Source of the DNA: Chloroflexota bacterium
GTDB taxonomy: Bacteria; Chloroflexota; Dehalococcoidia; Dehalococcoidales; JAUVZV01
Assembly: GCA_030602375.1 (NCBI GenBank)
Contig: JAUVZV010000002.1
Location: forward strand, 1 to 59,235
Direction: 5' to 3'
Length of the DNA: 59,235 nucleotides
Notes under the pieces: model-generated
Database searches by the model: none
What the model saw: only the letters and a program-made list of their open reading frames with translations
Told to the model about the DNA's origin: nothing
In this document: positions 1 to 59,235 of the stretch, piece after piece
Position numbering within the stretch: position 1 is the stretch's first letter
Layout: every line of letters starts with the position of its first letter
Made by a program: the position numbers and the translations under genes

Positions 1-267
1 GGATTTGGCACCAATACAAGCGCGGGCAGCTCCCGCTAGTCGAATTCCCGATACCGGTCCTAAGGCAAAGATCAGCTTGTTATCCGGGGACAAGGGGGCA
101 ACCCCTGGCTTAAGCTCCTTCAATAGATAGTAGGCAATAAACCCGGCGCCACCTAGATAGCGCCTCAAGACTAGTTCGTCGAGTGTCTCTACCGAGTAAC
201 TATTATTAGATAAGTTCACCCTCAGAATTTTACCAGTGTAACCACCAACAGTTTGTTCCGCAGCCAT
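1..267 (-). CDS. aldehyde:ferredoxin oxidoreductase (AOR family), N-terminal fragment running off the window start
   Basis: Own translation of the minus strand from ATG at 267-265, with an SD-like cctcc at ~277-282 on the plus strand. It reads MAAEQTVGGYTGKILRVNLSNNSYSVETLDELVLRRYLGGAGFIAYYLLKELKPGVAPLSPDNKLIFALGPVSG. This fits the AOR N-terminal pattern GKILRVNL...YLGG.G...L.P.NKLIFA.GP. It is absent from the ORF track because it is truncated. Confidence 0.7.
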   Translation of the reverse strand, partial: MAAEQTVGGYTGKILRVNLSNNSYSVETLDELVLRRYLGGAGFIAYYLLKELKPGVAPLSPDNKLIFALGPVSGIRLAGAARACIGAKS

Positions 268-287
268 TATTAGTCACCTCCTTAGGA

Positions 288-1346
288 TCAGCTTTTCAGA
301 CCTTCATAATCAGGTCCATACCGATAGGCGTGGGATAGCGTGTTATTTCGCCCATATTTTTGATACTCATGATAGTAGGGATTTATATACTCCCAGACTA
401 TCTCTTTATTACGGTTTACCTCAAAGATGCGACCGTAGTCACCTTCACAGATTAGAATATTACCATTGGGTAACCGTTGACAATTACCCTTAGTGGGAGC
501 AATAAAATCAACCGCGCTGGGTTCATCATACCACCACACTACCTCCCCAGTACTGCGGTCAATTTCCAGAATCCGAGCACGTCCAGCTTCATAACCGATG
601 ATGTGTACACCAGCCTCAAAAATCAACAAGTTCCCGTTGGCCAGCAGACAGGCATTGTGTGGATGCACTAGCTCTGGCCACTCCCCGAAGCGCCAATCAA
701 TCTTTCCCGTTTCTTTATTGATTAAGGCAATTTGGCTAGTCCTCGTAAAACTAATTAAGATATTATCATCATAAGTAACACTTAAGGAGTTAGCCTCGCT
801 CCACTGGTTGCGAAAGCATATTGAGCAAATTATATCCACCTCAGGGTTCAGGTGTTCATATGCCTTCCATTCCCAGACCACTTTGCCAGCGGGGTTAATT
901 TCTTGAATAGCATCACCCCACATAACACCATCTTTTTCAGTGTTGGGTAGACCACCCTTGACTTTTTGCGCCATCTCCTCAGGAGTCTTAATCCATCGCA
1001 GCACCAGGGTATTGCCGTTTGGCAGGCGGGAGAAGGCATGATGCAGGTATTGGTCTTCATACTTCCAGACTAGATTACTGTCCCTACCCAGCTCCAGTAT
1101 GCTGCCCCCAGCGCCATCAAAGTCACCAAGCGGGGCATTGGATGTCTTGGCAGCATAAAGCAGGTTACCATTGGGCAGCAGTTCTCCGTAACTGCCAAGT
1201 TCAACAGGCATTTTCCAGATATGTACCGGCTGCCCTGCCATGTCCACCAGGTACACCTCCCTGCCACCTAATGGAGCAAATAAGGTGTATCCCTTGTAAG
1301 CTTCCCTTTTATATAAAGATAACCCTGACGGTTTAACTTCCGGCAT
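288..1346 (-). CDS. arylsulfotransferase (ASST, Arylsulfotran_2)-like beta-propeller protein, no signal peptide
   Basis: 352-aa ORF starting at ATG 1346. It has repeated blade motifs LPNGNLLYA, RLPNGNTLVL, LLANGNLLIFE and RLPNGNILICE. Conserved His pairs are present (LHHAF, HPHNA). It is a paralogue of the next gene. Confidence 0.55.
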   Translation of the reverse strand: MPEVKPSGLSLYKREAYKGYTLFAPLGGREVYLVDMAGQPVHIWKMPVELGSYGELLPNGNLLYAAKTSNAPLGDFDGAGGSILELGRDSNLVWKYEDQYLHHAFSRLPNGNTLVLRWIKTPEEMAQKVKGGLPNTEKDGVMWGDAIQEINPAGKVVWEWKAYEHLNPEVDIICSICFRNQWSEANSLSVTYDDNILISFTRTSQIALINKETGKIDWRFGEWPELVHPHNACLLANGNLLIFEAGVHIIGYEAGRARILEIDRSTGEVVWWYDEPSAVDFIAPTKGNCQRLPNGNILICEGDYGRIFEVNRNKEIVWEYINPYYHEYQKYGRNNTLSHAYRYGPDYEGLKS

Positions 1347-1382
1347 GAAATCTACCCCTCTTGCTAGTATATTTACTTTAAG

Positions 1383-2564
1383 TCACTTAAAAGCTTCTGG
1401 TCCATATAGACGATTTACCCAAGCTAGTTTCCCCGGGTCAAGCTCTTTCCCCTTAAAGCCCGGATAGTCTGGTTGATAGCGATAGGCACGAAACAGCATA
1501 TTGGTAAACCTTAACTGCGGAACTTGGACGTGCATTGTATATTCTATCCCTGCAGCTATGGGGTGAGGAGCAAAAAAGGGACTGGTATACTCCCAGACCA
1601 TTTCTCCATCCATGGTAACTTCAAAGACACGTCCTTTCGTCCCTTCACACACCAGTGTGTTGCCATTGGGTAACCGCTGGCAGCCAGAGATTACACCAGC
1701 GTAGAAGCTCTGAGGTGGGTTGGCTTTATACTCCCACTCAATCTTGTTGGTCGACGGATTTACCTCTACTACCCGAGAATAACACATACGCGAGCCATTT
1801 AGACGATGACCACCATTGTCATATAGCAGAATGTTCCCATTATCAAGCATGGTGGCATCATGCTGGTGAGCTATTTCACCCGGTCCCCACTGCCATTTTA
1901 TACTGCCACTGGACTTATCAACAATACAGACGGTGCTGATATTGCGAAAGCTTAAGAGGATGTTGCCGTCTGGAAGCTCAAAACAACTATTGAGGTGTGT
2001 CCAATCATCACGAGGGCATAAGGGGCAGATCTCACTCACTTCAGGGTCTAGATGCTCATATGCTTCCCATTCCCAGACTACCTCACCATCGGGTGTGACC
2101 TCGCTGACACCATCAGCAAATATCATCCCTCTGTCCTCAGATCCGGGAATGCCGCCCTTGACTCTTCTAGCTATCTCATCAGGCACACGCACCGCCCTAC
2201 AGTAAAGCGTGTTGCCATTCCTCATCCGGAAAAACGAATGGTGTTGACGGATATCTACGTATTTCCACAAAAGGTCACCATCCCAATCGACCTCAAGCAG
2301 TCCGGCACTTAAACCCCACTGTCGTGGCAGGTCTGGGCTATCCTCCTGACGGCGTTGTGCCATGGCATAAAGCAGGTTACCGGATGGCACAATTACACCG
2401 TGATTACGGGGTGAAGCCGGCATCATCCATCTATGGACATAATTACCTTCCATATCAATGAGCCATACATCGTTCGAGGTAAAGGGGTCAATTAAGGTAT
2501 AGCCCTCAAAGGCTTTACCCCGCTCATAAACCGTCACCCGGCACCTTTCACGTAGAATTCTCAC
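1383..2564 (-). CDS. ASST-like beta-propeller protein, tandem paralogue
   Basis: 393-aa ORF with a GTG start at 2564, 6 nt after AAGGAG. Motifs are VPSGNLLYA, RMRNGNTLYC, LPDGNILLS, LDNGNILLYD and RLPNGNTLVCE, plus His pairs RQHHSF and HQHDA. The N-terminus has no hydrophobic signal. Confidence 0.55.
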   Translation of the reverse strand: MRILRERCRVTVYERGKAFEGYTLIDPFTSNDVWLIDMEGNYVHRWMMPASPRNHGVIVPSGNLLYAMAQRRQEDSPDLPRQWGLSAGLLEVDWDGDLLWKYVDIRQHHSFFRMRNGNTLYCRAVRVPDEIARRVKGGIPGSEDRGMIFADGVSEVTPDGEVVWEWEAYEHLDPEVSEICPLCPRDDWTHLNSCFELPDGNILLSFRNISTVCIVDKSSGSIKWQWGPGEIAHQHDATMLDNGNILLYDNGGHRLNGSRMCYSRVVEVNPSTNKIEWEYKANPPQSFYAGVISGCQRLPNGNTLVCEGTKGRVFEVTMDGEMVWEYTSPFFAPHPIAAGIEYTMHVQVPQLRFTNMLFRAYRYQPDYPGFKGKELDPGKLAWVNRLYGPEAFK

Positions 2565-2710
2565 TCTTAGCTCCTTTGCCTCTTATTGGTCATCTTAAAG
2601 CCTAGGTTACAGCTTCCTTTACTGCGTTTTCATCCTTTTCCTTGTTGCCGAAAACAAGCAATTATGTTTAGGATTATTTCCCCCAAGGCCTCTATAAGCT
2701 ATTACTGGGG

Positions 2711-4618
2711 CTATCTCCCCGTCACCATTCCCATGGTAGTCGGCAGCCACGTGGCAATCTCGGGGACGACGGTCAGGATAACCAGGAATATCACCTCAAC
2801 AATAACAAAGGGGATAACACCCTTAAATATCTGCCCCACGGGGATATCTTTAGCCACCCCGGCGATGACAAACACATTCATCCCTATCGGCGGGGTAATC
2901 TGCCCCATCTCCATCATCACCACCATTATCACCCCGAACCAGACACCGTCAAACCCCAAAATGACAATTGTCGGCCAGAAGATAGGCAGGGTGAGCAGAA
3001 TCATGGGGATAATATTCATTAGCATGCCAAGTACAACATATACGAGTAGAACCAGGGCAAGAATAACGTAACGGTCTACCGGCAGTGCGCTTATATATGC
3101 CGCCGTCTCCAGCGGGAGTTTGCTTGTTCCCATGAAATAGCCAAGAATCATGACACCAATCAGGGTGACCAGAAGCATTCCTGAAGTCCGTGTCGAATCA
3201 TGGAGAGCTTCACGTACCGTTGCCCACTTGAACCTTCTCTTGACGAGTATCATAAAGAACGCACCAAGGGCACCAACGGCTCCGGCCTCAATCACGGTGA
3301 AGACTCCCCTGTAGATGCCGCCGATAACCAGCAGGAACAGTACTAGCATTGCCCAGGTTCCTTTGAGGGAAAAGAATTTCTCCTTCCAGGTGGTTGAAGG
3401 TCCGGGTGGACCCAGCTTTGGATTAAGTTTGGAGCGAATGGTGATGGTAATAATAAACAAGCTAGCAAGCATTATGCCTGGAATAATGCCGGCGATGAAG
3501 AGCACCGCTGTTGATACCTCGGTTATTAGGGAGTAGAAGATGAAGCCCATACTGGGGGGGATTAGTATACCCAAGGTGCCTCCAGCGGCAATGCAGCCGG
3601 TAGCCAGACTATTATCATATTTGAATCTCCGCAATTCCGGCAGCGATACCGTGCCCATGGCAGCCGCTGTTGCCAGGCTATCACCACAGATGGCGGCAAA
3701 ACCGGCGCAGCCACCGACCGTGGCTGAGGCGAGCCCGCCGGGCAGCCGACCCAGCCAGGTGGCGCAGGTGTCATAGAGGTCGCGGCTGATGGCGGCATGA
3801 AAGCAGAATGAGCCCATGAGAAAGAAGAAGGGAATCACCACGACGAAGTAGAAAGTTCCCTGGTAATAGGGCCTCTGCATCAGAAGGCCAAGACCGGCAT
3901 CAAGACCCATAAAGTACCAGGAACCAATGATGCCGATAAAAGCCATGGCGAAAGCAATCGGCATCCTGGCGAATAAAATTACCATCAGCAGGAGAATACC
4001 CAGCACTCCCATAATCAGCGGATTAATTGGGATCTCGACATTAAGCGAACCCCAAACCAGAACGCCGGCGAGAGCCAGACCGAGGAGTATCCAGAGTGCC
4101 TTCTTACCCCCCTCGGCTATAGCGGCGTCAGTGTGGCGGAAAATCTGGGCTACTATTATAATACAGGTGAGCGCCACGCCAAAAGCGGCGACAAAGACAA
4201 ACGGGTAGATGGGTATGTCTAATACTTCAGCACCCAGGTTAGTCTTTGAAATTCTGATTGCCCAAACTGTGCTCTGCCAGGCAATCAGTGTCCAGACCAT
4301 CAAGCCTATGACACCGGTGCTGGCATCAGTAACATGCTGTACCCATTTGGGGAACTTGCCCATTATTAGGTCAACCTTGACATGATGCATGGTCAGGGTG
4401 ACCCAGGGTAAACCAAGAAAGGTGATAAAACAGAGCAGGAACTGCTCCAGGTCCTTGGTGCCGTATAAACCAATATCAAAGGCGTTGCGGGCTATAATAT
4501 CAGCCACCATAAAGATGACCATGAAGAACAATGATGCCATGCCTATATAGATACCAACTCGGGCAATCGGCCTCATTGGTACCTCAATAGCATCAGCCCA
4601 TTTGGACAAAAAAGTCAC
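2711..4618 (-). CDS. TRAP transporter fused small+large permease (DctQ-DctM fusion)
   Basis: 635-aa polytopic ORF with a GTG start. The N-terminal ~160 aa form a 4-helix DctQ-like part, followed by a long DctM-like part. It lies directly downstream of a DctP-like binding-protein gene. Confidence 0.85.
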   Translation of the reverse strand: MTFLSKWADAIEVPMRPIARVGIYIGMASLFFMVIFMVADIIARNAFDIGLYGTKDLEQFLLCFITFLGLPWVTLTMHHVKVDLIMGKFPKWVQHVTDASTGVIGLMVWTLIAWQSTVWAIRISKTNLGAEVLDIPIYPFVFVAAFGVALTCIIIVAQIFRHTDAAIAEGGKKALWILLGLALAGVLVWGSLNVEIPINPLIMGVLGILLLMVILFARMPIAFAMAFIGIIGSWYFMGLDAGLGLLMQRPYYQGTFYFVVVIPFFFLMGSFCFHAAISRDLYDTCATWLGRLPGGLASATVGGCAGFAAICGDSLATAAAMGTVSLPELRRFKYDNSLATGCIAAGGTLGILIPPSMGFIFYSLITEVSTAVLFIAGIIPGIMLASLFIITITIRSKLNPKLGPPGPSTTWKEKFFSLKGTWAMLVLFLLVIGGIYRGVFTVIEAGAVGALGAFFMILVKRRFKWATVREALHDSTRTSGMLLVTLIGVMILGYFMGTSKLPLETAAYISALPVDRYVILALVLLVYVVLGMLMNIIPMILLTLPIFWPTIVILGFDGVWFGVIMVVMMEMGQITPPIGMNVFVIAGVAKDIPVGQIFKGVIPFVIVEVIFLVILTVVPEIATWLPTTMGMVTGR

Positions 4619-4701
4619 GCTTATACTCCGTTGACTTAAACTTAATTATAAGTTAACGTTTTTAGGATACACGGTGGATATAAAGATTATTAGGGGCCAC
4701 A

Positions 4702-4729
4702 GCTATGCGGGCTAGCTAGCCCGCATAGC
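4702..4729. repeat. perfect 28-nt palindrome between the TRAP binding-protein and permease genes (intercistronic hairpin)
   Basis: gctatgcgggctag|ctagcccgcatagc is an exact reverse complement. No U-tract follows on the minus strand. Confidence 0.9.
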
Positions 4730-4754
4730 CATAATCCCTTTCACCAGTTTCTGC

Positions 4755-5966
4755 TTAGTCCCATCCCCCGGGTCGGCGAGGGCTACCATACCGGCCGGCA
4801 TAGCCAAACCAGTCCGGCTCTTCCATCGGGCTAGCTGTATAGCGATCTACGTGCGTACGGTACGCGGCAACCATTGCCTCAGCCTGTTCCCAAGCTAATC
4901 CGTTGTCCACAGCCTGTTGGTACCATATTTCATAATTTGGAATAGCCCCTTCGAGCCACCTTGCCTTCTCGTCTGGAGGCAGGGTGTAGAAGTCGTCACC
5001 CTTCTCCTTAAACCACGCCAGATCTACCTCTGAACCGTGGTCCAGGGTGGCACCGATAATTAACGAATAGGTGTGACCCGCAAAATTCTGGTTGATGACG
5101 TCCTGAATGTCTGCAGGCAAGCTCTCCCAGAACTCTTTGTTCATCGACGGGTTGCAAACTGAGAAATTCAGGTCGCAGATGGTATGGTGATGCAGGTACT
5201 CAGCAGTGCCAAATGACCTCAAAGGTGCCCAGGGCCAGATGCCGCCTTCAATGACACCCTTCTCCAGCGCCAGTACCGATTCTGCCATTTGGATGAGCAT
5301 CGGGGTAGCACCCCAGTTTTCCAGGCTGGTCAGGTGAATCAGGTTTTCGCCGGCGATAATCCTACCTTTCATTTCCTCCATTGTTTTGATAAGCACTGTC
5401 TGCATATGAAGGTTTTGCACGGCGCTTGAATGGGTGGTCAAGTGATGGACAGCTTCATATTCCTTCCGGATTGGCTCTCCCAGTGGGTCAGTAGTAATGA
5501 AATCGTAGGCAGCGAGGCCGTATATTGCTGCTGAGGCACCGGCAAGGAAGGGCAGCCAGAGCATTTCAGTAAAGGGAAAACGACCCGCCATCACGTGAGC
5601 CCAGACCTCCCCCTGCTGAGTCATCCCTGCCTGGATAGCATCGAAGGCTTCCCTATACTCAACCAGAGCCTGTCCATTGTAGAAGACATATTCTACCCTG
5701 CCATCGGTTAGCTCCGTAACCTTTTCACCCAGCACAGCCTTGCCATCATAGAAGGACGGATGCATCAGAGGATAGCAGGGGCCGTCTTTGATTTCGAAGA
5801 CTTTCTCTGGAGTCGGTGTTGGGGTCGGGGTTGGGGTTGGGGTTGGCGTTGGCGTTGGTGTTGGAGTTGGTGCCGGGGCAGCACAAGCGCTTATCAAGGG
5901 CAGAGAAGCCAAGACTATAGCTATCAGAATACCGCTACTAATTTTTAACAGCTTTCTGTGTCGCAC
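4755..5966 (-). CDS. TRAP-type solute-binding lipoprotein (DctP-like) with a (PT)n linker
   Basis: 403-aa ORF with a GTG start after AAGGAGGAG. The signal peptide plus lipobox is LPLISAC. A run APAPTPTPTPTPTPTPTPTPTPTPEK follows, then a ~350-aa globular domain. It sits immediately upstream of the TRAP permease. Confidence 0.65.
   Translation of the reverse strand: MRHRKLLKISSGILIAIVLASLPLISACAAPAPTPTPTPTPTPTPTPTPTPTPEKVFEIKDGPCYPLMHPSFYDGKAVLGEKVTELTDGRVEYVFYNGQALVEYREAFDAIQAGMTQQGEVWAHVMAGRFPFTEMLWLPFLAGASAAIYGLAAYDFITTDPLGEPIRKEYEAVHHLTTHSSAVQNLHMQTVLIKTMEEMKGRIIAGENLIHLTSLENWGATPMLIQMAESVLALEKGVIEGGIWPWAPLRSFGTAEYLHHHTICDLNFSVCNPSMNKEFWESLPADIQDVINQNFAGHTYSLIIGATLDHGSEVDLAWFKEKGDDFYTLPPDEKARWLEGAIPNYEIWYQQAVDNGLAWEQAEAMVAAYRTHVDRYTASPMEEPDWFGYAGRYGSPRRPGGWD
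5808..5870 (-). repeat. hexanucleotide tandem repeat encoding (Pro-Thr)x10-11
   Basis: The plus strand reads tggagtcggtgttggggtcggggttggggttggggttggcgttggcgttggtgttggagttggtgc. The minus-strand frame gives P33..P53 of the lipoprotein. Confidence 0.9.
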
Positions 5967-6094
5967 TTTTTACCACTCTCCTCCTTAATGTTCCTTTACC
6001 TAAAGAGAACTATTAACTATATTGTTTCTCTATATATCACCCCCCTTCGCTACTGGTTTAAACATCCGTATCAAAGAAGCACAATCTTTCGGTC

Positions 6095-6123
6095 ATTCTA
6101 CGTACTTAACATGGATTTGTCAA
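6095..6123 (-). promoter_or_regulatory. sigma70-like promoter for the TRAP operon (TTGACA-17-TAGAAT)
   Basis: The minus strand reads TTGACA aatccatgttaagtacg TAGAAT, about 125 nt upstream of the GTG at 5966. Confidence 0.4.
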
Positions 6124-6204
6124 TACCCCGATCTAAAATCCTTTACCGTTTCCATATTGTCAAAATTTCTGTCTTTTTTGAAAGTAAGCAGGCCGGCAAA
6201 ATGG

Positions 6205-7317
6205 TCACCCTACCCGGTACCGACTTACGATTTCCTCGTTTAGTTCGACTCCTAGCCCAGGCTCCTCGGGTACCGTAACAAAGCCATCGATGGCTTTTAT
6301 TTCCTGCCTAGTAAGTTGCGTTCTTATTGGGGTCTCTTCAACACAGTACTCAAAAACAAAGGCACTCTTTCGAGTTGCCAACCAATGCAGACCGGCAGCC
6401 AGGTTTATAGGTGTTGAATAGAAGTGGTTGACCACCCTCAGACCACGAGATTCAGCCATATCAGCAACCTTTCTGGCTGTAGTAAAACCATTCCTTGCCA
6501 GATCGATTTGTGCAATATCAATGCCACCGCGTTCAATCAAGTCCCGCCAGGCATGTATGCCAGCTTCCCCTTCTCCGGCAGCAATCGGGATATTTGACAC
6601 CTGGCTTAGTTCCTTGTAACCATCCAGGTTATCCTGCTCGAGCGGTTCCTCCAGCCATAATATGCGGTATTGCTCAAACTGCTTGGCACGTATCTTAGCC
6701 GTCTTGGTATCCCAACAGCAGCCGGCATCAATTAAAATATCATTCTCATCTCCAACACCTAGCCTGGCACCCTCGACTAGGTCCAAGTCTATTTCCTCAC
6801 TCTCGCCCATGGGTTTCCAGCCAAACTTCACTGCCGTAAAGCCCTGATCTACCCATCTCTTAGCTTTTTCACAAGTTACCTTGCCATCATGACCAAAAAG
6901 GTCGCTGGCATAGGCCCGAAATTTTTTATGAAACGCTCCCCCCAACAACTGATAAATAGGCTGTCGGTAGTACTTTCCGGCGATATCCCACAGTGCCATG
7001 TCAATACCACCTATGGTATGGACAACCACCGCCCGTCGGCCGTAGTAAAAGCTCCTTTGATACAGTTTTTCATTGATAACCTCAATGTCCAGTGGGTTCA
7101 TTCCCATGAGTAAGTGTCCCAACCCGGAGGCAATGCTGCTGCTTAAAGGCGCCTCAACAACTGCCTTAGCAACATGGGCAGAGGAGTCTACCTCACCGAT
7201 ACCTACAATCCCTTCATCAGTATGGATCTTTATAATGCATGCATCTTGGGCTGAAGAAGCCTTGTCTTTGACTTCTGGTAACCGAACCTCGATTGCTTCT
7301 ATTTCTGTGATTCTCAT
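6205..7317 (-). CDS. enolase-superfamily protein, mandelate racemase subgroup (acid-sugar dehydratase-like)
   Basis: The start is most likely ATG 7317 (MRITEIEAIEV), preceded by AAGGAGGAAG. The ORF track extends to 7410. Metal-ligand-like motifs are IDAGCCW, WLEEP and AAGEGE. QIDLARNGG and NHFYS form a His/Asp dyad context. Confidence 0.8.
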   Translation of the reverse strand: MRITEIEAIEVRLPEVKDKASSAQDACIIKIHTDEGIVGIGEVDSSAHVAKAVVEAPLSSSIASGLGHLLMGMNPLDIEVINEKLYQRSFYYGRRAVVVHTIGGIDMALWDIAGKYYRQPIYQLLGGAFHKKFRAYASDLFGHDGKVTCEKAKRWVDQGFTAVKFGWKPMGESEEIDLDLVEGARLGVGDENDILIDAGCCWDTKTAKIRAKQFEQYRILWLEEPLEQDNLDGYKELSQVSNIPIAAGEGEAGIHAWRDLIERGGIDIAQIDLARNGFTTARKVADMAESRGLRVVNHFYSTPINLAAGLHWLATRKSAFVFEYCVEETPIRTQLTRQEIKAIDGFVTVPEEPGLGVELNEEIVSRYRVG

Positions 7318-7517
7318 CACTTCCTCCTTATTTCCCCATCTTTTGTACTTTGCGGATAGCTCTGATGAAAAGTACCGGGTTTCATTCCTTGATAACTTAT
7401 TATATAACACGCTTCTAAGCCTTTGTTAATGTTCACCTTCTCTATTTGTGTGCCATTTGATATATTGGGTTTTTTCTTTTATCATTTACTATCGTTAAGT
7501 ATAGAGGTAGTTCAAGG

Positions 7518-8615
7518 ATGAGGAAGCCTGACTTTTCCAGAATGAGAAAAACCCTTCTGCTCGAGGGTGAGCCGGACTGTGTCCCCCTTTATGACATCGT
7601 AGCCAAGGAGGTGAAGAGTGCCTTTCTCGGTAAACCGGTAACTGACCTTAAACAGGAAGTAGAGTTTGTTGTTGCTGCTGGCTATGACTTCGTACCGCTT
7701 CAAATAGGATTCCGCTATTTTCTGGGCATAACGCCAGCTCTTTGTGCTGGGGAGCAAAAAACTGTATCAAGTAAGAAACCTCTACTCAAGGCAAGTATGG
7801 CTCGATACAGCGTGTTTACCGACGCCGACACGGAGAGAGACTGGGCGGAGGAAGGTGAGGGGGTGATTACTAACCTGGATGAATTTGAAAGCTTCCCTTG
7901 GCCAAATGCTGAGGACTTTGATTATTCCATTTTTGAGGACATCAAGAGCTACCTGCCTCAGGGGATGAAGGTTCTTGTTGGGTTGGATGGGGTATTTACC
8001 CCCGCTTGGCTACTAATGGGAGCTGAAACCTTCTATCTCTCGCTGGTGGACAATCCTGAGCTGGTAAAGGGAATGTTTGAGAGGATTGGAGCGATACAGC
8101 TTGAGTGTATCAAGAAAGTGACCAGTTTTGACTGCGTTGGTGTTTTGCGGTTCAACGATGATATCGCCTCCAATCAGGGACTACTAGTTTCCCCGAATCA
8201 CCTGCGAGAATACTTTTTCCCTTGGCTCAAGCAAATAGGTGATATCTGCAAAAAACGAGGTCTGCCTTTTATGTATCACACTGATGGCAATGTGGTGGAG
8301 GTTCTGGAGGACATTATTAATGCTGGCGTCAATGCATTACACCCCATCCAGCCAAATGCTATGGACATCGGCTATCTCAAGAAAAAAGTAGGGGATAAGC
8401 TATGTCTGGTGGGGAATATTGACATGGATGTGATGACCCGGGGGAACCCACAGGAAGTTGAAGAATTGGTCAAAAGAAACCTGAGGGAGATAGCACCCAG
8501 TGGCGGCTATATTGTTGGTGCTTCAAACTCGGTACCCGAGTACATTCCTCTAAAGAATTACAACGCCATGCGCAAGACAACACTGAAGTATGGCCGCTAT
8601 CCAATTTCAATATAA
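7518..8615 (+). CDS. uroporphyrinogen decarboxylase (URO-D/MtaA-like) family protein
   Basis: 365-aa ORF whose overall pattern is that of URO-D-family TIM-barrel proteins (..HTDGNVVEVLEDIINAGVNALHPIQP..). It is divergent from the enolase gene. No corrinoid-protein gene is nearby. Confidence 0.5.
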   Translation: MRKPDFSRMRKTLLLEGEPDCVPLYDIVAKEVKSAFLGKPVTDLKQEVEFVVAAGYDFVPLQIGFRYFLGITPALCAGEQKTVSSKKPLLKASMARYSVFTDADTERDWAEEGEGVITNLDEFESFPWPNAEDFDYSIFEDIKSYLPQGMKVLVGLDGVFTPAWLLMGAETFYLSLVDNPELVKGMFERIGAIQLECIKKVTSFDCVGVLRFNDDIASNQGLLVSPNHLREYFFPWLKQIGDICKKRGLPFMYHTDGNVVEVLEDIINAGVNALHPIQPNAMDIGYLKKKVGDKLCLVGNIDMDVMTRGNPQEVEELVKRNLREIAPSGGYIVGASNSVPEYIPLKNYNAMRKTTLKYGRYPISI

Positions 8616-8732
8616 CTTATAGCCCACCAAGGTGGTGAGGCTACTTTCTAATCCTACCTTATTTGGCATGAAGCAGCTAATTTATATGTGTCAGCGGATT
8701 AAAAGGTGAATTGTGCTGATGAAAACCTTAGT

Positions 8733-8761
8733 TTGCATGTTACTAGGGGAGTGTGTATAAT
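8733..8761 (+). promoter_or_regulatory. sigma70-like promoter (TTGCAT-17-TATAAT) for the OFOR operon
   Basis: ttgcat gttactaggggagtgtg tataat. The -10 element ends 12 nt before ATG 8774. No SD lies in between. Confidence 0.4.
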
Positions 8762-8773
8762 TCTGATTGCCGT

Positions 8774-9001
8774 ATGAACAGGATTGAAATTTATCGAGGG
8801 TGGTGTAAGAAATGCGGCATTTGTGTTGCCTTCTGTCCCCACAAAGTTCTGGAGGCAGACCAAACCTCGTATCCCGTCATAATGGATCTTGAAAAGTGCA
8901 CCGGGTGTAGATTGTGCGAGATGAGATGCCCCGATTTTGCGATAGTGGTGTACAGAGATGAGAAAACTCACGCAAGAGCAGGTGCTTCTGCAAGGCAATG
9001 A
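8774..9001 (+). CDS. 2-oxoacid:ferredoxin oxidoreductase delta subunit (2x[4Fe-4S] ferredoxin)
   Basis: Starts MNRIEIYRGWCKKCGICVAFCP and continues to CTGCRLCEMRCP. I chose ATG 8774 rather than the track's GTG 8753. Confidence 0.75.
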   Translation: MNRIEIYRGWCKKCGICVAFCPHKVLEADQTSYPVIMDLEKCTGCRLCEMRCPDFAIVVYRDEKTHARAGASARQ

Positions 9002-10103
9002 GGCCTGTGTAAAGGGTGCTCTCATGGCTGGTTGCCGCTTCTTTGCTGGATATCCCATCACTCCAGCGACAGAGGTCATGGAAATTATGGCCCAGGAGCT
9101 TCCCAAGGCTGGGGGGGTCTTCATTCAAATGGAAGATGAGATCGCCAGCTTAGGTGCGGTTATCGGTGCCTCTCTCGCCGGTGCTAAGAGCATGACAGCC
9201 ACCAGTGGGCCCGGGTTCTCCCTGATGCAGGAGCACATTGGTTTTGCCTGCATGGCTGAGGTCCCCTGCGTTATTGTTGATGTGATGCGGGCTGGTCCGA
9301 GCACTGGCCTTCCCACCCAACCATCTCAAGCTGATGTCATGCAAGCTCGTTGGGGGACTCACGGCGATCACCCTATTATTGCCCTTGCCCCTGCCTCAGT
9401 TTATGAGTTCTTGGAGCTAACTATCCAGGCCTTTAACCTCTCGGAGAGATACCGCACACCAGTGATTATACTTGTTGATGAGGTAATAGCCCACTTGAGG
9501 GAAGGGATTATCTTACCAGCTTTAGGGGATATAGAGATTGAGGAGAGGCCCCAACCAAAAGTTCCACCTGAGTGGTATCTTCCCTATGGCGACCCTGGTA
9601 GCGGTGTCCCACCCATGCCGCCATTCGGGGAAGGATATCGTTACCACGTAACAGGTTTGTACCATGATGTGCGAGGTTACCCTACCACCCGAATAGATGA
9701 AGTCGAGCCCTTAATTCGGCGACTTTTCTCCAAGATATCAAAGGATTTCGAACGTTTACAGTGGTTTGATTCTTTTCACACTGATGACGCCACAATAACG
9801 GTAATATCCTACGGCTGTGTTGCCCGTGCCGCATTTCAGGCAGTAAAGGAAGCTCGGGAACAGGGTCTTAAGGTAGGATTCGTCAAACTTAAGATTCTAT
9901 GGCCATTTATGCGCCGTACCATAACCAAAATCCTAGCCAACTCTCAAAAAGTCCTGGTGCCAGAGATGAATATTGGACAGATTTCCCGTGAAGTGAAGCG
10001 TGTCAATAAAGGTGAGTGTGAAGTAGCCACCCTAAACAAAGTTGATGGCACACCGATAACCCCACCAGAGATACTCAAGATGCTTGAGGAAATGCAGCCG
10101 TGA
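8958..10103 (+). CDS. 2-oxoacid:ferredoxin oxidoreductase alpha subunit
   Basis: 381 aa. The N-terminus LLQGNEACVKGALMAGCRFFAGYPITPATE is typical of Por/Vor/KorA. It overlaps the delta gene by 44 nt and the beta gene by 4 nt. Confidence 0.85.
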   Translation: MRKLTQEQVLLQGNEACVKGALMAGCRFFAGYPITPATEVMEIMAQELPKAGGVFIQMEDEIASLGAVIGASLAGAKSMTATSGPGFSLMQEHIGFACMAEVPCVIVDVMRAGPSTGLPTQPSQADVMQARWGTHGDHPIIALAPASVYEFLELTIQAFNLSERYRTPVIILVDEVIAHLREGIILPALGDIEIEERPQPKVPPEWYLPYGDPGSGVPPMPPFGEGYRYHVTGLYHDVRGYPTTRIDEVEPLIRRLFSKISKDFERLQWFDSFHTDDATITVISYGCVARAAFQAVKEAREQGLKVGFVKLKILWPFMRRTITKILANSQKVLVPEMNIGQISREVKRVNKGECEVATLNKVDGTPITPPEILKMLEEMQP

Positions 10104-10924
10104 AAGAAACAGCCGAGCTTGTCCATATATACCTTCGTTCTAGCAAGAAATTCCCGCACATCTGGTGTGCCGGATGTGGGATTGGAATTTTCATGAACGC
10201 TCTGCTGAGGGTCATTGACCGCATCGGCTACAGCAAGGACGATGTGGTTCTCGTCTCAGGGATTGGGTGTTCTGGCCGACTTCCTGTTTATGTTGACTTT
10301 AACACTTTGCATACTACCCATGGCAGGGCTCTCACCTTTGCTACCGGGATAAAGCTGGCTAAACCCCACCTCAAGGTAATCACTGTAATGGGTGACGGAG
10401 ATGCCATAGCTATCGGAGGAAATCATCTCATTCATGCTGCCCGGCGTAATGTGGAGATTGCAAGTTTTGTAATTAACAATTATGTGTATGGAATGACCGG
10501 GGGACAGTACTCTCCCACCACTCCCCACGGGGTTAAAACCACCTCTTCACCATACGGAAACCCCGAACATGATTTCGATATCTGTCGCGTAGTAGAAGCT
10601 GCTGGCGCCGCCTTCGTTGCCAGGTCAACCGTCTACCATACTCGCCTTCTAGACCGGCTAATAAGTAAAGCCCTCAAGAAAAAGGGATTTGCCTTGGTTG
10701 AAGTAGTCTCTCAATGTCCTACTTACTCTGGTCGTTGGCTAGACTTAGATTCCCCGGTCGAAATGATGAAGTGGCAGAAGGAGAACTCCATAACCATGGA
10801 AAAGGCAAGGCGAATTAGTAAGGATGAGCTTACAGGAAAGATAGTGATCGGTGTTCTGGCAGATAGAGAGGTGCAGACCTACCATGAAAGATACCAGCAA
10901 GTCTCAGAAAAACTCAAGGTTTGA
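10100..10924 (+). CDS. 2-oxoacid:ferredoxin oxidoreductase beta subunit (TPP-binding)
   Basis: WCAGCGIG, GIGCSGR and the TPP motif GDGDAIAIGGNHLIH are present. Confidence 0.9.
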   Translation: MKETAELVHIYLRSSKKFPHIWCAGCGIGIFMNALLRVIDRIGYSKDDVVLVSGIGCSGRLPVYVDFNTLHTTHGRALTFATGIKLAKPHLKVITVMGDGDAIAIGGNHLIHAARRNVEIASFVINNYVYGMTGGQYSPTTPHGVKTTSSPYGNPEHDFDICRVVEAAGAAFVARSTVYHTRLLDRLISKALKKKGFALVEVVSQCPTYSGRWLDLDSPVEMMKWQKENSITMEKARRISKDELTGKIVIGVLADREVQTYHERYQQVSEKLKV

Positions 10925-11483
10925 AATAAGGGTCGCTGGCTCTGGTGGGCAGGGTATAATTCTAGCTGGGATAATCCTGGCTGAGGCAGCAATCCTTGAT
11001 GGTAGGCATGTTGCCCAGAGCCAGAGCTACGGCGCGGAAACAAGGGGGGGTAACTCAGTTTCCGAAGTAATTCTAAGTGATACCGAGGTTGATTACCCTC
11101 GGGCTGTAGAACTGGATCTACTTGTTTCCTTGACACAGGAGGCCTGTGACCGGAATTTGTCGGATGTGAAAAAGGGGGGTCGGGTCATAGTGGACTCAGA
11201 CCTAGTTCATAAGGTTTTCTGGGAAGCGGTGGTAAGCTTGCCTTTCCGCCAAATAGCTCAGAATGTGGGCGAGGAAAGGGCTATCAACATGGCAGCCCTC
11301 GGTGCCATAGCGTCTTTCTGCCCTTACCTCTCTAGTACTTCTCTAACCAAAGTCATGGCAAAAAGGCTTCCTCCATCCAAGGTAGCAGTAAATAGCTTAG
11401 CCTTTGATGAAGCCTTGAAACTGGCCGACAAATTAAAAAGGGGCTTTCAGCCTCAAGAGAATAGGGAGGAGTTTGAGATTTAG
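10884..11483 (+). CDS. 2-oxoacid:ferredoxin oxidoreductase gamma subunit
   Basis: From ATG 10884 it reads MKDTSKSQKNSRFEIRVAGSGGQGIILAG. It overlaps the beta gene by 41 nt. Confidence 0.8.
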   Translation: MKDTSKSQKNSRFEIRVAGSGGQGIILAGIILAEAAILDGRHVAQSQSYGAETRGGNSVSEVILSDTEVDYPRAVELDLLVSLTQEACDRNLSDVKKGGRVIVDSDLVHKVFWEAVVSLPFRQIAQNVGEERAINMAALGAIASFCPYLSSTSLTKVMAKRLPPSKVAVNSLAFDEALKLADKLKRGFQPQENREEFEI

Positions 11484-11656
11484 CACACTAGCAAGATAAG
11501 GGCAGAATTAACCTTCCCTAATCAATAAACGACGCTTGAGAAACCGAAAACCTTTTCTTTCACTACATCGCTAGACCATCCTAACTAAAAATGCGTCAAA
11601 GCAGCAATTATGAGTAGTCCAATTCTTTGACAGAAACTAAGGTCAAGGAGGGCCAT

Positions 11657-13330
11657 ATGGAGTTAAAGCATCGAAGCAAGGATGTGGTTGAAGGAGATGA
11701 AAGGGCTTGCCATCGGGCTTATCTGCGGGATCTCGGTCTTTCTGATGAAGAAATAGCTAAACCATTTATCGGCATTATCAATTCGTGGGCTGAATTCCAC
11801 CCCGGCCATATTATCTTGCGCCCGTTTGCTGAGGAGGTCAAAAAGGGTGTCTTAGCCGCCGGAGGAATCCCTTTTGAATGCAATACCATAGCCTTATGTG
11901 ATGGTCTGTGTATGGGGCATAGCGGCATGAAGTGGGTTCTACCAAGCCGTGAACTGATAGCTGACTCGGTTGAAATACTAGCTAACGCCAATAGGTTCGA
12001 TGCTCTGGTACTTATAGCCGCCTGCGATAAAATAGTTCCCGGGATGCTAATGGGGGCTGCCAGAGTCGATATTCCCGCCATCATGTTTACTGGTGGCGCT
12101 ATGTTACCCGGGTATGTCCGCTCTGAAAAAAGAGAGATTCTTTCGACACACGCCCGGGAATACTTGGGTAAATTACGCCGCGGGGAAATAAGTAAAGAGG
12201 GGTTTTTAGAGGTAGAATGCGCCGCTGCTCCCACCTTCGGTTCCTGCGCTGGCATGGCAACAGCTAACAGCATGAGCTGCCTGGCAGAAGTGCTTGGTAT
12301 GTCGCTGCCTGGGTGTGGCACGGCTCCTGCGGTAGAGGCCAAAAAAAGGTCTTTAGCACTACAGAGTGGGAAACAGATAATTAAGGTCTTGAAGTCTGGG
12401 CTTATACCTTCAAAGATTATGACTGAAGAGGCCTTGGAGAATGCCATAACGGCGGTAATGGCACTTGGTGCTTCCACGAATTGTGTTTTGCACCTTTTGG
12501 CGATTGCTGAAGAGCTTGGTCTTAAACTTTCGCTCCAGGATTTTGACCTCATTAGCCAGAAAACACCGCATATTATCAATGTTTGGCCTTCAGGAAAATA
12601 CTTTGTCGTCGATTTGGAACGAGCCGGTGGTATCCCCGCGGTTCTTAAAGAAATAGAGCCATTGCTGCATACGGATGCTGTCACCATCACCGGGCAAACC
12701 CTTGGCGAGAACATCAAGGGTGCTTGGGTTTATAATCGGGAGGTAATCCTTTCCAGAGATAAGCCGCTTCACAGAGAAGGTGGCATTGCCATTCTATATG
12801 GAAATCTAGCCCCTGAAGGTGCGGTAGTTAAACAATCCGCCATGCCAGAGGAAATGAAGATTTTTGAAGGACAGGCCAAGGTTTATGAATCAGAAGAGGA
12901 AGCTATGAAGGCTATGTTAGCCAGTCAAGTTTTGCCGGGTGATGTAGTAGTTATTCGTTATGAAGGTCCTAAAGGCGGGCCTGGGATGCGTGAGATGCTC
13001 ATGCCGACAGCAACTTTGGTGGGTTTAGGGTTAGGTAGCTCTGTTGCCTTGGTGACTGATGGCAGATTTTCCGGAGCCAGCCGCGGGCCATGCGTGGGGC
13101 ATGTTTCACCCGAAGCGGCAGCTGGTGGCCCCATAGCACTTGTTGCCGATGGTGACCTCATTTCCATCAATATCCCCCAGCGCCGCCTAGAATTGAAAAT
13201 CTCGGACGAAGAATTAGGAGAGCGATACCAAAAATGGCCGGGCCCTAAGCTGAAAGAAAGTCGAGGGTATCTCAAGCTTTACGCTGAAAACGCTTCCCCG
13301 GCACACCGAGGGGCTAGACTCAAAAGATGA
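11657..13330 (+). CDS. IlvD/Edd-family dehydratase (dihydroxy-acid / sugar-acid dehydratase), copy 1
   Basis: ATG 11657 follows AAGGAGGG. Motifs are [47 protein letters not shown] and [11 protein letters not shown]. Confidence 0.85.
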
Positions 13331-13382
13331 TAACTTGCTGCCTCCCTATGTCTAGCATATATAGTCTTGCTGCTCACTCGTT

Positions 13383-15335
13383 TTAAGCATGTTTAGTGGT
13401 CAGAGGTAGCCTTAAAATGGCCTGACGTGGGCAGATGTTGGCACAGAAGCCACATCCGGTGCATATTGCCTCATCGATCTGGGCTTTGCCAGTTGCTTCA
13501 TTCCAAAAAAGAGCCGGGCACTTTAAGATGCGGTTGCAGTATCGGTCACAACCACAGTCTTCACCAAGGCACTTCTCCGAGTCAACCCATACTTTATACT
13601 CGGGACCATCTTCCCTAAAGGCCAAAAGCCCACACTTGCGGCGTAAAATCATAACCTTGGAGCCTTCTTGCTCAATGAGTTTGCATAGTTTCTCTTCAGT
13701 ATCCTCAATATCAAAGGGGTCGGCAATCTCTACCGGGCAACCTAGGCCACGGCAAACTTTCTTAATGTCTACCTTCGTAACCGGCTCTTGCATGACACTC
13801 TTAGCTGTACCCGGGTGGGGTTGAAACCCGGTCATTGCCGTGGCACCATTATCTAATATGATAAAAGCGGTGTTGGCTTGGTGATGAACTGCATTTATAA
13901 TAGCCGGGATTGCGGCATGGAAGAAGGTGGAATCACCGATAAGAGCCACCGCTTGCTGCTTGAATCCAAAACGATTAAGTTTGCCAAATCCCGAGGCTAA
14001 GCCACTACCGGTACCCATAACGTAGTAAGTTCGTGTCATCATTGTGCCAGCTTGTAGTCCATCGATGGCATAACAGCCAACATCACCGTTTATAAAGTTT
14101 TCAGCATCATCAAGCCTCAGTACATTTTTCAAAGTCCACAGACTGGCTCGGTGAGGGCAACCGGGGCACCATGCCCAGGGGCGATTCTGAACCATCTCCT
14201 GAACGTATCTTAATGCCTTCTTATCGTATCCTGTCTCTCGCGGGTGGTAATCAAGTCCCAACAATTTGGTAATGGCACCAATAACAATATCCTGGTTCAG
14301 CTCCCCCACTGAGTTTATATGACCAGTGTCTTTCCCATAAACCTTAGGTAGACCTCCGGTGGTCCATTGGCTACCCAGGTATTCTTTAAGCTGTGCTTCT
14401 ATAAATGAATCAACTTCCTCAACCACCAGAATATCCGTGCTGGGCTTAAGATAGTTTTGAATAAACTTTGTCGGTAGCGGCCAGGTAGTGCCCAATTTGA
14501 CTATGGCAACAGATTCCTCTAAACCAAGCTTTTCAATGGCATCTAAGGAGTATAGCCAGCCCGTGCCGCTACATATGACGGTTAGTTTTGCTGACTTGGG
14601 GCCGTGATACCAGTTGAACGGAGAGGACTCAAACATACCTTTAACCTGTTCCAGTTTTTGCTTGCATCTAAAGTGTTTTTCCGTTACCGGAAATGGTGAG
14701 ATATACTCTTCGGTATCAAAATGAGCCTGTCGGATGGGGCGCCCAGACTCACCGAAAGTAACCGGCGCGCTAGCGTGTGATATTCTAGTAACGCTTCTAA
14801 AGAGTACGGCAATACGCAGTTTTTCTGAAAGGGAAAAAGCCCACTTCACCATTTCCTTGGCTTCACTGGGGGTGGATGGCTCCAGAAGTGGAAACCCTCT
14901 ACTCCGGGCTGACCATCGAGAGTCGTGCTCACTGTTGCTGGACCAGGCCTGTGGGTCATCACAGACTACTATTATAAGTCCTCCACCGCCGATTTCGTTG
15001 GTATTAATCAGCGTAACAAAATCTAGGGCTACATTGAGTCCTTCCGCTTTCATACTGGTCATAGCTCTAAGGCCGCTAAGTGAGGCCGACATGGCTACCT
15101 CAGCAGCCACCTTCTCATTGGTGGACCACTGAGCATATATACCAGTCTCTTTGGCTACTTTACCGATACTTTCTAATATCTCCGAAGAGGGGGTTCCCGG
15201 ATAGGCTGCCGCCACCTGAACACCTGCCTCTATTGCACCGCGGGCTATGGCTTCGTTACCGAGCAGTAGTTCTACATGCCCAGGTGCATCTGTAGCCAGG
15301 GTGTACCTTTGAATCTTCTGCGTTACTTCTGTCAT
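13383..15335 (-). CDS. iorA: indolepyruvate:ferredoxin oxidoreductase alpha-subunit-like protein
   Basis: ATG 15335 lies 6 nt after AGGAG; the track starts at GTG 15338. The TPP motif is GDSTFFHAAIP. The C-terminal ferredoxin motifs are CLGEDCGCDRYC..CP and CTGCGFCANICP. No iorB is adjacent. Confidence 0.7.
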   Translation of the reverse strand: MTEVTQKIQRYTLATDAPGHVELLLGNEAIARGAIEAGVQVAAAYPGTPSSEILESIGKVAKETGIYAQWSTNEKVAAEVAMSASLSGLRAMTSMKAEGLNVALDFVTLINTNEIGGGGLIIVVCDDPQAWSSNSEHDSRWSARSRGFPLLEPSTPSEAKEMVKWAFSLSEKLRIAVLFRSVTRISHASAPVTFGESGRPIRQAHFDTEEYISPFPVTEKHFRCKQKLEQVKGMFESSPFNWYHGPKSAKLTVICSGTGWLYSLDAIEKLGLEESVAIVKLGTTWPLPTKFIQNYLKPSTDILVVEEVDSFIEAQLKEYLGSQWTTGGLPKVYGKDTGHINSVGELNQDIVIGAITKLLGLDYHPRETGYDKKALRYVQEMVQNRPWAWCPGCPHRASLWTLKNVLRLDDAENFINGDVGCYAIDGLQAGTMMTRTYYVMGTGSGLASGFGKLNRFGFKQQAVALIGDSTFFHAAIPAIINAVHHQANTAFIILDNGATAMTGFQPHPGTAKSVMQEPVTKVDIKKVCRGLGCPVEIADPFDIEDTEEKLCKLIEQEGSKVMILRRKCGLLAFREDGPEYKVWVDSEKCLGEDCGCDRYCNRILKCPALFWNEATGKAQIDEAICTGCGFCANICPRQAILRLPLTTKHA

Positions 15336-15522
15336 CACAGGCTCCTATCTTATAGTTTACTCTCGGTTGCTTATCTTCTAACCGCACCCAGCTCTCAAGA
15401 ATATCCCTCTAGGCGATGTTATTTCCCGCTTCTACTTTTGCCTTTTCTGCCATCTTGCTCAATAGTTTTCCAATGGCATTTGGATATCTGTAAGTGAAGA
15501 ACCAATACATTGTAATACAAAA

Positions 15523-15570
15523 GACTGGGGTTACAACAGGTTTGTGGCGAGCCTTCAAGTGACCCCAGTC
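15523..15570 (-). terminator. stem-loop followed by TTTTGTAT on the minus strand (candidate intrinsic terminator or sRNA 3' end)
   Basis: A 9-bp stem gactggggt/accccagtc encloses a 30-nt loop. On the minus strand it is followed by ttttgtatt. It lies downstream of the lipoprotein gene at 15786-16355. Confidence 0.35.
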
Positions 15571-15588
15571 ATGGTTTAAACAAGCATA

Positions 15589-15628
15589 GAGGCGGCCTAG
15601 TCAAAAAACCTATTAACTAGGTCGCCTC
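15589..15628. repeat. imperfect inverted repeat / hairpin
   Basis: gaggcggcctagt..(loop caaaaaacctatta)..actaggtcgcctc, with one bulge. Confidence 0.6.
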
Positions 15629-15785
15629 AAAATAAGTACCAGTTTCAATTTTTAATGCCCACCTAAAACGGGGCTCCAATGGCGGCATTTCTACTTCAAA
15701 TCGTCAGTCCTTAAGGGCTGGTTATGACAATATTCCCCTTCATACCGGCAGAAACCATAACCAAAATATATCAAGAAATAAGTGT

Positions 15786-16355
15786 CTATTTACTCAAATT
15801 CCAGAATACGTACCCAGTTGGCTCAAACGCGACCCGTAAATATGTCTCAGCTGGACTGAACTCAAGGGGAATAAGATAACACTCCCAGCCATCTTTGGTT
15901 TCACCACCTCCCAGCTTACCACTAAACTGGGTACGATAACGGTAACGAATGGCACTGCTGCCGTCAGGGAGTGGCACATCAGGTTTAAATATCAGTGACG
16001 GTATTGCTTTTGCCTGATTTTGGTAAAGAAGCACCATAGTCGTTTCGAGATATGGTGGAGCCAAGGGCTCATTGGTCATGTTTTCTGACCTATAATGCAT
16101 CAGTAAATACTGATTACCAGATTCTAAGGGTGGGTAGCCCCTTATCTCTGGCATGAGAATATATTCCGTAAAGGTGAACTTTATTTCATCGCTCTCAAAT
16201 GACTCTCCTACAGCTAGCGCTTCCTCAAGCGGTGGAGTCTCATAAGTGGGTACGGGTGGAGGTAGTGGAGCTTCACCACCGGGGCCACATGCCCCAACAA
16301 TAGCTACACTAGTTACCAGAAGAACTGCAAGAACTGTCCATCTAATTCGCCACAC
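15786..16355 (-). CDS. hypothetical lipoprotein
   Basis: 189 aa with a GTG start. The signal peptide plus lipobox is VAIVGAC, followed by a Pro-rich linker PLPPPVPTYETPP. Confidence 0.55.
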   Translation of the reverse strand: MWRIRWTVLAVLLVTSVAIVGACGPGGEAPLPPPVPTYETPPLEEALAVGESFESDEIKFTFTEYILMPEIRGYPPLESGNQYLLMHYRSENMTNEPLAPPYLETTMVLLYQNQAKAIPSLIFKPDVPLPDGSSAIRYRYRTQFSGKLGGGETKDGWECYLIPLEFSPAETYLRVAFEPTGYVFWNLSK

Positions 16356-16502
16356 TTTTTGACCGTCCTCCTTTCTTAATTCTAAATAGTATTATATACT
16401 ATATTCTCTCTGATTCTCATATCAATTATGGCTACCTTCAAAGAGATTGTCAATAAGCTTGTCTAACTAACTGATAACCCCTTTTCTTTTATACTTGATG
16501 TG

Positions 16503-16532
16503 TTTACAGAGGTTATCGTAACGTTGTATAAT
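16503..16532 (+). promoter_or_regulatory. sigma70-like promoter (TTTACA-18-TATAAT)
   Basis: tttaca gaggttatcgtaacgttg tataat, about 140 nt upstream of ATG 16678. Confidence 0.45.
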
Positions 16533-16677
16533 CTGCGGAAGTCAAATGCACTACCAGTTGGCCTCAAATTATGGTTCTTGACATTAAGACTCAACAAATC
16601 CCTAATCACCGCTGGCTCCAAATAGCCAGGCAAACTGTATTATTACCACTCAAATTTACCTTCAGGAGGTAAGCTAA

Positions 16678-18450
16678 ATGAAGCTGAGAAGTGAAGAGAT
16701 GCGCCAGGTGTGTTACCATCACCCAGCCCTGCTCGGGGTAGACGGCTTTTCAAAGGATGACCTTGAGAAACCTCTGATTGTAGTAATATCCAACGCCGGC
16801 CAGTCCCATCCCGGTAGTTTTCATCTAGACTGGCTGGTAGAACAGGCGTTGATTGGGGTCCGTGAGGCTGGAGGCACCCCCTTCAAGTATACAATTACTG
16901 ACGTCTGTGATGGAATCTCTCAAGGCCATGATGGCATGAACTACGTATTGGCCTCGAGAGAGTATATAGCCAGCATGATTGAAATTTATATACAATCCCA
17001 TCGCTTCGATGGTGCCGTCCTTATCTCTAGTTGTGATAAGTCCTTGCCTGCCGCTATGATTGCTGCCGCCCGCCTCAAGGATGAGATACCGGTACTTATT
17101 CTTCCGGGTGGCTCCAGCGATATCGGCACGTGCTATTTAATGAGTGGTTCCATTGGTCCGGCCTCAGCCCAGGTTGCTAGCGGTATCTTACCCCGAGAGG
17201 AGTTAGCATTTATCCAGAGGCATGCTATCCCCTGTGTGGGCGCCTGCCAGTTTATGGGAACAGCTTCAACGATGCAGGTAATGGCCGAATCCCTAGGACT
17301 AGCATCGCCAACCTCAGCATTGACACCAGCCAATAGTCACTACATTCTACAAAGTGCCAGAAAGGCCGGTAACCTGGTGATGAAGCTATTAAACGAGGGA
17401 CTCAAATCCCGGGATATCCTTAGCCAAGGAGCTTTCAGAAACGCGGTGGCCGTCCATCAAGCTACCGGCGGCTCCACCAATGCTTTGCTACATCTACCCG
17501 CCATTGCCCAAGCCGCCGGCATCAATTTCGATGTAAGCCTCTTTGACAGCTTGGGGCAGAAAGTCCCTTATCTTGCCAATATCCATACTGCCGGGGAATA
17601 CTCATCAAGGCAGTTCTGGTATGCTGGTGGTGTGCCGCGGATTTTATCCCTACTTAAAGACTCGACTCACTTAGACCTAGAGGCACTGACAGCGAGTGGA
17701 AAGACGGTGGGCAGAAATCTGGAAGAAGTCCTCAGTTCAGAATTCTTTAAGCTGGGTGAGGGCTATTTGAGCAATTACACCACCATTGATGGCTCAAGGA
17801 GACTCACCCGGGAGGACGTGGTCAGAAACCCAGATGACCCCAGAAACAATTACGGTTCCATAGCCATTCTCAAAGGCAACTTGGCACCGAGGGGGTCGGT
17901 GTTTAAATACAGTGCCTGTGACCCCGCTATGTACGAACATATGGGTAAGGCGGTTGTTTACGACCGTGAAGAGGATGCCTATCAGGCGATAGTGCACCAG
18001 GAAGTAGAAGAGGGTTCAGTAGTATTCGTCAGATATGAGGGGCCGCGGGGAAGTGGTATGCCTGAGCTTTACTATACAGCCGCCGCCATCGTCGGCCTTG
18101 AGAAATACCGTAAGTCTATCGCCTTAGTCACCGATGGGCGCTTCTCTGGTGCCTCAGCTGGCCCGGTAATCGGTCATGTATCTCCAGAGGCTTTCTCCGG
18201 AGGTCCTATCGCTCTGGTAGAGAATGGAGACCTGGTAGAGGTTAGTCTCAAAAGAAGGGCTTTAAATCTGGTGGGTATAAATGGTCAATTGAAGCCCCCT
18301 GAGGAAATTGCGACTATCGTGGAAAAGCGAAAGGCAAGATGGCAGCCACGAGTGCCAAAATATACCACCGGTGCCCTGGGTATCTACTGTCAGCTAGCAA
18401 CCTCAGGCATGGAGGGTGCCTACATACAAAGCCAAGAACAAAATACTTGA
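16678..18450 (+). CDS. IlvD/Edd-family dehydratase, copy 2 (sugar-acid dehydratase-like)
   Basis: The ATG is preceded by AGGAGG. Motifs are VCDGISQGHDGM, SCDKSLPAAM, GACQFMGTASTM, YEGPRGSGMPE and [11 protein letters not shown]. Confidence 0.85.
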   Translation: MKLRSEEMRQVCYHHPALLGVDGFSKDDLEKPLIVVISNAGQSHPGSFHLDWLVEQALIGVREAGGTPFKYTITDVCDGISQGHDGMNYVLASREYIASMIEIYIQSHRFDGAVLISSCDKSLPAAMIAAARLKDEIPVLILPGGSSDIGTCYLMSGSIGPASAQVASGILPREELAFIQRHAIPCVGACQFMGTASTMQVMAESLGLASPTSALTPANSHYILQSARKAGNLVMKLLNEGLKSRDILSQGAFRNAVAVHQATGGSTNALLHLPAIAQAAGINFDVSLFDSLGQKVPYLANIHTAGEYSSRQFWYAGGVPRILSLLKDSTHLDLEALTASGKTVGRNLEEVLSSEFFKLGEGYLSNYTTIDGSRRLTREDVVRNPDDPRNNYGSIAILKGNLAPRGSVFKYSACDPAMYEHMGKAVVYDREEDAYQAIVHQEVEEGSVVFVRYEGPRGSGMPELYYTAAAIVGLEKYRKSIALVTDGRFSGASAGPVIGHVSPEAFSGGPIALVENGDLVEVSLKRRALNLVGINGQLKPPEEIATIVEKRKARWQPRVPKYTTGALGIYCQLATSGMEGAYIQSQEQNT

Positions 18451-18499
18451 ATAGTTCCATAGTCTTGATTAGCAGATAAGTCGACTTCTTCTATTCTAA

Positions 18500-19699
18500 C
18501 TACAGGATAGGGCCAGTGCTGTACATTACTATTGGCTCCCGATAACCGGAACGCATCTCTCGCTTGGTCAGCTTACCGCAGGCAACTGCAATGACCTCCT
18601 CAAAGAGTCGCTCAGCCACCTGGTCAACGGTTTCCTTGCCCTCAACGATGGTGTCAGCATAGATATCAAAGAACTCCTTTTCTTGGCTGTCTCGTGGTTT
18701 GCTGGGACTGCTGACCACAGCTATCTGAGGGAGTATCGGAATTTCACCACCCCAGCCGGCAGGGCAGCGGAAGCTGGAAGTAAGCCCACCACCGGTACTA
18801 TAAATATGAATCTGAATCCCAGCGGCAGCTTCTCCGGCAATCAGTTCGCTGGTCATTGCTGAGCCATCCATAAAGAACAGCCCTTTACTTTGAGGCTTTT
18901 CGGCATACTCCAGCACGCCCTGCAAGGGGGCGGTCCCCGTTTTAGCTAAGGCGCCCAGTGATTTCTCCTCAATGGTAGTGAGTCCCCCTTCGATATTGCC
19001 GCGTGTAGGTTGCGAACCCCTGATATCTACACCGGTGGCTTTAATCCTTGCCTCCATTCTTTCTACTGCTTCCTCCAGCCTCATAGCTACCTCCTTGCTT
19101 ACGGCTCTTTTGGCCAGCAGGTGGGTAGCCCCGATAACCTCTGCTGTCTCCGAGAAAATGGCAGTACCTCCTTCGGCGATCAGGCGGTCAAAAACCTGAC
19201 CTCCAGCAGAATTGCTGGCGACGCCAGAAACAGCAGAGGAACCACCGCATTTAACCCCCAGTGTCAGATAGCTTAAGGGGAAGGGTTTTCTCTGCATCTG
19301 GCATGCCTGGGATATCATCTCGTGGACTAATTCCAGCCCCCTATCCATTAGGTTCTGAAAGCCTTTGCTCTCCATAATGGTCAAGACCTCAACTGGTTTT
19401 TTGCTCTTGGCTATCTCCTCACCAATCTGATAGGGAGTTGGATTCTCGCAACCAACACCCACCACTATGGCGGCGGCGACATTGGGATTGCTGCCTAAAC
19501 CAGCCAAAGTTCGTAGTGCCCGTTCGTTATCTTCTTTAAGGTGGACACAGGGATGGGTATGTAGTACTGGCATGGCGCCATTGACTGAGTCGGCAATGGT
19601 CGCTGCCATCTCGTTGGCGCATCTGCCACTTGAAATCACCGCCACATGGTTACGCACTCCAACTGAACCATCGGGTCTTTCGTAGCCTAGAAATTCCAT
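18500..19699 (-). CDS. UxaA-family (altronate/galactarate dehydratase) large C-terminal-type subunit; SuyB-like
   Basis: 399 aa starting MEFLGYERPDGSVGVRNHVAVI, a typical UxaA/GarD core start. It overlaps the SAF-domain ORF by 13 nt. Confidence 0.75.
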   Translation of the reverse strand: MEFLGYERPDGSVGVRNHVAVISSGRCANEMAATIADSVNGAMPVLHTHPCVHLKEDNERALRTLAGLGSNPNVAAAIVVGVGCENPTPYQIGEEIAKSKKPVEVLTIMESKGFQNLMDRGLELVHEMISQACQMQRKPFPLSYLTLGVKCGGSSAVSGVASNSAGGQVFDRLIAEGGTAIFSETAEVIGATHLLAKRAVSKEVAMRLEEAVERMEARIKATGVDIRGSQPTRGNIEGGLTTIEEKSLGALAKTGTAPLQGVLEYAEKPQSKGLFFMDGSAMTSELIAGEAAAGIQIHIYSTGGGLTSSFRCPAGWGGEIPILPQIAVVSSPSKPRDSQEKEFFDIYADTIVEGKETVDQVAERLFEEVIAVACGKLTKREMRSGYREPIVMYSTGPIL

Positions 19700-19995
19700 T
19701 GCTTTACCTCTTTTGGGGGAGGCAAAAGAACACTCTCCACATTATGGACATGCACATAGTCCCCCTTATTAATTGGCTGCGTAGCCAAGCCGATAACCTC
19801 CCCATATTTTAGAACCTTTTCTCCCTGGCCAATATTAGCTAAAGCCAATTTGTGCCCAAAAGGTATAGCCTGCTGAGCTTTAATCTCACCGACTGGCCCT
19901 GATTTTGAGGCTAACTTCACGCTGTCTCCGGCCTCAATATCCTCAAGAGCAATAGCAGTGTTATCTTTAGGATTTATCTTCAGTGCTTTTTTCAT
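19687..19995 (-). CDS. UxaA-family small SAF-domain subunit; SuyA-like
   Basis: 102 aa reading KINPKDNTAIALEDIEAGDSVKL..GHKLAL..GEKVLKYGEVIG. It shares a 4-nt ATGA overlap with the upstream Fe-S gene. Confidence 0.7.
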   Translation of the reverse strand: MKKALKINPKDNTAIALEDIEAGDSVKLASKSGPVGEIKAQQAIPFGHKLALANIGQGEKVLKYGEVIGLATQPINKGDYVHVHNVESVLLPPPKEVKQWNF

Positions 19996-21296
19996 CGTAG
20001 TAGCTCCATAAGATGCATCACCTTAACTGGCATTTTATTCCTTAGCATACCATCAATTAATTGCAACTCACAGCCATGACAACTACTGACCACAATATCG
20101 GCACCGGTTGAGAAAATTGCCTTAATCTTCTTATCAGCAATCTTCTTTGATAGCTCGTAATAGTAGATACTAAAAGTTCCTGCCATACCACAACAACTAT
20201 CAGCATCAGGCATTTCAATGTATTCGACACCCGGTATTGACTTGATAATCTGTCGTGGCTGGTCTTTTATTTCTAGATGACGACTAAGATGACATGGGTC
20301 ATGCCAGGTAATCTTCTTACCTCTTACCTCAGGCGCCACTTGGTAGATTGAGGCTGGTAGTTTCAGGATGTCAACCAAAAACTCAGAGATGTCCTTCACC
20401 TTATTCCCAAACTTTGCATAAGCCTCTTTCCGCTCCGGGGTATCGGCGAGGAACCTTACGTAGTCCTTTAAAGACGAGGTGCAGGTAGCGCAGTCCGTGA
20501 TTACATAATCTATACCCTCAAAGGCTTTTAGGTTGCTGTCAGCTAGCCTTCTCCCGGTCTCAAAGTCCCCGGCCCCAAGAAATACTGCTGCCCCACAGCA
20601 CCCCTGTTCTTTTGGCACCACCACCTCTACTCCGTTCCTGGTAAGAAAATTGACCACGTGCTTTCCCAGCTCGCTAAAGACAAAGTCAGTCATGCAGCCA
20701 GTAAAATAGCCAACTCTTAGCTTGGTAGCAACGCCAGTGGGGGGTCTGTTTACCACTGGAAGTATCTGCCGCAGAAACTTGGGGGCAATTTGCGGGATAT
20801 TCCTACCCCTACCTAAAGCTGATAGAAAAAGGGGTAAATGCCTGATTGTCCCCTCACTCTTAGGCAGGAAAATGCCCTGAAGGAAGGAAACCAGTCGCAC
20901 CACATTGCCAAAGAGTCTGCGATGCGGCAACAGCCAGTGGTAGATAATACTATAGGGAAAGCCGATGCCCCTGGCCTTAACCGTATCGGCTCGGGCAGCC
21001 ACAATCACATCCGGGATATGGACGCTAACCGGACAGTTTGCGGCACAGGCCATACACAGGGTGCACTTACTCAGTCGGTCGGCAAACTCTTGGCTATATC
21101 CAAGGTTGCCAGCAAGCAGGCTCCTTATCATCATATTCTTACCTCGAGCCACTGCCGACTCCACTCGCTCCTCCCTATATACCGGACACCAGAAGGTGCA
21201 GAAGCCACACCTGGTGCACAACTCCAGGTCAGCCTCAAACTTCCTTATTTCTTCAAATTCTACTTCAGCCTTCGCCAGCACACTATGTTGTACCAT
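19992..21296 (-). CDS. GlcF-like Fe-S oxidoreductase (2x[4Fe-4S] + two CCG domains)
   Basis: Motifs CTRCGFCTFWCP, CTLCMACAANCP, GCCGAAVF and SCCGMAGTF are present. Confidence 0.8.
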   Translation of the reverse strand: MVQHSVLAKAEVEFEEIRKFEADLELCTRCGFCTFWCPVYREERVESAVARGKNMMIRSLLAGNLGYSQEFADRLSKCTLCMACAANCPVSVHIPDVIVAARADTVKARGIGFPYSIIYHWLLPHRRLFGNVVRLVSFLQGIFLPKSEGTIRHLPLFLSALGRGRNIPQIAPKFLRQILPVVNRPPTGVATKLRVGYFTGCMTDFVFSELGKHVVNFLTRNGVEVVVPKEQGCCGAAVFLGAGDFETGRRLADSNLKAFEGIDYVITDCATCTSSLKDYVRFLADTPERKEAYAKFGNKVKDISEFLVDILKLPASIYQVAPEVRGKKITWHDPCHLSRHLEIKDQPRQIIKSIPGVEYIEMPDADSCCGMAGTFSIYYYELSKKIADKKIKAIFSTGADIVVSSCHGCELQLIDGMLRNKMPVKVMHLMELLR

Positions 21297-22716
21297 CTTC
21301 CTCCCATATCTTGCCGGGATTAAGAATATTGTTGGGGTCTAGTATTCTCTTTATCCCCTTCATTATTTCAATTGCCAGTGGGTCCGCAGCCTTCTTAAGG
21401 AAGGGTTTCTTGTCCAAACCAATGCCGTGTTCTCCAGAAATGACACCGCCCAAGGTTAGCGCGGTATCAAATATCTCAGCCATCGCCTCTTTAGCTTTGG
21501 CAAAATTCTCCTTATCTTTAATATCCGTTAATATATTTGGATGGAGATTGCCGTCTCCGATATGACCCAAGATTGGGATAACGAGTCCATATTTCTGAGA
21601 TATCTCCTCTATCTTCTGAATAAACTCAACCAGCTTATCCCGAGGCACAGTTACATCTTCAACCATAACCGAGGGGGCAGTACTATAGATGGCGGCTTGG
21701 GCGGCTTTCCTCGAGTTCCAGTACCCGTCCGCTTCAGCTTCATCCTTAGCCACCCTGACTTCCTTGGCGCCACTCCTTTTCAGGATGCTTGAAATCTGCT
21801 TAGAATCCGCCTCTACAGTTGCCGGGGAGCCATCAGTCTGTATCAGCAGTAAAGCCTTGGCTTCTACAGGTAAGCCCACCGGCATTATCTCCTCAATCCT
21901 TCGAATTAGAAAGTTATCGGCAATCTCAAGCTTGGCTGGTATCACCCCGCTGGAGAGGATATTAGTTACTGCCGCAGCAGCCACTACCATATCATCAAAA
22001 ATAACCACAATAGTTTTTCTCGCTGGTGGCAGCGGTAACAACCTGAGTGTTATCTCGGTAATAACTCCCAATGTCCCTTCAGAACCGGTAAACAGTGATA
22101 CCAACTCATAGCCCGTCCGGTTCTTCACCGTCTTGCTGCCAACCTTCATCACGTAACCACTGGCTAAAACCACTTTCAACCCTAGAACATATTGCTTGGT
22201 CACGCCGTATTTGACACAATGAGGACCACCAGCATTCTCAGCTACCATACCACCCAAGGTGCAACTCAAGAAGCTCTGAGGGTCAGGGGGGTAGAATAAA
22301 CCCTCTTTTGAGAGGGCGTTGTTAAAGTCTTGAAGAACTAGGCCTGTTTCCACAGTAGCACTTAGGTTATCTTTGTTTATCTCTAAGATTTTGTTCATCC
22401 TGGTGGTGCAGAGCACGATACCGCCCTTTATAGGGATGGGACCACCACTAAGACTGGTGCCACCTCCTCTAGGTGTAACCGGAATCATTTTTTCATTTGC
22501 CAGCTTCAGAACCCCTGCGACCTGCTCGGTAGTGGTGGGCAGTACCACTGCCTCGGGCATATGAGTCCAGACTGACGTGGCGTCATAGGAATATGCATTG
22601 AGGTCCTCTTTAGTGGTTAAGACACCCTCTTTACCTATGATTCTCTTTAGTTGGGTTATAGTCTCACTTGGTAGCACGTCAGCCCCCGCCGAAGAGTTTT
22701 GCAAAGAAGGTGTCAA
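21283..22716 (-). CDS. FAD-linked oxidase, GlcD / D-lactate dehydrogenase-like
   Basis: 477 aa with the FAD motif VTPRGGGTSLSGGPIP. The start is uncertain: TTG at 22716, or GTG ~13 codons in. It overlaps the GlcF-like gene by 14 nt. Confidence 0.8.
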   Translation of the reverse strand: MTPSLQNSSAGADVLPSETITQLKRIIGKEGVLTTKEDLNAYSYDATSVWTHMPEAVVLPTTTEQVAGVLKLANEKMIPVTPRGGGTSLSGGPIPIKGGIVLCTTRMNKILEINKDNLSATVETGLVLQDFNNALSKEGLFYPPDPQSFLSCTLGGMVAENAGGPHCVKYGVTKQYVLGLKVVLASGYVMKVGSKTVKNRTGYELVSLFTGSEGTLGVITEITLRLLPLPPARKTIVVIFDDMVVAAAAVTNILSSGVIPAKLEIADNFLIRRIEEIMPVGLPVEAKALLLIQTDGSPATVEADSKQISSILKRSGAKEVRVAKDEAEADGYWNSRKAAQAAIYSTAPSVMVEDVTVPRDKLVEFIQKIEEISQKYGLVIPILGHIGDGNLHPNILTDIKDKENFAKAKEAMAEIFDTALTLGGVISGEHGIGLDKKPFLKKAADPLAIEIMKGIKRILDPNNILNPGKIWEEDGTT

Positions 22717-22798
22717 GAAACTAGGTCAACCGACACCCTGATTTTATTACCTGTAAAACGAAATATTAAAGCCTATGCCCAAACTGAATAACCTGCTT

Positions 22799-23983
22799 CT
22801 AATCTCTATCCCAGGCTTTGCTATGTCTCTTTACAATCTCTTCCAGTTTCCGCCGATAATACTTAAAGTTTTCAAAACTAGTTTCGGGGGATACCAAGTG
22901 GTCAATGTGAGGTATATACCCTCCATGCTTCAGCATAAAGGGAACCTTAGCTTCAAGCTCCCGATCAATACTCTCTTTACTTTGTCCATCGAAGGTAACC
23001 CTCTTATCAATACCACCCATAATGCCCAGCTTCGGGAAGGCCTTTCGTATCTCTACGATATCCATATGAGCGGCAACTTCACAGGGGAAAATAGTTGTTA
23101 CCCCTCCATCAATCCATAGAGGGATTAGCTTCCAGACATCGCCGTCAGAATCAACGACAATGACCTTCACCCCTTTTGCTTTCAGGAAACTGGTCAGTTT
23201 CTTGTAACCGGGCAGAATGAATTCCCTGAAGATAGCTGGTGATACTAACGGCCCCCCTTTGTAGCACATATCCTCCCAAATGAACATCCCGTCTACCTCT
23301 ACCTCTTTAAGTACACCATCAAAAAGACTTATCCAGAAATCAGCTAGATGGTTGTTCATGTCTTTCATCAACTCTGGGTCGTCATAATACATTGTAAGCA
23401 CGCCAACCTCACCGAGCAAAAATCGAGGTGTGCCGAAGAATCCGTGACGCTGACCGAGCCACAGGGGATAATCCCTGTTCCTATACTCCCGGACTAACTC
23501 CGGCCAATTGGTCGGTAACCGGCCCTCTAAAGTAGGGCGCAGTCTCTCTGTCTTATAGTGTTCCCAGTCCTCTCTGGTCTTCACTGGAGTACCGACGATC
23601 GAGGGTAAAGTGCCCCTGTTTTTAATCTCCTTCTGTAAGCAGCCATCTGGGTCCTGCCGAATAAACCAATCACCGTGGTCTTGAACAATCTTTTCCTCAA
23701 AGGGAGGGTAGGCCCCAATATTCAGGGGTATTCGTGTCACTGCACTGTCCATCTTAAAATAATCATGAACATCATGGTCAGCGTATCGCCCGGGGAGAAG
23801 ACCAATGGCCTCCCCGAAAACACCAAACGCTCCGGTAACATTATCTGGAATGCCCCTGAATTTCGGTAACCCCTCCTTATACCAGCGTCTTAGCGTATCC
23901 GCCCAGTAACCAGCTTCCCAAAGCGGGACTCTGTCTGGTTTCTGAAAAGTCATTGTTGCCAAGAAACGTTCCCGAGTGTTCAT
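22799..23983 (-). CDS. uroporphyrinogen decarboxylase (URO-D)-family protein, second copy
   Basis: 394 aa starting at ATG 23983. The N-terminus MNTRERFLATMTFQKPDRVPLWE is typical of URO-D/MtaA-like family members. Confidence 0.5.
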   Translation of the reverse strand: MNTRERFLATMTFQKPDRVPLWEAGYWADTLRRWYKEGLPKFRGIPDNVTGAFGVFGEAIGLLPGRYADHDVHDYFKMDSAVTRIPLNIGAYPPFEEKIVQDHGDWFIRQDPDGCLQKEIKNRGTLPSIVGTPVKTREDWEHYKTERLRPTLEGRLPTNWPELVREYRNRDYPLWLGQRHGFFGTPRFLLGEVGVLTMYYDDPELMKDMNNHLADFWISLFDGVLKEVEVDGMFIWEDMCYKGGPLVSPAIFREFILPGYKKLTSFLKAKGVKVIVVDSDGDVWKLIPLWIDGGVTTIFPCEVAAHMDIVEIRKAFPKLGIMGGIDKRVTFDGQSKESIDRELEAKVPFMLKHGGYIPHIDHLVSPETSFENFKYYRRKLEEIVKRHSKAWDRD

Positions 23984-24071
23984 TATTGTCCGCCCCTACC
24001 TTTAACTATCATAAAATTTATACGATTATATCATATATAAATGGGAAATTATCGCCGTAGTTTATGAACAT

Positions 24072-24086
24072 ATTGTGCGGCACAAT
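24072..24086. promoter_or_regulatory. 15-nt palindrome ATTGTGC-G-GCACAAT (operator-like)
   Basis: Exact 7+1+7 inverted repeat in the 126-nt gap between the enolase-2 and URO-D-2 genes. The 1-nt loop is too small for an RNA hairpin. Confidence 0.3.
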
Positions 24087-24109
24087 TAGGACTAAGCAAA
24101 CGGGGCACA

Positions 24110-25198
24110 TTACTGACCGGTGTAGGGATGTCCCTTGACTACATCCTCGTCTATTTCAATGCCAAGGCCGGGCTTGTCAGGCACTGTAAGATACCCTCTT
24201 TCTGGCCGAAGGCAGGGCTGAATGAAAGATGCTGCCAAAGGTATGGCATTGGCCTCGACATACTCGTTGGTCATGTTGCTGAGGCTAAGATGCAGCGTGG
24301 CGGCCACGCCAGGACCAAAGCAAAAGCAATGGGTTGCTATCTGGAGGTTCCACGCCTCAGCAAGAGCAAATATCTTGCCACACTCCAAGATACCCCCTGA
24401 CTTTATTACGTCCGGCTGAATAATATCCACCGCACGCTTAGCTATCATATCCTTAAATCCGTAGTGGGTATATTCATTTTCACCGGCGGCAATCAGGATA
24501 CCAGACTTGTCCTTCACATAGGCTAGCCCATCGTAGTCATCCATAGGTGAGACTGGCTCCTCCAACCACAATACCCCGTATTCTTCCAGTACTTTGGCTT
24601 TTTCAACTGCCTGCCGCGGAGTCCAGGCACCATTGACATCCACCATGAGGACAATATCAGACCCAACTGCCTGGCGTACTGCTTTGACCGATTCGATATC
24701 CCTCTGATGGAGTTTGATGGCGGTGTATCCCTGTTCCACACAACGAACAGCAATGGTAGCCACATCGCTGGGCTTCTCATAGCGGAGAAGGCTAGCATAG
24801 GCTTTTATTTTATCCCTGCATGGTCCCCCGATCATTTCGTAGACGGGGAGATTTCGCCACTTCCCGATTATGTCCCATAGGGCAATCTCCACCCCGCTGA
24901 TAGCGTGCAGAGTTATCCCCTTCCTTCCGTAGCGAAAGGTTATGTTATACATCAGGTCCCATAATCTTTCGATATGCATTGGGTTTTCACCGATGAGGTG
25001 GGGCTTCAGCCCCTCTTCGATAAATGTGCTAACAGCACCAGGGGTGAAACGAAAGGCTTCGCCATATCCTGTTATGCCTTCATTGGTAAACACCTTAACT
25101 AGAACGTGATAAGCGCTTGCCTTACCATTGCTAGAGAAGGGAGGAGTCTCCTTTAGAGGAATAAATAGCGGTATTGCTTTAATATCTGTGATTTTCAT
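24110..25198 (-). CDS. enolase-superfamily protein, mandelate racemase subgroup, second copy
   Basis: The start is probably ATG 25198 (MKITDIKAIPLF), with an alternative ATG at 25219. Motifs are MVDVNGAW, WLEEP, AAGENE, IQPDVIKSGG and ATHCF. Confidence 0.8.
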   Translation of the reverse strand: MKITDIKAIPLFIPLKETPPFSSNGKASAYHVLVKVFTNEGITGYGEAFRFTPGAVSTFIEEGLKPHLIGENPMHIERLWDLMYNITFRYGRKGITLHAISGVEIALWDIIGKWRNLPVYEMIGGPCRDKIKAYASLLRYEKPSDVATIAVRCVEQGYTAIKLHQRDIESVKAVRQAVGSDIVLMVDVNGAWTPRQAVEKAKVLEEYGVLWLEEPVSPMDDYDGLAYVKDKSGILIAAGENEYTHYGFKDMIAKRAVDIIQPDVIKSGGILECGKIFALAEAWNLQIATHCFCFGPGVAATLHLSLSNMTNEYVEANAIPLAASFIQPCLRPERGYLTVPDKPGLGIEIDEDVVKGHPYTGQ

Positions 25199-25227
25199 TG
25201 TCTTAGCTGCCCCGAGCATGTCAAGCC

Positions 25228-25245
25228 AGGCTACTAAAGTAGCCT
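25228..25245. repeat. 7-bp stem / 4-nt loop hairpin
   Basis: aggctac taaa gtagcct, lying 9 nt from ATG 25219 and 30 nt from ATG 25198 of the enolase-2 gene. Confidence 0.5.
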
Positions 25246-25404
25246 AGACCCTTCCAGTGTAACATTTGGTTCACTATACCACCTCACTGATAGCGAATCA
25301 AACGTCTTTCTGTACGAGCCGCGATAGTAATAGCGGGCCCAAAACGCTAGAATGTGTGGCCTAAGCCTGCACAGCATCAAACAATGGGGTTAATCAGCAT
25401 AACC

Positions 25405-25779
25405 CTACCCCGTCTGTTGACGGGCAAACCACTCCACTTTTTCAATATCTTTAGGGTCCAAACCTTCGGTGATTTCAGCCACCCATAGCATTAGCCTGAA
25501 CAGGTCGGCATCGATTTCATCCTCAGGTGGACGTGGCTCATAGCGATCCCAGAAACCATAAACGATCGCCATTGAAGGATACCCACGGCCAAGGTCAGCG
25601 AGTTCTAAGGCGTATAGATGATCGTGCTGAGACCTCCAGTAGACACGGCCAGCACGTATACCAGTAACCCGCTCAATAGCTTCCGCAACGTCTGGACGTA
25701 CGTCTAGTTCCTGTTCCCATAGTAGCGGGTCAGCACGCAGGCAAGATAATTCTTCAGTAGTTGGCGTAATGAATTTCAT
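25405..25779 (-). CDS. hypothetical acidic protein (124 aa), translationally coupled to the dehalogenase-like gene
   Basis: It shares an ATGA start/stop overlap with the upstream gene at 25776-25779. I recognise no family motif. Confidence 0.5.
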   Translation of the reverse strand: MKFITPTTEELSCLRADPLLWEQELDVRPDVAEAIERVTGIRAGRVYWRSQHDHLYALELADLGRGYPSMAIVYGFWDRYEPRPPEDEIDADLFRLMLWVAEITEGLDPKDIEKVEWFARQQTG

Positions 25780-26705
25780 AATAGCCTCCCCACAGTCCGA
25801 TTGAGAAATTTGACGATAGCATGAGCAAGGTCGGGACCTCTGTCATCTTGAAGGAAGTGAGCTGCCCTGTCGAAAGTAATAGGGCCTTCAGCATGAGGTA
25901 GCAACTCTTTTAGTCGATTGGCATACTCGATGGTGAAGACATTATCCTCGGGTGCCCAGAGAAGGATAGTAGGAACCTGGGCTAGTTCGGGTAGGCGACG
26001 TTCAATGGCAAGCATATCATCCCACCCGCGGTCACCCTCGCGCATCGGGATAGTACGTGGCCATGTAAGCACAACATGATCGGAGTCCGGCTCACCATAA
26101 ACATGATGGTAACCCCGGGCTTCATCCTCCGTCATACCCCGTTTTGTGGTCACTGACGGGCCGTGTTGGGAAAGCACTTTCAGACGTTTCATAAAATACT
26201 GACCAATCAATGGGGCATGCCAGGTTGTCCAAGGTCGAGGCGAAGAATGGAAACGGCCAACATAGCCTGTAAAAAGCCAGGTATTCATTAGGACAAGCGC
26301 TGCCAGCCGCTCTCGACGCTGCAGGGCAGCACCAACACCTTGCGGTCCGCCCCAATCCTGTCCGACGATTACAAAGCCGCGCAGTTGAAGTTGGTCGATG
26401 AGAGAGACTAGATCCGCGATATGATGTGCCATGGTAAGTGCAGCATCAATTCTCGGGTGATCCGAATAGCCAGAGCCAATCCAGTCGGGTGCTATCACCC
26501 GATAGCGGGCTTGCGTAAGTGGCTCGATAAAGTCCCGGTAAAGAAAGCTCCAGGTGGGGTTTCCGTGCAGTAACAGTACTGGCCGCGCTTTGCCGTCACC
26601 CTCATCTAAATAGGCCATAGTTCGTCCATTGACTACAATAGCCTGCTGCTGCCATGGATATAATGGTTTGAGCCAATCTGGCTTTGGCGCTATCTCTCGT
26701 TTCAT
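25776..26705 (-). CDS. haloalkane dehalogenase-like alpha/beta hydrolase
   Basis: Motifs are LLLHGNPTWSFLYRDF, the nucleophile elbow VGQDWGGPQG and C-terminal RAAHFLQDDRG. I prefer the ATG at 26705 (MKREIAPK), 11 nt after AAGGAGG; the track starts at 26717. Confidence 0.7.
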   Translation of the reverse strand: MKREIAPKPDWLKPLYPWQQQAIVVNGRTMAYLDEGDGKARPVLLLHGNPTWSFLYRDFIEPLTQARYRVIAPDWIGSGYSDHPRIDAALTMAHHIADLVSLIDQLQLRGFVIVGQDWGGPQGVGAALQRRERLAALVLMNTWLFTGYVGRFHSSPRPWTTWHAPLIGQYFMKRLKVLSQHGPSVTTKRGMTEDEARGYHHVYGEPDSDHVVLTWPRTIPMREGDRGWDDMLAIERRLPELAQVPTILLWAPEDNVFTIEYANRLKELLPHAEGPITFDRAAHFLQDDRGPDLAHAIVKFLNRTVGRLL

Positions 26706-26801
26706 ATTCAGCATCACCTCCTTTTACTATTTGAGCCGTTTTGGCTAGCAATTAGTTCTGGACACTGTGCTCAGGCTATTCATATATCAATCTTTGCCTT
26801 G

Positions 26802-26830
26802 ATTGTAATATTACTGTGCTGTATCGTCAA
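26802..26830 (-). promoter_or_regulatory. sigma70-like promoter (TTGACG-17-TACAAT)
   Basis: The minus strand reads TTGACG atacagcacagtaatat TACAAT, about 95 nt upstream of ATG 26705. Confidence 0.4.
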
Positions 26831-26901
26831 AAAAGCAGCACTATATTCTGCAAACACACATCGGTGATGTGCATACTTTATAATATAGCAAGGGGGTTTG
26901 G

Positions 26902-27166
26902 TTAGGGTTGACGCCATGTTAAGCGATACGGGGGTACTTCCTCCATGGCAGCAATGACCCCCGGGTCACTAACTTCCCATATCTTAATTAGCTTTTCCAC
27001 CATTGCCTTTCTGGCTTCAGTGAAGGTAGCTTCAGTCCCTTTTTCTGCCGGGCTACAGGCTGCGAATAATATCAGTATTAGGAGTACCGCTACTATCAGT
27101 TGTCTTTATAGGAAGCTTCTGTCCTTTTCTCTTAAGGAATGTTAAAAAAGTGGACTCTATAGCCAA
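26902..27166 (-). pseudogene. possible frameshifted small lipoprotein gene
   Basis: One minus-strand frame reads (TTG)AIESTFLTFLKRKGQKLPIKTT.. and stops shortly after. The +1 frame continues LIVAVLLILILFAACSPAEKGTEATFTEARKAMVEKLIKIWEVSDPGVIAAMEEVPPYRLTWRQP*. Joined together, these form a canonical n-region, h-region and lipobox. Confidence 0.3.
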
Positions 27167-27248
27167 ATACTATCTTATCCAAAAACAGCGGTCAAGCTTT
27201 GACCAGCCCGTCTGGTTTTAGTTATATTAGGCAATAGCGAGGGTCTTT

Positions 27249-28496
27249 TTATTGGTACTGGCGGAAGATGAGCACCGAGTTATGCCCACCAAAGCCTAAT
27301 GAATTGGACATGGCAGTCTGTATCCTGACCTGGCGTGCCTGGTTCGGCACATAGTCTAAGTCACACTCAGGGTCAGGATGAGTGAGGTTTATCGTCGGTG
27401 GTAACACCCCGCGGTTCATTGCTAAGATAGTTATCACCGCCTCAATACCCCCCGCTGCCCCTAAAAGATGCCCGGTCATAGATTTACTGGCTGAGATAGG
27501 AATATACCTGGCCTTATCTTGGAACACACTCTTAATTACAACGGTTTCCGTCCGGTCGTTAAGTAGAGTAGCTGTGCCGTGGGCATTGATATAATCAATG
27601 TCGTTAGGGCTAAGGCCAGCCCTCTTTAAGGCAAGCCTTACCGCTCTAGCACCACCCTCACCATCAGGTGAGGGTTGGGTGAGGTGAAAAGCATCACTGG
27701 CGGCGCTATAGCCCACAATTTCAGCCAAGATAGGGGCTCCGCGCTCCAAGGCATGGGTGGCATCTTCGAGAACTATCATGGCAGCACCTTCACCTAAGAC
27801 GAACCCATCCCGCTCAGCGTCAAAAGGACGACACGCCGCCTGCGGATTATCATTTCTTGTTGACAAGGCTCGAATAGCACCAAAGGCAGCCACTACCAGA
27901 GGAATAATAGGTGCTTCGGTACCACCAGCCACCATGACCTTGGCATTACCCTGAAGAATTGCCTCATATGCCTGGCCAATGGCATCGCTACCGCTAGAGC
28001 AAGCCGATGAGGGGGCGTAATTTACTCCCTTGGCACCCAAGGTCAAAGAGACCTGAACTGAAGCGGCATCCCCAGTCATTGCTGGGGCCAGAGCCGGGCT
28101 TACCCTTCTGGGGCCCATCTCGCTCAGTACCTTAAACTGCTCACAAACCGAGAGCAACCCACAGACACTGTTACCAACAATAACCCCAATCTCTTCAGCA
28201 TTATCTCCGTTTATGGTTAATCCCGCCGCTTCCACCGCCTGAAGGCTAGCGGCGACAGCAAATTGAGTGAACCTATCCATGTGCCGAGCCTGCTTTCGGC
28301 CAACATACATACTGGCGTCAAAGCCTTTAACCTCAGCGGCAAACCTAGTCTCAAAAGGAGTAGGGTCAAAGCTGGAAATATAGTCAACCCCTGAGCATCC
28401 AGAGACAAGCGCCTGCCACATATCGGAGGCACTAAGACCAACGGGGCTTATTACCCCGAGGCCAGTAACCACCACCCGCCGCTGATTGTTAAACAC
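27249..28496 (-). CDS. fabF: beta-ketoacyl-ACP synthase II, copy 1
   Basis: Motifs are RRVVVTGLGVISP, active-site SSACSSGSDAIG, NAHGTAT, SKSMTGHLLGAAG and GFGGHNSVL. I prefer the GTG at 28496 after AGGAG; the track's TTG is at 28556. Confidence 0.85.
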   Translation of the reverse strand: MFNNQRRVVVTGLGVISPVGLSASDMWQALVSGCSGVDYISSFDPTPFETRFAAEVKGFDASMYVGRKQARHMDRFTQFAVAASLQAVEAAGLTINGDNAEEIGVIVGNSVCGLLSVCEQFKVLSEMGPRRVSPALAPAMTGDAASVQVSLTLGAKGVNYAPSSACSSGSDAIGQAYEAILQGNAKVMVAGGTEAPIIPLVVAAFGAIRALSTRNDNPQAACRPFDAERDGFVLGEGAAMIVLEDATHALERGAPILAEIVGYSAASDAFHLTQPSPDGEGGARAVRLALKRAGLSPNDIDYINAHGTATLLNDRTETVVIKSVFQDKARYIPISASKSMTGHLLGAAGGIEAVITILAMNRGVLPPTINLTHPDPECDLDYVPNQARQVRIQTAMSNSLGFGGHNSVLIFRQYQ

Positions 28497-28698
28497 GTCG
28501 CCATTCACTCCTATAATTTGTTTTTTTGATGCGGTTTGATTCAATAAAGAGGGCAAGATCTTGGGGAATAATACGGTAGCTTCGCCCTAAACGTATAGCG
28601 TCAAGCTTACCCCGTCGAATATAACTGTACACGGTTAGCACATGAACCTGAAGGATTCCGGCTACTTGTTCCGAGGTAAGTAAGTTGCTACTTTCCAT
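28489..28698 (-). CDS. small excisionase/MerR-type helix-turn-helix (HTH_17-like) DNA-binding protein
   Basis: MESSNLLTSEQVAGILQVHVLTVYSYIRRGKLDAIRLGRSYRI. I prefer ATG 28698, with an alternative ATG at 28773. The 3' end overlaps the fabF start by 8 nt. Confidence 0.6.
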   Translation of the reverse strand: MESSNLLTSEQVAGILQVHVLTVYSYIRRGKLDAIRLGRSYRIIPQDLALFIESNRIKKTNYRSEWRRV

Positions 28699-28804
28699 AC
28701 TTAATGCCTCACAGCCTGGCTTGGTTTCTCCATATTCTGGTTTATCTAAGTATAATTTGGTTAATTCCAGCATAGGTGATTAACTATATCTTGTGAAGTG
28801 ATAT

Positions 28805-28824
28805 TGTTCTAGAACACTGTTCTA
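28805..28824. promoter_or_regulatory. operator-like triple half-site TGTTCT-AGAACA-c-TGTTCT
   Basis: Two overlapping exact palindromes, tgttctagaaca and agaacactgttct, lie in the divergent intergenic region. The array overlaps the -35 position of a minus-strand TATAGT (28783-28788). It lies upstream of a plus-strand TGGTAAAAT (28861-28869). Confidence 0.4.
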
Positions 28825-28902
28825 CATCGCATCGCTGAGGATTCCGACACAAAATTGATGTGGTAAAATACCTTGACCTCGAAACTGAAAAGGAGGCTTT
28901 AA

Positions 28903-31236
28903 GTGAAGAAGAGCCTGCTTTTTGCTTTGATGCTCATGGGCTTTACCTCCGTGGTAGCCCAGGTACTATTAATCAGAGAGCTGCTGGTAACCTTCCATGG
29001 AAATGAGTTATCAATAGGGATTATTCTAGCCAATTGGCTTATTCTTGAGGCTATCGGCAGTGGCTTTCTGGGGAAGCTTTCGGAAAAGGTAAGCCGGGCT
29101 TGGCAAGCCTTTGCCGGGTTACAGCTTGCAATCTCTATATTAATACCTTTAGTTATCTATGGGACTCGGCTTGCCAAAAGCTTTATCGGCCTTACCTTTG
29201 GGCAGGCGGTAGATTTAGGACCCATATTTTATACCTCTTTTCTTCTGCTTGCCCCCTTAGCCCTTTTTGATGGTGCTCTATTTACCTTCGGCTGCAAAAT
29301 ATATAGTTCTGAAGTAGAGAAGGGGGCTCCAGCTGCGGGTAAGGTTTATGGCCTTGAAGCCATCGGTGCCGTGACCGGCGGGGTAATGGTCACCTTCCTT
29401 TTCATCCCTTATTTTAATTCCCTGCAGGTAGCTTTTATTCTGGCCGCCTTAAACCTTCTTTCAGCCTTTCTTCTTTTAATTCTCTTCGGTAGGATACCGG
29501 CGATATTGACCCGACTGAAGACAATACCCCCAAAAGATAAGAATTTTCTTAAAGGAAGTATTTGCTTTCTAGCCGTGGTGGTTATCCTCTTAACTTCAAG
29601 CCTTTATGTGCTTTTCACTCCGAGAGCAGATGAGTTAGAAGCCCATTCACTTAAGAGGCAATGGAGCGGCTACGAGCTTAGATTTTCCCAGAACTCAATT
29701 TATGGAAATGTCGCTGTCATCGAAAGGGAGAAGCAGTTTACCTTCTTCGCTGACGGAATCCCCATCATGACTACCCCGGTTCCCGATATAGCCTTCGTTG
29801 AAGAACTGGTACACCTGCCGATGCTTTTTCATCCATCGCCGCAAAAGATTCTTCTAATCAGTGGCGGTGCCGGGGGGGTACTAAACGAGATACTTAAGCA
29901 CCCCATTGAGAGGGTTGATTATGTCGAGCTTGACCCGTTGCTAATTGAGGCAGTGCAAAGATTTCCTACGCCGCTTACCGAATCAGAGCTTGGAAATCCG
30001 AAGGTGAGAATTGAATACATTGATGGGAGAAAGTATGTAAATACTTCCACCCAGAGATATGACGTAGTCATCGTTAACTTACCGCCACCCTCTACTCTTC
30101 AATTAAATAGGTTCTACACCAAAGATTTCTTTAGTCAGGCCTATAAGATCTTAAATGAGGATGGTATTTTAACTATTTGTTCTCCGGGCTCCTTGACCTA
30201 TCTCAGTGAGGAACTTATTAGTCTAAACGCCTGTATTCTTCAAACATTAAACGACACCTTCGCTTATGTTCGACCTATCCCGGGTGAGGTTAATCTTTTT
30301 CTGGCCTCTCCTTCAGCTCAAATCCTTGATATTGACCTCTCTACTCTTATTAAGCGATTCCATGAGCGTGAGCTTAAGACCAAACTTTTTACCGACTTTT
30401 ACCTTGAATACAAGTTACGCCAAGACCGATTCCATTGGTTTACGGAGTCAGTAACTAAAGTCCAAGATATAAGGCTAAATAGCGACCTTTCCCCCTCTGG
30501 ATTATTCTATGAACTTTCCCTCTTGAATGCTGAATTCTCCCCCAATCTCAAGGGGATCTTCAGCCTGATGGGGAAGGCAAACATACCAATCCTCCTAGTA
30601 CCAATTGGTATACTCGCTATAGGTTTTTGGTTAGTCAGAAAAAGAACGCCTAGGCTGAAAAAAGCTGCCATTCCGATTGCCATCATCACTACTGGATTTG
30701 CTGGGATGGCTTTTAATATGATACTTATCTTCGCCTTTCAATCCTTTTATGGATATGTTTATCACACCATCGGGCTACTGACCGCCGCCTTTATGGTAGG
30801 ACTAGCCCTAGGCAGCATCGGGATGAGTCATTTGATGAACAAAATTAAAAAAGACCTGTCCTCTCTGGTAAAACTGGAAGCACTGGTCCTTTCCTTCTCT
30901 CTCCTGGTTCCGGTAATACTGTTATTTTTGCACTCTTACCTAACCCAGCCGCTTGCATTTGCTCCGGTGCAAAGCGTAATTTATCTCTTGAGTTTTACTT
31001 CCGGGGTATTGGTTGGTCTTGAGTTCCCCCTAGCCAACAAGATTTACCTTAAAGGCAAAGAGCGAGTCGGTGAGGTAGCTGGAACGCTTTATGCCTCAGA
31101 CCTCTTTGGCTCTTGGGTTGGCGCGCTTGTAGTCAGCATTTTACTGGTTCCTGTATTAGGTATTGTTGAAACCTGCGTCCTTATTGCCTGTCTCAAGGTG
31201 GCAAGCCTAATCCTGGTGGTTACTTCAAAGTTGTAG
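28903..31236 (+). CDS. membrane-embedded spermidine-synthase-like (aminopropyl/methyltransferase fold) fusion protein
   Basis: 777 aa with a GTG start after AAGGAGG. It has ~7 N-terminal TM helices, then a central AdoMet-fold domain (LLISGGAGGVLNEILKH, VDYVELDP, YDVVIVNLPPP), then ~6 C-terminal TM helices. Confidence 0.7.
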   Translation: MKKSLLFALMLMGFTSVVAQVLLIRELLVTFHGNELSIGIILANWLILEAIGSGFLGKLSEKVSRAWQAFAGLQLAISILIPLVIYGTRLAKSFIGLTFGQAVDLGPIFYTSFLLLAPLALFDGALFTFGCKIYSSEVEKGAPAAGKVYGLEAIGAVTGGVMVTFLFIPYFNSLQVAFILAALNLLSAFLLLILFGRIPAILTRLKTIPPKDKNFLKGSICFLAVVVILLTSSLYVLFTPRADELEAHSLKRQWSGYELRFSQNSIYGNVAVIEREKQFTFFADGIPIMTTPVPDIAFVEELVHLPMLFHPSPQKILLISGGAGGVLNEILKHPIERVDYVELDPLLIEAVQRFPTPLTESELGNPKVRIEYIDGRKYVNTSTQRYDVVIVNLPPPSTLQLNRFYTKDFFSQAYKILNEDGILTICSPGSLTYLSEELISLNACILQTLNDTFAYVRPIPGEVNLFLASPSAQILDIDLSTLIKRFHERELKTKLFTDFYLEYKLRQDRFHWFTESVTKVQDIRLNSDLSPSGLFYELSLLNAEFSPNLKGIFSLMGKANIPILLVPIGILAIGFWLVRKRTPRLKKAAIPIAIITTGFAGMAFNMILIFAFQSFYGYVYHTIGLLTAAFMVGLALGSIGMSHLMNKIKKDLSSLVKLEALVLSFSLLVPVILLFLHSYLTQPLAFAPVQSVIYLLSFTSGVLVGLEFPLANKIYLKGKERVGEVAGTLYASDLFGSWVGALVVSILLVPVLGIVETCVLIACLKVASLILVVTSKL

Positions 31237-31255
31237 GCCTACTTGGGAAACGCTG

Positions 31256-32425
31256 TCATTTTTGATTCCAAATGCCGGGGATTTTAAGTCCGCAAAAGAT
31301 GCATTTCCCACCCTTGACATTATTTTCCGTAAGGGTAAGCCCGAGGCGCCCAATTAACTTCTCCCCACAGCCGGGGCAATAAGTATTATCTGCCTTATGC
31401 CCCGGAACGTTACCGATATAGACATATTTAAGCCCTACCCCGATTGCCGTCTCTCTTGCCTTCTCCAAGGTATCTATTGAGGTGGGAGGTAGTTTGGTTA
31501 GCTTATAGGCAGGGAAAAACCTAGTGAAATGCAGTGGCACATCCTCCCCCAGGTTTTCTTTAATCCATAGGCACATCTCTCTTATTTGGCTTATATCATC
31601 GTTTAAGGTAGGAATGATAAGGTTTACTATTTCTAGATGCTTCAACTCTTCTTTTACTATCATGGCTGACCGCAATACCGGCTCAAGCTCCCCCGAGCAA
31701 TTGGTGGCATAAAATTCTTCACTAAATCCTTTGATATCAATATTAACGGCATCAACATATTGAAGAAGCTCCCTTAAAGGCTTAGGATTGATAAAGCCAT
31801 TGGTATTAAGAAGCATCATAATTCCTCTCTCTTCGGCAAGCTTAGCAATATCGTACATATACTCGTAACCAACCGTGGGCTCGGTATAAGTAAATGAGAT
31901 AAGTTTCAAATCACTCCCTAAAGCAAGCCCCACCACTTGTTCAGGGGATAGGCTCTGGCTCTCCACCTCTTCTGGAGCCCTTTGTGAGAGGTACCAGTTT
32001 TGGCAATTTCGGCATTTGAGGTTACAGCTGGCAGTAGCCAAATTAAGACGCATGCCCCCGGGGCAGACATGAAATAGAGGTAACTTTTCAACAGGATCTA
32101 TGTTTAAGGCACACGGCCTAGCATAAACTAGCGAATATAGTTTGCCTTCGATATTCTTTCTGTTGCGGCAGGTACCCCTTTGCCCCTCTTCGATTACACA
32201 TTTCCTAGGGCAAATTTGGCATTGCACTGTTTCGTCATCCAGCTTAAGGTAATGCCTGGCCTCAGTAAGTGCTTCTTTGTCAGGGAAGGGCTCAGCCGGG
32301 GAGGCTGGGGTGGCATAATTTAAGATTAATAGTGATGTGATCATAACAAAAGCTATAAGTGCCAGTATTTCAATAGTTCTTCGTACCATCAAACTCTTGT
32401 TTGCTGCCAAAAAGAATAACCTCAT
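31256..32425 (-). CDS. radical SAM enzyme, PflA-like / AmmeMemoRadiSam (AmrS)-type, with N-terminal membrane anchor (paralogue A)
   Basis: Motifs are CNLKCRNCQNW, N-terminal CQICPRKC..GTCRNR and C-terminal CPGCGEK..CIFCG. The N-terminus is MVRRTIEILALIAFVMITSLLIL followed by a Pro-rich linker. Confidence 0.8.
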   Translation of the reverse strand: MRLFFLAANKSLMVRRTIEILALIAFVMITSLLILNYATPASPAEPFPDKEALTEARHYLKLDDETVQCQICPRKCVIEEGQRGTCRNRKNIEGKLYSLVYARPCALNIDPVEKLPLFHVCPGGMRLNLATASCNLKCRNCQNWYLSQRAPEEVESQSLSPEQVVGLALGSDLKLISFTYTEPTVGYEYMYDIAKLAEERGIMMLLNTNGFINPKPLRELLQYVDAVNIDIKGFSEEFYATNCSGELEPVLRSAMIVKEELKHLEIVNLIIPTLNDDISQIREMCLWIKENLGEDVPLHFTRFFPAYKLTKLPPTSIDTLEKARETAIGVGLKYVYIGNVPGHKADNTYCPGCGEKLIGRLGLTLTENNVKGGKCIFCGLKIPGIWNQK

Positions 32426-32455
32426 GTCAGCGACATGCTCTTTTGGCCAACAAAT

Positions 32456-32848
32456 CTAGCGTTTCAGGAATCGCTCAATAAGTTTTATCCTCCCGTCCCC
32501 ACCACATTTAGGACAGATTTCATAGCCTTTGCCTAAGCAGATATCACAAGGTGTGGTAGTCAAGGTGTTATAACGGCCGATGCTACCGCAGACAGGGCAA
32601 TCAGGGCTTTCGCCTCTACAGGCACATTCAACAGAAAATGGAATCGCTATCGCCCCAATGCCCTTACAGACCGGGCATTCAATCTTGCCGTCGCCATCAC
32701 AGTGTTGGCATTCGGTTTCAATCGTTACACCTGCTCCCAACGCCCCAACAATCACTATTCCCACAATAAGGATAATAATAAGACGGCGAGTTAGTATTCT
32801 AGGTTCATTAGTCCCAGATTCCGGGGATTGGGTAGCCACAATAGGCAC
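32456..32848 (-). CDS. membrane-anchored DnaJ-type zinc-finger (CxxCxGxG repeat) protein
   Basis: 130 aa reading TRRLIIILIVGIVIVGALGAGV. This is followed by CQHCDGDG, CPVCKGIG, CAC, CPVCGSIG, CDICLGKG and CPKCGGDG. The start is GTG 32848 or GTG 32839. It overlaps rSAM paralogue B by ~32-41 nt. Confidence 0.6.
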   Translation of the reverse strand: MPIVATQSPESGTNEPRILTRRLIIILIVGIVIVGALGAGVTIETECQHCDGDGKIECPVCKGIGAIAIPFSVECACRGESPDCPVCGSIGRYNTLTTTPCDICLGKGYEICPKCGGDGRIKLIERFLKR

Positions 32849-33956
32849 ATCTCCCTTCTTTTAGAAGATACTGCTGTACGATAAAGCCGACACGCTTGAT
32901 AATAAGCTCCCCGCATTGTGGGCAGAAGGTGCTGTTGGCGATATGTCCCGGAGCATTGCCGATATAAACATACTTCAGTCCCACTTCTTGAGCAATCTCT
33001 CTTGCTTTGTCCAAGGTCTCAAGTGGCGTTGGCGGCAGCTTCAGAAGCTTGTAAGCCGGGAAAAATCGGGAGAAGTGAAGCGGAGTGTCTTCACCGAGAT
33101 TATCCCTAATCCAAATACACATTTCTCTTAGCTTGTCCATATCATCATTCAAGGTGGGGATAAGTAAGTTCACCACCTCAAGCCATACCCCTTCTTCCTT
33201 TATTATTTTCAAAGTGCGTAGCACCGGCTCCAGTTCCGAGGAAGAAACATTTAGGTAAAACTCTTCAGTAAAGGCTTTTAAGTCAATGCAAGCAGCATCC
33301 ATATAGGGAAGAAGAGCCCGCAGTGGCTCTGGGTTAATGGTTCCATTGGAATGGAAATATGTTACCAGTCCCATCTCCTTTGCCAGCTTGGCTATATCAT
33401 ACATATATTCATAAAAAACTGTCGGCTCATTATAGGTAAAGGAAATAGAATTGCAACCTACCTCACCAGCCATCGTTACTGCTTCCTCAGGGGATAGAGC
33501 GATGTTATCTGTCTCCTCCACGGTTCTTTGCGACATGTGCCAGTTATGGCAGAAAAGACACTTCTGGTTACAACTTGCGGTACCAAAGCAAAGCGTTGTA
33601 TCCCCAGGCAAAAGGTGGAAAAGCGGTTCCTTTTCTACCGGGTCAATTTGTATAGCACAGGGATTGGCATAGACTAGACTATAGAGGGTGCCACCTATAT
33701 TTATCCTATTCTCACAGACGCCCCTAGCACCTTCCTGAATGGTACACTTTCTGAAGCAAAGCTGACATTGCACCATGCCATCACCAAGTTTCTGGTAATA
33801 TCTGGCTTCAGTAAGCTTCTCCTTAGGAGGTACCCCTTGGGGTGGGGAAGGAGCAGTAGTTTGCAAAATGATTGTCACCCCAATCACCACAAATAAACTT
33901 ATGGCAACTATCTCAATAACCCTTCGTGTTCTAGATTTCCAATTGTCAGTCACCAT
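32808..33956 (-). CDS. radical SAM enzyme, PflA-like / AmrS-type, with N-terminal membrane anchor (paralogue B)
   Basis: Motifs are CNQKCLFCHNW, CQLCFRKC..GVCENR and CPQCGEL..CAYCG. The N-terminus is KSRTRRVIEIVAISLFVVIGVTIIL. It shares blocks EYMYDIAKLA, LKYVYIGN and RFFPAYKL with paralogue A. Confidence 0.8.
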   Translation of the reverse strand: MVTDNWKSRTRRVIEIVAISLFVVIGVTIILQTTAPSPPQGVPPKEKLTEARYYQKLGDGMVQCQLCFRKCTIQEGARGVCENRINIGGTLYSLVYANPCAIQIDPVEKEPLFHLLPGDTTLCFGTASCNQKCLFCHNWHMSQRTVEETDNIALSPEEAVTMAGEVGCNSISFTYNEPTVFYEYMYDIAKLAKEMGLVTYFHSNGTINPEPLRALLPYMDAACIDLKAFTEEFYLNVSSSELEPVLRTLKIIKEEGVWLEVVNLLIPTLNDDMDKLREMCIWIRDNLGEDTPLHFSRFFPAYKLLKLPPTPLETLDKAREIAQEVGLKYVYIGNAPGHIANSTFCPQCGELIIKRVGFIVQQYLLKEGRCAYCGYPIPGIWD

Positions 33957-34722
33957 AAGTTCTCTCTTGCTTTCCCAGCCGGCTCTTCAAATCAATGGCT
34001 TTCCCCTGGCATCTAGTATAACACTGTAGGCACCTATTGCAATCTAAAGAATCCCAAACCTCGTGCCCACCCCTTGGGTTTAAGCCTGCCGGGCAGTACT
34101 TAAGGCAGTCCCGACAGTCAAGACACTTTTGAGGGTCACGCTTTATCTTAAGCAAACTATTTCGGTTAAATACCGAGAGCCAGGCACCAAACGGACATAG
34201 ATAATTGCACCAAGCTCGCGATAAAAAGAGGGCGAGCAAAAGGAAAACTATAGCCACCGTTAAACGCACCAGGCGCATCCCTTCAGTATGCCCAACCATA
34301 AAAGACCACAGCCCCTCGCCACCCCAGAGGCCCAAGGCTTCTATCAATAAAGCGATAAGCAGAATAGCAATAGCGAACTTCAAATACCTCAGTGATTTAT
34401 TCACAGTTGGTTTTATGGGAATCTTCTTCAACGGGATTTTAAAAAGCAAATCTTGAGCCACACCGAAGGGGCAAAATAGTCCGCAGAAAGTTCGCCCGGC
34501 AAGAAGACTAGTCCCCAGTATCCCGTAAAATAGCCAGAGACGAATCTGACCAAAATTACAGAACACGGGGCAGGCATGGCACATGATGAAGGGTAAAGGA
34601 TAAGGGCAGCCCAAAAATCCCCCGCTTACCCCGGAGCCAAACCACCAGCCAAAGATTGCTATCGGGCCGAGGATTGTCAAAAAGATTATTTGAAAGAGGA
34701 CCCGCAGCTTTTCAAGTCTCAT
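33946..34722 (-). CDS. NapH/NosR/RdhC-like integral-membrane polyferredoxin
   Basis: 258 aa with several TM helices. CX3CP motifs are FCGLFCPFG and WCNYLCPFG. C-terminal cluster motifs are CLDCRDCLKYCP and CNRCLQCYTRC. Confidence 0.7.
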   Translation of the reverse strand: MRLEKLRVLFQIIFLTILGPIAIFGWWFGSGVSGGFLGCPYPLPFIMCHACPVFCNFGQIRLWLFYGILGTSLLAGRTFCGLFCPFGVAQDLLFKIPLKKIPIKPTVNKSLRYLKFAIAILLIALLIEALGLWGGEGLWSFMVGHTEGMRLVRLTVAIVFLLLALFLSRAWCNYLCPFGAWLSVFNRNSLLKIKRDPQKCLDCRDCLKYCPAGLNPRGGHEVWDSLDCNRCLQCYTRCQGKAIDLKSRLGKQERTYGD

Positions 34723-34769
34723 CTAAACCCCTAAAAGCAGAGGCTATGCCTTAAATAATTTAGTGATAA

Positions 34770-35432
34770 CTATAAACCAACTAACACAGAAATTAGTAAC
34801 CGGGCACCCAGAAGAAGCAACAGGAAGCCACAAGCTCGCCTAAAGATGTCTAAAGTTCTAGGAGTCTTAAATAGTGCCTTAGGAATCACGCCGGCAACGA
34901 TCCCCAAGATTATTATCGGCGTGATAATTGCTGGACCGAGCCCAAAGCAAAAGGCATAAAATGCCCCGACTAGAGCACTTTTAGCAGTAGTCGCAATGTA
35001 TGAGAGTACGGCAAGGAGAGGAGCACAAGGGCTAATACCAATTATTAAGCCAAGCAGAGCCATGCTTTTAATGCTATCATTAACCGTGTGCCTAGTTAAG
35101 ACCTGACAGAAGTGAAAGCGAGGCTCTTTCCCCCAGATAATTATTATCCCCACTAGCGAGATGAATGCCCCTGCTGCAACCCAAAGATAAAGAGCCAAAT
35201 TGTGATGCTTAAGAGTACTAACGATTAAATCACCGAAGAGGCCGGCCAGCAGCCCTAATAAAACATAAGCAAAAAGGCGCGATAGCGAGAATATTAGCGT
35301 GGCTCTTAGGCTGTCTCTCCAACCCTCCCTCGTGCCAGCAACATAAAGCCCCAACATTGGGGCGCAAGAAATCACACATTGGCTTGCTCCCAAGGCTATG
35401 CCCATTACAAACAATTCTAAAGGTATGTTCAT
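34770..35432 (-). CDS. CcdA/DsbD-superfamily (DsbD_2-like) thiol:disulfide membrane protein
   Basis: 220 aa with ~6 TM helices. The membrane-embedded Cys motifs are ASQCVISCAPM and GISPCAPLL. Confidence 0.5.
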   Translation of the reverse strand: MNIPLELFVMGIALGASQCVISCAPMLGLYVAGTREGWRDSLRATLIFSLSRLFAYVLLGLLAGLFGDLIVSTLKHHNLALYLWVAAGAFISLVGIIIIWGKEPRFHFCQVLTRHTVNDSIKSMALLGLIIGISPCAPLLAVLSYIATTAKSALVGAFYAFCFGLGPAIITPIIILGIVAGVIPKALFKTPRTLDIFRRACGFLLLLLGARLLISVLVGL

Positions 35433-35536
35433 TTAAGGATAGCCCTACCCGCAAAGAGGAAGCGGGTGCTGGAGAAGGTTCAAAGAAGGCTTCTAGGCTT
35501 GGTTTTACCAAAGTCCTGTTTGGTGCACCAGTAGCT

Positions 35537-37039
35537 TCAGCTACCCCCAACAGCATTGATAATATCCCTGTCCAACCCCTTAAACCGGGAAAGCCACTCC
35601 AGCCTCTCCTGTTTCAAATCGCCTGATATCTCCTCAATCTGTTCCGGAGGGTAGTAAGTGCTAAGGTCAAAGCGGCGCAGGTCAACCCCAGGGATTTCAA
35701 CCGGCACCTCATAGCCCCAGAACTCGTCTTTTGCCCAAGAAATCTTATCGCGGGCTATCATTTCCAGAATCTTCACCGAGTCCACCACGGTTATCTTCTG
35801 CCCTCTCTCCCTGCCGCCGACCATCCCGGTGTTCAAAAGAAAACACTGGATATCAGGATTTTTCTGCAAAATATCAAGGAAGCTGTTACCCTCGTCCTCT
35901 TCCGAACCAATAATAAAAGGATTGGTACCAACCACCCGACGCGGTTTACCCACCTCAGTTGGGTCACCAGCCGAGGTTTCCACCGACTCACCCAACATAA
36001 AGGCAGCCGCTGCCCACTGCCGGTTAAGACACACCACCGGCGGCAAAATGTCATAGCGGCGGGTAATAAACATGATGCAGTTAACCTTTCCCAGGTCAAT
36101 CTCGTCATCAGTAAAAGCAATGTCCCGTCTTTTTACCATGGCCCGACCGTTGGAAGTAAGCGTGGTATTAAAGAAATCAACCTTACCCGTTTCTGGCTCC
36201 ACCCAGACGTTTTCCAGTATTGTCCGAGGACTTATCGCCGCCGCATACAGTAGTGGCTGCATGCCTGGTTCCAGCCCCTCTGTCTTCATATAGAAAGACT
36301 CCTCAGTACCTACAGCACTACCATCGGACTTCAGTATTACCACATCATCCTGGCGAATCACCGCCCTTTCCGGGGGACGCAGCCAATGGGAATGGCAGGA
36401 AAGTGAGGTCTTACCGGTGCCACTAAGACCAAAGAGTAAAAAGCCTATATCCTTAAGCTCGCCATCTCGGAACACCCGCAAGATTTTGCTGGCGGCGTGA
36501 AGCCCAAGATTGCCTTCTCGTTTTGCCCAATACATCACCTGACGAAGCATTGCCTTTTTGTTCTCGCCTTTATAGTCACTGCCTAAAATCAGCGTTAGCC
36601 CATGCTCAGCAAAGACCAAGACCCTCTTTTCTGGCCACTCGGGGACAGTAATAACGGTGAAGTCAGGCTCACCCCCCTCAGACGGGAACATGGTATTACC
36701 CCACATCAGGGGCAGTCGTGAATACTCTGAAGTAACGTAAAGGCGGCAATTTCTCTTAAATCCGGGGGTGTGACACATCACCCTGTCCAGCTTTATCATC
36801 TCTTTACCCTGCAAATACTGCAAAACCTTACCCACCAGCTCGATATTTTCCTGGTCAAGCCCACCCGTCACCACCTCAGTAAACTTGGCAATCCGGTTGC
36901 GTACTATGGTCGTCACCGAAAGATTGCCGAATTCCGTTATCACCCCCCCCTGCTCCAGCGACCACTCCCTGAGTTTTTCCTCGGAGGGGTTATTAATTAT
37001 TCTTTTCGGCTTAAATCCTTGGGCAAAAATATCCAGCAT
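35537..37039 (-). CDS. pckA: phosphoenolpyruvate carboxykinase (ATP)-like, divergent
   Basis: 500 aa with the ATG after GGAGGTGAGG. It has the kinase-1a motif FGLSGTGKTSLS and a downstream LENVWVEPETGKVDF..TSNGRAM block alignable to ATP-PEPCK. Confidence 0.65.
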   Translation of the reverse strand: MLDIFAQGFKPKRIINNPSEEKLREWSLEQGGVITEFGNLSVTTIVRNRIAKFTEVVTGGLDQENIELVGKVLQYLQGKEMIKLDRVMCHTPGFKRNCRLYVTSEYSRLPLMWGNTMFPSEGGEPDFTVITVPEWPEKRVLVFAEHGLTLILGSDYKGENKKAMLRQVMYWAKREGNLGLHAASKILRVFRDGELKDIGFLLFGLSGTGKTSLSCHSHWLRPPERAVIRQDDVVILKSDGSAVGTEESFYMKTEGLEPGMQPLLYAAAISPRTILENVWVEPETGKVDFFNTTLTSNGRAMVKRRDIAFTDDEIDLGKVNCIMFITRRYDILPPVVCLNRQWAAAAFMLGESVETSAGDPTEVGKPRRVVGTNPFIIGSEEDEGNSFLDILQKNPDIQCFLLNTGMVGGRERGQKITVVDSVKILEMIARDKISWAKDEFWGYEVPVEIPGVDLRRFDLSTYYPPEQIEEISGDLKQERLEWLSRFKGLDRDIINAVGGS

Positions 37040-37088
37040 GCCTCACCTCCAAGTGTGTGTTACAATGGATAAAGTCCTGCTAACTCTC

Positions 37089-37118
37089 ATTATAAGATTT
37101 AAACTCCACCGTAATCAA
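37089..37118 (-). promoter_or_regulatory. sigma70-like promoter (TTGATT-18-TATAAT) for the pckA-like gene
   Basis: The minus strand reads TTGATT acggtggagtttaaatct TATAAT, about 45 nt upstream of ATG 37039. Confidence 0.4.
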
Positions 37119-37134
37119 ATAGAGGGCGTTTTTT

Positions 37135-37620
37135 ATGATTTACGAGCTTAGTCCAGAGGATATTGACCGGGTTTACTTTATCATCAATGAGGCAGCCAAA
37201 GCCTACCAAGGCTTTATACCCACTGACTGCTACCATGAGCCCTATATGTCCATAGATGAGCTAAAACGAGAAATGAAACGCATCACCTTCTTCGGCTGGG
37301 AAGTAGAGGGTGAGATTTTAGGCGTCATGGGGTTTGAACGGGTTGGAGATGTTACCCTTATCCGTCATGCCTATGTACTGCCCCAGTACCAGAGACAGGG
37401 AATTAGCAGCAAGCTCTTAACTAATTTAAAGGGTATGGTTATCACCCCCCGCCTTCTGGTAGGTACCTGGGCTGATGCCAGGTGGGCAGTTCGTTTCTAT
37501 GAGAAACACGGCTTTAAGCTCCTGCCCAATAAGGATGAGCTACTTAAGACCTACTGGGATATCCCCCAGCGGCAGATTGAGACCTCAGTGGTTCTGGGGA
37601 TAAATATTTTAAAAAATTAA
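37135..37620 (+). CDS. GNAT-family N-acetyltransferase
   Basis: 161 aa with the acetyl-CoA motif region VLPQYQRQGISSKLLTN and YEKHGFK. Confidence 0.75.
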   Translation: MIYELSPEDIDRVYFIINEAAKAYQGFIPTDCYHEPYMSIDELKREMKRITFFGWEVEGEILGVMGFERVGDVTLIRHAYVLPQYQRQGISSKLLTNLKGMVITPRLLVGTWADARWAVRFYEKHGFKLLPNKDELLKTYWDIPQRQIETSVVLGINILKN

Positions 37621-37629
37621 GGAGAGCAA

Positions 37630-38532
37630 ATGATCTTCTCACCGAAGGCTAGGGAGCGATTCCAAAAAAAACCGGCACAGGCAATTGAGGAGGAAATCAA
37701 GGCATTTACCCGAACCAGCCCCCTTAACCGTATGCCTGGTATGGAAAACCAGGTTATCTTTGATAAACCACTGGTGCAGTTTGCCGATGTTGATGACCCC
37801 ATCTTTACCGAGTACAAGACCATCATTGCCCCCAGCCACCTCACCCCTCGTGAGGCGCTGGCTAAAGCCTCAGGCAAAAGCGCCGAAGGCTTACCGGCAC
37901 GCCTCTCCATAATCAGCTGGATTCTGCCCATTACCGAAAAGACCCGCCTCTCCAACCGGCGGCAAACAAAATCCCCGTCCCGCCTCTGGTCATACACCCG
38001 CTGGTACGGGGAGAAGTTTAATGAAGCCTTGCGGCAACATATGGTTCAAGTCCTTACTCAATTGGGTTATCTGGCAGTAGCACCAATGATGCAGCCCTAC
38101 TTCAAGGAGTTTACCAATGAGAAAGGAAAATACTCAAACTGGTCGGAGCGGCACATCGCCTACGCTGCCGGACTGGGCACCTTCTCGCTTTCTGATGGTT
38201 TTATCACCGAGCGCGGCATCGCCCACCGCTGCGGCAGCGTGGTCACCGACCTTATATTGCCAGTAAGCCCAAGAGTAGCCAAAGACCCGTATTCAAACTG
38301 CCCTTTCTATGTAGACGGTAGCTGTAAAGCCTGCATCACCCGCTGCCCCGCCGGGGCTATTAGTGAAAGTGGCCACGACAAGATAAAATGCTTTGAACAT
38401 ATGCAAGAACCCGAGCTACTGAAAGAGTATCAGGTTGGGAAATTAGGCTGCGGGCTCTGCCAGACTAAGGTCCCGTGTGAATACAGAAACCCGACGAGGA
38501 AGGTATCTCCCCCCACACCCCATCATCTCTAA
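37630..38532 (+). CDS. QueG/RdhA-superfamily Fe-S protein (epoxyqueuosine-reductase-like)
   Basis: 300 aa with the ATG 6 nt after AAGGAG. C-terminal Cys motifs are CPFYVDGSCKACITRCP and CGLCQTKVPC. There is no Tat signal and no anchor gene. Confidence 0.4.
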   Translation: MIFSPKARERFQKKPAQAIEEEIKAFTRTSPLNRMPGMENQVIFDKPLVQFADVDDPIFTEYKTIIAPSHLTPREALAKASGKSAEGLPARLSIISWILPITEKTRLSNRRQTKSPSRLWSYTRWYGEKFNEALRQHMVQVLTQLGYLAVAPMMQPYFKEFTNEKGKYSNWSERHIAYAAGLGTFSLSDGFITERGIAHRCGSVVTDLILPVSPRVAKDPYSNCPFYVDGSCKACITRCPAGAISESGHDKIKCFEHMQEPELLKEYQVGKLGCGLCQTKVPCEYRNPTRKVSPPTPHHL

Positions 38533-39763
38533 TCTCCACCAGCTTCAGCGGCAGCAGCTTATTGGTTAAATCTTTATTACTTTCAGTATAGACCTTGATG
38601 TAGTTGGGGGTGAGTCCGGACCAGACGCCAGAAGGTGAGCGCTTCTCCCAAAGTACTGGCATTATCTTACCCGAGAATTTCTGATTAAAGTTTCGGGTGC
38701 TTTGGCAGGCTAGAGAAAGCATTCGCTTGGTTCGCTCTCTTTTTATTTGAGGTGATAGCGTATCGGGGAACTGAGCAGCCTCAGTACCATCACGGGGGGA
38801 ATAGGGGAAAACATGGATTCGGGCAAAGCCCATCTGCTGAGAAAGCTCATAGCTTTCCAAAAACTCAGCCTCACTCTCACCGGGGAAGCCGACGATAATA
38901 TCAGTGGTGATGGCAACATCAGGCACCATATTACGGATTAAGGCTACCACCTGCTGGTACTCACCAGCCCTATAACGCCGATTCATTAGCTTTAGCACCC
39001 TGTCACTGCCACTCTGCAGCGAGAGGTGAAAATGCGGGCATAAGCGGCTATCCCGCCACAGCTTTAGCAGCCCCGGATGGATTTCTTGAGGTTGCAGAGA
39101 AGACAGTCTTAATCTTTTAATATCAGTTTCAGCCAGGATGCGCTCAAGTAGCCCCTTCAAGTCTATGCCATCATGCTTATAGGAGCCAACTTTGACCCCA
39201 GTTATTACCACCTCTTTATAGCCCGCTTCAATCTTCGTCCTGATGTGAGCGATAATCTCATCAGCAGGCAGGCTTTTTTCTCTTCCCCGCACCAGAGGCA
39301 CAATGCAGTAGGAGCAAAAGTTGCTGCAACCATCCTGAACCTTAATTAAAGCACGGGTCTTGAAGCCATTCCGGGCAAATAAACGCTGTCTAGTGGCGGG
39401 CATCCGGTGCAAGTGACCCTTCTCTTCCAGCACCTGAGGCAGTCGGGGCTTTTCATCACCACCAATAACCAGACTAACCCCATCAATATGAGCCAGCTCC
39501 TTTGGGGCACGCTGAGCATAGCATCCTGTAGCCACCACCAGTGCCTCAGGGTTCAGGCGATGAGCCAGCCTCAGCAGGTGCCGAGATTTACGGTCGGCGA
39601 TATGGGTTACGCTGCAGGTATTCAGTATGTAGATATCAGCGGCACTATCCGGGGATACCAGCCTCAAGCCTGCCCGAGTAAATTGGCCTGCCAGAAGCTC
39701 CGTCTCTGCCTGATTTAGCTTACAACCTAAAGTAGCCAGGGCAACCCTTATCTCATTAGGCAT
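38465..39763 (-). CDS. mtaB: tRNA methylthiotransferase MtaB (MiaB-like radical SAM)
   Basis: I prefer ATG 39763 (MPNEIRVALATLGCKLNQAE). The radical SAM motif is GCSNFCSYC, with a C-terminal TRAM-like tail. Confidence 0.8.
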   Translation of the reverse strand: MPNEIRVALATLGCKLNQAETELLAGQFTRAGLRLVSPDSAADIYILNTCSVTHIADRKSRHLLRLAHRLNPEALVVATGCYAQRAPKELAHIDGVSLVIGGDEKPRLPQVLEEKGHLHRMPATRQRLFARNGFKTRALIKVQDGCSNFCSYCIVPLVRGREKSLPADEIIAHIRTKIEAGYKEVVITGVKVGSYKHDGIDLKGLLERILAETDIKRLRLSSLQPQEIHPGLLKLWRDSRLCPHFHLSLQSGSDRVLKLMNRRYRAGEYQQVVALIRNMVPDVAITTDIIVGFPGESEAEFLESYELSQQMGFARIHVFPYSPRDGTEAAQFPDTLSPQIKRERTKRMLSLACQSTRNFNQKFSGKIMPVLWEKRSPSGVWSGLTPNYIKVYTESNKDLTNKLLPLKLVEIRDDGVWGEIPSSSGFCIHTGP

Positions 39764-39885
39764 CCTATCCACCAAAGTCTCCACGTCTACCTTGACAACC
39801 AAATACAGGTGCAGTATATTATTGATACCCTCATCAGTCAAATCACACCGCTTCAGAATCCAAGAGGTCTCACCACGAAAAGTAA

Positions 39886-41145
39886 GTGATTAAGTCAAAC
39901 GCTGAGAACAGAGTTGTGGTCACCGGGATAGGCATCCTGTGCCCACTCGGCTTAGATGCTGCCACTACCTGGAAAGCCCTTATTGTCGGTGAGTCTGGCA
40001 TTGATTACATCACCCTCTTTGACCCCGAACTTTTTGATACCAAGATTGCCGGTGAGGTGAAGGGGTTTGAGCCGACCACTTATATCAACCAAAAGGATGC
40101 CCGCCGCATGGACCGCTTTGCCCAACTGGCGGTAGCTTCAAGCCTTCAGGCAGTAGAGCAGGCTAAACTTAAGATTACCCCCTCAAACCAAAACGGTATT
40201 GGCGTAATCTTTGGTAGCGGTATCGGGGGCTTAATTACCCTCTCCGAACAAATCAAGATACTCCTCGAGCAGGGGCCAAGCCGGATAAGCCCCTTCCTAG
40301 TGCCGATGATGACACCGGACATGGCAGCAGCGCAGGTATCAATTTTATTGGGTGCCAAGGGACCAAATTTCTGTACTACCTCAGCCTGTTCCAGCGGTGC
40401 CGATGCTATCGGGGTTGCCGGTGAAATAATCAAGCGTGGTGATGCTCAGGCAATGATAGCCGGCGGTAGTGAAACCATAATTACCCCAATAGGTTTTGCC
40501 GGTTTTAATGCCCTTAAAGCCCTCTCCACACGAAATGACCAGCCAAAACTAGCCTCCCGCCCCTTTGATGCTGAGCGTGATGGCTTTGTTATTGGTGAAG
40601 GGGCGGCCTCGCTACTTCTGGAAGACCTCAGCTTTGCTCAAAAGCGAGGGGTGCCGATATTAGCTGAAGTGCTTGGTTACGGAGCCAGCGGTGATGCCTT
40701 CCATATTACCCAGCCAGCCCTCAATGGCGAGGGAGCAGCCCAAGCGATGAAGAAAGTGCTCAATAAGGCAGGCCTCAAGCCTACTGAAGTCGATTATATC
40801 AATGCTCATGGCACAGCCACACCCCTAAACGATAAAGTGGAAACCCGAGCGATAAAGGCGGTATTTGGTGACTATGCCTATAAAATTCCGATAAGCTCGA
40901 CCAAATCAATGATGGGACATCTTATCGGTAGCGCCGGTGCGGTTGAGGCGGCAATAACGGTCATGGCCATCCAGAACGATATCATACCGCCAACGATTAA
41001 CCTTACCCACCCTGACCCTGAATGTGACTTGGATTATGTACCCAATGTAGCCCGTCCGGCCAAGGTTACCACCGCTCTCTCCAATGCCTTTGGCTTTGGT
41101 GGTCATAATTCCGTTCTTGCTTTCCGAAAATATACCGAGGGGTAA
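39886..41145 (+). CDS. fabF: beta-ketoacyl-ACP synthase II, copy 2
   Basis: GTG start. Motifs are NRVVVTGIGILCP, TSACSSGADAIG, NAHGTAT, TKSMMGHLIGSAG and GFGGHNSVL. Confidence 0.85.
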   Translation: MIKSNAENRVVVTGIGILCPLGLDAATTWKALIVGESGIDYITLFDPELFDTKIAGEVKGFEPTTYINQKDARRMDRFAQLAVASSLQAVEQAKLKITPSNQNGIGVIFGSGIGGLITLSEQIKILLEQGPSRISPFLVPMMTPDMAAAQVSILLGAKGPNFCTTSACSSGADAIGVAGEIIKRGDAQAMIAGGSETIITPIGFAGFNALKALSTRNDQPKLASRPFDAERDGFVIGEGAASLLLEDLSFAQKRGVPILAEVLGYGASGDAFHITQPALNGEGAAQAMKKVLNKAGLKPTEVDYINAHGTATPLNDKVETRAIKAVFGDYAYKIPISSTKSMMGHLIGSAGAVEAAITVMAIQNDIIPPTINLTHPDPECDLDYVPNVARPAKVTTALSNAFGFGGHNSVLAFRKYTEG

Positions 41146-41147
41146 GC

Positions 41148-42842
41148 TTGAACCATAGTCGCTGGAAACTTCTGCCACCCGCCCCGGAAAATCACCCGCT
41201 TATGACTTCAGGCTTTTCCCCACTGATAGCCCAGCTTCTCTATAATCGTGGACTCACCGAACCATCAGAGATAAAGCCTTTCCTTACTGCCGACAGGAGT
41301 CTCTCCTCCAACCCCTACCTTTTGCCTGACATGTCCAAGGCGGTAGCCAGAATTTACCAAGCCCTGCTTTCAGGAGAGAGTATTGCTATTTATGGGGACT
41401 ATGACGCCGATGGCATTACGGCTACTGCCATTCTGGTAAAGGGGCTATCAATGTTGGGGGGTAAGGCTACCCCATATATCCCCCATCGCATGACCGAAGG
41501 CTACGGCCTTAGAACCACGGCACTGGAGAAACTCTCTGCTCAAGGCATCAGCCTAGTCATCACTGTTGATTGTGGAATTACTGCCCTTACCGAAGTTAAA
41601 AAAGCCAAAAGAATGGGACTGCAGATAATTATTACTGACCACCATACCCCACTTGATGAAATCCCTCAAGCCTTGGCGATTGTTAATCCCAAGCTACCCG
41701 ACTCAAGTTATCCCTTTACCGAACTGACTGCTGCCGGGGTTGCCTTCAAACTCCTTGAGGCCCTCTTCCAAGGCATGGGCAGAGAGCACCAACTGGATGA
41801 ACTTGCCGACCTAGTAGCTCTGGGAACGGTTGCCGATATGGCGCCGCTAGTAAAAGATAACCGATACCTGGTTAAGAAGGGGCTCAAATTGATTAACACT
41901 ACGCCACGCCTTGGCATCAGGGAGATGATAACCCAAGCCAGACTAAATGTGGGCGATATTGATGCTGAGTGTATCTCCTGGGTCCTAGCCCCGCGACTTA
42001 ATGCCGCTGGCAGGTTGGCTCACGCCCTCTCAAGTTATAAACTCCTGCTCACTGACTCCCCAACTGAGGCACAAGAGCTAGCTAACTGGCTGGAGCAGAA
42101 AAACCTGGAACGGCAAAACCTGACCATCAAAACACTGGCCCAAGCTAGAGGAGAGGTTTTAGCTCAGGGAATTTCACCGCTCTTGTTAGCTAGTGACAAG
42201 GATTATCCCATTGGCATTACCGGGCTGGTAGCCTCAAGACTGGCTGGGGAATTCTACCGCCCCAGTATCGTGGTCAGGACTGGCGAGCGGATGTCAAGCG
42301 GCAGTTGCCGCAGTATCCCCGAGTTTAATATCATTCATGCTTTAACCCAATGCCAAAAACTGCTCACTTACTTCGGCGGACACTCTCAGGCTGCTGGCTT
42401 TTCCCTGCCAACGAGAAACCTGGCTCGCTTTGCAGAAACGCTTGCCCATCTTGCCTCCACCGAACTGGAAGGGCTTGACCTGCGCCCGCAACTTGAGATT
42501 GACGCCCGCATCACCCTGCCCGAACTGGGGGGAGATACCTTTAAGATAACGCAAAGGCTTGCCCCCTTTGGTCGGGGTAATCCCCAACCTACCTTCCTCA
42601 GCCGTAGGGTGCAGGTTGTTGATTGCCACACTATGGGGAGCAGTAGTGAGCACCTGAAACTTAAACTAAAGCAGGGTGGTACGGTATGGGACGGGGTAGC
42701 CTTTGGCTGGGGAAGCCATTTATCAGAGGTGTCCCAAGAACTTGATATTGTCTATAACCTGGAAATAGACCGCTGGAAAAATGAGGAGCGGCTAAGGCTT
42801 AATATCCTTGATTTTGCCCCTGCTGTTACCACCCCGACCTGA
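41148..42842 (+). CDS. recJ: single-stranded-DNA-specific exonuclease RecJ
   Basis: TTG start after GAGGGG. It has DHH-family motifs (IYGDYDADGITA, TVDCGI, IITDHHTP) and a DHHA1 region. Confidence 0.85.
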   Translation: MNHSRWKLLPPAPENHPLMTSGFSPLIAQLLYNRGLTEPSEIKPFLTADRSLSSNPYLLPDMSKAVARIYQALLSGESIAIYGDYDADGITATAILVKGLSMLGGKATPYIPHRMTEGYGLRTTALEKLSAQGISLVITVDCGITALTEVKKAKRMGLQIIITDHHTPLDEIPQALAIVNPKLPDSSYPFTELTAAGVAFKLLEALFQGMGREHQLDELADLVALGTVADMAPLVKDNRYLVKKGLKLINTTPRLGIREMITQARLNVGDIDAECISWVLAPRLNAAGRLAHALSSYKLLLTDSPTEAQELANWLEQKNLERQNLTIKTLAQARGEVLAQGISPLLLASDKDYPIGITGLVASRLAGEFYRPSIVVRTGERMSSGSCRSIPEFNIIHALTQCQKLLTYFGGHSQAAGFSLPTRNLARFAETLAHLASTELEGLDLRPQLEIDARITLPELGGDTFKITQRLAPFGRGNPQPTFLSRRVQVVDCHTMGSSSEHLKLKLKQGGTVWDGVAFGWGSHLSEVSQELDIVYNLEIDRWKNEERLRLNILDFAPAVTTPT

Positions 42843-43449
42843 TATGCCCGGCAATTATATCTATCGCCTCAAATAAATCAGACGAGGGCAAAAGGTAGGA
42901 AGTCCTGACCCTGGCGTATTCATACTTTGGCTCAGGATAAATTAAGATACTGCCCTTCTGCTTATCGTGTTGCGCCTGCATTAACCTGTCTTTCAGCTGA
43001 TAGTCAAAGTTAAGCTCACGGGACAAATGGCCATCCCCTTTAAATTCAATATCAACTACCTTACCCCAGATACCAGAACTCCTCTTTTTAACCATCGTGG
43101 TTTTCTTTCTATTCTTTTCACTAGACCAGTCAGGCTTTTTCACCAGAAAGTCAAGAAAGTAATTGACCCCGTACTGGCTGGAGACACTGGCAACATTGAT
43201 ATAGTCTATTTTCCTACCCTCTAGCCTGATAAGACCCTCAGACCTCTGACCCCCGAAACGACCTGCCCCCACCTTCTCTTCCTCCGCTCCCTTTTCCATC
43301 AGGGATGCTTTGACCCCCATCGCTTTAAGGTGCTCCAAGAGTTCTTCCCTCTTCTGGGGGCCAGCCTTTTTCCTTGCCTTAAGCGCCAGTGGTAAGAGAA
43401 CAACAAAAATAAGCGCCGTGATAATTCCGATAAGACTTGACCACTCCAC
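42826..43449 (-). CDS. hypothetical membrane-anchored protein
   Basis: 207 aa with a GTG start and a single N-terminal TM helix followed by KARKKAG. I recognise no family. The 3' end overlaps the recJ 3' end by 17 nt. Confidence 0.45.
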   Translation of the reverse strand: MEWSSLIGIITALIFVVLLPLALKARKKAGPQKREELLEHLKAMGVKASLMEKGAEEEKVGAGRFGGQRSEGLIRLEGRKIDYINVASVSSQYGVNYFLDFLVKKPDWSSEKNRKKTTMVKKRSSGIWGKVVDIEFKGDGHLSRELNFDYQLKDRLMQAQHDKQKGSILIYPEPKYEYARVRTSYLLPSSDLFEAIDIIAGHIRSGW

Positions 43450-43484
43450 GACTTACTCCTCCCAAGTCTATAAATGTTAGATTG

Positions 43485-44312
43485 CTACGCCTCCCCTGTC
43501 TCCTCTGCCTTGTCTTCCGCCTCTGTCTCCGGTTCTACCTCTGCTCTTACCTCCTTAACCCACCGCGTCTTATAAGCCATTAAGGGAACAACCACAGCCA
43601 AGGTAAGTAGAGCGATAATCTGAGCCTGATGTAAACCAACGAAAAACGGTGTTCCCTCTCTCAGGAAATCAATGCCAACCCGCCACAGGGAATATATCCC
43701 GAGGTAGCCTAAAAATAGGGAGCCGTCAGGTTCAAAGCGTCCCCTTAGTTTAAGTAAGGCGACAAAAACTATAAGTAAGAATATAATCTCATAAACTGTC
43801 GTGGGATGGCGAACCCCCAAAGCGGCAAAGCTCTCCGGGTGGGTATAGACAATCCCCCAGGGTAAGGAGGTTTCTACGCCATAGCAGCAACCATTAATGG
43901 TGCAGCCAATCCTGCCGACTACCTGAGCCAAGACAAGACCTGGTACCACTGCATCGGCGAAGTAGCCAAACTCAAACTTGCCCACCTTGCTGTAAACCCA
44001 GACACCCAGAGCCGCACCTAAGATGGCACCGTAGATAGTTAGACCTTCAGTGGTAAACATCTGCTCCGGGTGATAGCGGTAATAATCCATTCTATCCCAA
44101 AGATGAAGCAGCTTTGATATTATTATCCCCGACGGGATCCCCACCAGTGCTGCGGTTAAGACATTGTCATAGGAAACCTTGAGGCCCTTTTTAACCTGCC
44201 ATACCACCCACAGTATTAGCACCCCAATGGCAAGGGCAACTAGAATGCCATACCATCTGATAGCCAGTGAGCCGATGGCAATGGCTACAGGATTTACGCC
44301 GATATTAATCAT
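43485..44312 (-). CDS. lgt: prolipoprotein diacylglyceryl transferase
   Basis: The ATG follows AGGAGGAG. The motif is GRIGCTINGCCYG in a polytopic protein. An acidic C-terminal tail EVEPETEAEDKAEETGEA is present. Confidence 0.85.
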   Translation of the reverse strand: MINIGVNPVAIAIGSLAIRWYGILVALAIGVLILWVVWQVKKGLKVSYDNVLTAALVGIPSGIIISKLLHLWDRMDYYRYHPEQMFTTEGLTIYGAILGAALGVWVYSKVGKFEFGYFADAVVPGLVLAQVVGRIGCTINGCCYGVETSLPWGIVYTHPESFAALGVRHPTTVYEIIFLLIVFVALLKLRGRFEPDGSLFLGYLGIYSLWRVGIDFLREGTPFFVGLHQAQIIALLTLAVVVPLMAYKTRWVKEVRAEVEPETEAEDKAEETGEA

Positions 44313-44335
44313 TACTCCTCCTAATGTTGAATTTC

Positions 44336-46618
44336 TTACCGGGATAAGAGCGCCTCAAGTATTACCTGGGCGGCTCTTTTGTCCAGAGGCTTATTATTAT
44401 TGCCACACTTGGGTGACTGGATGCAACTGGGACATCCAGAATCACACAGGCAATCTGAAATTACTTTAAGTGTAGTCTGCCATAACTCTAAAATTAAGTC
44501 AAAACCCTGCTCGGTAATGCCAATGCCGCCGGGGTAGGCATCATAAATGAATATCTGGGGGCGGCCGGTATCCGGGTGAAGCGGGGTAGACACACCGCCG
44601 ATGTCGTTGCGGTCACATAAGGCATAAAGGGGAAGGATGCCAATCGCCGCATGCTCAGTAGCATGAAGTCCACCGGCAAAATCAAGGTTCAACTCATTAA
44701 GTTTAGATATAACCTCTGCTGGCAGGTCAAACCATAAGGCAACAGTGGGAAAGTGTTGCGGTGGCAGGTCAAGCATCTCCTCTCCAATTACTTCCTCGGT
44801 AAACTGCTGCTTCTTCTTAAAGCCAACTACGGTAGTAGTAACCTCTACTTCACCCAGATATACCTTTACCCTTCCCTGGCTCTGGCTGCGACTTACCTTC
44901 AGGATATGCAAATCAGTAATCTCCTTGGTCTGCGTATAATAGGGAGCTGCAGTTGGCACCGCATAGGCAGTATGAGCTTCAAGGTCAAGCTCCTCAACCA
45001 AGTACGATTCCCCCTGATGAAGATAGATAGCCCCGGGGTGTATCTGGAAAAAGGCGACAGAAGCCTCTATTGTTTCCAGTAACTGGCCAGTTGAGGTATC
45101 CACAAGGGCAAAGTTCTCACTGGTAGTAGAACGAATATTTATATCTTGAGCCGGATAGGCAATGCGTGGTGAAAGATACCATCTCCGGTTGCGCTCCCGC
45201 AACATGCTGCGGCTTTCGAGCACCTCTATTTCTTGATTCAAGCTAGAACCGAAAATTTCCTCCTCATCACCACTTAGCGGTAGCTCCCAGGCAGCACACA
45301 GAAGATGAGCCCGCAGAATATAGGGATTTGAGGGGTTAACTAGGGCATTCTCAAAACTCTTCTTAAAAAAGGCCTCCGGGTGATGCATAAAATACTGGTC
45401 CAAAGGACTATCTAAAGCGATAAGAAAACTCAGAGACGCTTCTTTACCGCGACCACTCCTTCCTGCCTGCTGCCAGGTACTTGAGATACTCCCCGGATAG
45501 CCGGTAAGCACCGTAGCCTCTAGGTCGCCAATATCTATGCCCAGCTCTAAAGCAGTCGTTGCCACCACCCCCAAAAGCTCACCCTTAAAGAGCTCCTGCT
45601 CTATCTGACGCCGCTCTTCAGGCAAGTATCCTGCCCGATAAGGCTTAATCCGTTGCTTGAGGCTGGGGTTTATTTCAGCTAACCTCCGCTTCGAGTAGAT
45701 ATAAATAAGTTCAGTTAGTCGGCGGCTACGAGCAAAGGTTAGGCTACGGATACCCTGGCTTACCAACTCACTGAGTAAGTACATGGCTTCGCTATTAGCA
45801 CTGCGCCGGGCACTCTTTGCCCTGTCTATAATCGGGGGATTCCAGAAAACAAATTCCTTCCCACCCTGAGGAGAGCCGTCTTGGGTTACCACCTCAAAAG
45901 GCAGACCCACCAGTCTTTGCGCATGCTCACCAGGGTTATCTAGGGTCGCCGAACAACAAATAAACTGCGGCCTTGAGCCATAGAGCTGGCAAAGCCGTCG
46001 CAAGCGACGCATAATAAAAGCAACATGGGAGCCAAAAACACCGCGATAGACATGAGCTTCATCGATAACTACATACTTTAACTGACGCAGCAGCCTTGAC
46101 CAGTACTGATGATTCGGCAGTATGCCCAAATGCAGCATATCTGGATTGGTAAGTATTATTCTGGCCTTTTTTCTAATCTCAGTCCGCTCCTCCTGTGGGG
46201 TGTCACCATCAAAGGTAGCAAATTCGGCATCACCAAGTAGAGGAGAAAATAGCTTATCTAAAGTACGAAGCTGGTCTTGAGCCAGGGCTTTAGTCGGGAA
46301 TAGATATAAGGCGCAGCCTTTTGGCTCACTTAAAACCTTATCCATTACCGCAATGTTATAGCACAGGGTTTTACCACTGGCACTGAAAGTGGCTACCACT
46401 ACATTCTTGCCTCCTCGGGCGTAATCTACTGCCTGCGCCTGGTGAGTATAAAGGGGCAAAAGCCCGTGGTCTTTAAGGGTCTCCTCAAGACAACTTATAA
46501 GTGGCTCGCTTAACTTGGCAAAGCTTGCTTTGCGGGGTGGGATATGCTCAATATGAACACTTTGACCGCTGTAGTAAGGCTGAGCGAAAAGATACTTTAA
46601 GAAAGCCGAAGAGTCCAT
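44336..46618 (-). CDS. DEAD/DEAH-box helicase with C-terminal DUF1998/MZB zinc domain (YprA/MrfA-like)
   Basis: Motifs are Walker A SASGKTLCYN, DEAH box VIDEAHVYRG, QQAGRSGR and C-terminal CDSGCPSCIQSPKCGNNNKPLDK. Confidence 0.85.
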   Translation of the reverse strand: MDSSAFLKYLFAQPYYSGQSVHIEHIPPRKASFAKLSEPLISCLEETLKDHGLLPLYTHQAQAVDYARGGKNVVVATFSASGKTLCYNIAVMDKVLSEPKGCALYLFPTKALAQDQLRTLDKLFSPLLGDAEFATFDGDTPQEERTEIRKKARIILTNPDMLHLGILPNHQYWSRLLRQLKYVVIDEAHVYRGVFGSHVAFIMRRLRRLCQLYGSRPQFICCSATLDNPGEHAQRLVGLPFEVVTQDGSPQGGKEFVFWNPPIIDRAKSARRSANSEAMYLLSELVSQGIRSLTFARSRRLTELIYIYSKRRLAEINPSLKQRIKPYRAGYLPEERRQIEQELFKGELLGVVATTALELGIDIGDLEATVLTGYPGSISSTWQQAGRSGRGKEASLSFLIALDSPLDQYFMHHPEAFFKKSFENALVNPSNPYILRAHLLCAAWELPLSGDEEEIFGSSLNQEIEVLESRSMLRERNRRWYLSPRIAYPAQDINIRSTTSENFALVDTSTGQLLETIEASVAFFQIHPGAIYLHQGESYLVEELDLEAHTAYAVPTAAPYYTQTKEITDLHILKVSRSQSQGRVKVYLGEVEVTTTVVGFKKKQQFTEEVIGEEMLDLPPQHFPTVALWFDLPAEVISKLNELNLDFAGGLHATEHAAIGILPLYALCDRNDIGGVSTPLHPDTGRPQIFIYDAYPGGIGITEQGFDLILELWQTTLKVISDCLCDSGCPSCIQSPKCGNNNKPLDKRAAQVILEALLSR

Positions 46619-46642
46619 TTTGACTTAATCAAACTCTAGCTG

Positions 46643-46936
46643 CTAAAGAACAGGTAAAATCTCAATCTCATAATCGAGGAGTTCGACTTCAAACTTGCTA
46701 CTTGAAATAAAGTCCACCACTTTAGAGAGAATTCCATTGGCATGCTGTCTGCTATTGCTCACGCAGGAGATGCCGAGGGTAGCCAGTTGCCAGAGGTCAT
46801 GCTCCTCAACCTCAGCAATAGCAACATTAAACCGGTTCTCAACCCGGCTGGTAATCGATTTTAATACTCGCCGTTTACCCTTGAGGGAGAGATTCTCGGG
46901 CAGGCGAAGCCTAACCTTACAGACACCAACATTCAT
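46643..46936 (-). CDS. DUF503 (YlxP-like) protein
   Basis: 97 aa reading VCKVRLRLPENLSLKGKRRVLKSI, typical of DUF503. Confidence 0.65.
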   Translation of the reverse strand: MNVGVCKVRLRLPENLSLKGKRRVLKSITSRVENRFNVAIAEVEEHDLWQLATLGISCVSNSRQHANGILSKVVDFISSSKFEVELLDYEIEILPVL

Positions 46937-47014
46937 CGCTTAAGGGGCAAATAGAACGTTTGTTATAGTGACTACTATACCTTCTGTAGTATTGCCAAGT
47001 CAAATAAAGTTTAA

Positions 47015-47043
47015 TTTACAGTCATCCCAGTTTATGCTATACT
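47015..47043 (+). promoter_or_regulatory. sigma70-like promoter (TTTACA-17-TATACT) for rpsO-pnp
   Basis: tttaca gtcatcccagtttatgc tatact, about 50 nt upstream of the rpsO start. Confidence 0.45.
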
Positions 47044-47091
47044 TGATTTTTGTTAAAATAACTAAAATACGTAGAAACACCGGGGTGTGGA

Positions 47092-47355
47092 TTGGATAAA
47101 ACGAAAAAGACGGAAATCATAAGCAAGTTTGAGACCAGTAAAGGGGACACTGGTTCAACCGAGGTTCAGATAGCCCTGCTTACGGAGAGAATCAATGAGC
47201 TAACCGCTCACATGGTAGCCAATAAACACGACTACCATTCGCAACGCGGCCTGCTTAAGCTCGTCGGCCAAAGAAAGCGGCTGCTTACTTACTTAAGCAA
47301 GCAGGGGGTTGGACGGTATCACAGCCTGATTAAGAAGCTCGGTCTGCGTAAGTAA
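47092..47355 (+). CDS. rpsO: 30S ribosomal protein S15
   Basis: [47 protein letters not shown]. The start is TTG, and no in-frame ATG is available. Confidence 0.95.
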
Positions 47356-47376
47356 AGCCTTAAAAAGGGGGGATTA

Positions 47377-49584
47377 TTGATAGAGTCTCAGTCATTCCAG
47401 CTTGAACTAGGGGGTAGAAGCCTCATTATCGATACCGGCAAGCTCGCTGGGCAAGCCAACGCCGCGGTAACGGTACGCTATGGGGATACTATTGTCCTAG
47501 TTACCACCTGCATCAGCCCTGAACCGCGAGAGGGAGCGGATTTCCTGCCGCTAACCGTTGACTATGAAGAAAGGCTTTATGCTGCCGGTAAAATCCCCGG
47601 GGGATTTATCAGAAGAGAGGGACGCCCCAGTGAGGAAGCAACTTTAGCCGGCCGCCTTACCGACCGCCCGCTGCGTCCACTCTTACCCAAAGAGCTTCAC
47701 AATGATGTCCAGCTTATAATCACCGTCCTTTCTGCCGACCAAGAGAATGACCCCGATACCCTAGCCGTGATTGGTAGCTCGGCAGCACTATCAACTTCAG
47801 AAATACCATTTGATGGCCCGGTAGGTGCGATTCGTATCGGTTATATTGATGAGGAGTTCGTCTTAAATCCAACCCTAGCCCAGCTTGAAAATAGCCTGCT
47901 TGACCTCGTTGTTGCCAGCACCAAGCAGGCAGTAGTAATGCTAGAAGCCGGGGCACGAGAGGTTTCAGAAGATATTGTTGTCCAGGCAATCAAGTTAGGG
48001 CATGAGGCAAACCAGGATATTATCCGGCTTCAAGAGGAGCTTCAAAAAACCTTTGCAAAGCCGAAGATAGAGGTCCACAAAAGTGAACTTGACCCTGAAG
48101 TAATAAAAGCGGTCTCATCAATCATTGACGGGAAATTTGCCGAAATCCTGAGCCAGCCCAAAAAGCAAGAGCGTGAGGAGGCACTGGAAAGCCTGAAGAA
48201 AGAGCTGGTAAAGAGCCAGGAAGAGTCATTCCCCGAAGCAGATGTAATCCTTGCCTTTGAAGCCGAACTCAGGGATGAAATGAGGAGCAATATCCTAAAT
48301 CAAGCACAGCGTATTGGTGGTCGCGGCCTTAAAGACATTCGACCTATTACAAGTCAAATAGGACTTCTGCCTCGTACCCATGGCTCAGCTCTATTCACCC
48401 GGGGGGGAACACAGGTATTAACCATCACTACCTTAGGCTCAATTAAAAAGAAGCAACAACTTGATGGATTAGGTATTGAAGAGACCAAACGCTTCATCCA
48501 TCATTACAATTTCCCTCCCTTCTCCACCGGGGAAGTAAAACGCATCGGTACACCAGGGCGACGTGAAATTGGACACGGGGCTCTAGCCGCGCGAGCCCTC
48601 CTCCCGGTGATACCCGATGATGAGGAGTTCCCCTATACTATCCGGCTCGTCTCCGAGGTCTTAAGTTCCAACGGCAGCACCTCCATGGCCAGTGTCTGCG
48701 CCAGCAGTCTCTCCTTAATGGATGCTGGCGCACCAATAAGGGGTGCCGTTGCCGGGATAGCTATGGGCTTAGTCAGCGGGGAGAAGGGTGAATATGCTAT
48801 CTTAACTGATATCGAGGGCTTAGAGGATGCTTATGGGGATATGGACTTTAAGATAGCTGGCACCAGTAAAGGTATTACCGCATTGCAGCTAGATATCAAG
48901 CTTAAGGGCATAAGCCTAGAAATTCTAGAAAAAACGCTGTATCAAGCAAGCGAGGCTCGCCAGTCTATTCTAGAGATAATGCAGCAGACCATAAGCTCCA
49001 GCCGCCCCACACTCAGCCCCTACGCACCACAAATATATAAATTACTGATCCCCCCGGACAAGATTGGCAGTATAATCGGCACCGGCGGCAAAACAATCAG
49101 GTCAATAATTGACGAGACTAAAGCCAATATTGATGTCCTCAACGATGGTACGGTGCTCATTGATGCCCCCAGCGCTGAAGCGGCTCAGAAAGCAATGAAT
49201 ATTATTGAAGGTCTGACCAAGGAGATAGAAGTTGGCAGTATCTATACCGGAAAGGTGTCCCGCATCTTAAGCTTTGGCGCTTTTGTCGAGATACTCCCGG
49301 GTAAGGAAGGCCTGGTTCACATCAGCGAGCTTGCTGACTATCGGGTAGCTAAGATTGAGGATGTAGTCAAAGTGGGTGACGAGATTATGGTCAAGGTAAT
49401 TGATGTTGACCATTTGGGCCGGATAAACCTGTCACGACGCGCTGTACTGCAAACACTATCTCAGGTGCCCGGTGACAAGGAAAAGGACTCATCTTCAGCA
49501 AAACAACCGCCCGGAAAACAGCCTCAGATGCGCTCCTCACCCCGCCCTTCTCATCCCCAAAACAAGGGGTACTATCACAAGTAG
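47377..49584 (+). CDS. pnp: polyribonucleotide nucleotidyltransferase (PNPase)
   Basis: 735 aa with two RNase PH domains (SSNGSTSMASVC), a KH domain (IGTGGKTIRSI) and an S1 domain (GKVSRILSFGAFVE). The start is TTG. A low-complexity basic/Pro tail is present. Confidence 0.95.
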   Translation: MIESQSFQLELGGRSLIIDTGKLAGQANAAVTVRYGDTIVLVTTCISPEPREGADFLPLTVDYEERLYAAGKIPGGFIRREGRPSEEATLAGRLTDRPLRPLLPKELHNDVQLIITVLSADQENDPDTLAVIGSSAALSTSEIPFDGPVGAIRIGYIDEEFVLNPTLAQLENSLLDLVVASTKQAVVMLEAGAREVSEDIVVQAIKLGHEANQDIIRLQEELQKTFAKPKIEVHKSELDPEVIKAVSSIIDGKFAEILSQPKKQEREEALESLKKELVKSQEESFPEADVILAFEAELRDEMRSNILNQAQRIGGRGLKDIRPITSQIGLLPRTHGSALFTRGGTQVLTITTLGSIKKKQQLDGLGIEETKRFIHHYNFPPFSTGEVKRIGTPGRREIGHGALAARALLPVIPDDEEFPYTIRLVSEVLSSNGSTSMASVCASSLSLMDAGAPIRGAVAGIAMGLVSGEKGEYAILTDIEGLEDAYGDMDFKIAGTSKGITALQLDIKLKGISLEILEKTLYQASEARQSILEIMQQTISSSRPTLSPYAPQIYKLLIPPDKIGSIIGTGGKTIRSIIDETKANIDVLNDGTVLIDAPSAEAAQKAMNIIEGLTKEIEVGSIYTGKVSRILSFGAFVEILPGKEGLVHISELADYRVAKIEDVVKVGDEIMVKVIDVDHLGRINLSRRAVLQTLSQVPGDKEKDSSSAKQPPGKQPQMRSSPRPSHPQNKGYYHK

Positions 49585-49594
49585 GGGTCAAATT

Positions 49595-50386
49595 ATGAAG
49601 CCAATAAGGGTAGTAGTTCAAGGTGCATTGGGCAAGGTGGGACGAGAGGTAGTTAATGCAGTATGCTGTCAGAGCGATATGGAGCTGGTCGGCGCCGTAG
49701 ACCTCAAGGCCACTCAAGACTATCTTTCTCTACCGGATAACTTGGGCACGGTGCCTTTATCCCCTGATTTAGAGCCTATCCTCAAAAGCTCAAAACCAGA
49801 GGTACTGGTTGACTTTACTGTTGCCCAAGCTAGCATGCCGGCAGTGCGCATGGCCACTAAAAGGGGTGTAAACCTAGTAATCGGAACCACCGGACTCTCC
49901 AGTGATGAACTTAGTGAAATTGAGCACCTAGCACTGGAGCACAACGTTGGTGCTGTGGTCGCCCCAAACTTTGCCCTAGGCGCCGTTTTAATGATTCATC
50001 TAGCCAAAATAGCGGCTAAATACCTTGACTGGGCTGAAATCATAGAGCTGCATCATCATCAGAAAGTGGACGCTCCCTCGGGAACAGCCCTCTCCACCGC
50101 CAGAGCTATGGCGCAGTCAAGGGGGAGACCATTTTCCTATGCCGAACCAAAGAAGGCCACACCGAGTCGGGGTGAGCAGGTTGAAGGTATCACCATTCAC
50201 AGCATCCGCCTGCCCGGTCTTTTAGCCCATCAGGAAGTAATCCTCGGTGGGGCAGGACAGACACTTGCCATCCGACATGATACCATAAGTCGGGAATGCT
50301 ATATGCCAGGCGTCATCTTAGCCATCAAAGAAGTAGTCAAGAAGAAGGGACTAATCTACGGACTGGATAAACTGCTTGGTTTATGA
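49595..50386 (+). CDS. dapB: 4-hydroxy-tetrahydrodipicolinate reductase
   Basis: ATG 49595 begins MKPIRVVVQGALGKVGREV. The motif is ELHHHQKVDAPSGTA. The track ORF starts earlier, inside the pnp tail. Confidence 0.9.
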   Translation: MKPIRVVVQGALGKVGREVVNAVCCQSDMELVGAVDLKATQDYLSLPDNLGTVPLSPDLEPILKSSKPEVLVDFTVAQASMPAVRMATKRGVNLVIGTTGLSSDELSEIEHLALEHNVGAVVAPNFALGAVLMIHLAKIAAKYLDWAEIIELHHHQKVDAPSGTALSTARAMAQSRGRPFSYAEPKKATPSRGEQVEGITIHSIRLPGLLAHQEVILGGAGQTLAIRHDTISRECYMPGVILAIKEVVKKKGLIYGLDKLLGL

Positions 50387-50397
50387 TGGAGAAAACG

Positions 50398-51480
50398 ATG
50401 AAAGGGTATAGGGTTGCTATTGTCGGTGCTACTGGACTGGTTGGACAGGAGTTCATTAAAGTCCTGGAACAACGAAACTTCCCCATGGCTTCCGTCCACC
50501 TTTTAGCCTCAGACCGCTCCGCAGGTAAGCAACTTTTTGTCAATCACCGCGAGGTTACCGTCGAGGAGACCACCCCCGAGTCTTTTGAAGAAATAGATAT
50601 CGCCCTTTTCTCGGCTGGTTCTGAGGTTAGCCTCCACTTTTCACCCCTAGCCGCCGCTCAAGGAGCCGTAGTAATTGATAATAGCTCTGCTTTCAGAATG
50701 CATCCCGAGGTTCCCCTGGTGGTACCTGAAGTTAATGCCGAAGACATTAAATGGCACCGCGGGATTATCGCTAACCCGAATTGCTCCACGATTCAAATGG
50801 TGGTGGCCTTATACCCACTGCACAAGGTTAACCCCATAGAGCGCATTATTGTAGCTACCTATCAGTCGGTATCGGGCACCGGTGCCGCCGCTGTAGAAGA
50901 ATTAACTACCCAGGCCAAGCAAGTGCTAGACGGGCAAAACACCATCCCCCATGTTTACCCGCACCAGATAGCCTTTAATATACTGCCCGAGATAGATGTC
51001 TTCCTGGACAATGGCTACACCAAAGAAGAGTGGAAGATGGCGGAAGAAACCAAGAAGATAATGCATACCAGCAATATCGCTATCTCGGCTACCTGCGCCC
51101 GGGTCCCGGTATTTGTCGGGCATAGCGAGGCAGTAACTGTAGAATTTTCCCAACCCATGTCTCCCGATGAAGCCCAACGCATCCTGGCCGAAGCCCCTGG
51201 GGTCAGGGTACTGGATGACCCAACCATCTCTCTCTACCCTCATCCTTGGGCAACAACCAGCACTGATGAAGTCTTCGTCGGTCGTATTCGAAAAGATACC
51301 TCCCACCCCAAGGGACTGGTGATGTGGATTGTTGCCGATAACATCCGCAAGGGAGCGGCACTAAATGCTGTCCAGATTGCTGAGGAGATGGTCAAAAGAG
51401 AATGGCTACATCAACAGGAGGTGGCTGAAAATGAAAAGCTTCGGACGACTATTGACAGCCATGGTAACCCCCCTGAATGA
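50398..51480 (+). CDS. asd: aspartate-semialdehyde dehydrogenase
   Basis: MKGYRVAIVGATGLVGQEF with the active site IANPNCSTIQ. ATG 50398 lies 7 nt after GGAG, with an alternative ATG at 50383 overlapping the dapB stop. Confidence 0.9.
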   Translation: MKGYRVAIVGATGLVGQEFIKVLEQRNFPMASVHLLASDRSAGKQLFVNHREVTVEETTPESFEEIDIALFSAGSEVSLHFSPLAAAQGAVVIDNSSAFRMHPEVPLVVPEVNAEDIKWHRGIIANPNCSTIQMVVALYPLHKVNPIERIIVATYQSVSGTGAAAVEELTTQAKQVLDGQNTIPHVYPHQIAFNILPEIDVFLDNGYTKEEWKMAEETKKIMHTSNIAISATCARVPVFVGHSEAVTVEFSQPMSPDEAQRILAEAPGVRVLDDPTISLYPHPWATTSTDEVFVGRIRKDTSHPKGLVMWIVADNIRKGAALNAVQIAEEMVKREWLHQQEVAENEKLRTTIDSHGNPPE

Positions 51481-52324
51481 AGACGGGGCGGTTAACTACG
51501 AGCAAGCCAAAAAGCTGGCCCTAGCCCTACTTAGCTCAGGGAGTGAGGGCGTATTAGTTTCAGGCACCACCGGCGAATCCCCCACCCTTACCCAAGATGA
51601 GAAGCTACGCCTTTTTGCTGAAGTAAAACAAGCAGTAGGGGAGCGGGGTGCAGTAATTGCCGGCACCGGCAACTACAACACCGCCGAGAGCCTGGAGCTA
51701 ACTAAAGAGGCGGAGCGAATTGGGGTCGATGGTTGCCTCTTGGTCGTCCCTTACTATAATAAACCGACTCAGGAAGGCTTATACCAGCATTTTAAGACTA
51801 TCGTTCAGGGCACAAGCTTACCCTGCATCGTGTATAATGTGCCCTCACGCACCATCACCAACCTCTCCGCCGAGACAACCACGAGGTTAAGCCAGATTGA
51901 TAACATTATCGGGATAAAAGAGGCTAGTGCCGATATGGAACAGATTGCCAAGATTATTGATAACACCGGGCAAGACTTCTTCATCTGGAGTGGCAATGAT
52001 AGTGATACCTTCCCCATTCTAGCCCTCGGCGGCTACGGGGTCATCAGCGTTGCTTCTCATCTGGCAGGTAACCAGATTAAGGCAATGATTACCAGTTTTA
52101 CCTCAGGCAAAGTAGGTGAGGCAGCCAAAATGCACCGCTACCTGCTGCCACTATTTAAGGTGCTATTTATTGTCTCCAACCCGATACCCTTAAAATACGC
52201 CCTGAACCAGGTTGGCTTCAGTGTCGGCAAGCCTCGTCTGCCTCTGGTTGAGCCCGATGAGAAATCAGCCGCTCAGATTAAAGAGGTACTCAAAAATTAC
52301 CACATTGACCTGCCTTTGAGCTGA
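51431..52324 (+). CDS. dapA: 4-hydroxy-tetrahydrodipicolinate synthase
   Basis: ATG 51431 begins MKSFGRLLTAMVTPL. Motifs are VSGTTGESPTL and IIGIKEAS. It overlaps the asd 3' end by 50 nt. Confidence 0.9.
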   Translation: MKSFGRLLTAMVTPLNEDGAVNYEQAKKLALALLSSGSEGVLVSGTTGESPTLTQDEKLRLFAEVKQAVGERGAVIAGTGNYNTAESLELTKEAERIGVDGCLLVVPYYNKPTQEGLYQHFKTIVQGTSLPCIVYNVPSRTITNLSAETTTRLSQIDNIIGIKEASADMEQIAKIIDNTGQDFFIWSGNDSDTFPILALGGYGVISVASHLAGNQIKAMITSFTSGKVGEAAKMHRYLLPLFKVLFIVSNPIPLKYALNQVGFSVGKPRLPLVEPDEKSAAQIKEVLKNYHIDLPLS

Positions 52325-52352
52325 CCCCCAGCGGCTTTTAGCCAAAACAAAG

Positions 52353-53636
52353 CTACAAAACAGGTTCAACCTCAATTATTTGCTCTCGTCGTGCCCCTAC
52401 CGAGATGAGGTGAACCGGACAAGAAATGAGCTCTTCCAGCCTTTTGATATACTTACGAGCCTCAGCCGGAAGTTCATCATAGCGGCGAATATCGCTAGTT
52501 GGGGCTTGCCAACCCGGAAGTTCCTCATAAATAGGCTTGCACCTGGCTAAAGCAGTGATATTACTGGGGAAATAGTCAATTCTTTGCCCATCCAGCTCAT
52601 AGCCAACACCTATCTTGAGCTTGGGCAGGATGTCAAGAACATCAAGGCGGGTAATGGCTGCCGCGGTAAAACCGTTAATCCGGGTGCTAAAGCGAGAGGC
52701 AACAGCATCAAACCAGCCGCAACGGCGAGGTCTGCCGGTAGTGGTACCATACTCGTGGGCCCGCTCACGAATTAAAACAGCGGTTTCATCCTGTAACTCA
52801 GTCGGCATGGGACCCCCGCCCACCCGGGTACAGTAACCCTTAAACACACCCAGAATCTGGCTAATTCTTAAAGGACTGATTCCAGTACCCAGACAACCTT
52901 CCCCAGCCATAGGTGAAGAAGAGGTAGTATAAGGATAGGTGCCAAAATCAGGGTCAAGTAAAGTCCCCTGGGCTCCTTCCAGTAAAACCTTCTTCCCCTG
53001 TGCTAGTGCCTCTTCCAGAATTACAGTTGTCTCCCGAATATAAGGAGCCAGGCGCTCCCCAAACTGGCAATAGGTATTGTATATCTCGGCAAAGGATAAA
53101 GGGCTCGTCCCATAGACCTTGGTCAAAACCGTATTTTTATATTCAAGTATAAACCGAAGCCGTTCCCCAAATGCCACGCTATCTAGAAGGTCACCTACTC
53201 TTATACCTAACCTAGCCACTTTGTCAGCAAAGGCAGGACCAATACCTTTGCGCGTAGTGCCGATTGCCTTCCCTGCCCGTGCCTCTTCCTCCAAGCCATC
53301 AAGGAGGGTATGGTAAGGCATAATCAGGTGAGCCCGGTCACTGATGAAAAACTTAGAGGTATCAACACCATTTTTTTGAAGTAGTTCCAGCTCATCAAGC
53401 AGCACCGCCGGGTTAATCACCACCCCGTTACCCAATAAACAAACCGCCTGGCGAGAAAAAATGCCCGATGGTACCAGGTGCAGCTTAAACTCACCATAAT
53501 CATTGACCACAGTATGCCCGGCATTATCCCCACCGGAAAAGCGAACTACTAGGTGAGCCTTCTCCGCCAGCAAATCAACTATCTTGCCCTTCCCTTCATC
53601 CCCCCACTGGGCTCCAATAACTGCAATAACCGGCAT
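52353..53636 (-). CDS. purA: adenylosuccinate synthetase
   Basis: Motifs are GAQWGDEGKGKIVD, GGDNAGHTV and TTGRPRRCGW. Confidence 0.95.
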   Translation of the reverse strand: MPVIAVIGAQWGDEGKGKIVDLLAEKAHLVVRFSGGDNAGHTVVNDYGEFKLHLVPSGIFSRQAVCLLGNGVVINPAVLLDELELLQKNGVDTSKFFISDRAHLIMPYHTLLDGLEEEARAGKAIGTTRKGIGPAFADKVARLGIRVGDLLDSVAFGERLRFILEYKNTVLTKVYGTSPLSFAEIYNTYCQFGERLAPYIRETTVILEEALAQGKKVLLEGAQGTLLDPDFGTYPYTTSSSPMAGEGCLGTGISPLRISQILGVFKGYCTRVGGGPMPTELQDETAVLIRERAHEYGTTTGRPRRCGWFDAVASRFSTRINGFTAAAITRLDVLDILPKLKIGVGYELDGQRIDYFPSNITALARCKPIYEELPGWQAPTSDIRRYDELPAEARKYIKRLEELISCPVHLISVGARREQIIEVEPVL

Positions 53637-53698
53637 TATTCCCCCTCTAACTTAAACCAATATAATTTAGATTTTTTGCCAGCACGGCACCCTCAATG

Positions 53699-54292
53699 TT
53701 AACTAGCTCTTGTTTGCTGCCAGATATAAAATAATCGCTGCCCAAAGGTTAAAAAACTCAAAAAGGCGATGATAGCAAGAGCAATAACTATTTGATTTAG
53801 CAAAAGACCCAGTGCCAGCACAATAACCCTCTCCGCCCGAGTAAATAGCCCCAACTGACACTCCAGACCAAGTGCCTCCGCTCGAGCCCGGAGGTAGCTC
53901 ACCAGTGGTGAAAAAATCAAAGCCAGGCAAACAAGTAAGATTAAAGTAGCTGACTGGCTCCCAGAATATAAATACCAGCCTAAAATCCCCAGCAGCAGCA
54001 CTGCCTCGGATAATCGGTCAAGCACCGAGTCAAGGATACCACCAAAACGGGTAATCCGACCGGTGTAGCGAGCCAGTGCCCCATCAAGCATATCAAAAAA
54101 GCCGGCAAAAAGCACCATAAATCCAGCAGCCAGAAGGTGTCCGGTTAAAATAAGTGCTGCCGCCCCCACCGTCACCAAGAAACCAAACCAGCTCAGGGTA
54201 TCAGGCCTTATCGGGGTCTTAGCCAGAAGCCGTACCGCCGGTTCGGTAAAATAATAAGCTAGCGACTTACGAACTTCAGAGAACCTTACCAT
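53699..54292 (-). CDS. CDP-alcohol phosphatidyltransferase (phosphatidylinositol-phosphate-synthase-like)
   Basis: The exact family signature DMLDGALARYTGRITRFGGILDSVLDRL (D-x2-DG-x2-AR-x8-G-x3-D-x3-D) is present. The protein is 197 aa and polytopic. Confidence 0.8.
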   Translation of the reverse strand: MVRFSEVRKSLAYYFTEPAVRLLAKTPIRPDTLSWFGFLVTVGAAALILTGHLLAAGFMVLFAGFFDMLDGALARYTGRITRFGGILDSVLDRLSEAVLLLGILGWYLYSGSQSATLILLVCLALIFSPLVSYLRARAEALGLECQLGLFTRAERVIVLALGLLLNQIVIALAIIAFLSFLTFGQRLFYIWQQTRAS

Positions 54293-54336
54293 TAAACACT
54301 ACTTTTCTTAGAAACAATTGCTATATTATTTTCTAA

Positions 54337-55509
54337 TTAAATCAAAACCGGCGTCGCTTTAAGGGGAGGGGACTTCTTATTCCACGGAGGCTCACTTAAC
54401 ACCCTCGTATAATAGCGAAGTACCCTTTTAGCGATGTTTCCCCAGTTATAATCCCTCGCCTTAATTATGCCTCGGGAACCCATTTGTTGCCGCAATGCCT
54501 CATCTTTAAGCAGAGAAATTAAGGCTTGAGCCAGTGCGTCAACATCCTTCGGCGGCACCAGTAACCCTTCAGCCCCGTGACTTAAGACACCGGCATAACC
54601 CTTGATATTCGAAGCAACAACCGGGGTACCAACCGCCATCGCCTCAAGCAGAACTATGCCAAAGCTCTCATGACCCAGCGCCGGGGCACAAAAAACATCA
54701 GCCGCCTTATAGTACCTGGGCAATTCGCTACCTCGGACATAGCCGACAAAAACAACATCCTCAAGCCGACTCCTCTTAACCTGTTTTTCATACTTGCGTC
54801 GTAGCCTGGTGCCCGGGCCAACTACGATGAGACGAGAGTTCGGTATTTCCTGTTTAACCAGCTGGTAAGCTTTAAGGAGGTAACTCAAGCCTTTTCGCTT
54901 TTCCAAGCGACCGACAAATAAGATATTAAGCTTCCCGTCATCGAATCCATCAATGGGAGACACCTTAGGAGAGAAAAGCCCAAGGTCAATGCCATTAGGG
55001 ATTATATTGTAATAGCCATGTATATATTTACTGGCAAACTCCATGGCTGCCCTTGAGACAGCAATCTTGCCAGTGAGCTTGCGGGCACGCCTTTTCAGCA
55101 TTATGCTACTAATCGGCTTACCAAAGTCATATCCCGGTCTACCCTCGCAGGCATGAAAGGTGCCCACATTAGCAATATTTGAAAAGCGCAGCACCGCCGA
55201 ACACAGCATGGGCATAAAAGGCTCGTGAAGGTGAATAATATCAAAGTTTTCTCTAGCTAGTACCCTTTTTATGGTGGAACCCAAGTTCAATGATAGGGTA
55301 ATGCGACAGATTGAGCCACTAGATGGTACCGGACGGGGTTTACCAATCGGTATAAATCTATCACCGAAAACGGAAACAGCTTTTGAGGCCGGGGCAATCA
55401 CCTTGACCTCATGACCCAGCTTGGTAAACTGGCGCTCAAGACATGAGATATGGTGGACAACACCACCCGGGTAAGCAAAATCATAAGGTGAGACCAATGC
55501 TATCTTCAT
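54337..55509 (-). CDS. GT4-family (GT-B) glycosyltransferase, PimA-like
   Basis: The N-terminus is MKIALVSPYDFAYPGGVVHHI. The E-x7-E region is HESFGIVLLEAMAVGTPVV. Confidence 0.8.
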   Translation of the reverse strand: MKIALVSPYDFAYPGGVVHHISCLERQFTKLGHEVKVIAPASKAVSVFGDRFIPIGKPRPVPSSGSICRITLSLNLGSTIKRVLARENFDIIHLHEPFMPMLCSAVLRFSNIANVGTFHACEGRPGYDFGKPISSIMLKRRARKLTGKIAVSRAAMEFASKYIHGYYNIIPNGIDLGLFSPKVSPIDGFDDGKLNILFVGRLEKRKGLSYLLKAYQLVKQEIPNSRLIVVGPGTRLRRKYEKQVKRSRLEDVVFVGYVRGSELPRYYKAADVFCAPALGHESFGIVLLEAMAVGTPVVASNIKGYAGVLSHGAEGLLVPPKDVDALAQALISLLKDEALRQQMGSRGIIKARDYNWGNIAKRVLRYYTRVLSEPPWNKKSPPLKATPVLI

Positions 55510-55560
55510 CAGCTAGCTATCTAAAACCCCTTCATTGCCAAAATAATCTTTTAGCTTGGT

Positions 55561-56634
55561 TTATTGACCACTAGCAATGAACTCTTCCACCAGGCGACGG
55601 GCTTCATCATCAGTATATTGAACGGGTGGTGACTTCATAAAATAGGCAGAGGGACCAAGTAGCGCCCCTTTGAGTCCCCGGTCTAAGGCAAGTTTGCAGC
55701 ACCTTATGGCATCAATGACCACCCCGGCTGAGTTGGGAGAATCCCAAACCTCAAGTTTTACTTCCACATTTAAGGGAACATCACCAAAGTTTTGCCCTTC
55801 CATCCTGATATGGCAAAACTTGCGGTCCAGAAGCCAGGGGACATAGTCACTGGGGCCAACATGGATATCATCGGGAGAAAGCTCATAATCTAGCTGAGAA
55901 GTAACGGCATTGGTTTTGGATATTTTCTTGGATTCAAGACGCTCCCGCTCCAGCATATTATAAAAGTCGGTGTTACCCCCAAAGTTTAGCTGGTAGGTTC
56001 GCTCAAGTTTCACACCACGGTCTCTAAATAGCCTGGTTAAGACACGATGGATAATAGTTGCCCCTACCTGAGATTTGATATCATCACCAATAATCGGCAG
56101 TCCTTTCTCAATAAAACGATGCTGCCAGTACTTCTCACGAGCAATAAAAACCGGAATACAGTTAATAAAGCCACAACCAGCAGCCAGCACCTGCTCAATA
56201 TACCACTTGGTTGCCTCCTCAGAACCAACCGGCAGATAATTAACCACGATATCGGTCTGGGTTTCCTTAAGCACTTTGACGATGTCAGCAGTGGGGCCAG
56301 GTGCCTTCTCAATTATCTGGGACAAATACTTTCCCAAACCATCATGGGTCATACCCCGCTGCACCTTAACACCGGTATTCGGCACCTCACAAAACTTAAA
56401 AGTATTGTTCGGGGAGGTAAAGATTGCCTTAGAGAGGTCTTTACCAACCTTATTCTTATCAATATCAAAGGCAGCAACGAAATTTACATCACTTATATAA
56501 TACCCACCCAGATTAACATGCATCAGACCAGGCACGAATTCGTCTTCCTTTGCCTTAGTGTAGTAACAAACGCCTTGAACCAGCGATGAGGCACAGTTGC
56601 CGACTCCGATTATGGCTACATTTATGTTACCCAA
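55561..56634 (-). CDS. ino1: myo-inositol-1-phosphate synthase
   Basis: 357 aa with a TTG start. The N-terminus is [17 protein letters not shown], and the overall pattern matches bacterial/archaeal MIPS (..[12 protein letters not shown]..). Confidence 0.8.
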
Positions 56635-56670
56635 GATTCAACTCTTCTCCCTGTTTTAGCACTGGTTGAA

Positions 56671-56700
56671 ACTATATTCCTATTATATGCAAGCTGTCAA
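56671..56700 (-). promoter_or_regulatory. sigma70-like promoter (TTGACA-18-TATAGT) for the inositol-lipid cluster
   Basis: The minus strand reads TTGACA gcttgcatataataggaa TATAGT, about 35 nt upstream of the TTG at 56634. Confidence 0.4.
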
Positions 56701-56743
56701 GCCCACTTAAATACACTTGCTTAATATAGAAGCTCAATTGGGG

Positions 56744-57679
56744 CTATTTGACACCCTGTAGAAATACCTTCTCCGGCTGCCACTGCCCGCTTTCGGCCTT
56801 GAAGCGCAACATACCAACAAAGCAACCATCAGGGGTATAAGCACGGCAATAGTCGTCAAAAGAGGATAAGCTTGAAGGAAATTGAGCGTCACCGGTGCTA
56901 CTATCACCCGTATTCTCGAGAACTACCGGGCGTCCCTGCTTAATGGACTGTGCGGTCTTGTTACTGACAACTACCGCCGCCCAGGACAAAAGCACCGTGT
57001 CAATGGGGTAAACAAAACGTTGCCAGTACCCCGAACGAAAGGCATCATCAAACTGGGACAGCGAAATAGCCTCCTTAATATCAAAAATACCGTAGCTTAA
57101 ACGGATTAGGCCCTTAAGGTAAGCCCCGCAACCGAGAGACCGTCCCAAGTCATGCGCCAGCGAACGGATATAGGTACCCTTACCGCAGACAACTTCTATG
57201 GTAGCCACCGGTAGAGTGAAGTCTATAAGCTCAATCTTGTAGATTTTAGCTGGCCGGCTTTTCCTTTTAACGCTAATGCCGGCTCGTGCCAACTGGTAGA
57301 GGGGCTTACCCCGATACTTTATGGCACTATACATCGGAGGAGTCTGCCGGATAAGGCCAGAGAAAGAATTAAGTGCTGACCCTAGTTTTTCTCTATTAAT
57401 TCCAGAAATATCTCCCTTAAAGGTAACCTTGCCCTCGCTGTCATAGGTATCGGTAGCCACTCCCAGCTCAACTTGAGCTCGGTAAGTCTTCGCAGCACTA
57501 GCTAAAAACTCGATAACCCGCGTCCCCTGCCCCAAGCAAACCGGCAAAACGCCTGAAGCTTGTGGGTCTAGGGTACCAGCATGCCCCACCCGGCGCTCGG
57601 CAGAAAGACGCTTCACCCAAGCCACTACTTCGGCGGAGGTCTTGCCAGGAGGCTTGTTAATATTCAGAATACCGTCCAT
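56744..57679 (-). CDS. truB: tRNA pseudouridine(55) synthase
   Basis: MDGILNINKPPGKTS and GHAGTLDPQASGVLPV. I prefer ATG 57679; the track's TTG is at 57682. Confidence 0.9.
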   Translation of the reverse strand: MDGILNINKPPGKTSAEVVAWVKRLSAERRVGHAGTLDPQASGVLPVCLGQGTRVIEFLASAAKTYRAQVELGVATDTYDSEGKVTFKGDISGINREKLGSALNSFSGLIRQTPPMYSAIKYRGKPLYQLARAGISVKRKSRPAKIYKIELIDFTLPVATIEVVCGKGTYIRSLAHDLGRSLGCGAYLKGLIRLSYGIFDIKEAISLSQFDDAFRSGYWQRFVYPIDTVLLSWAAVVVSNKTAQSIKQGRPVVLENTGDSSTGDAQFPSSLSSFDDYCRAYTPDGCFVGMLRFKAESGQWQPEKVFLQGVK

Positions 57680-57690
57680 CAAGCCTCATA

Positions 57691-58047
57691 TCAGTCAGGG
57701 GTACTATCAGCCCTAACCCTTTCAATTAACCGCAGGAGGTGGTCCCCCCGCTCAATAGAATCATCCCAGTGAAAGGTCAGTTCGGGGATATGCCGTAACT
57801 TCAAGCGTTTGGTCAGCTCACCTCGCAAGAAACCTGAGGCACCAGCAAGTACGCTCAAGAGCTCTTCCTTTCTCACCTCGCTACTGATAGAGCTGACAAA
57901 TATTTTGGCACCGCGTAAATCAGGAGAGGTTGAGACCTTGGTTACAGTAATAAAACCGCCAAGTCGGGGGTCTTTGACTTGGCGCTGTAGTAACTGGCTA
58001 ATTTCGCGACGCAGGAGATTATTCACCCGTTCAATACGATGCGCCAC
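57691..58047 (-). CDS. rbfA: ribosome-binding factor A
   Basis: The GTG start follows GGAGGAC. The sequence reads RIERVNNLLRREISQLL..DPRLG.ITVT.V..S.DL..AK. Confidence 0.9.
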   Translation of the reverse strand: MAHRIERVNNLLRREISQLLQRQVKDPRLGGFITVTKVSTSPDLRGAKIFVSSISSEVRKEELLSVLAGASGFLRGELTKRLKLRHIPELTFHWDDSIERGDHLLRLIERVRADSTPD

Positions 58048-58070
58048 AACCGTCCTCCGTAAAAACCATC

Positions 58071-59235
58071 CTACTTAACTTGCTTCCGATAGAGCTCTAG
58101 AATATCGCCAACTTCAAAGTCATTGAAGCCCTCGACACCCACACCACACTCGTATCCAGCGGCTACTTCCTTGACATCATCTTTAAAACGCCTCAAACTG
58201 CTGACCGTAGAATCACTCACTACCTCCCCTTGTCGCCATACCCTAACCAAGGCGCCGCGGCTTACCTTGCCCTCGCTAACATTGACACCAGCTATTTTGG
58301 TTTTCCTGACCGCAGTGAAAATAGCCCTAACCTCAGCACGCCCTTCAGCAACATCAACATAAGTGGGCTCAAGCATACCTTTAAGTGCCTTACCTACATC
58401 ATCCACAAGCTCATAAATCACATTGTAAAAACGGATGCCAATACCTTCAATATCAGCCAGCTGCCGCGCTCCGGCCTCACTGCCGGTACCAAAACCAATA
58501 ATAAGCCCCTTGGAGGCAATAGCTAACATGACATCACTCTCAGTAACATTACCACTACCAACATGGATAACCCTGACCTGGACTTCATCTACCCCCAGTT
58601 GCTCCAGAGAACTTCTTATCGGCTCAATACTGCCTTCAACATCAGTTTTGAGAATAATATTGAGCTCCTTCACCTCGCCGGTACTTATTCGGTCATGCAG
58701 ATTAGAAAGGCTTAAGGGTCTTGCCGACGAAGCACGTTTTTGCGCCTCAAGCTTGTGCTTTTCAATTAGAGTTTTTGCCTGCTGCTCACCGGCGACAGCA
58801 TTTAAGGTATCCCCCGCCTGAGGTACACTGCCCAGTCCGAGAATCTCAACTGGCATCGCCGGCTCAGCCTTCCTCATCTGCTTACCAATATCATTAAACA
58901 TAGCCTTTACCCTGCCCCAGGTTTCTCCTACCACAACAGTATCGCCAATCCTTAAGGTCCCCTCATGAATCAGCGCTGTAGCTAGTGGCCCCTTGGTCTT
59001 GTCCATCTTGGCTTCAATAACTACCCCCACCGCAGGTCGAGACGGGTTAGCTTTAAGCTCTTCCATCTCGGCTACAATGAGAAGGTTTTCCAGCAGTTCC
59101 GAGATGCCTTGCTTTTCCTTGGCTGAAATCTGGCAGCATATTGTGTCCCCACCCCAGTCCTCACAAACTAGCTCGTTATCAGCCAGTTGCTTTTTAACCA
59201 GCTCCGGGTTGGCGTTGGGCTTATCAATCTTATTA
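58071..59235 (-). CDS. infB: translation initiation factor IF-2, C-terminal part (5' end outside the window)
   Basis: The reading frame is open to the window edge, in phase from 59234. My translation of 59234-59067 gives NKIDKPNANPELVKKQLADNELVCEDWGGDTICCQISAKEKQGISELLENLLIVAE. This is followed by the track ORF (…VGVVIEAKMDKTKGP…). Confidence 0.95.
   Translation of the reverse strand, partial: NKIDKPNANPELVKKQLADNELVCEDWGGDTICCQISAKEKQGISELLENLLIVAEMEELKANPSRPAVGVVIEAKMDKTKGPLATALIHEGTLRIGDTVVVGETWGRVKAMFNDIGKQMRKAEPAMPVEILGLGSVPQAGDTLNAVAGEQQAKTLIEKHKLEAQKRASSARPLSLSNLHDRISTGEVKELNIILKTDVEGSIEPIRSSLEQLGVDEVQVRVIHVGSGNVTESDVMLAIASKGLIIGFGTGSEAGARQLADIEGIGIRFYNVIYELVDDVGKALKGMLEPTYVDVAEGRAEVRAIFTAVRKTKIAGVNVSEGKVSRGALVRVWRQGEVVSDSTVSSLRRFKDDVKEVAAGYECGVGVEGFNDFEVGDILELYRKQVK

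Follow-up and report, generated by a model that had tools for sequence, protein, structure and literature searches.

A putative extracytoplasmic radical-SAM system in a Chloroflexota bacterium and its relatives

A cluster of five genes from a Chloroflexota bacterium, together with a convergent gene next to it, is, on computational evidence, probably one instance of a widespread and undescribed radical-SAM system that would operate outside the cytoplasm. It lies in a stretch of 59,235 nucleotides (hereafter the window) of contig JAUVZV010000002.1, assembly GCA_030602375.1. The conserved unit consists of one to three N-terminally extended, AmrS-like radical-SAM genes and a membrane protein of the 777-aa type present here. 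The gene set is found in many anaerobic bacteria and archaea. Literature searches for exported radical-SAM enzymes, or for a pairing of radical-SAM and MFS/spermidine-synthase proteins, returned no papers, and broader searches nothing relevant; the preliminary description had likewise not recognised the combination as a described system.

The gene cluster and its conserved neighbour

Five tightly packed minus-strand genes, G1 to G5, are returned by ORF listing of the window exactly at the positions first described, with junctions of +47, −11, −41 and +30 nt (Table 1). A sixth gene, overlooked in the preliminary description, lies on the opposite strand and converges with G5, with 19 nt between their ends. 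In a survey of loci, this 777-aa gene is the most conserved partner of signal-bearing radical-SAM genes.

Table 1 Genes and sequence features of the locus (window coordinates)
Feature	Position	Strand	Length or sequence	Description
G1	34770-35432	-	220 aa	DsbD_2/CcdA-like 6-TM thiol-disulfide transporter
G2	33946-34722	-	258 aa	NapH-like 4-TM polyferredoxin, two CX3CP, C-terminal 2x[4Fe-4S] domain
G2 TM1-TM2 loop	34558-34608	-	CPYPLPFIMCHACPVFC	C-x8-C-x2-C-x3-C; predicted outer face
G3	32808-33956	-	382 aa	AmrS-like radical-SAM enzyme, paralogue 1
G3 N-terminal signal-anchor	33864-33932	-	RTRRVIEIVAISLFVVIGVTIIL	Relatives have canonical Tat or lipobox signals there
G4	32456-32848	-	130 aa, GTG start	Membrane-anchored, 12 Cys, DnaJ-type zinc-finger repeats
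G4 signal-anchor	32726-32794	-	LTRRLIIILIVGIVIVGALGAGV	
G5	31256-32425	-	389 aa	AmrS-like radical-SAM enzyme, paralogue 2
G5 N-terminal signal-anchor	32321-32386	-	VRRTIEILALIAFVMITSLLIL	
Partner gene	28903-31236	+	777 aa	Polytopic membrane protein, MFS/spermidine-synthase-like
Spermidine-synthase-fold domain of partner	29617-30579	+	Residues 239-559	Predicted extracytoplasmic

G3 and G5 are 59% identical and match the AmmeMemoRadiSam model TIGR04337 over its full length, at 366 and 336 bits (cutoff 220), which bears out their first assignment to the AmrS family. G3 has 7030 relatives at E ≤ 1e-20, and an orthologue of G5 occurs in locus L001. With AmrS (COG1180, PflA-like) the two enzymes have in common the core residues and three motif sets: an N-terminal C-x2-C-x3-C...C, the CX3CX2C cluster (CNQKCLFC, residues 129-136 of G3; CNLKCRNC, residues 134-141 of G5) and a C-terminal CxxC...CxxC. 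All 11 Cys of these sets, which the preliminary description had pointed out, are present in both proteins and conserved across 82 relatives, and the signal-bearing clade as a whole keeps every Cys ligand and core motif. The AmrS parent family has no established function (PMC2034487). PFL-AE, whose radical-SAM core is related, is the sole solved structure matched by the sequence (E 3e-6). However, all models of glycyl-radical-enzyme activases score far under their cutoffs for G3 and G5, no glycyl-radical enzyme is encoded nearby at this locus, and both proteins have additional Cys domains at either end and are predicted to be exported.

The survey covered 72 genome loci, with the partner defined as a 750-790-aa Spermine_synth membrane gene within 0-8 kb. 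It stands beside the radical-SAM gene in about 29 of the 31 loci whose enzyme bears a signal or anchor, and in about 1 of the 35 with a signal-less enzyme (Fisher p ~5e-15, on raw counts with phylogeny ignored). Reciprocally, four of five partner homologues, down to 35% identity, have an adjacent radical-SAM gene, and all four of these enzymes have canonical Tat signals. The pairing also occurs in a Proteobacteria MAG and in Poribacteria. The exceptions are L036, where a distant partner homologue accompanies a signal-less enzyme; L015 and L042, with anchored enzymes and no partner within 7-10 kb; and L080, with a partner and no radical-SAM gene. In the tree, the signal-bearing, partner-linked enzymes group together as one clade that branches from within signal-less AmrS.

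Could the locus instead belong to a standard AmmeMemoRadiSam system, with AMMECR1 and Memo at another place in the genome and unrelated membrane genes next to it? Both enzymes do exceed the TIGR04337 cutoff, and L036 has a Memo-AMMECR1 fusion between the AmrS gene and the partner homologue. We nevertheless regard this reading as very improbable. Unlike AmrS proper, the signal-bearing enzymes make up a clade of their own, which has added an N-terminal export signal or anchor with a linker, lacks the AMMECR1/Memo neighbourhood and has gained an invariant MFS/spermidine-synthase-like neighbour. The classical arrangement occurs in Desulfosporosinus, where a LigB/AMMECR1 fusion overlaps a signal-less radical-SAM gene without a membrane partner. 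Among window ORFs of at least 120 aa we found no AMMECR1, Memo or glycyl-radical enzyme, in agreement with the preliminary description, and about 30 partner-containing loci likewise gave no AMMECR1 or Memo.

The five genes, first proposed as a unit, do not travel together: among 32 loci, the zinc-finger gene occurs in 3 (L001, L006 and L010), DsbD_2 in 13 and the NapH-like gene in 7-9, and it is the 777-aa partner that is invariant. G4 is a lineage-specific accessory. This distribution also speaks against a RiPP-like maturation, in which the Cys-rich zinc-finger protein would be a substrate, cross-linked by both radical-SAM enzymes and exported. Its gene does lie between the two radical-SAM genes and encodes 12 Cys; however, the radical-SAM-partner pair occurs largely without it, G4 carries a membrane anchor and not a leader peptide, family-model searches gave no SPASM or RRE matches at the locus, and no conserved small ORF was found in partner-containing loci. 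We find such a maturation hardly credible.

The MFS/spermidine-synthase-like partner

The partner consists of six MFS-like TM helices, TM7, a spermidine-synthase-fold domain, TM8 and six further MFS-like helices. It matches PF01564 at 97 bits and NF037959, 'fused MFS/spermidine synthase', at 51.9 bits (cutoff 40); its AF2 model has a pLDDT of 90 and a pTM of 0.88. Residues 1-196 are homologous to 586-777 (hhalign 97%, E 6e-11). The protein would be a 6+6 bundle with a TM7-domain-TM8 insert, and the domain should therefore lie on the side opposite the termini. In the partner and 119 homologues, K/R-rich loops alternate regularly, and those on the far side of TM7 and TM8 flank the domain. By the positive-inside rule and the internal repeat, the domain is predicted to be outside, a placement that rests on sequence rules, not on model coordinates.

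Structural neighbours found for the N-half are almost exclusively MFS transporters (Foldseek E 0.06-0.5), the best including amine and choline transporters. The protein shares with 14-TM major-facilitator transporters of the DHA2 type these neighbours, the 6+6 repeat and two extra central helices, but has a 320-residue enzyme-fold domain between the latter; Pfam MFS_1 stays under its cutoff, and the MFS assignment is soft. Conserved acidic residues (E26, E35, E49, E152 and D733) lie in or beside the TM helices.

The domain has the complete SpeE fold, N-terminal beta domain included (Foldseek TM-score ~0.75 to SpeE structures). Its GGGDG motif has become GGAGG and its DSTDP motif NLPPP; E342 and D374-G375 remain. 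In terms of the SpeE site, the changes are D101 to G, Y76 to F, D170 to N and D173 to P, with E121 and the N/D-G adenine site retained. The domain has kept its ribose- and adenine-binding residues and lost the aminopropyltransferase catalytic ones. Without the residue equivalent to D101, aminopropyl transfer ceases and SAM can be used (PMC3725402). The dcSAM-selecting Asp is also absent from putrescine N-methyltransferase (PMT), but the partner domain lacks the amine-binding Asp residues as well and, in contrast to both SpeE and PMT, is inserted in a predicted outer loop of a 14-TM protein.

Export signals and sidedness

As first reported, G3, G4 and G5 each begin with a basic, RR-containing segment, followed by a strongly hydrophobic helix and a Pro-rich linker. 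We typed the signals of the 120 closest radical-SAM relatives. A canonical Tat signal (RRxFLK-type) is present in 35, with a lipobox Cys in 24 of them; 74 combine a basic n-region with a strong hydrophobic anchor, and only 2 are missing an N-terminal hydrophobic segment. Tat-type relatives have the full consensus with a moderate h-region, and other relatives have an AxA cleavage site. Within the 74 of the anchor type, RR adjoins the helix in 25, RxR in 13 and neither in 21. The window anchors, RRVIEI and RRTIEI, are off the Tat consensus, and the anchor sub-type, window copies included, is not clearly predicted to be Tat-targeted. Sec-type insertion could not deliver a folded enzyme with three clusters.

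By the positive-inside rule, the preliminary description had all three anchored domains facing outward, but it left the topology open. The evidence favours this extracytoplasmic option over a cytoplasmic one, as orthologues carry canonical Tat and lipoprotein signals; it falls short of proof. Helix flanks of the relatives have a mean net charge of +3.0 on the N-side and −0.3 on the C-side; the N-flank is strongly basic and the C-flank neutral or acidic in 96 of 114, and the linkers after the anchor are Pro- and Thr-rich.

Alternatively, all soluble domains could be cytoplasmic: the helices would do no more than hold the radical-SAM enzymes and the zinc-finger protein at the inner face, much as viperin is anchored at the ER. 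The motifs resembling Tat signals would be vestigial, as in NarG, and the spermidine-synthase-like domain would face inward. This would remove the SAM problem, and it suits the many anchor-type relatives without a strict RR, the signal-less enzyme beside the partner homologue in L036, and NapH-like proteins, whose CX3CP motifs and ferredoxin domain lie in the cytoplasm. We consider it quite unlikely in view of the flank charges, the full Tat consensus, lipobox Cys and AxA sites of relatives, the Pro/Thr-rich linkers, and the K/R alternation and 6+6 repeat that put the partner domain opposite the termini. Moreover, nitroreductases in related loci carry Tat or lipoprotein signals and are, like the FMN_bind domain of a partner-FMN_bind-NosR-like fusion found there, of exported types.

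Bacterial Rieske proteins and reductive dehalogenases are Tat-dependent Fe-S proteins with an uncleaved signal-anchor or a lipid anchor. They have in common with the proteins described here the RR N-terminus, the hydrophobic helix and the nature of a cofactor-loaded redox protein; the difference is that the anchored protein here is a radical-SAM enzyme. To our knowledge, such enzymes are normally strictly cytoplasmic, and our literature search found none among Tat substrates.

Redox accessories and the proposed system

The CcdA/DsbD-like nature of G1 is confirmed (PF13386 DsbD_2, E 5e-21): it exceeds the Pfam DsbD_2 and DsbD_TM cutoffs and has six TM helices. Its TM Cys are residues 19/23 and 136; those of TM1 and of the TM4 'PCAP' are conserved in 13 homologues. 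In contrast to CcdA/DsbD, it has no thioredoxin-like or cytochrome c maturation partner; instead, the DsbD_2 gene overlaps the start of the polyferredoxin gene in L083 and L084.

G2 has two Fer4_5 (CX3CP) and a Fer4 2x[4Fe-4S] domain. Its description as NapH-like holds as to best named match (NapH/MauN, 78 bits), which is below the cutoff. With NapGH, NosR and RdhC it shares four TM helices, two CX3CP motifs and the cytoplasmic 2x[4Fe-4S] domain, and related loci fill its role with NapH-NapG-like and FMN_bind-NosR-like fusions. Unlike those systems, it belongs to a narrow family that occurs only beside these radical-SAM genes and always with DsbD_2, without nap, nos or rdh genes. The family-specific four-Cys motif of its TM1-TM2 loop is present in 15 of 16 close homologues, the 16th being a 204-aa fragment without the region, and is absent from generic polyferredoxins; this loop has few K/R and the next is K/R-rich. 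We know of no route for Fe-S cluster assembly on an outer loop of a polytopic protein, and the four Cys may form a dithiol relay instead of a cluster site.

G4 has only weak matches to PF00684 (DnaJ_CXXCXGXG) and BSD2_CRD. Its six Cys pairs were first read as including five CxxCxGxG; the repeats are there, with four strict copies, one CxxCGxxG and one CxC. The accessory genes appear to be outward-directed redox parts throughout. The DsbD_2 and NapH-like pair, in which the preliminary description saw a reductant supply to the membrane surface, is a dedicated accessory of this system.

In the system that we propose, enzymes of one AmrS clade would be folded and loaded with Fe-S clusters in the cytoplasm. 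After export, which we infer, they would stay attached to the outer surface of the cytoplasmic membrane, through an uncleaved RR-containing signal-anchor at this locus and in most close relatives, and elsewhere through a canonical Tat signal that in many cases has a lipobox. There they would work with the 14-helix MFS-like protein and its outward spermidine-synthase-fold domain. We further infer that this protein handles the adenosyl cofactor, either by exporting and presenting SAM or by capturing and re-importing 5'-deoxyadenosine or methionine, and that low-potential electrons travel through G2, from the cytoplasmic ferredoxin domain via the outer-face Cys site to the radical-SAM clusters. 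G1, joined in Dehalococcoidia by the zinc-finger protein, would keep the many exported cysteines reduced. Candidate substrates are envelope components and extracellular compounds. We know of no SAM outside the cytoplasmic membrane, and if methionine and 5'-deoxyadenosine were lost with every turnover, the cost would be high.

A variant needs no SAM outside: the enzymes would leave through Tat with SAM already bound, used catalytically (regenerated, as in aminomutases) or fired once, and the partner, rather than handling the cofactor, would act on or transport the substrate or product, such as an amine that is methylated or otherwise altered outside before it crosses the membrane. Proteins that are already folded and loaded with cofactors are what Tat exports; the acidic TM residues of the partner suit a cationic substrate such as an amine, amine and choline transporters are among its best structural neighbours, and its domain resembles a SAM-using spermidine synthase derivative. 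Yet PflA-type enzymes consume SAM stoichiometrically, and an adenosyl donor would in any case have to be available outside for the partner domain. We think this variant unlikely; the co-occurrence data do not separate it from SAM supply.

The partner bears directly on the SAM-supply problem of an extracytoplasmic radical-SAM enzyme. If the proposed system is correct, radical-SAM enzymes would work on the outer face of the membrane, beside a SAM-binding-type domain and a dedicated electron supply.

Radical-SAM enzymes of the operon and their signal-like N-termini

Five tightly packed minus-strand genes lie at 31256-35432, as first described, with junctions of +47, -11, -41 and +30 nt in the ORF listing. 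The preliminary description had assigned the two radical-SAM (rSAM) paralogues, G3 and G5, to the AmrS clade, and this assignment holds: the full-length HMM TIGR04337, that of the AmmeMemoRadiSam enzyme, gives 365.8 bits for G3 and 335.9 for G5, against a cutoff of 220. The two proteins are 59% identical. Residues C64/67/71/81, C129/133/136 and C345/348/370/373, constituting the CX3CX2C motif and the N- and C-terminal four-cysteine motifs, are kept in 82 relatives. Signal-bearing and signal-less groups alike keep all eleven cysteine ligands and the core motifs, so the exported-looking clade appears to be catalytically intact. The glycyl-radical-enzyme activase models TIGR02493 and TIGR02494 reach 52 and 33 bits where 232 and 174 are required, and no glycyl-radical enzyme partner occurs in the window or the compared loci.

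Genes of the locus and other genes of the window
Gene	Positions	Strand	Basis	Description
G1	34770-35432	(-)	ORF listing	DsbD_2/CcdA-type
G2	33946-34722	(-)	ORF listing	two CX3CP (Fer4_5) units and a 2x[4Fe-4S] domain
G3	32808-33956	(-)	ORF listing	AmrS-type rSAM
G4	32456-32848	(-)	ORF listing	DnaJ zinc-finger-like, weak matches
G5	31256-32425	(-)	ORF listing	AmrS-type rSAM
Partner	28903-31236	(+)		777 aa; convergent with the operon
HTH_17	28489-28773	(-)		94 aa, excisionase/MerR-type DNA-binding; divergent from the partner gene, 130 nt apart
ASST-like	288-5966	(-)		two tandem arylsulfotransferase-like genes adjoining a TRAP transporter (fused DctQM and DctP)
GNAT, Fe-S	37135-38532	(+)		GNAT acetyltransferase gene, then 300-aa Fe-S protein gene
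MiaB/MtaB-like	38465-39841			rSAM gene, convergent; overlaps the 3' end of the Fe-S protein gene
Lgt	43485-44312	(-)		prolipoprotein diacylglyceryl transferase

The larger ORFs of the 59-kb window include no AMMECR1, Memo or glycyl-radical enzyme, in agreement with the initial reading, and neither AMMECR1 nor Memo is found among the recurrent neighbours in 32 loci. G3 and G5 are thus TIGR04337 members by HMM, yet the neighbours of the three-gene AmmeMemoRadiSam system are missing. Only signal-less relatives (loci L056 and L036) show the classical arrangement; in Desulfosporosinus, a LigB/Memo-like-AMMECR1 fusion overlaps a signal-less rSAM gene, and no membrane partner is present there. That the window holds an ordinary AmmeMemoRadiSam system with companions encoded far away, as HMM membership would allow, seems very improbable.

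The layout first described for the N-termini of G3, G4 and G5 holds: a basic segment with an RR pair comes first, then a very hydrophobic helix, then a linker rich in Pro. We sorted G3's 120 nearest relatives, at 56-99% identity, by N-terminal type; nearly all have an N-terminal extension. The window type, a K/R-rich segment with a strongly hydrophobic helix, accounts for 74. Canonical twin-arginine signals (SRRDFLK, TRREFLQKG) with a moderate h-region are present in 35, for instance MSLSRRDFLKRG... and LTRREFLQKG...LASC, with a lipobox Cys in 24 as well. Nine others have a different signal-like N-terminus, and the last two, probably truncated, have no hydrophobic one. Mean net charge over 114 relatives is +3.0 in the N-flank and -0.3 in the C-flank, and the linker after the signal or anchor is 16% Pro and 13% Thr. 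Set against the Tat consensus S/T-R-R-x-F-L-K, the window copies have the RR pair, an off-consensus Glu (RRVIEI, RRTIEI) and a very hydrophobic helix; RR stands beside the helix in 25 of the 74 anchor-type relatives. Every enzyme with a signal or anchor belongs to a single clade of the neighbour-joining tree (82 rSAM ORFs, 72 genome loci), which is nested within signal-less AmrS proteins.

Judged by these N-termini, the export route of the canonical-signal members would clearly be Tat, and the same route is presumed for the RR-anchor type; a Sec-inserted rSAM enzyme could not bring its clusters outside. The opposite arrangement, with vestigial signals and tethering at the cytoplasmic face, is in our judgement quite improbable. 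The window also contains an Lgt gene, hence its host makes lipoproteins, which bears on the lipobox-carrying rSAM relatives.

Elsewhere, the window resembles an ordinary Dehalococcoidia-type chromosome, and the nearest genome locus is that of the Dehalococcoides sp. JdFR-54 MAG. The 300-aa Fe-S protein has weak QueG (E 6e-5) and reductive-dehalogenase-like (3e-4) matches; several enolase-superfamily and dehydratase genes and two URO-D-like genes are also present. An Rfam scan of the whole window returned zero matches and thus no SAM riboswitch, and promoter and terminator scans of 28400-35700 gave counts at chance level. The HTH_17 gene may encode a local regulator. In locus L073, an unrelated HTH gene lies between the rSAM and partner genes.

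A membrane partner with a spermidine-synthase fold

A tblastn survey of 72 loci did not bear out the view of the five genes as a conserved unit: the partner, a conserved neighbour overlooked at first, travels with the rSAM genes, and the other operon genes are accessory. Among loci with a signal- or anchor-bearing rSAM and a sufficiently long contig, about 29 of 31 have the partner gene at a distance of 0-8 kb, against about 1 of 35 among those with a signal-less rSAM (Fisher p about 5e-15, relatedness uncorrected). Exceptions are L015 and L042, without the partner, L080, without an rSAM, and L036, with a partner fusion near a signal-less rSAM. In the reverse direction, an adjacent gene for a 382-414-aa rSAM protein was found for four of five partner homologues (35-52% identical), with canonical Tat signals in all four enzymes.

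Hosts belong to Chloroflexota, Bathyarchaeia, Dictyoglomota, Planctomycetales, Clostridia, Halobacteroidaceae, Spirochaetaceae, Bacteroidales, Ignavibacteria and Competibacteraceae, and independent look-ups further revealed the pairing in a Proteobacteria MAG and in Poribacteria. No cultured host was found: every partner-containing locus comes from a MAG or metagenome. DsbD_2 genes (as G1) occur in 13 of 32 loci, NapH-like genes (as G2) in 7-9 and zinc-finger genes (as G4) in three, all Dehalococcoidia; full synteny with the window is limited to L001. Clustering the ORFs of at least 70 aa around the 32 loci yielded no further conserved neighbour or precursor peptide: the clusters comprise only the rSAM, partner, DsbD_2, NapH-like and zinc-finger genes, and antisense shadow ORFs.

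Individual loci deserve mention. In a Chloroflexi MAG (L012, 3046-10322), the partner gene is accompanied by three rSAM paralogues; all have Tat-type signals, and two have a lipobox Cys as well. In L085, an rSAM(Tat)-partner pair has tatA and tatC (8925-9821) at 1.6 kb downstream, which could be chance. A Pseudomonadota MAG (L036, 10112-16508) has an AmrS gene without a signal, then a Memo+AMMECR1 fusion, apparently with a signal peptide of Sec type (MHIKLAATLFLVSCLGLTLPVSLANA), and then an overlapping gene for a 1189-aa fusion. The latter joins a distant partner-like MFS/Spermine_synth protein to an FMN_bind domain, which we take to be a flavinylated module of extracytoplasmic type, and to a NosR-like CX3CP domain. 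Through this gene order, the membrane partner is linked with the three genes of the classical system.

The partner matches Pfam Spermine_synth PF01564 (96.9 bits, cutoff 22.9) and passes NCBIfam NF037959, 'fused MFS/spermidine synthase'. Its AlphaFold2 model, built with 76 homologues, has a pLDDT of 90 and a pTM of 0.88, and residues 239-559 superpose on SpeE structures with a Foldseek TM-score of about 0.75. As Foldseek with the full 777-aa model returned SpeE structures only, the N-terminal transmembrane half was modelled separately. Its PDB matches are MFS transporters almost without exception, at weak E-values of 0.06-0.5, and it aligns with FLVCR2 at a TM-score of 0.56-0.59 (3.3-3.8 Å over about 190 columns). 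Pfam MFS_1 scores 19.4 against 33.4, and we regard MFS-type as a soft assignment. The family comprises 3357 clusters at 50% identity (E<=1e-30); nearly all of the best 150 of these share the full-length architecture, and a few look like fragments.

Residues 1-196 are homologous to 586-777 (hhalign 97%, E 6e-11): this makes the membrane part a 6+6 repeat, in which the additional TM7 and TM8 flank the soluble domain. We would place this domain outside, on two independent arguments. First, short K/R-rich loops alternate with K/R-poor ones, in the partner and in the mean of 119 homologues, and the soluble domain is on the K/R-poor side. Second, two parallel six-helix repeats with a helix-domain-helix insertion put the domain opposite the termini. 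Equivalent helices of the two repeat halves carry conserved pairs of one aromatic and one acidic residue (Y149/E152 and Y730/D733), which suggests that the membrane domain has a cation-binding site.

The domain shares the fold of SpeE; the catalytic residues of SpeE are missing from it. In T. maritima SpeE numbering, the ribose- and adenine-binding residues E121 and N152-G153 are kept as E342 and D374-G375. By contrast, the aminopropyltransferase and dcSAM-selecting residues are replaced (Y76 by F298, D101 by G324, D170 by N392 and D173 by P395), G324 being invariant in 76 homologues. The partner reaches no NCBIfam spermidine-synthase equivalog cutoff. In a plant spermidine synthase, mutation of the D101 equivalent abolished aminopropyl transfer and allowed SAM methyl transfer (PMC3725402). 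Together with this precedent, the residue pattern points to a probable adenosyl-ligand binder rather than a canonical spermidine synthase. The rSAM enzymes might also be exported with SAM already bound, the partner then being a substrate enzyme or transporter; we consider this unlikely.

Accessory redox proteins

The label NapH-like proved right for the architecture of G2 (Fer4_5 twice and Fer4), but not for the NapH/MauN models TIGR02163 and NF007013 (78 bits versus 213 and 234). G2 has four transmembrane helices, two CX3CP motifs (Cys 80/84 and 172/176) and a C-terminal 2x[4Fe-4S] domain (Cys 200-210 and 228-238). Its predicted topology is N-in, with both CX3CP motifs and the ferredoxin domain inside. 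The K/R-poor TM1-TM2 loop carries a C-x8-C-x2-C-x3-C motif (CPYPLPFIMCHACPVFC) that generic polyferredoxins lack. Close homologues number only about 16 in 5.8 billion proteins, and 15 of the 16, all the full-length ones, have the loop motif. We know of no route for placing an Fe-S cluster on such an outer loop; alternatively, its cysteines may form a dithiol relay with DsbD_2. Two further G2 contexts both read DsbD_2-G2-rSAM-partner, with DsbD_2 overlapping the start of G2. A role of G2 as a generic redox module for other exported enzymes was rejected, given its tiny close family and this gene context only.

G1 is indeed CcdA/DsbD-like (PF13386 76 bits, PF02683 49 bits; cutoffs 24.9 and 27.1), and its CcdA-type cysteines in TM1 and TM4 are conserved in 13 homologues. 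For G4, five strict CxxCxGxG motifs had been counted; there are four, plus one CxxCGxxG and one CxC, twelve cysteines in total. It scores 22.3 bits with the DnaJ zinc-finger model PF00684, below the cutoff of 32.7, and has no J domain. A RiPP-like maturation of the zinc-finger protein is hardly credible: Pfam and NCBIfam gave no SPASM, twitch or RRE match, and no small ORF is conserved among those of at least 70 aa around 32 loci. With its gene in only three of 32 loci, the zinc-finger protein was rejected both as a core component and as a RiPP substrate.

For all their likeness to NapGH/NosR and CcdA modules, the accessory proteins fall outside the equivalogs of these. In other lineages, nitroreductase-family genes directly adjoin the Tat-type rSAM genes (also in L077 and L078), and the encoded proteins have export signals, one with a Tat signal (LSRRGFFRIAAQ; L082, 4015-4803) and one with a lipoprotein signal (LLYTSGC; L076, 9143-9838). 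Such exported nitroreductases may offer another source of electrons on the outer side. L012 encodes a 448-aa NapH-like/NapG-like polyferredoxin fusion with an internal RRRFLASLGVG segment. The accessory genes all point outward, and other lineages have different parts with the same direction.

A proposed extracytoplasmic module

Radical-SAM enzymes are regarded as cytoplasmic on account of what they require: SAM, a strong reductant and Fe-S clusters free of oxygen. Altogether, we find it reasonably probable that one AmrS clade is exported, membrane-tethered outside and acts with the MFS/spermidine-synthase-like partner. The enzymes would be assembled in the cytoplasm, then exported and anchored at the membrane's outer face. 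The partner would handle the adenosyl cofactor, either by export and presentation of SAM or by capture and re-import of 5'-deoxyadenosine or methionine. Low-potential electrons would come from G2 or its analogues, and the exported thiols would be kept reduced by DsbD_2, together with the zinc-finger protein in Dehalococcoidia. We advance only tentatively the fuller version, with catalysis truly outside the membrane, SAM exported and presented by the partner, and electrons brought by NapH/NosR-like or exported flavoprotein modules.

The host range takes in monoderms, diderms and archaea, which favours a general target, either in the envelope or extracellular. From its spread through lineages of sediments and digesters (Dehalococcoidia, Anaerolineae, Bathyarchaeia, Poribacteria, KSB1, Latescibacterota, Cloacimonadota and others), the module would seem to serve some general process of anoxic habitats, in the envelope or outside the cell. 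In the CC-licensed PMC and bioRxiv literature, we found no published account of an exported radical-SAM enzyme or of the rSAM-partner pairing, and we rate the module as outside any described kind of system.

If true, the proposal would overturn the cytoplasm-only assumption for radical-SAM enzymes and imply SAM or a derivative outside the membrane. It would also define a new class of Tat substrates and give a function to the large orphan family 'fused MFS/spermidine synthase'. Anaerobes would gain a way to apply radical chemistry to components of the envelope or to extracellular substrates that cannot be imported. Even with cytoplasmic domains, the strict rSAM-partner pairing would be a new lead to the chemistry of the AmrS family.
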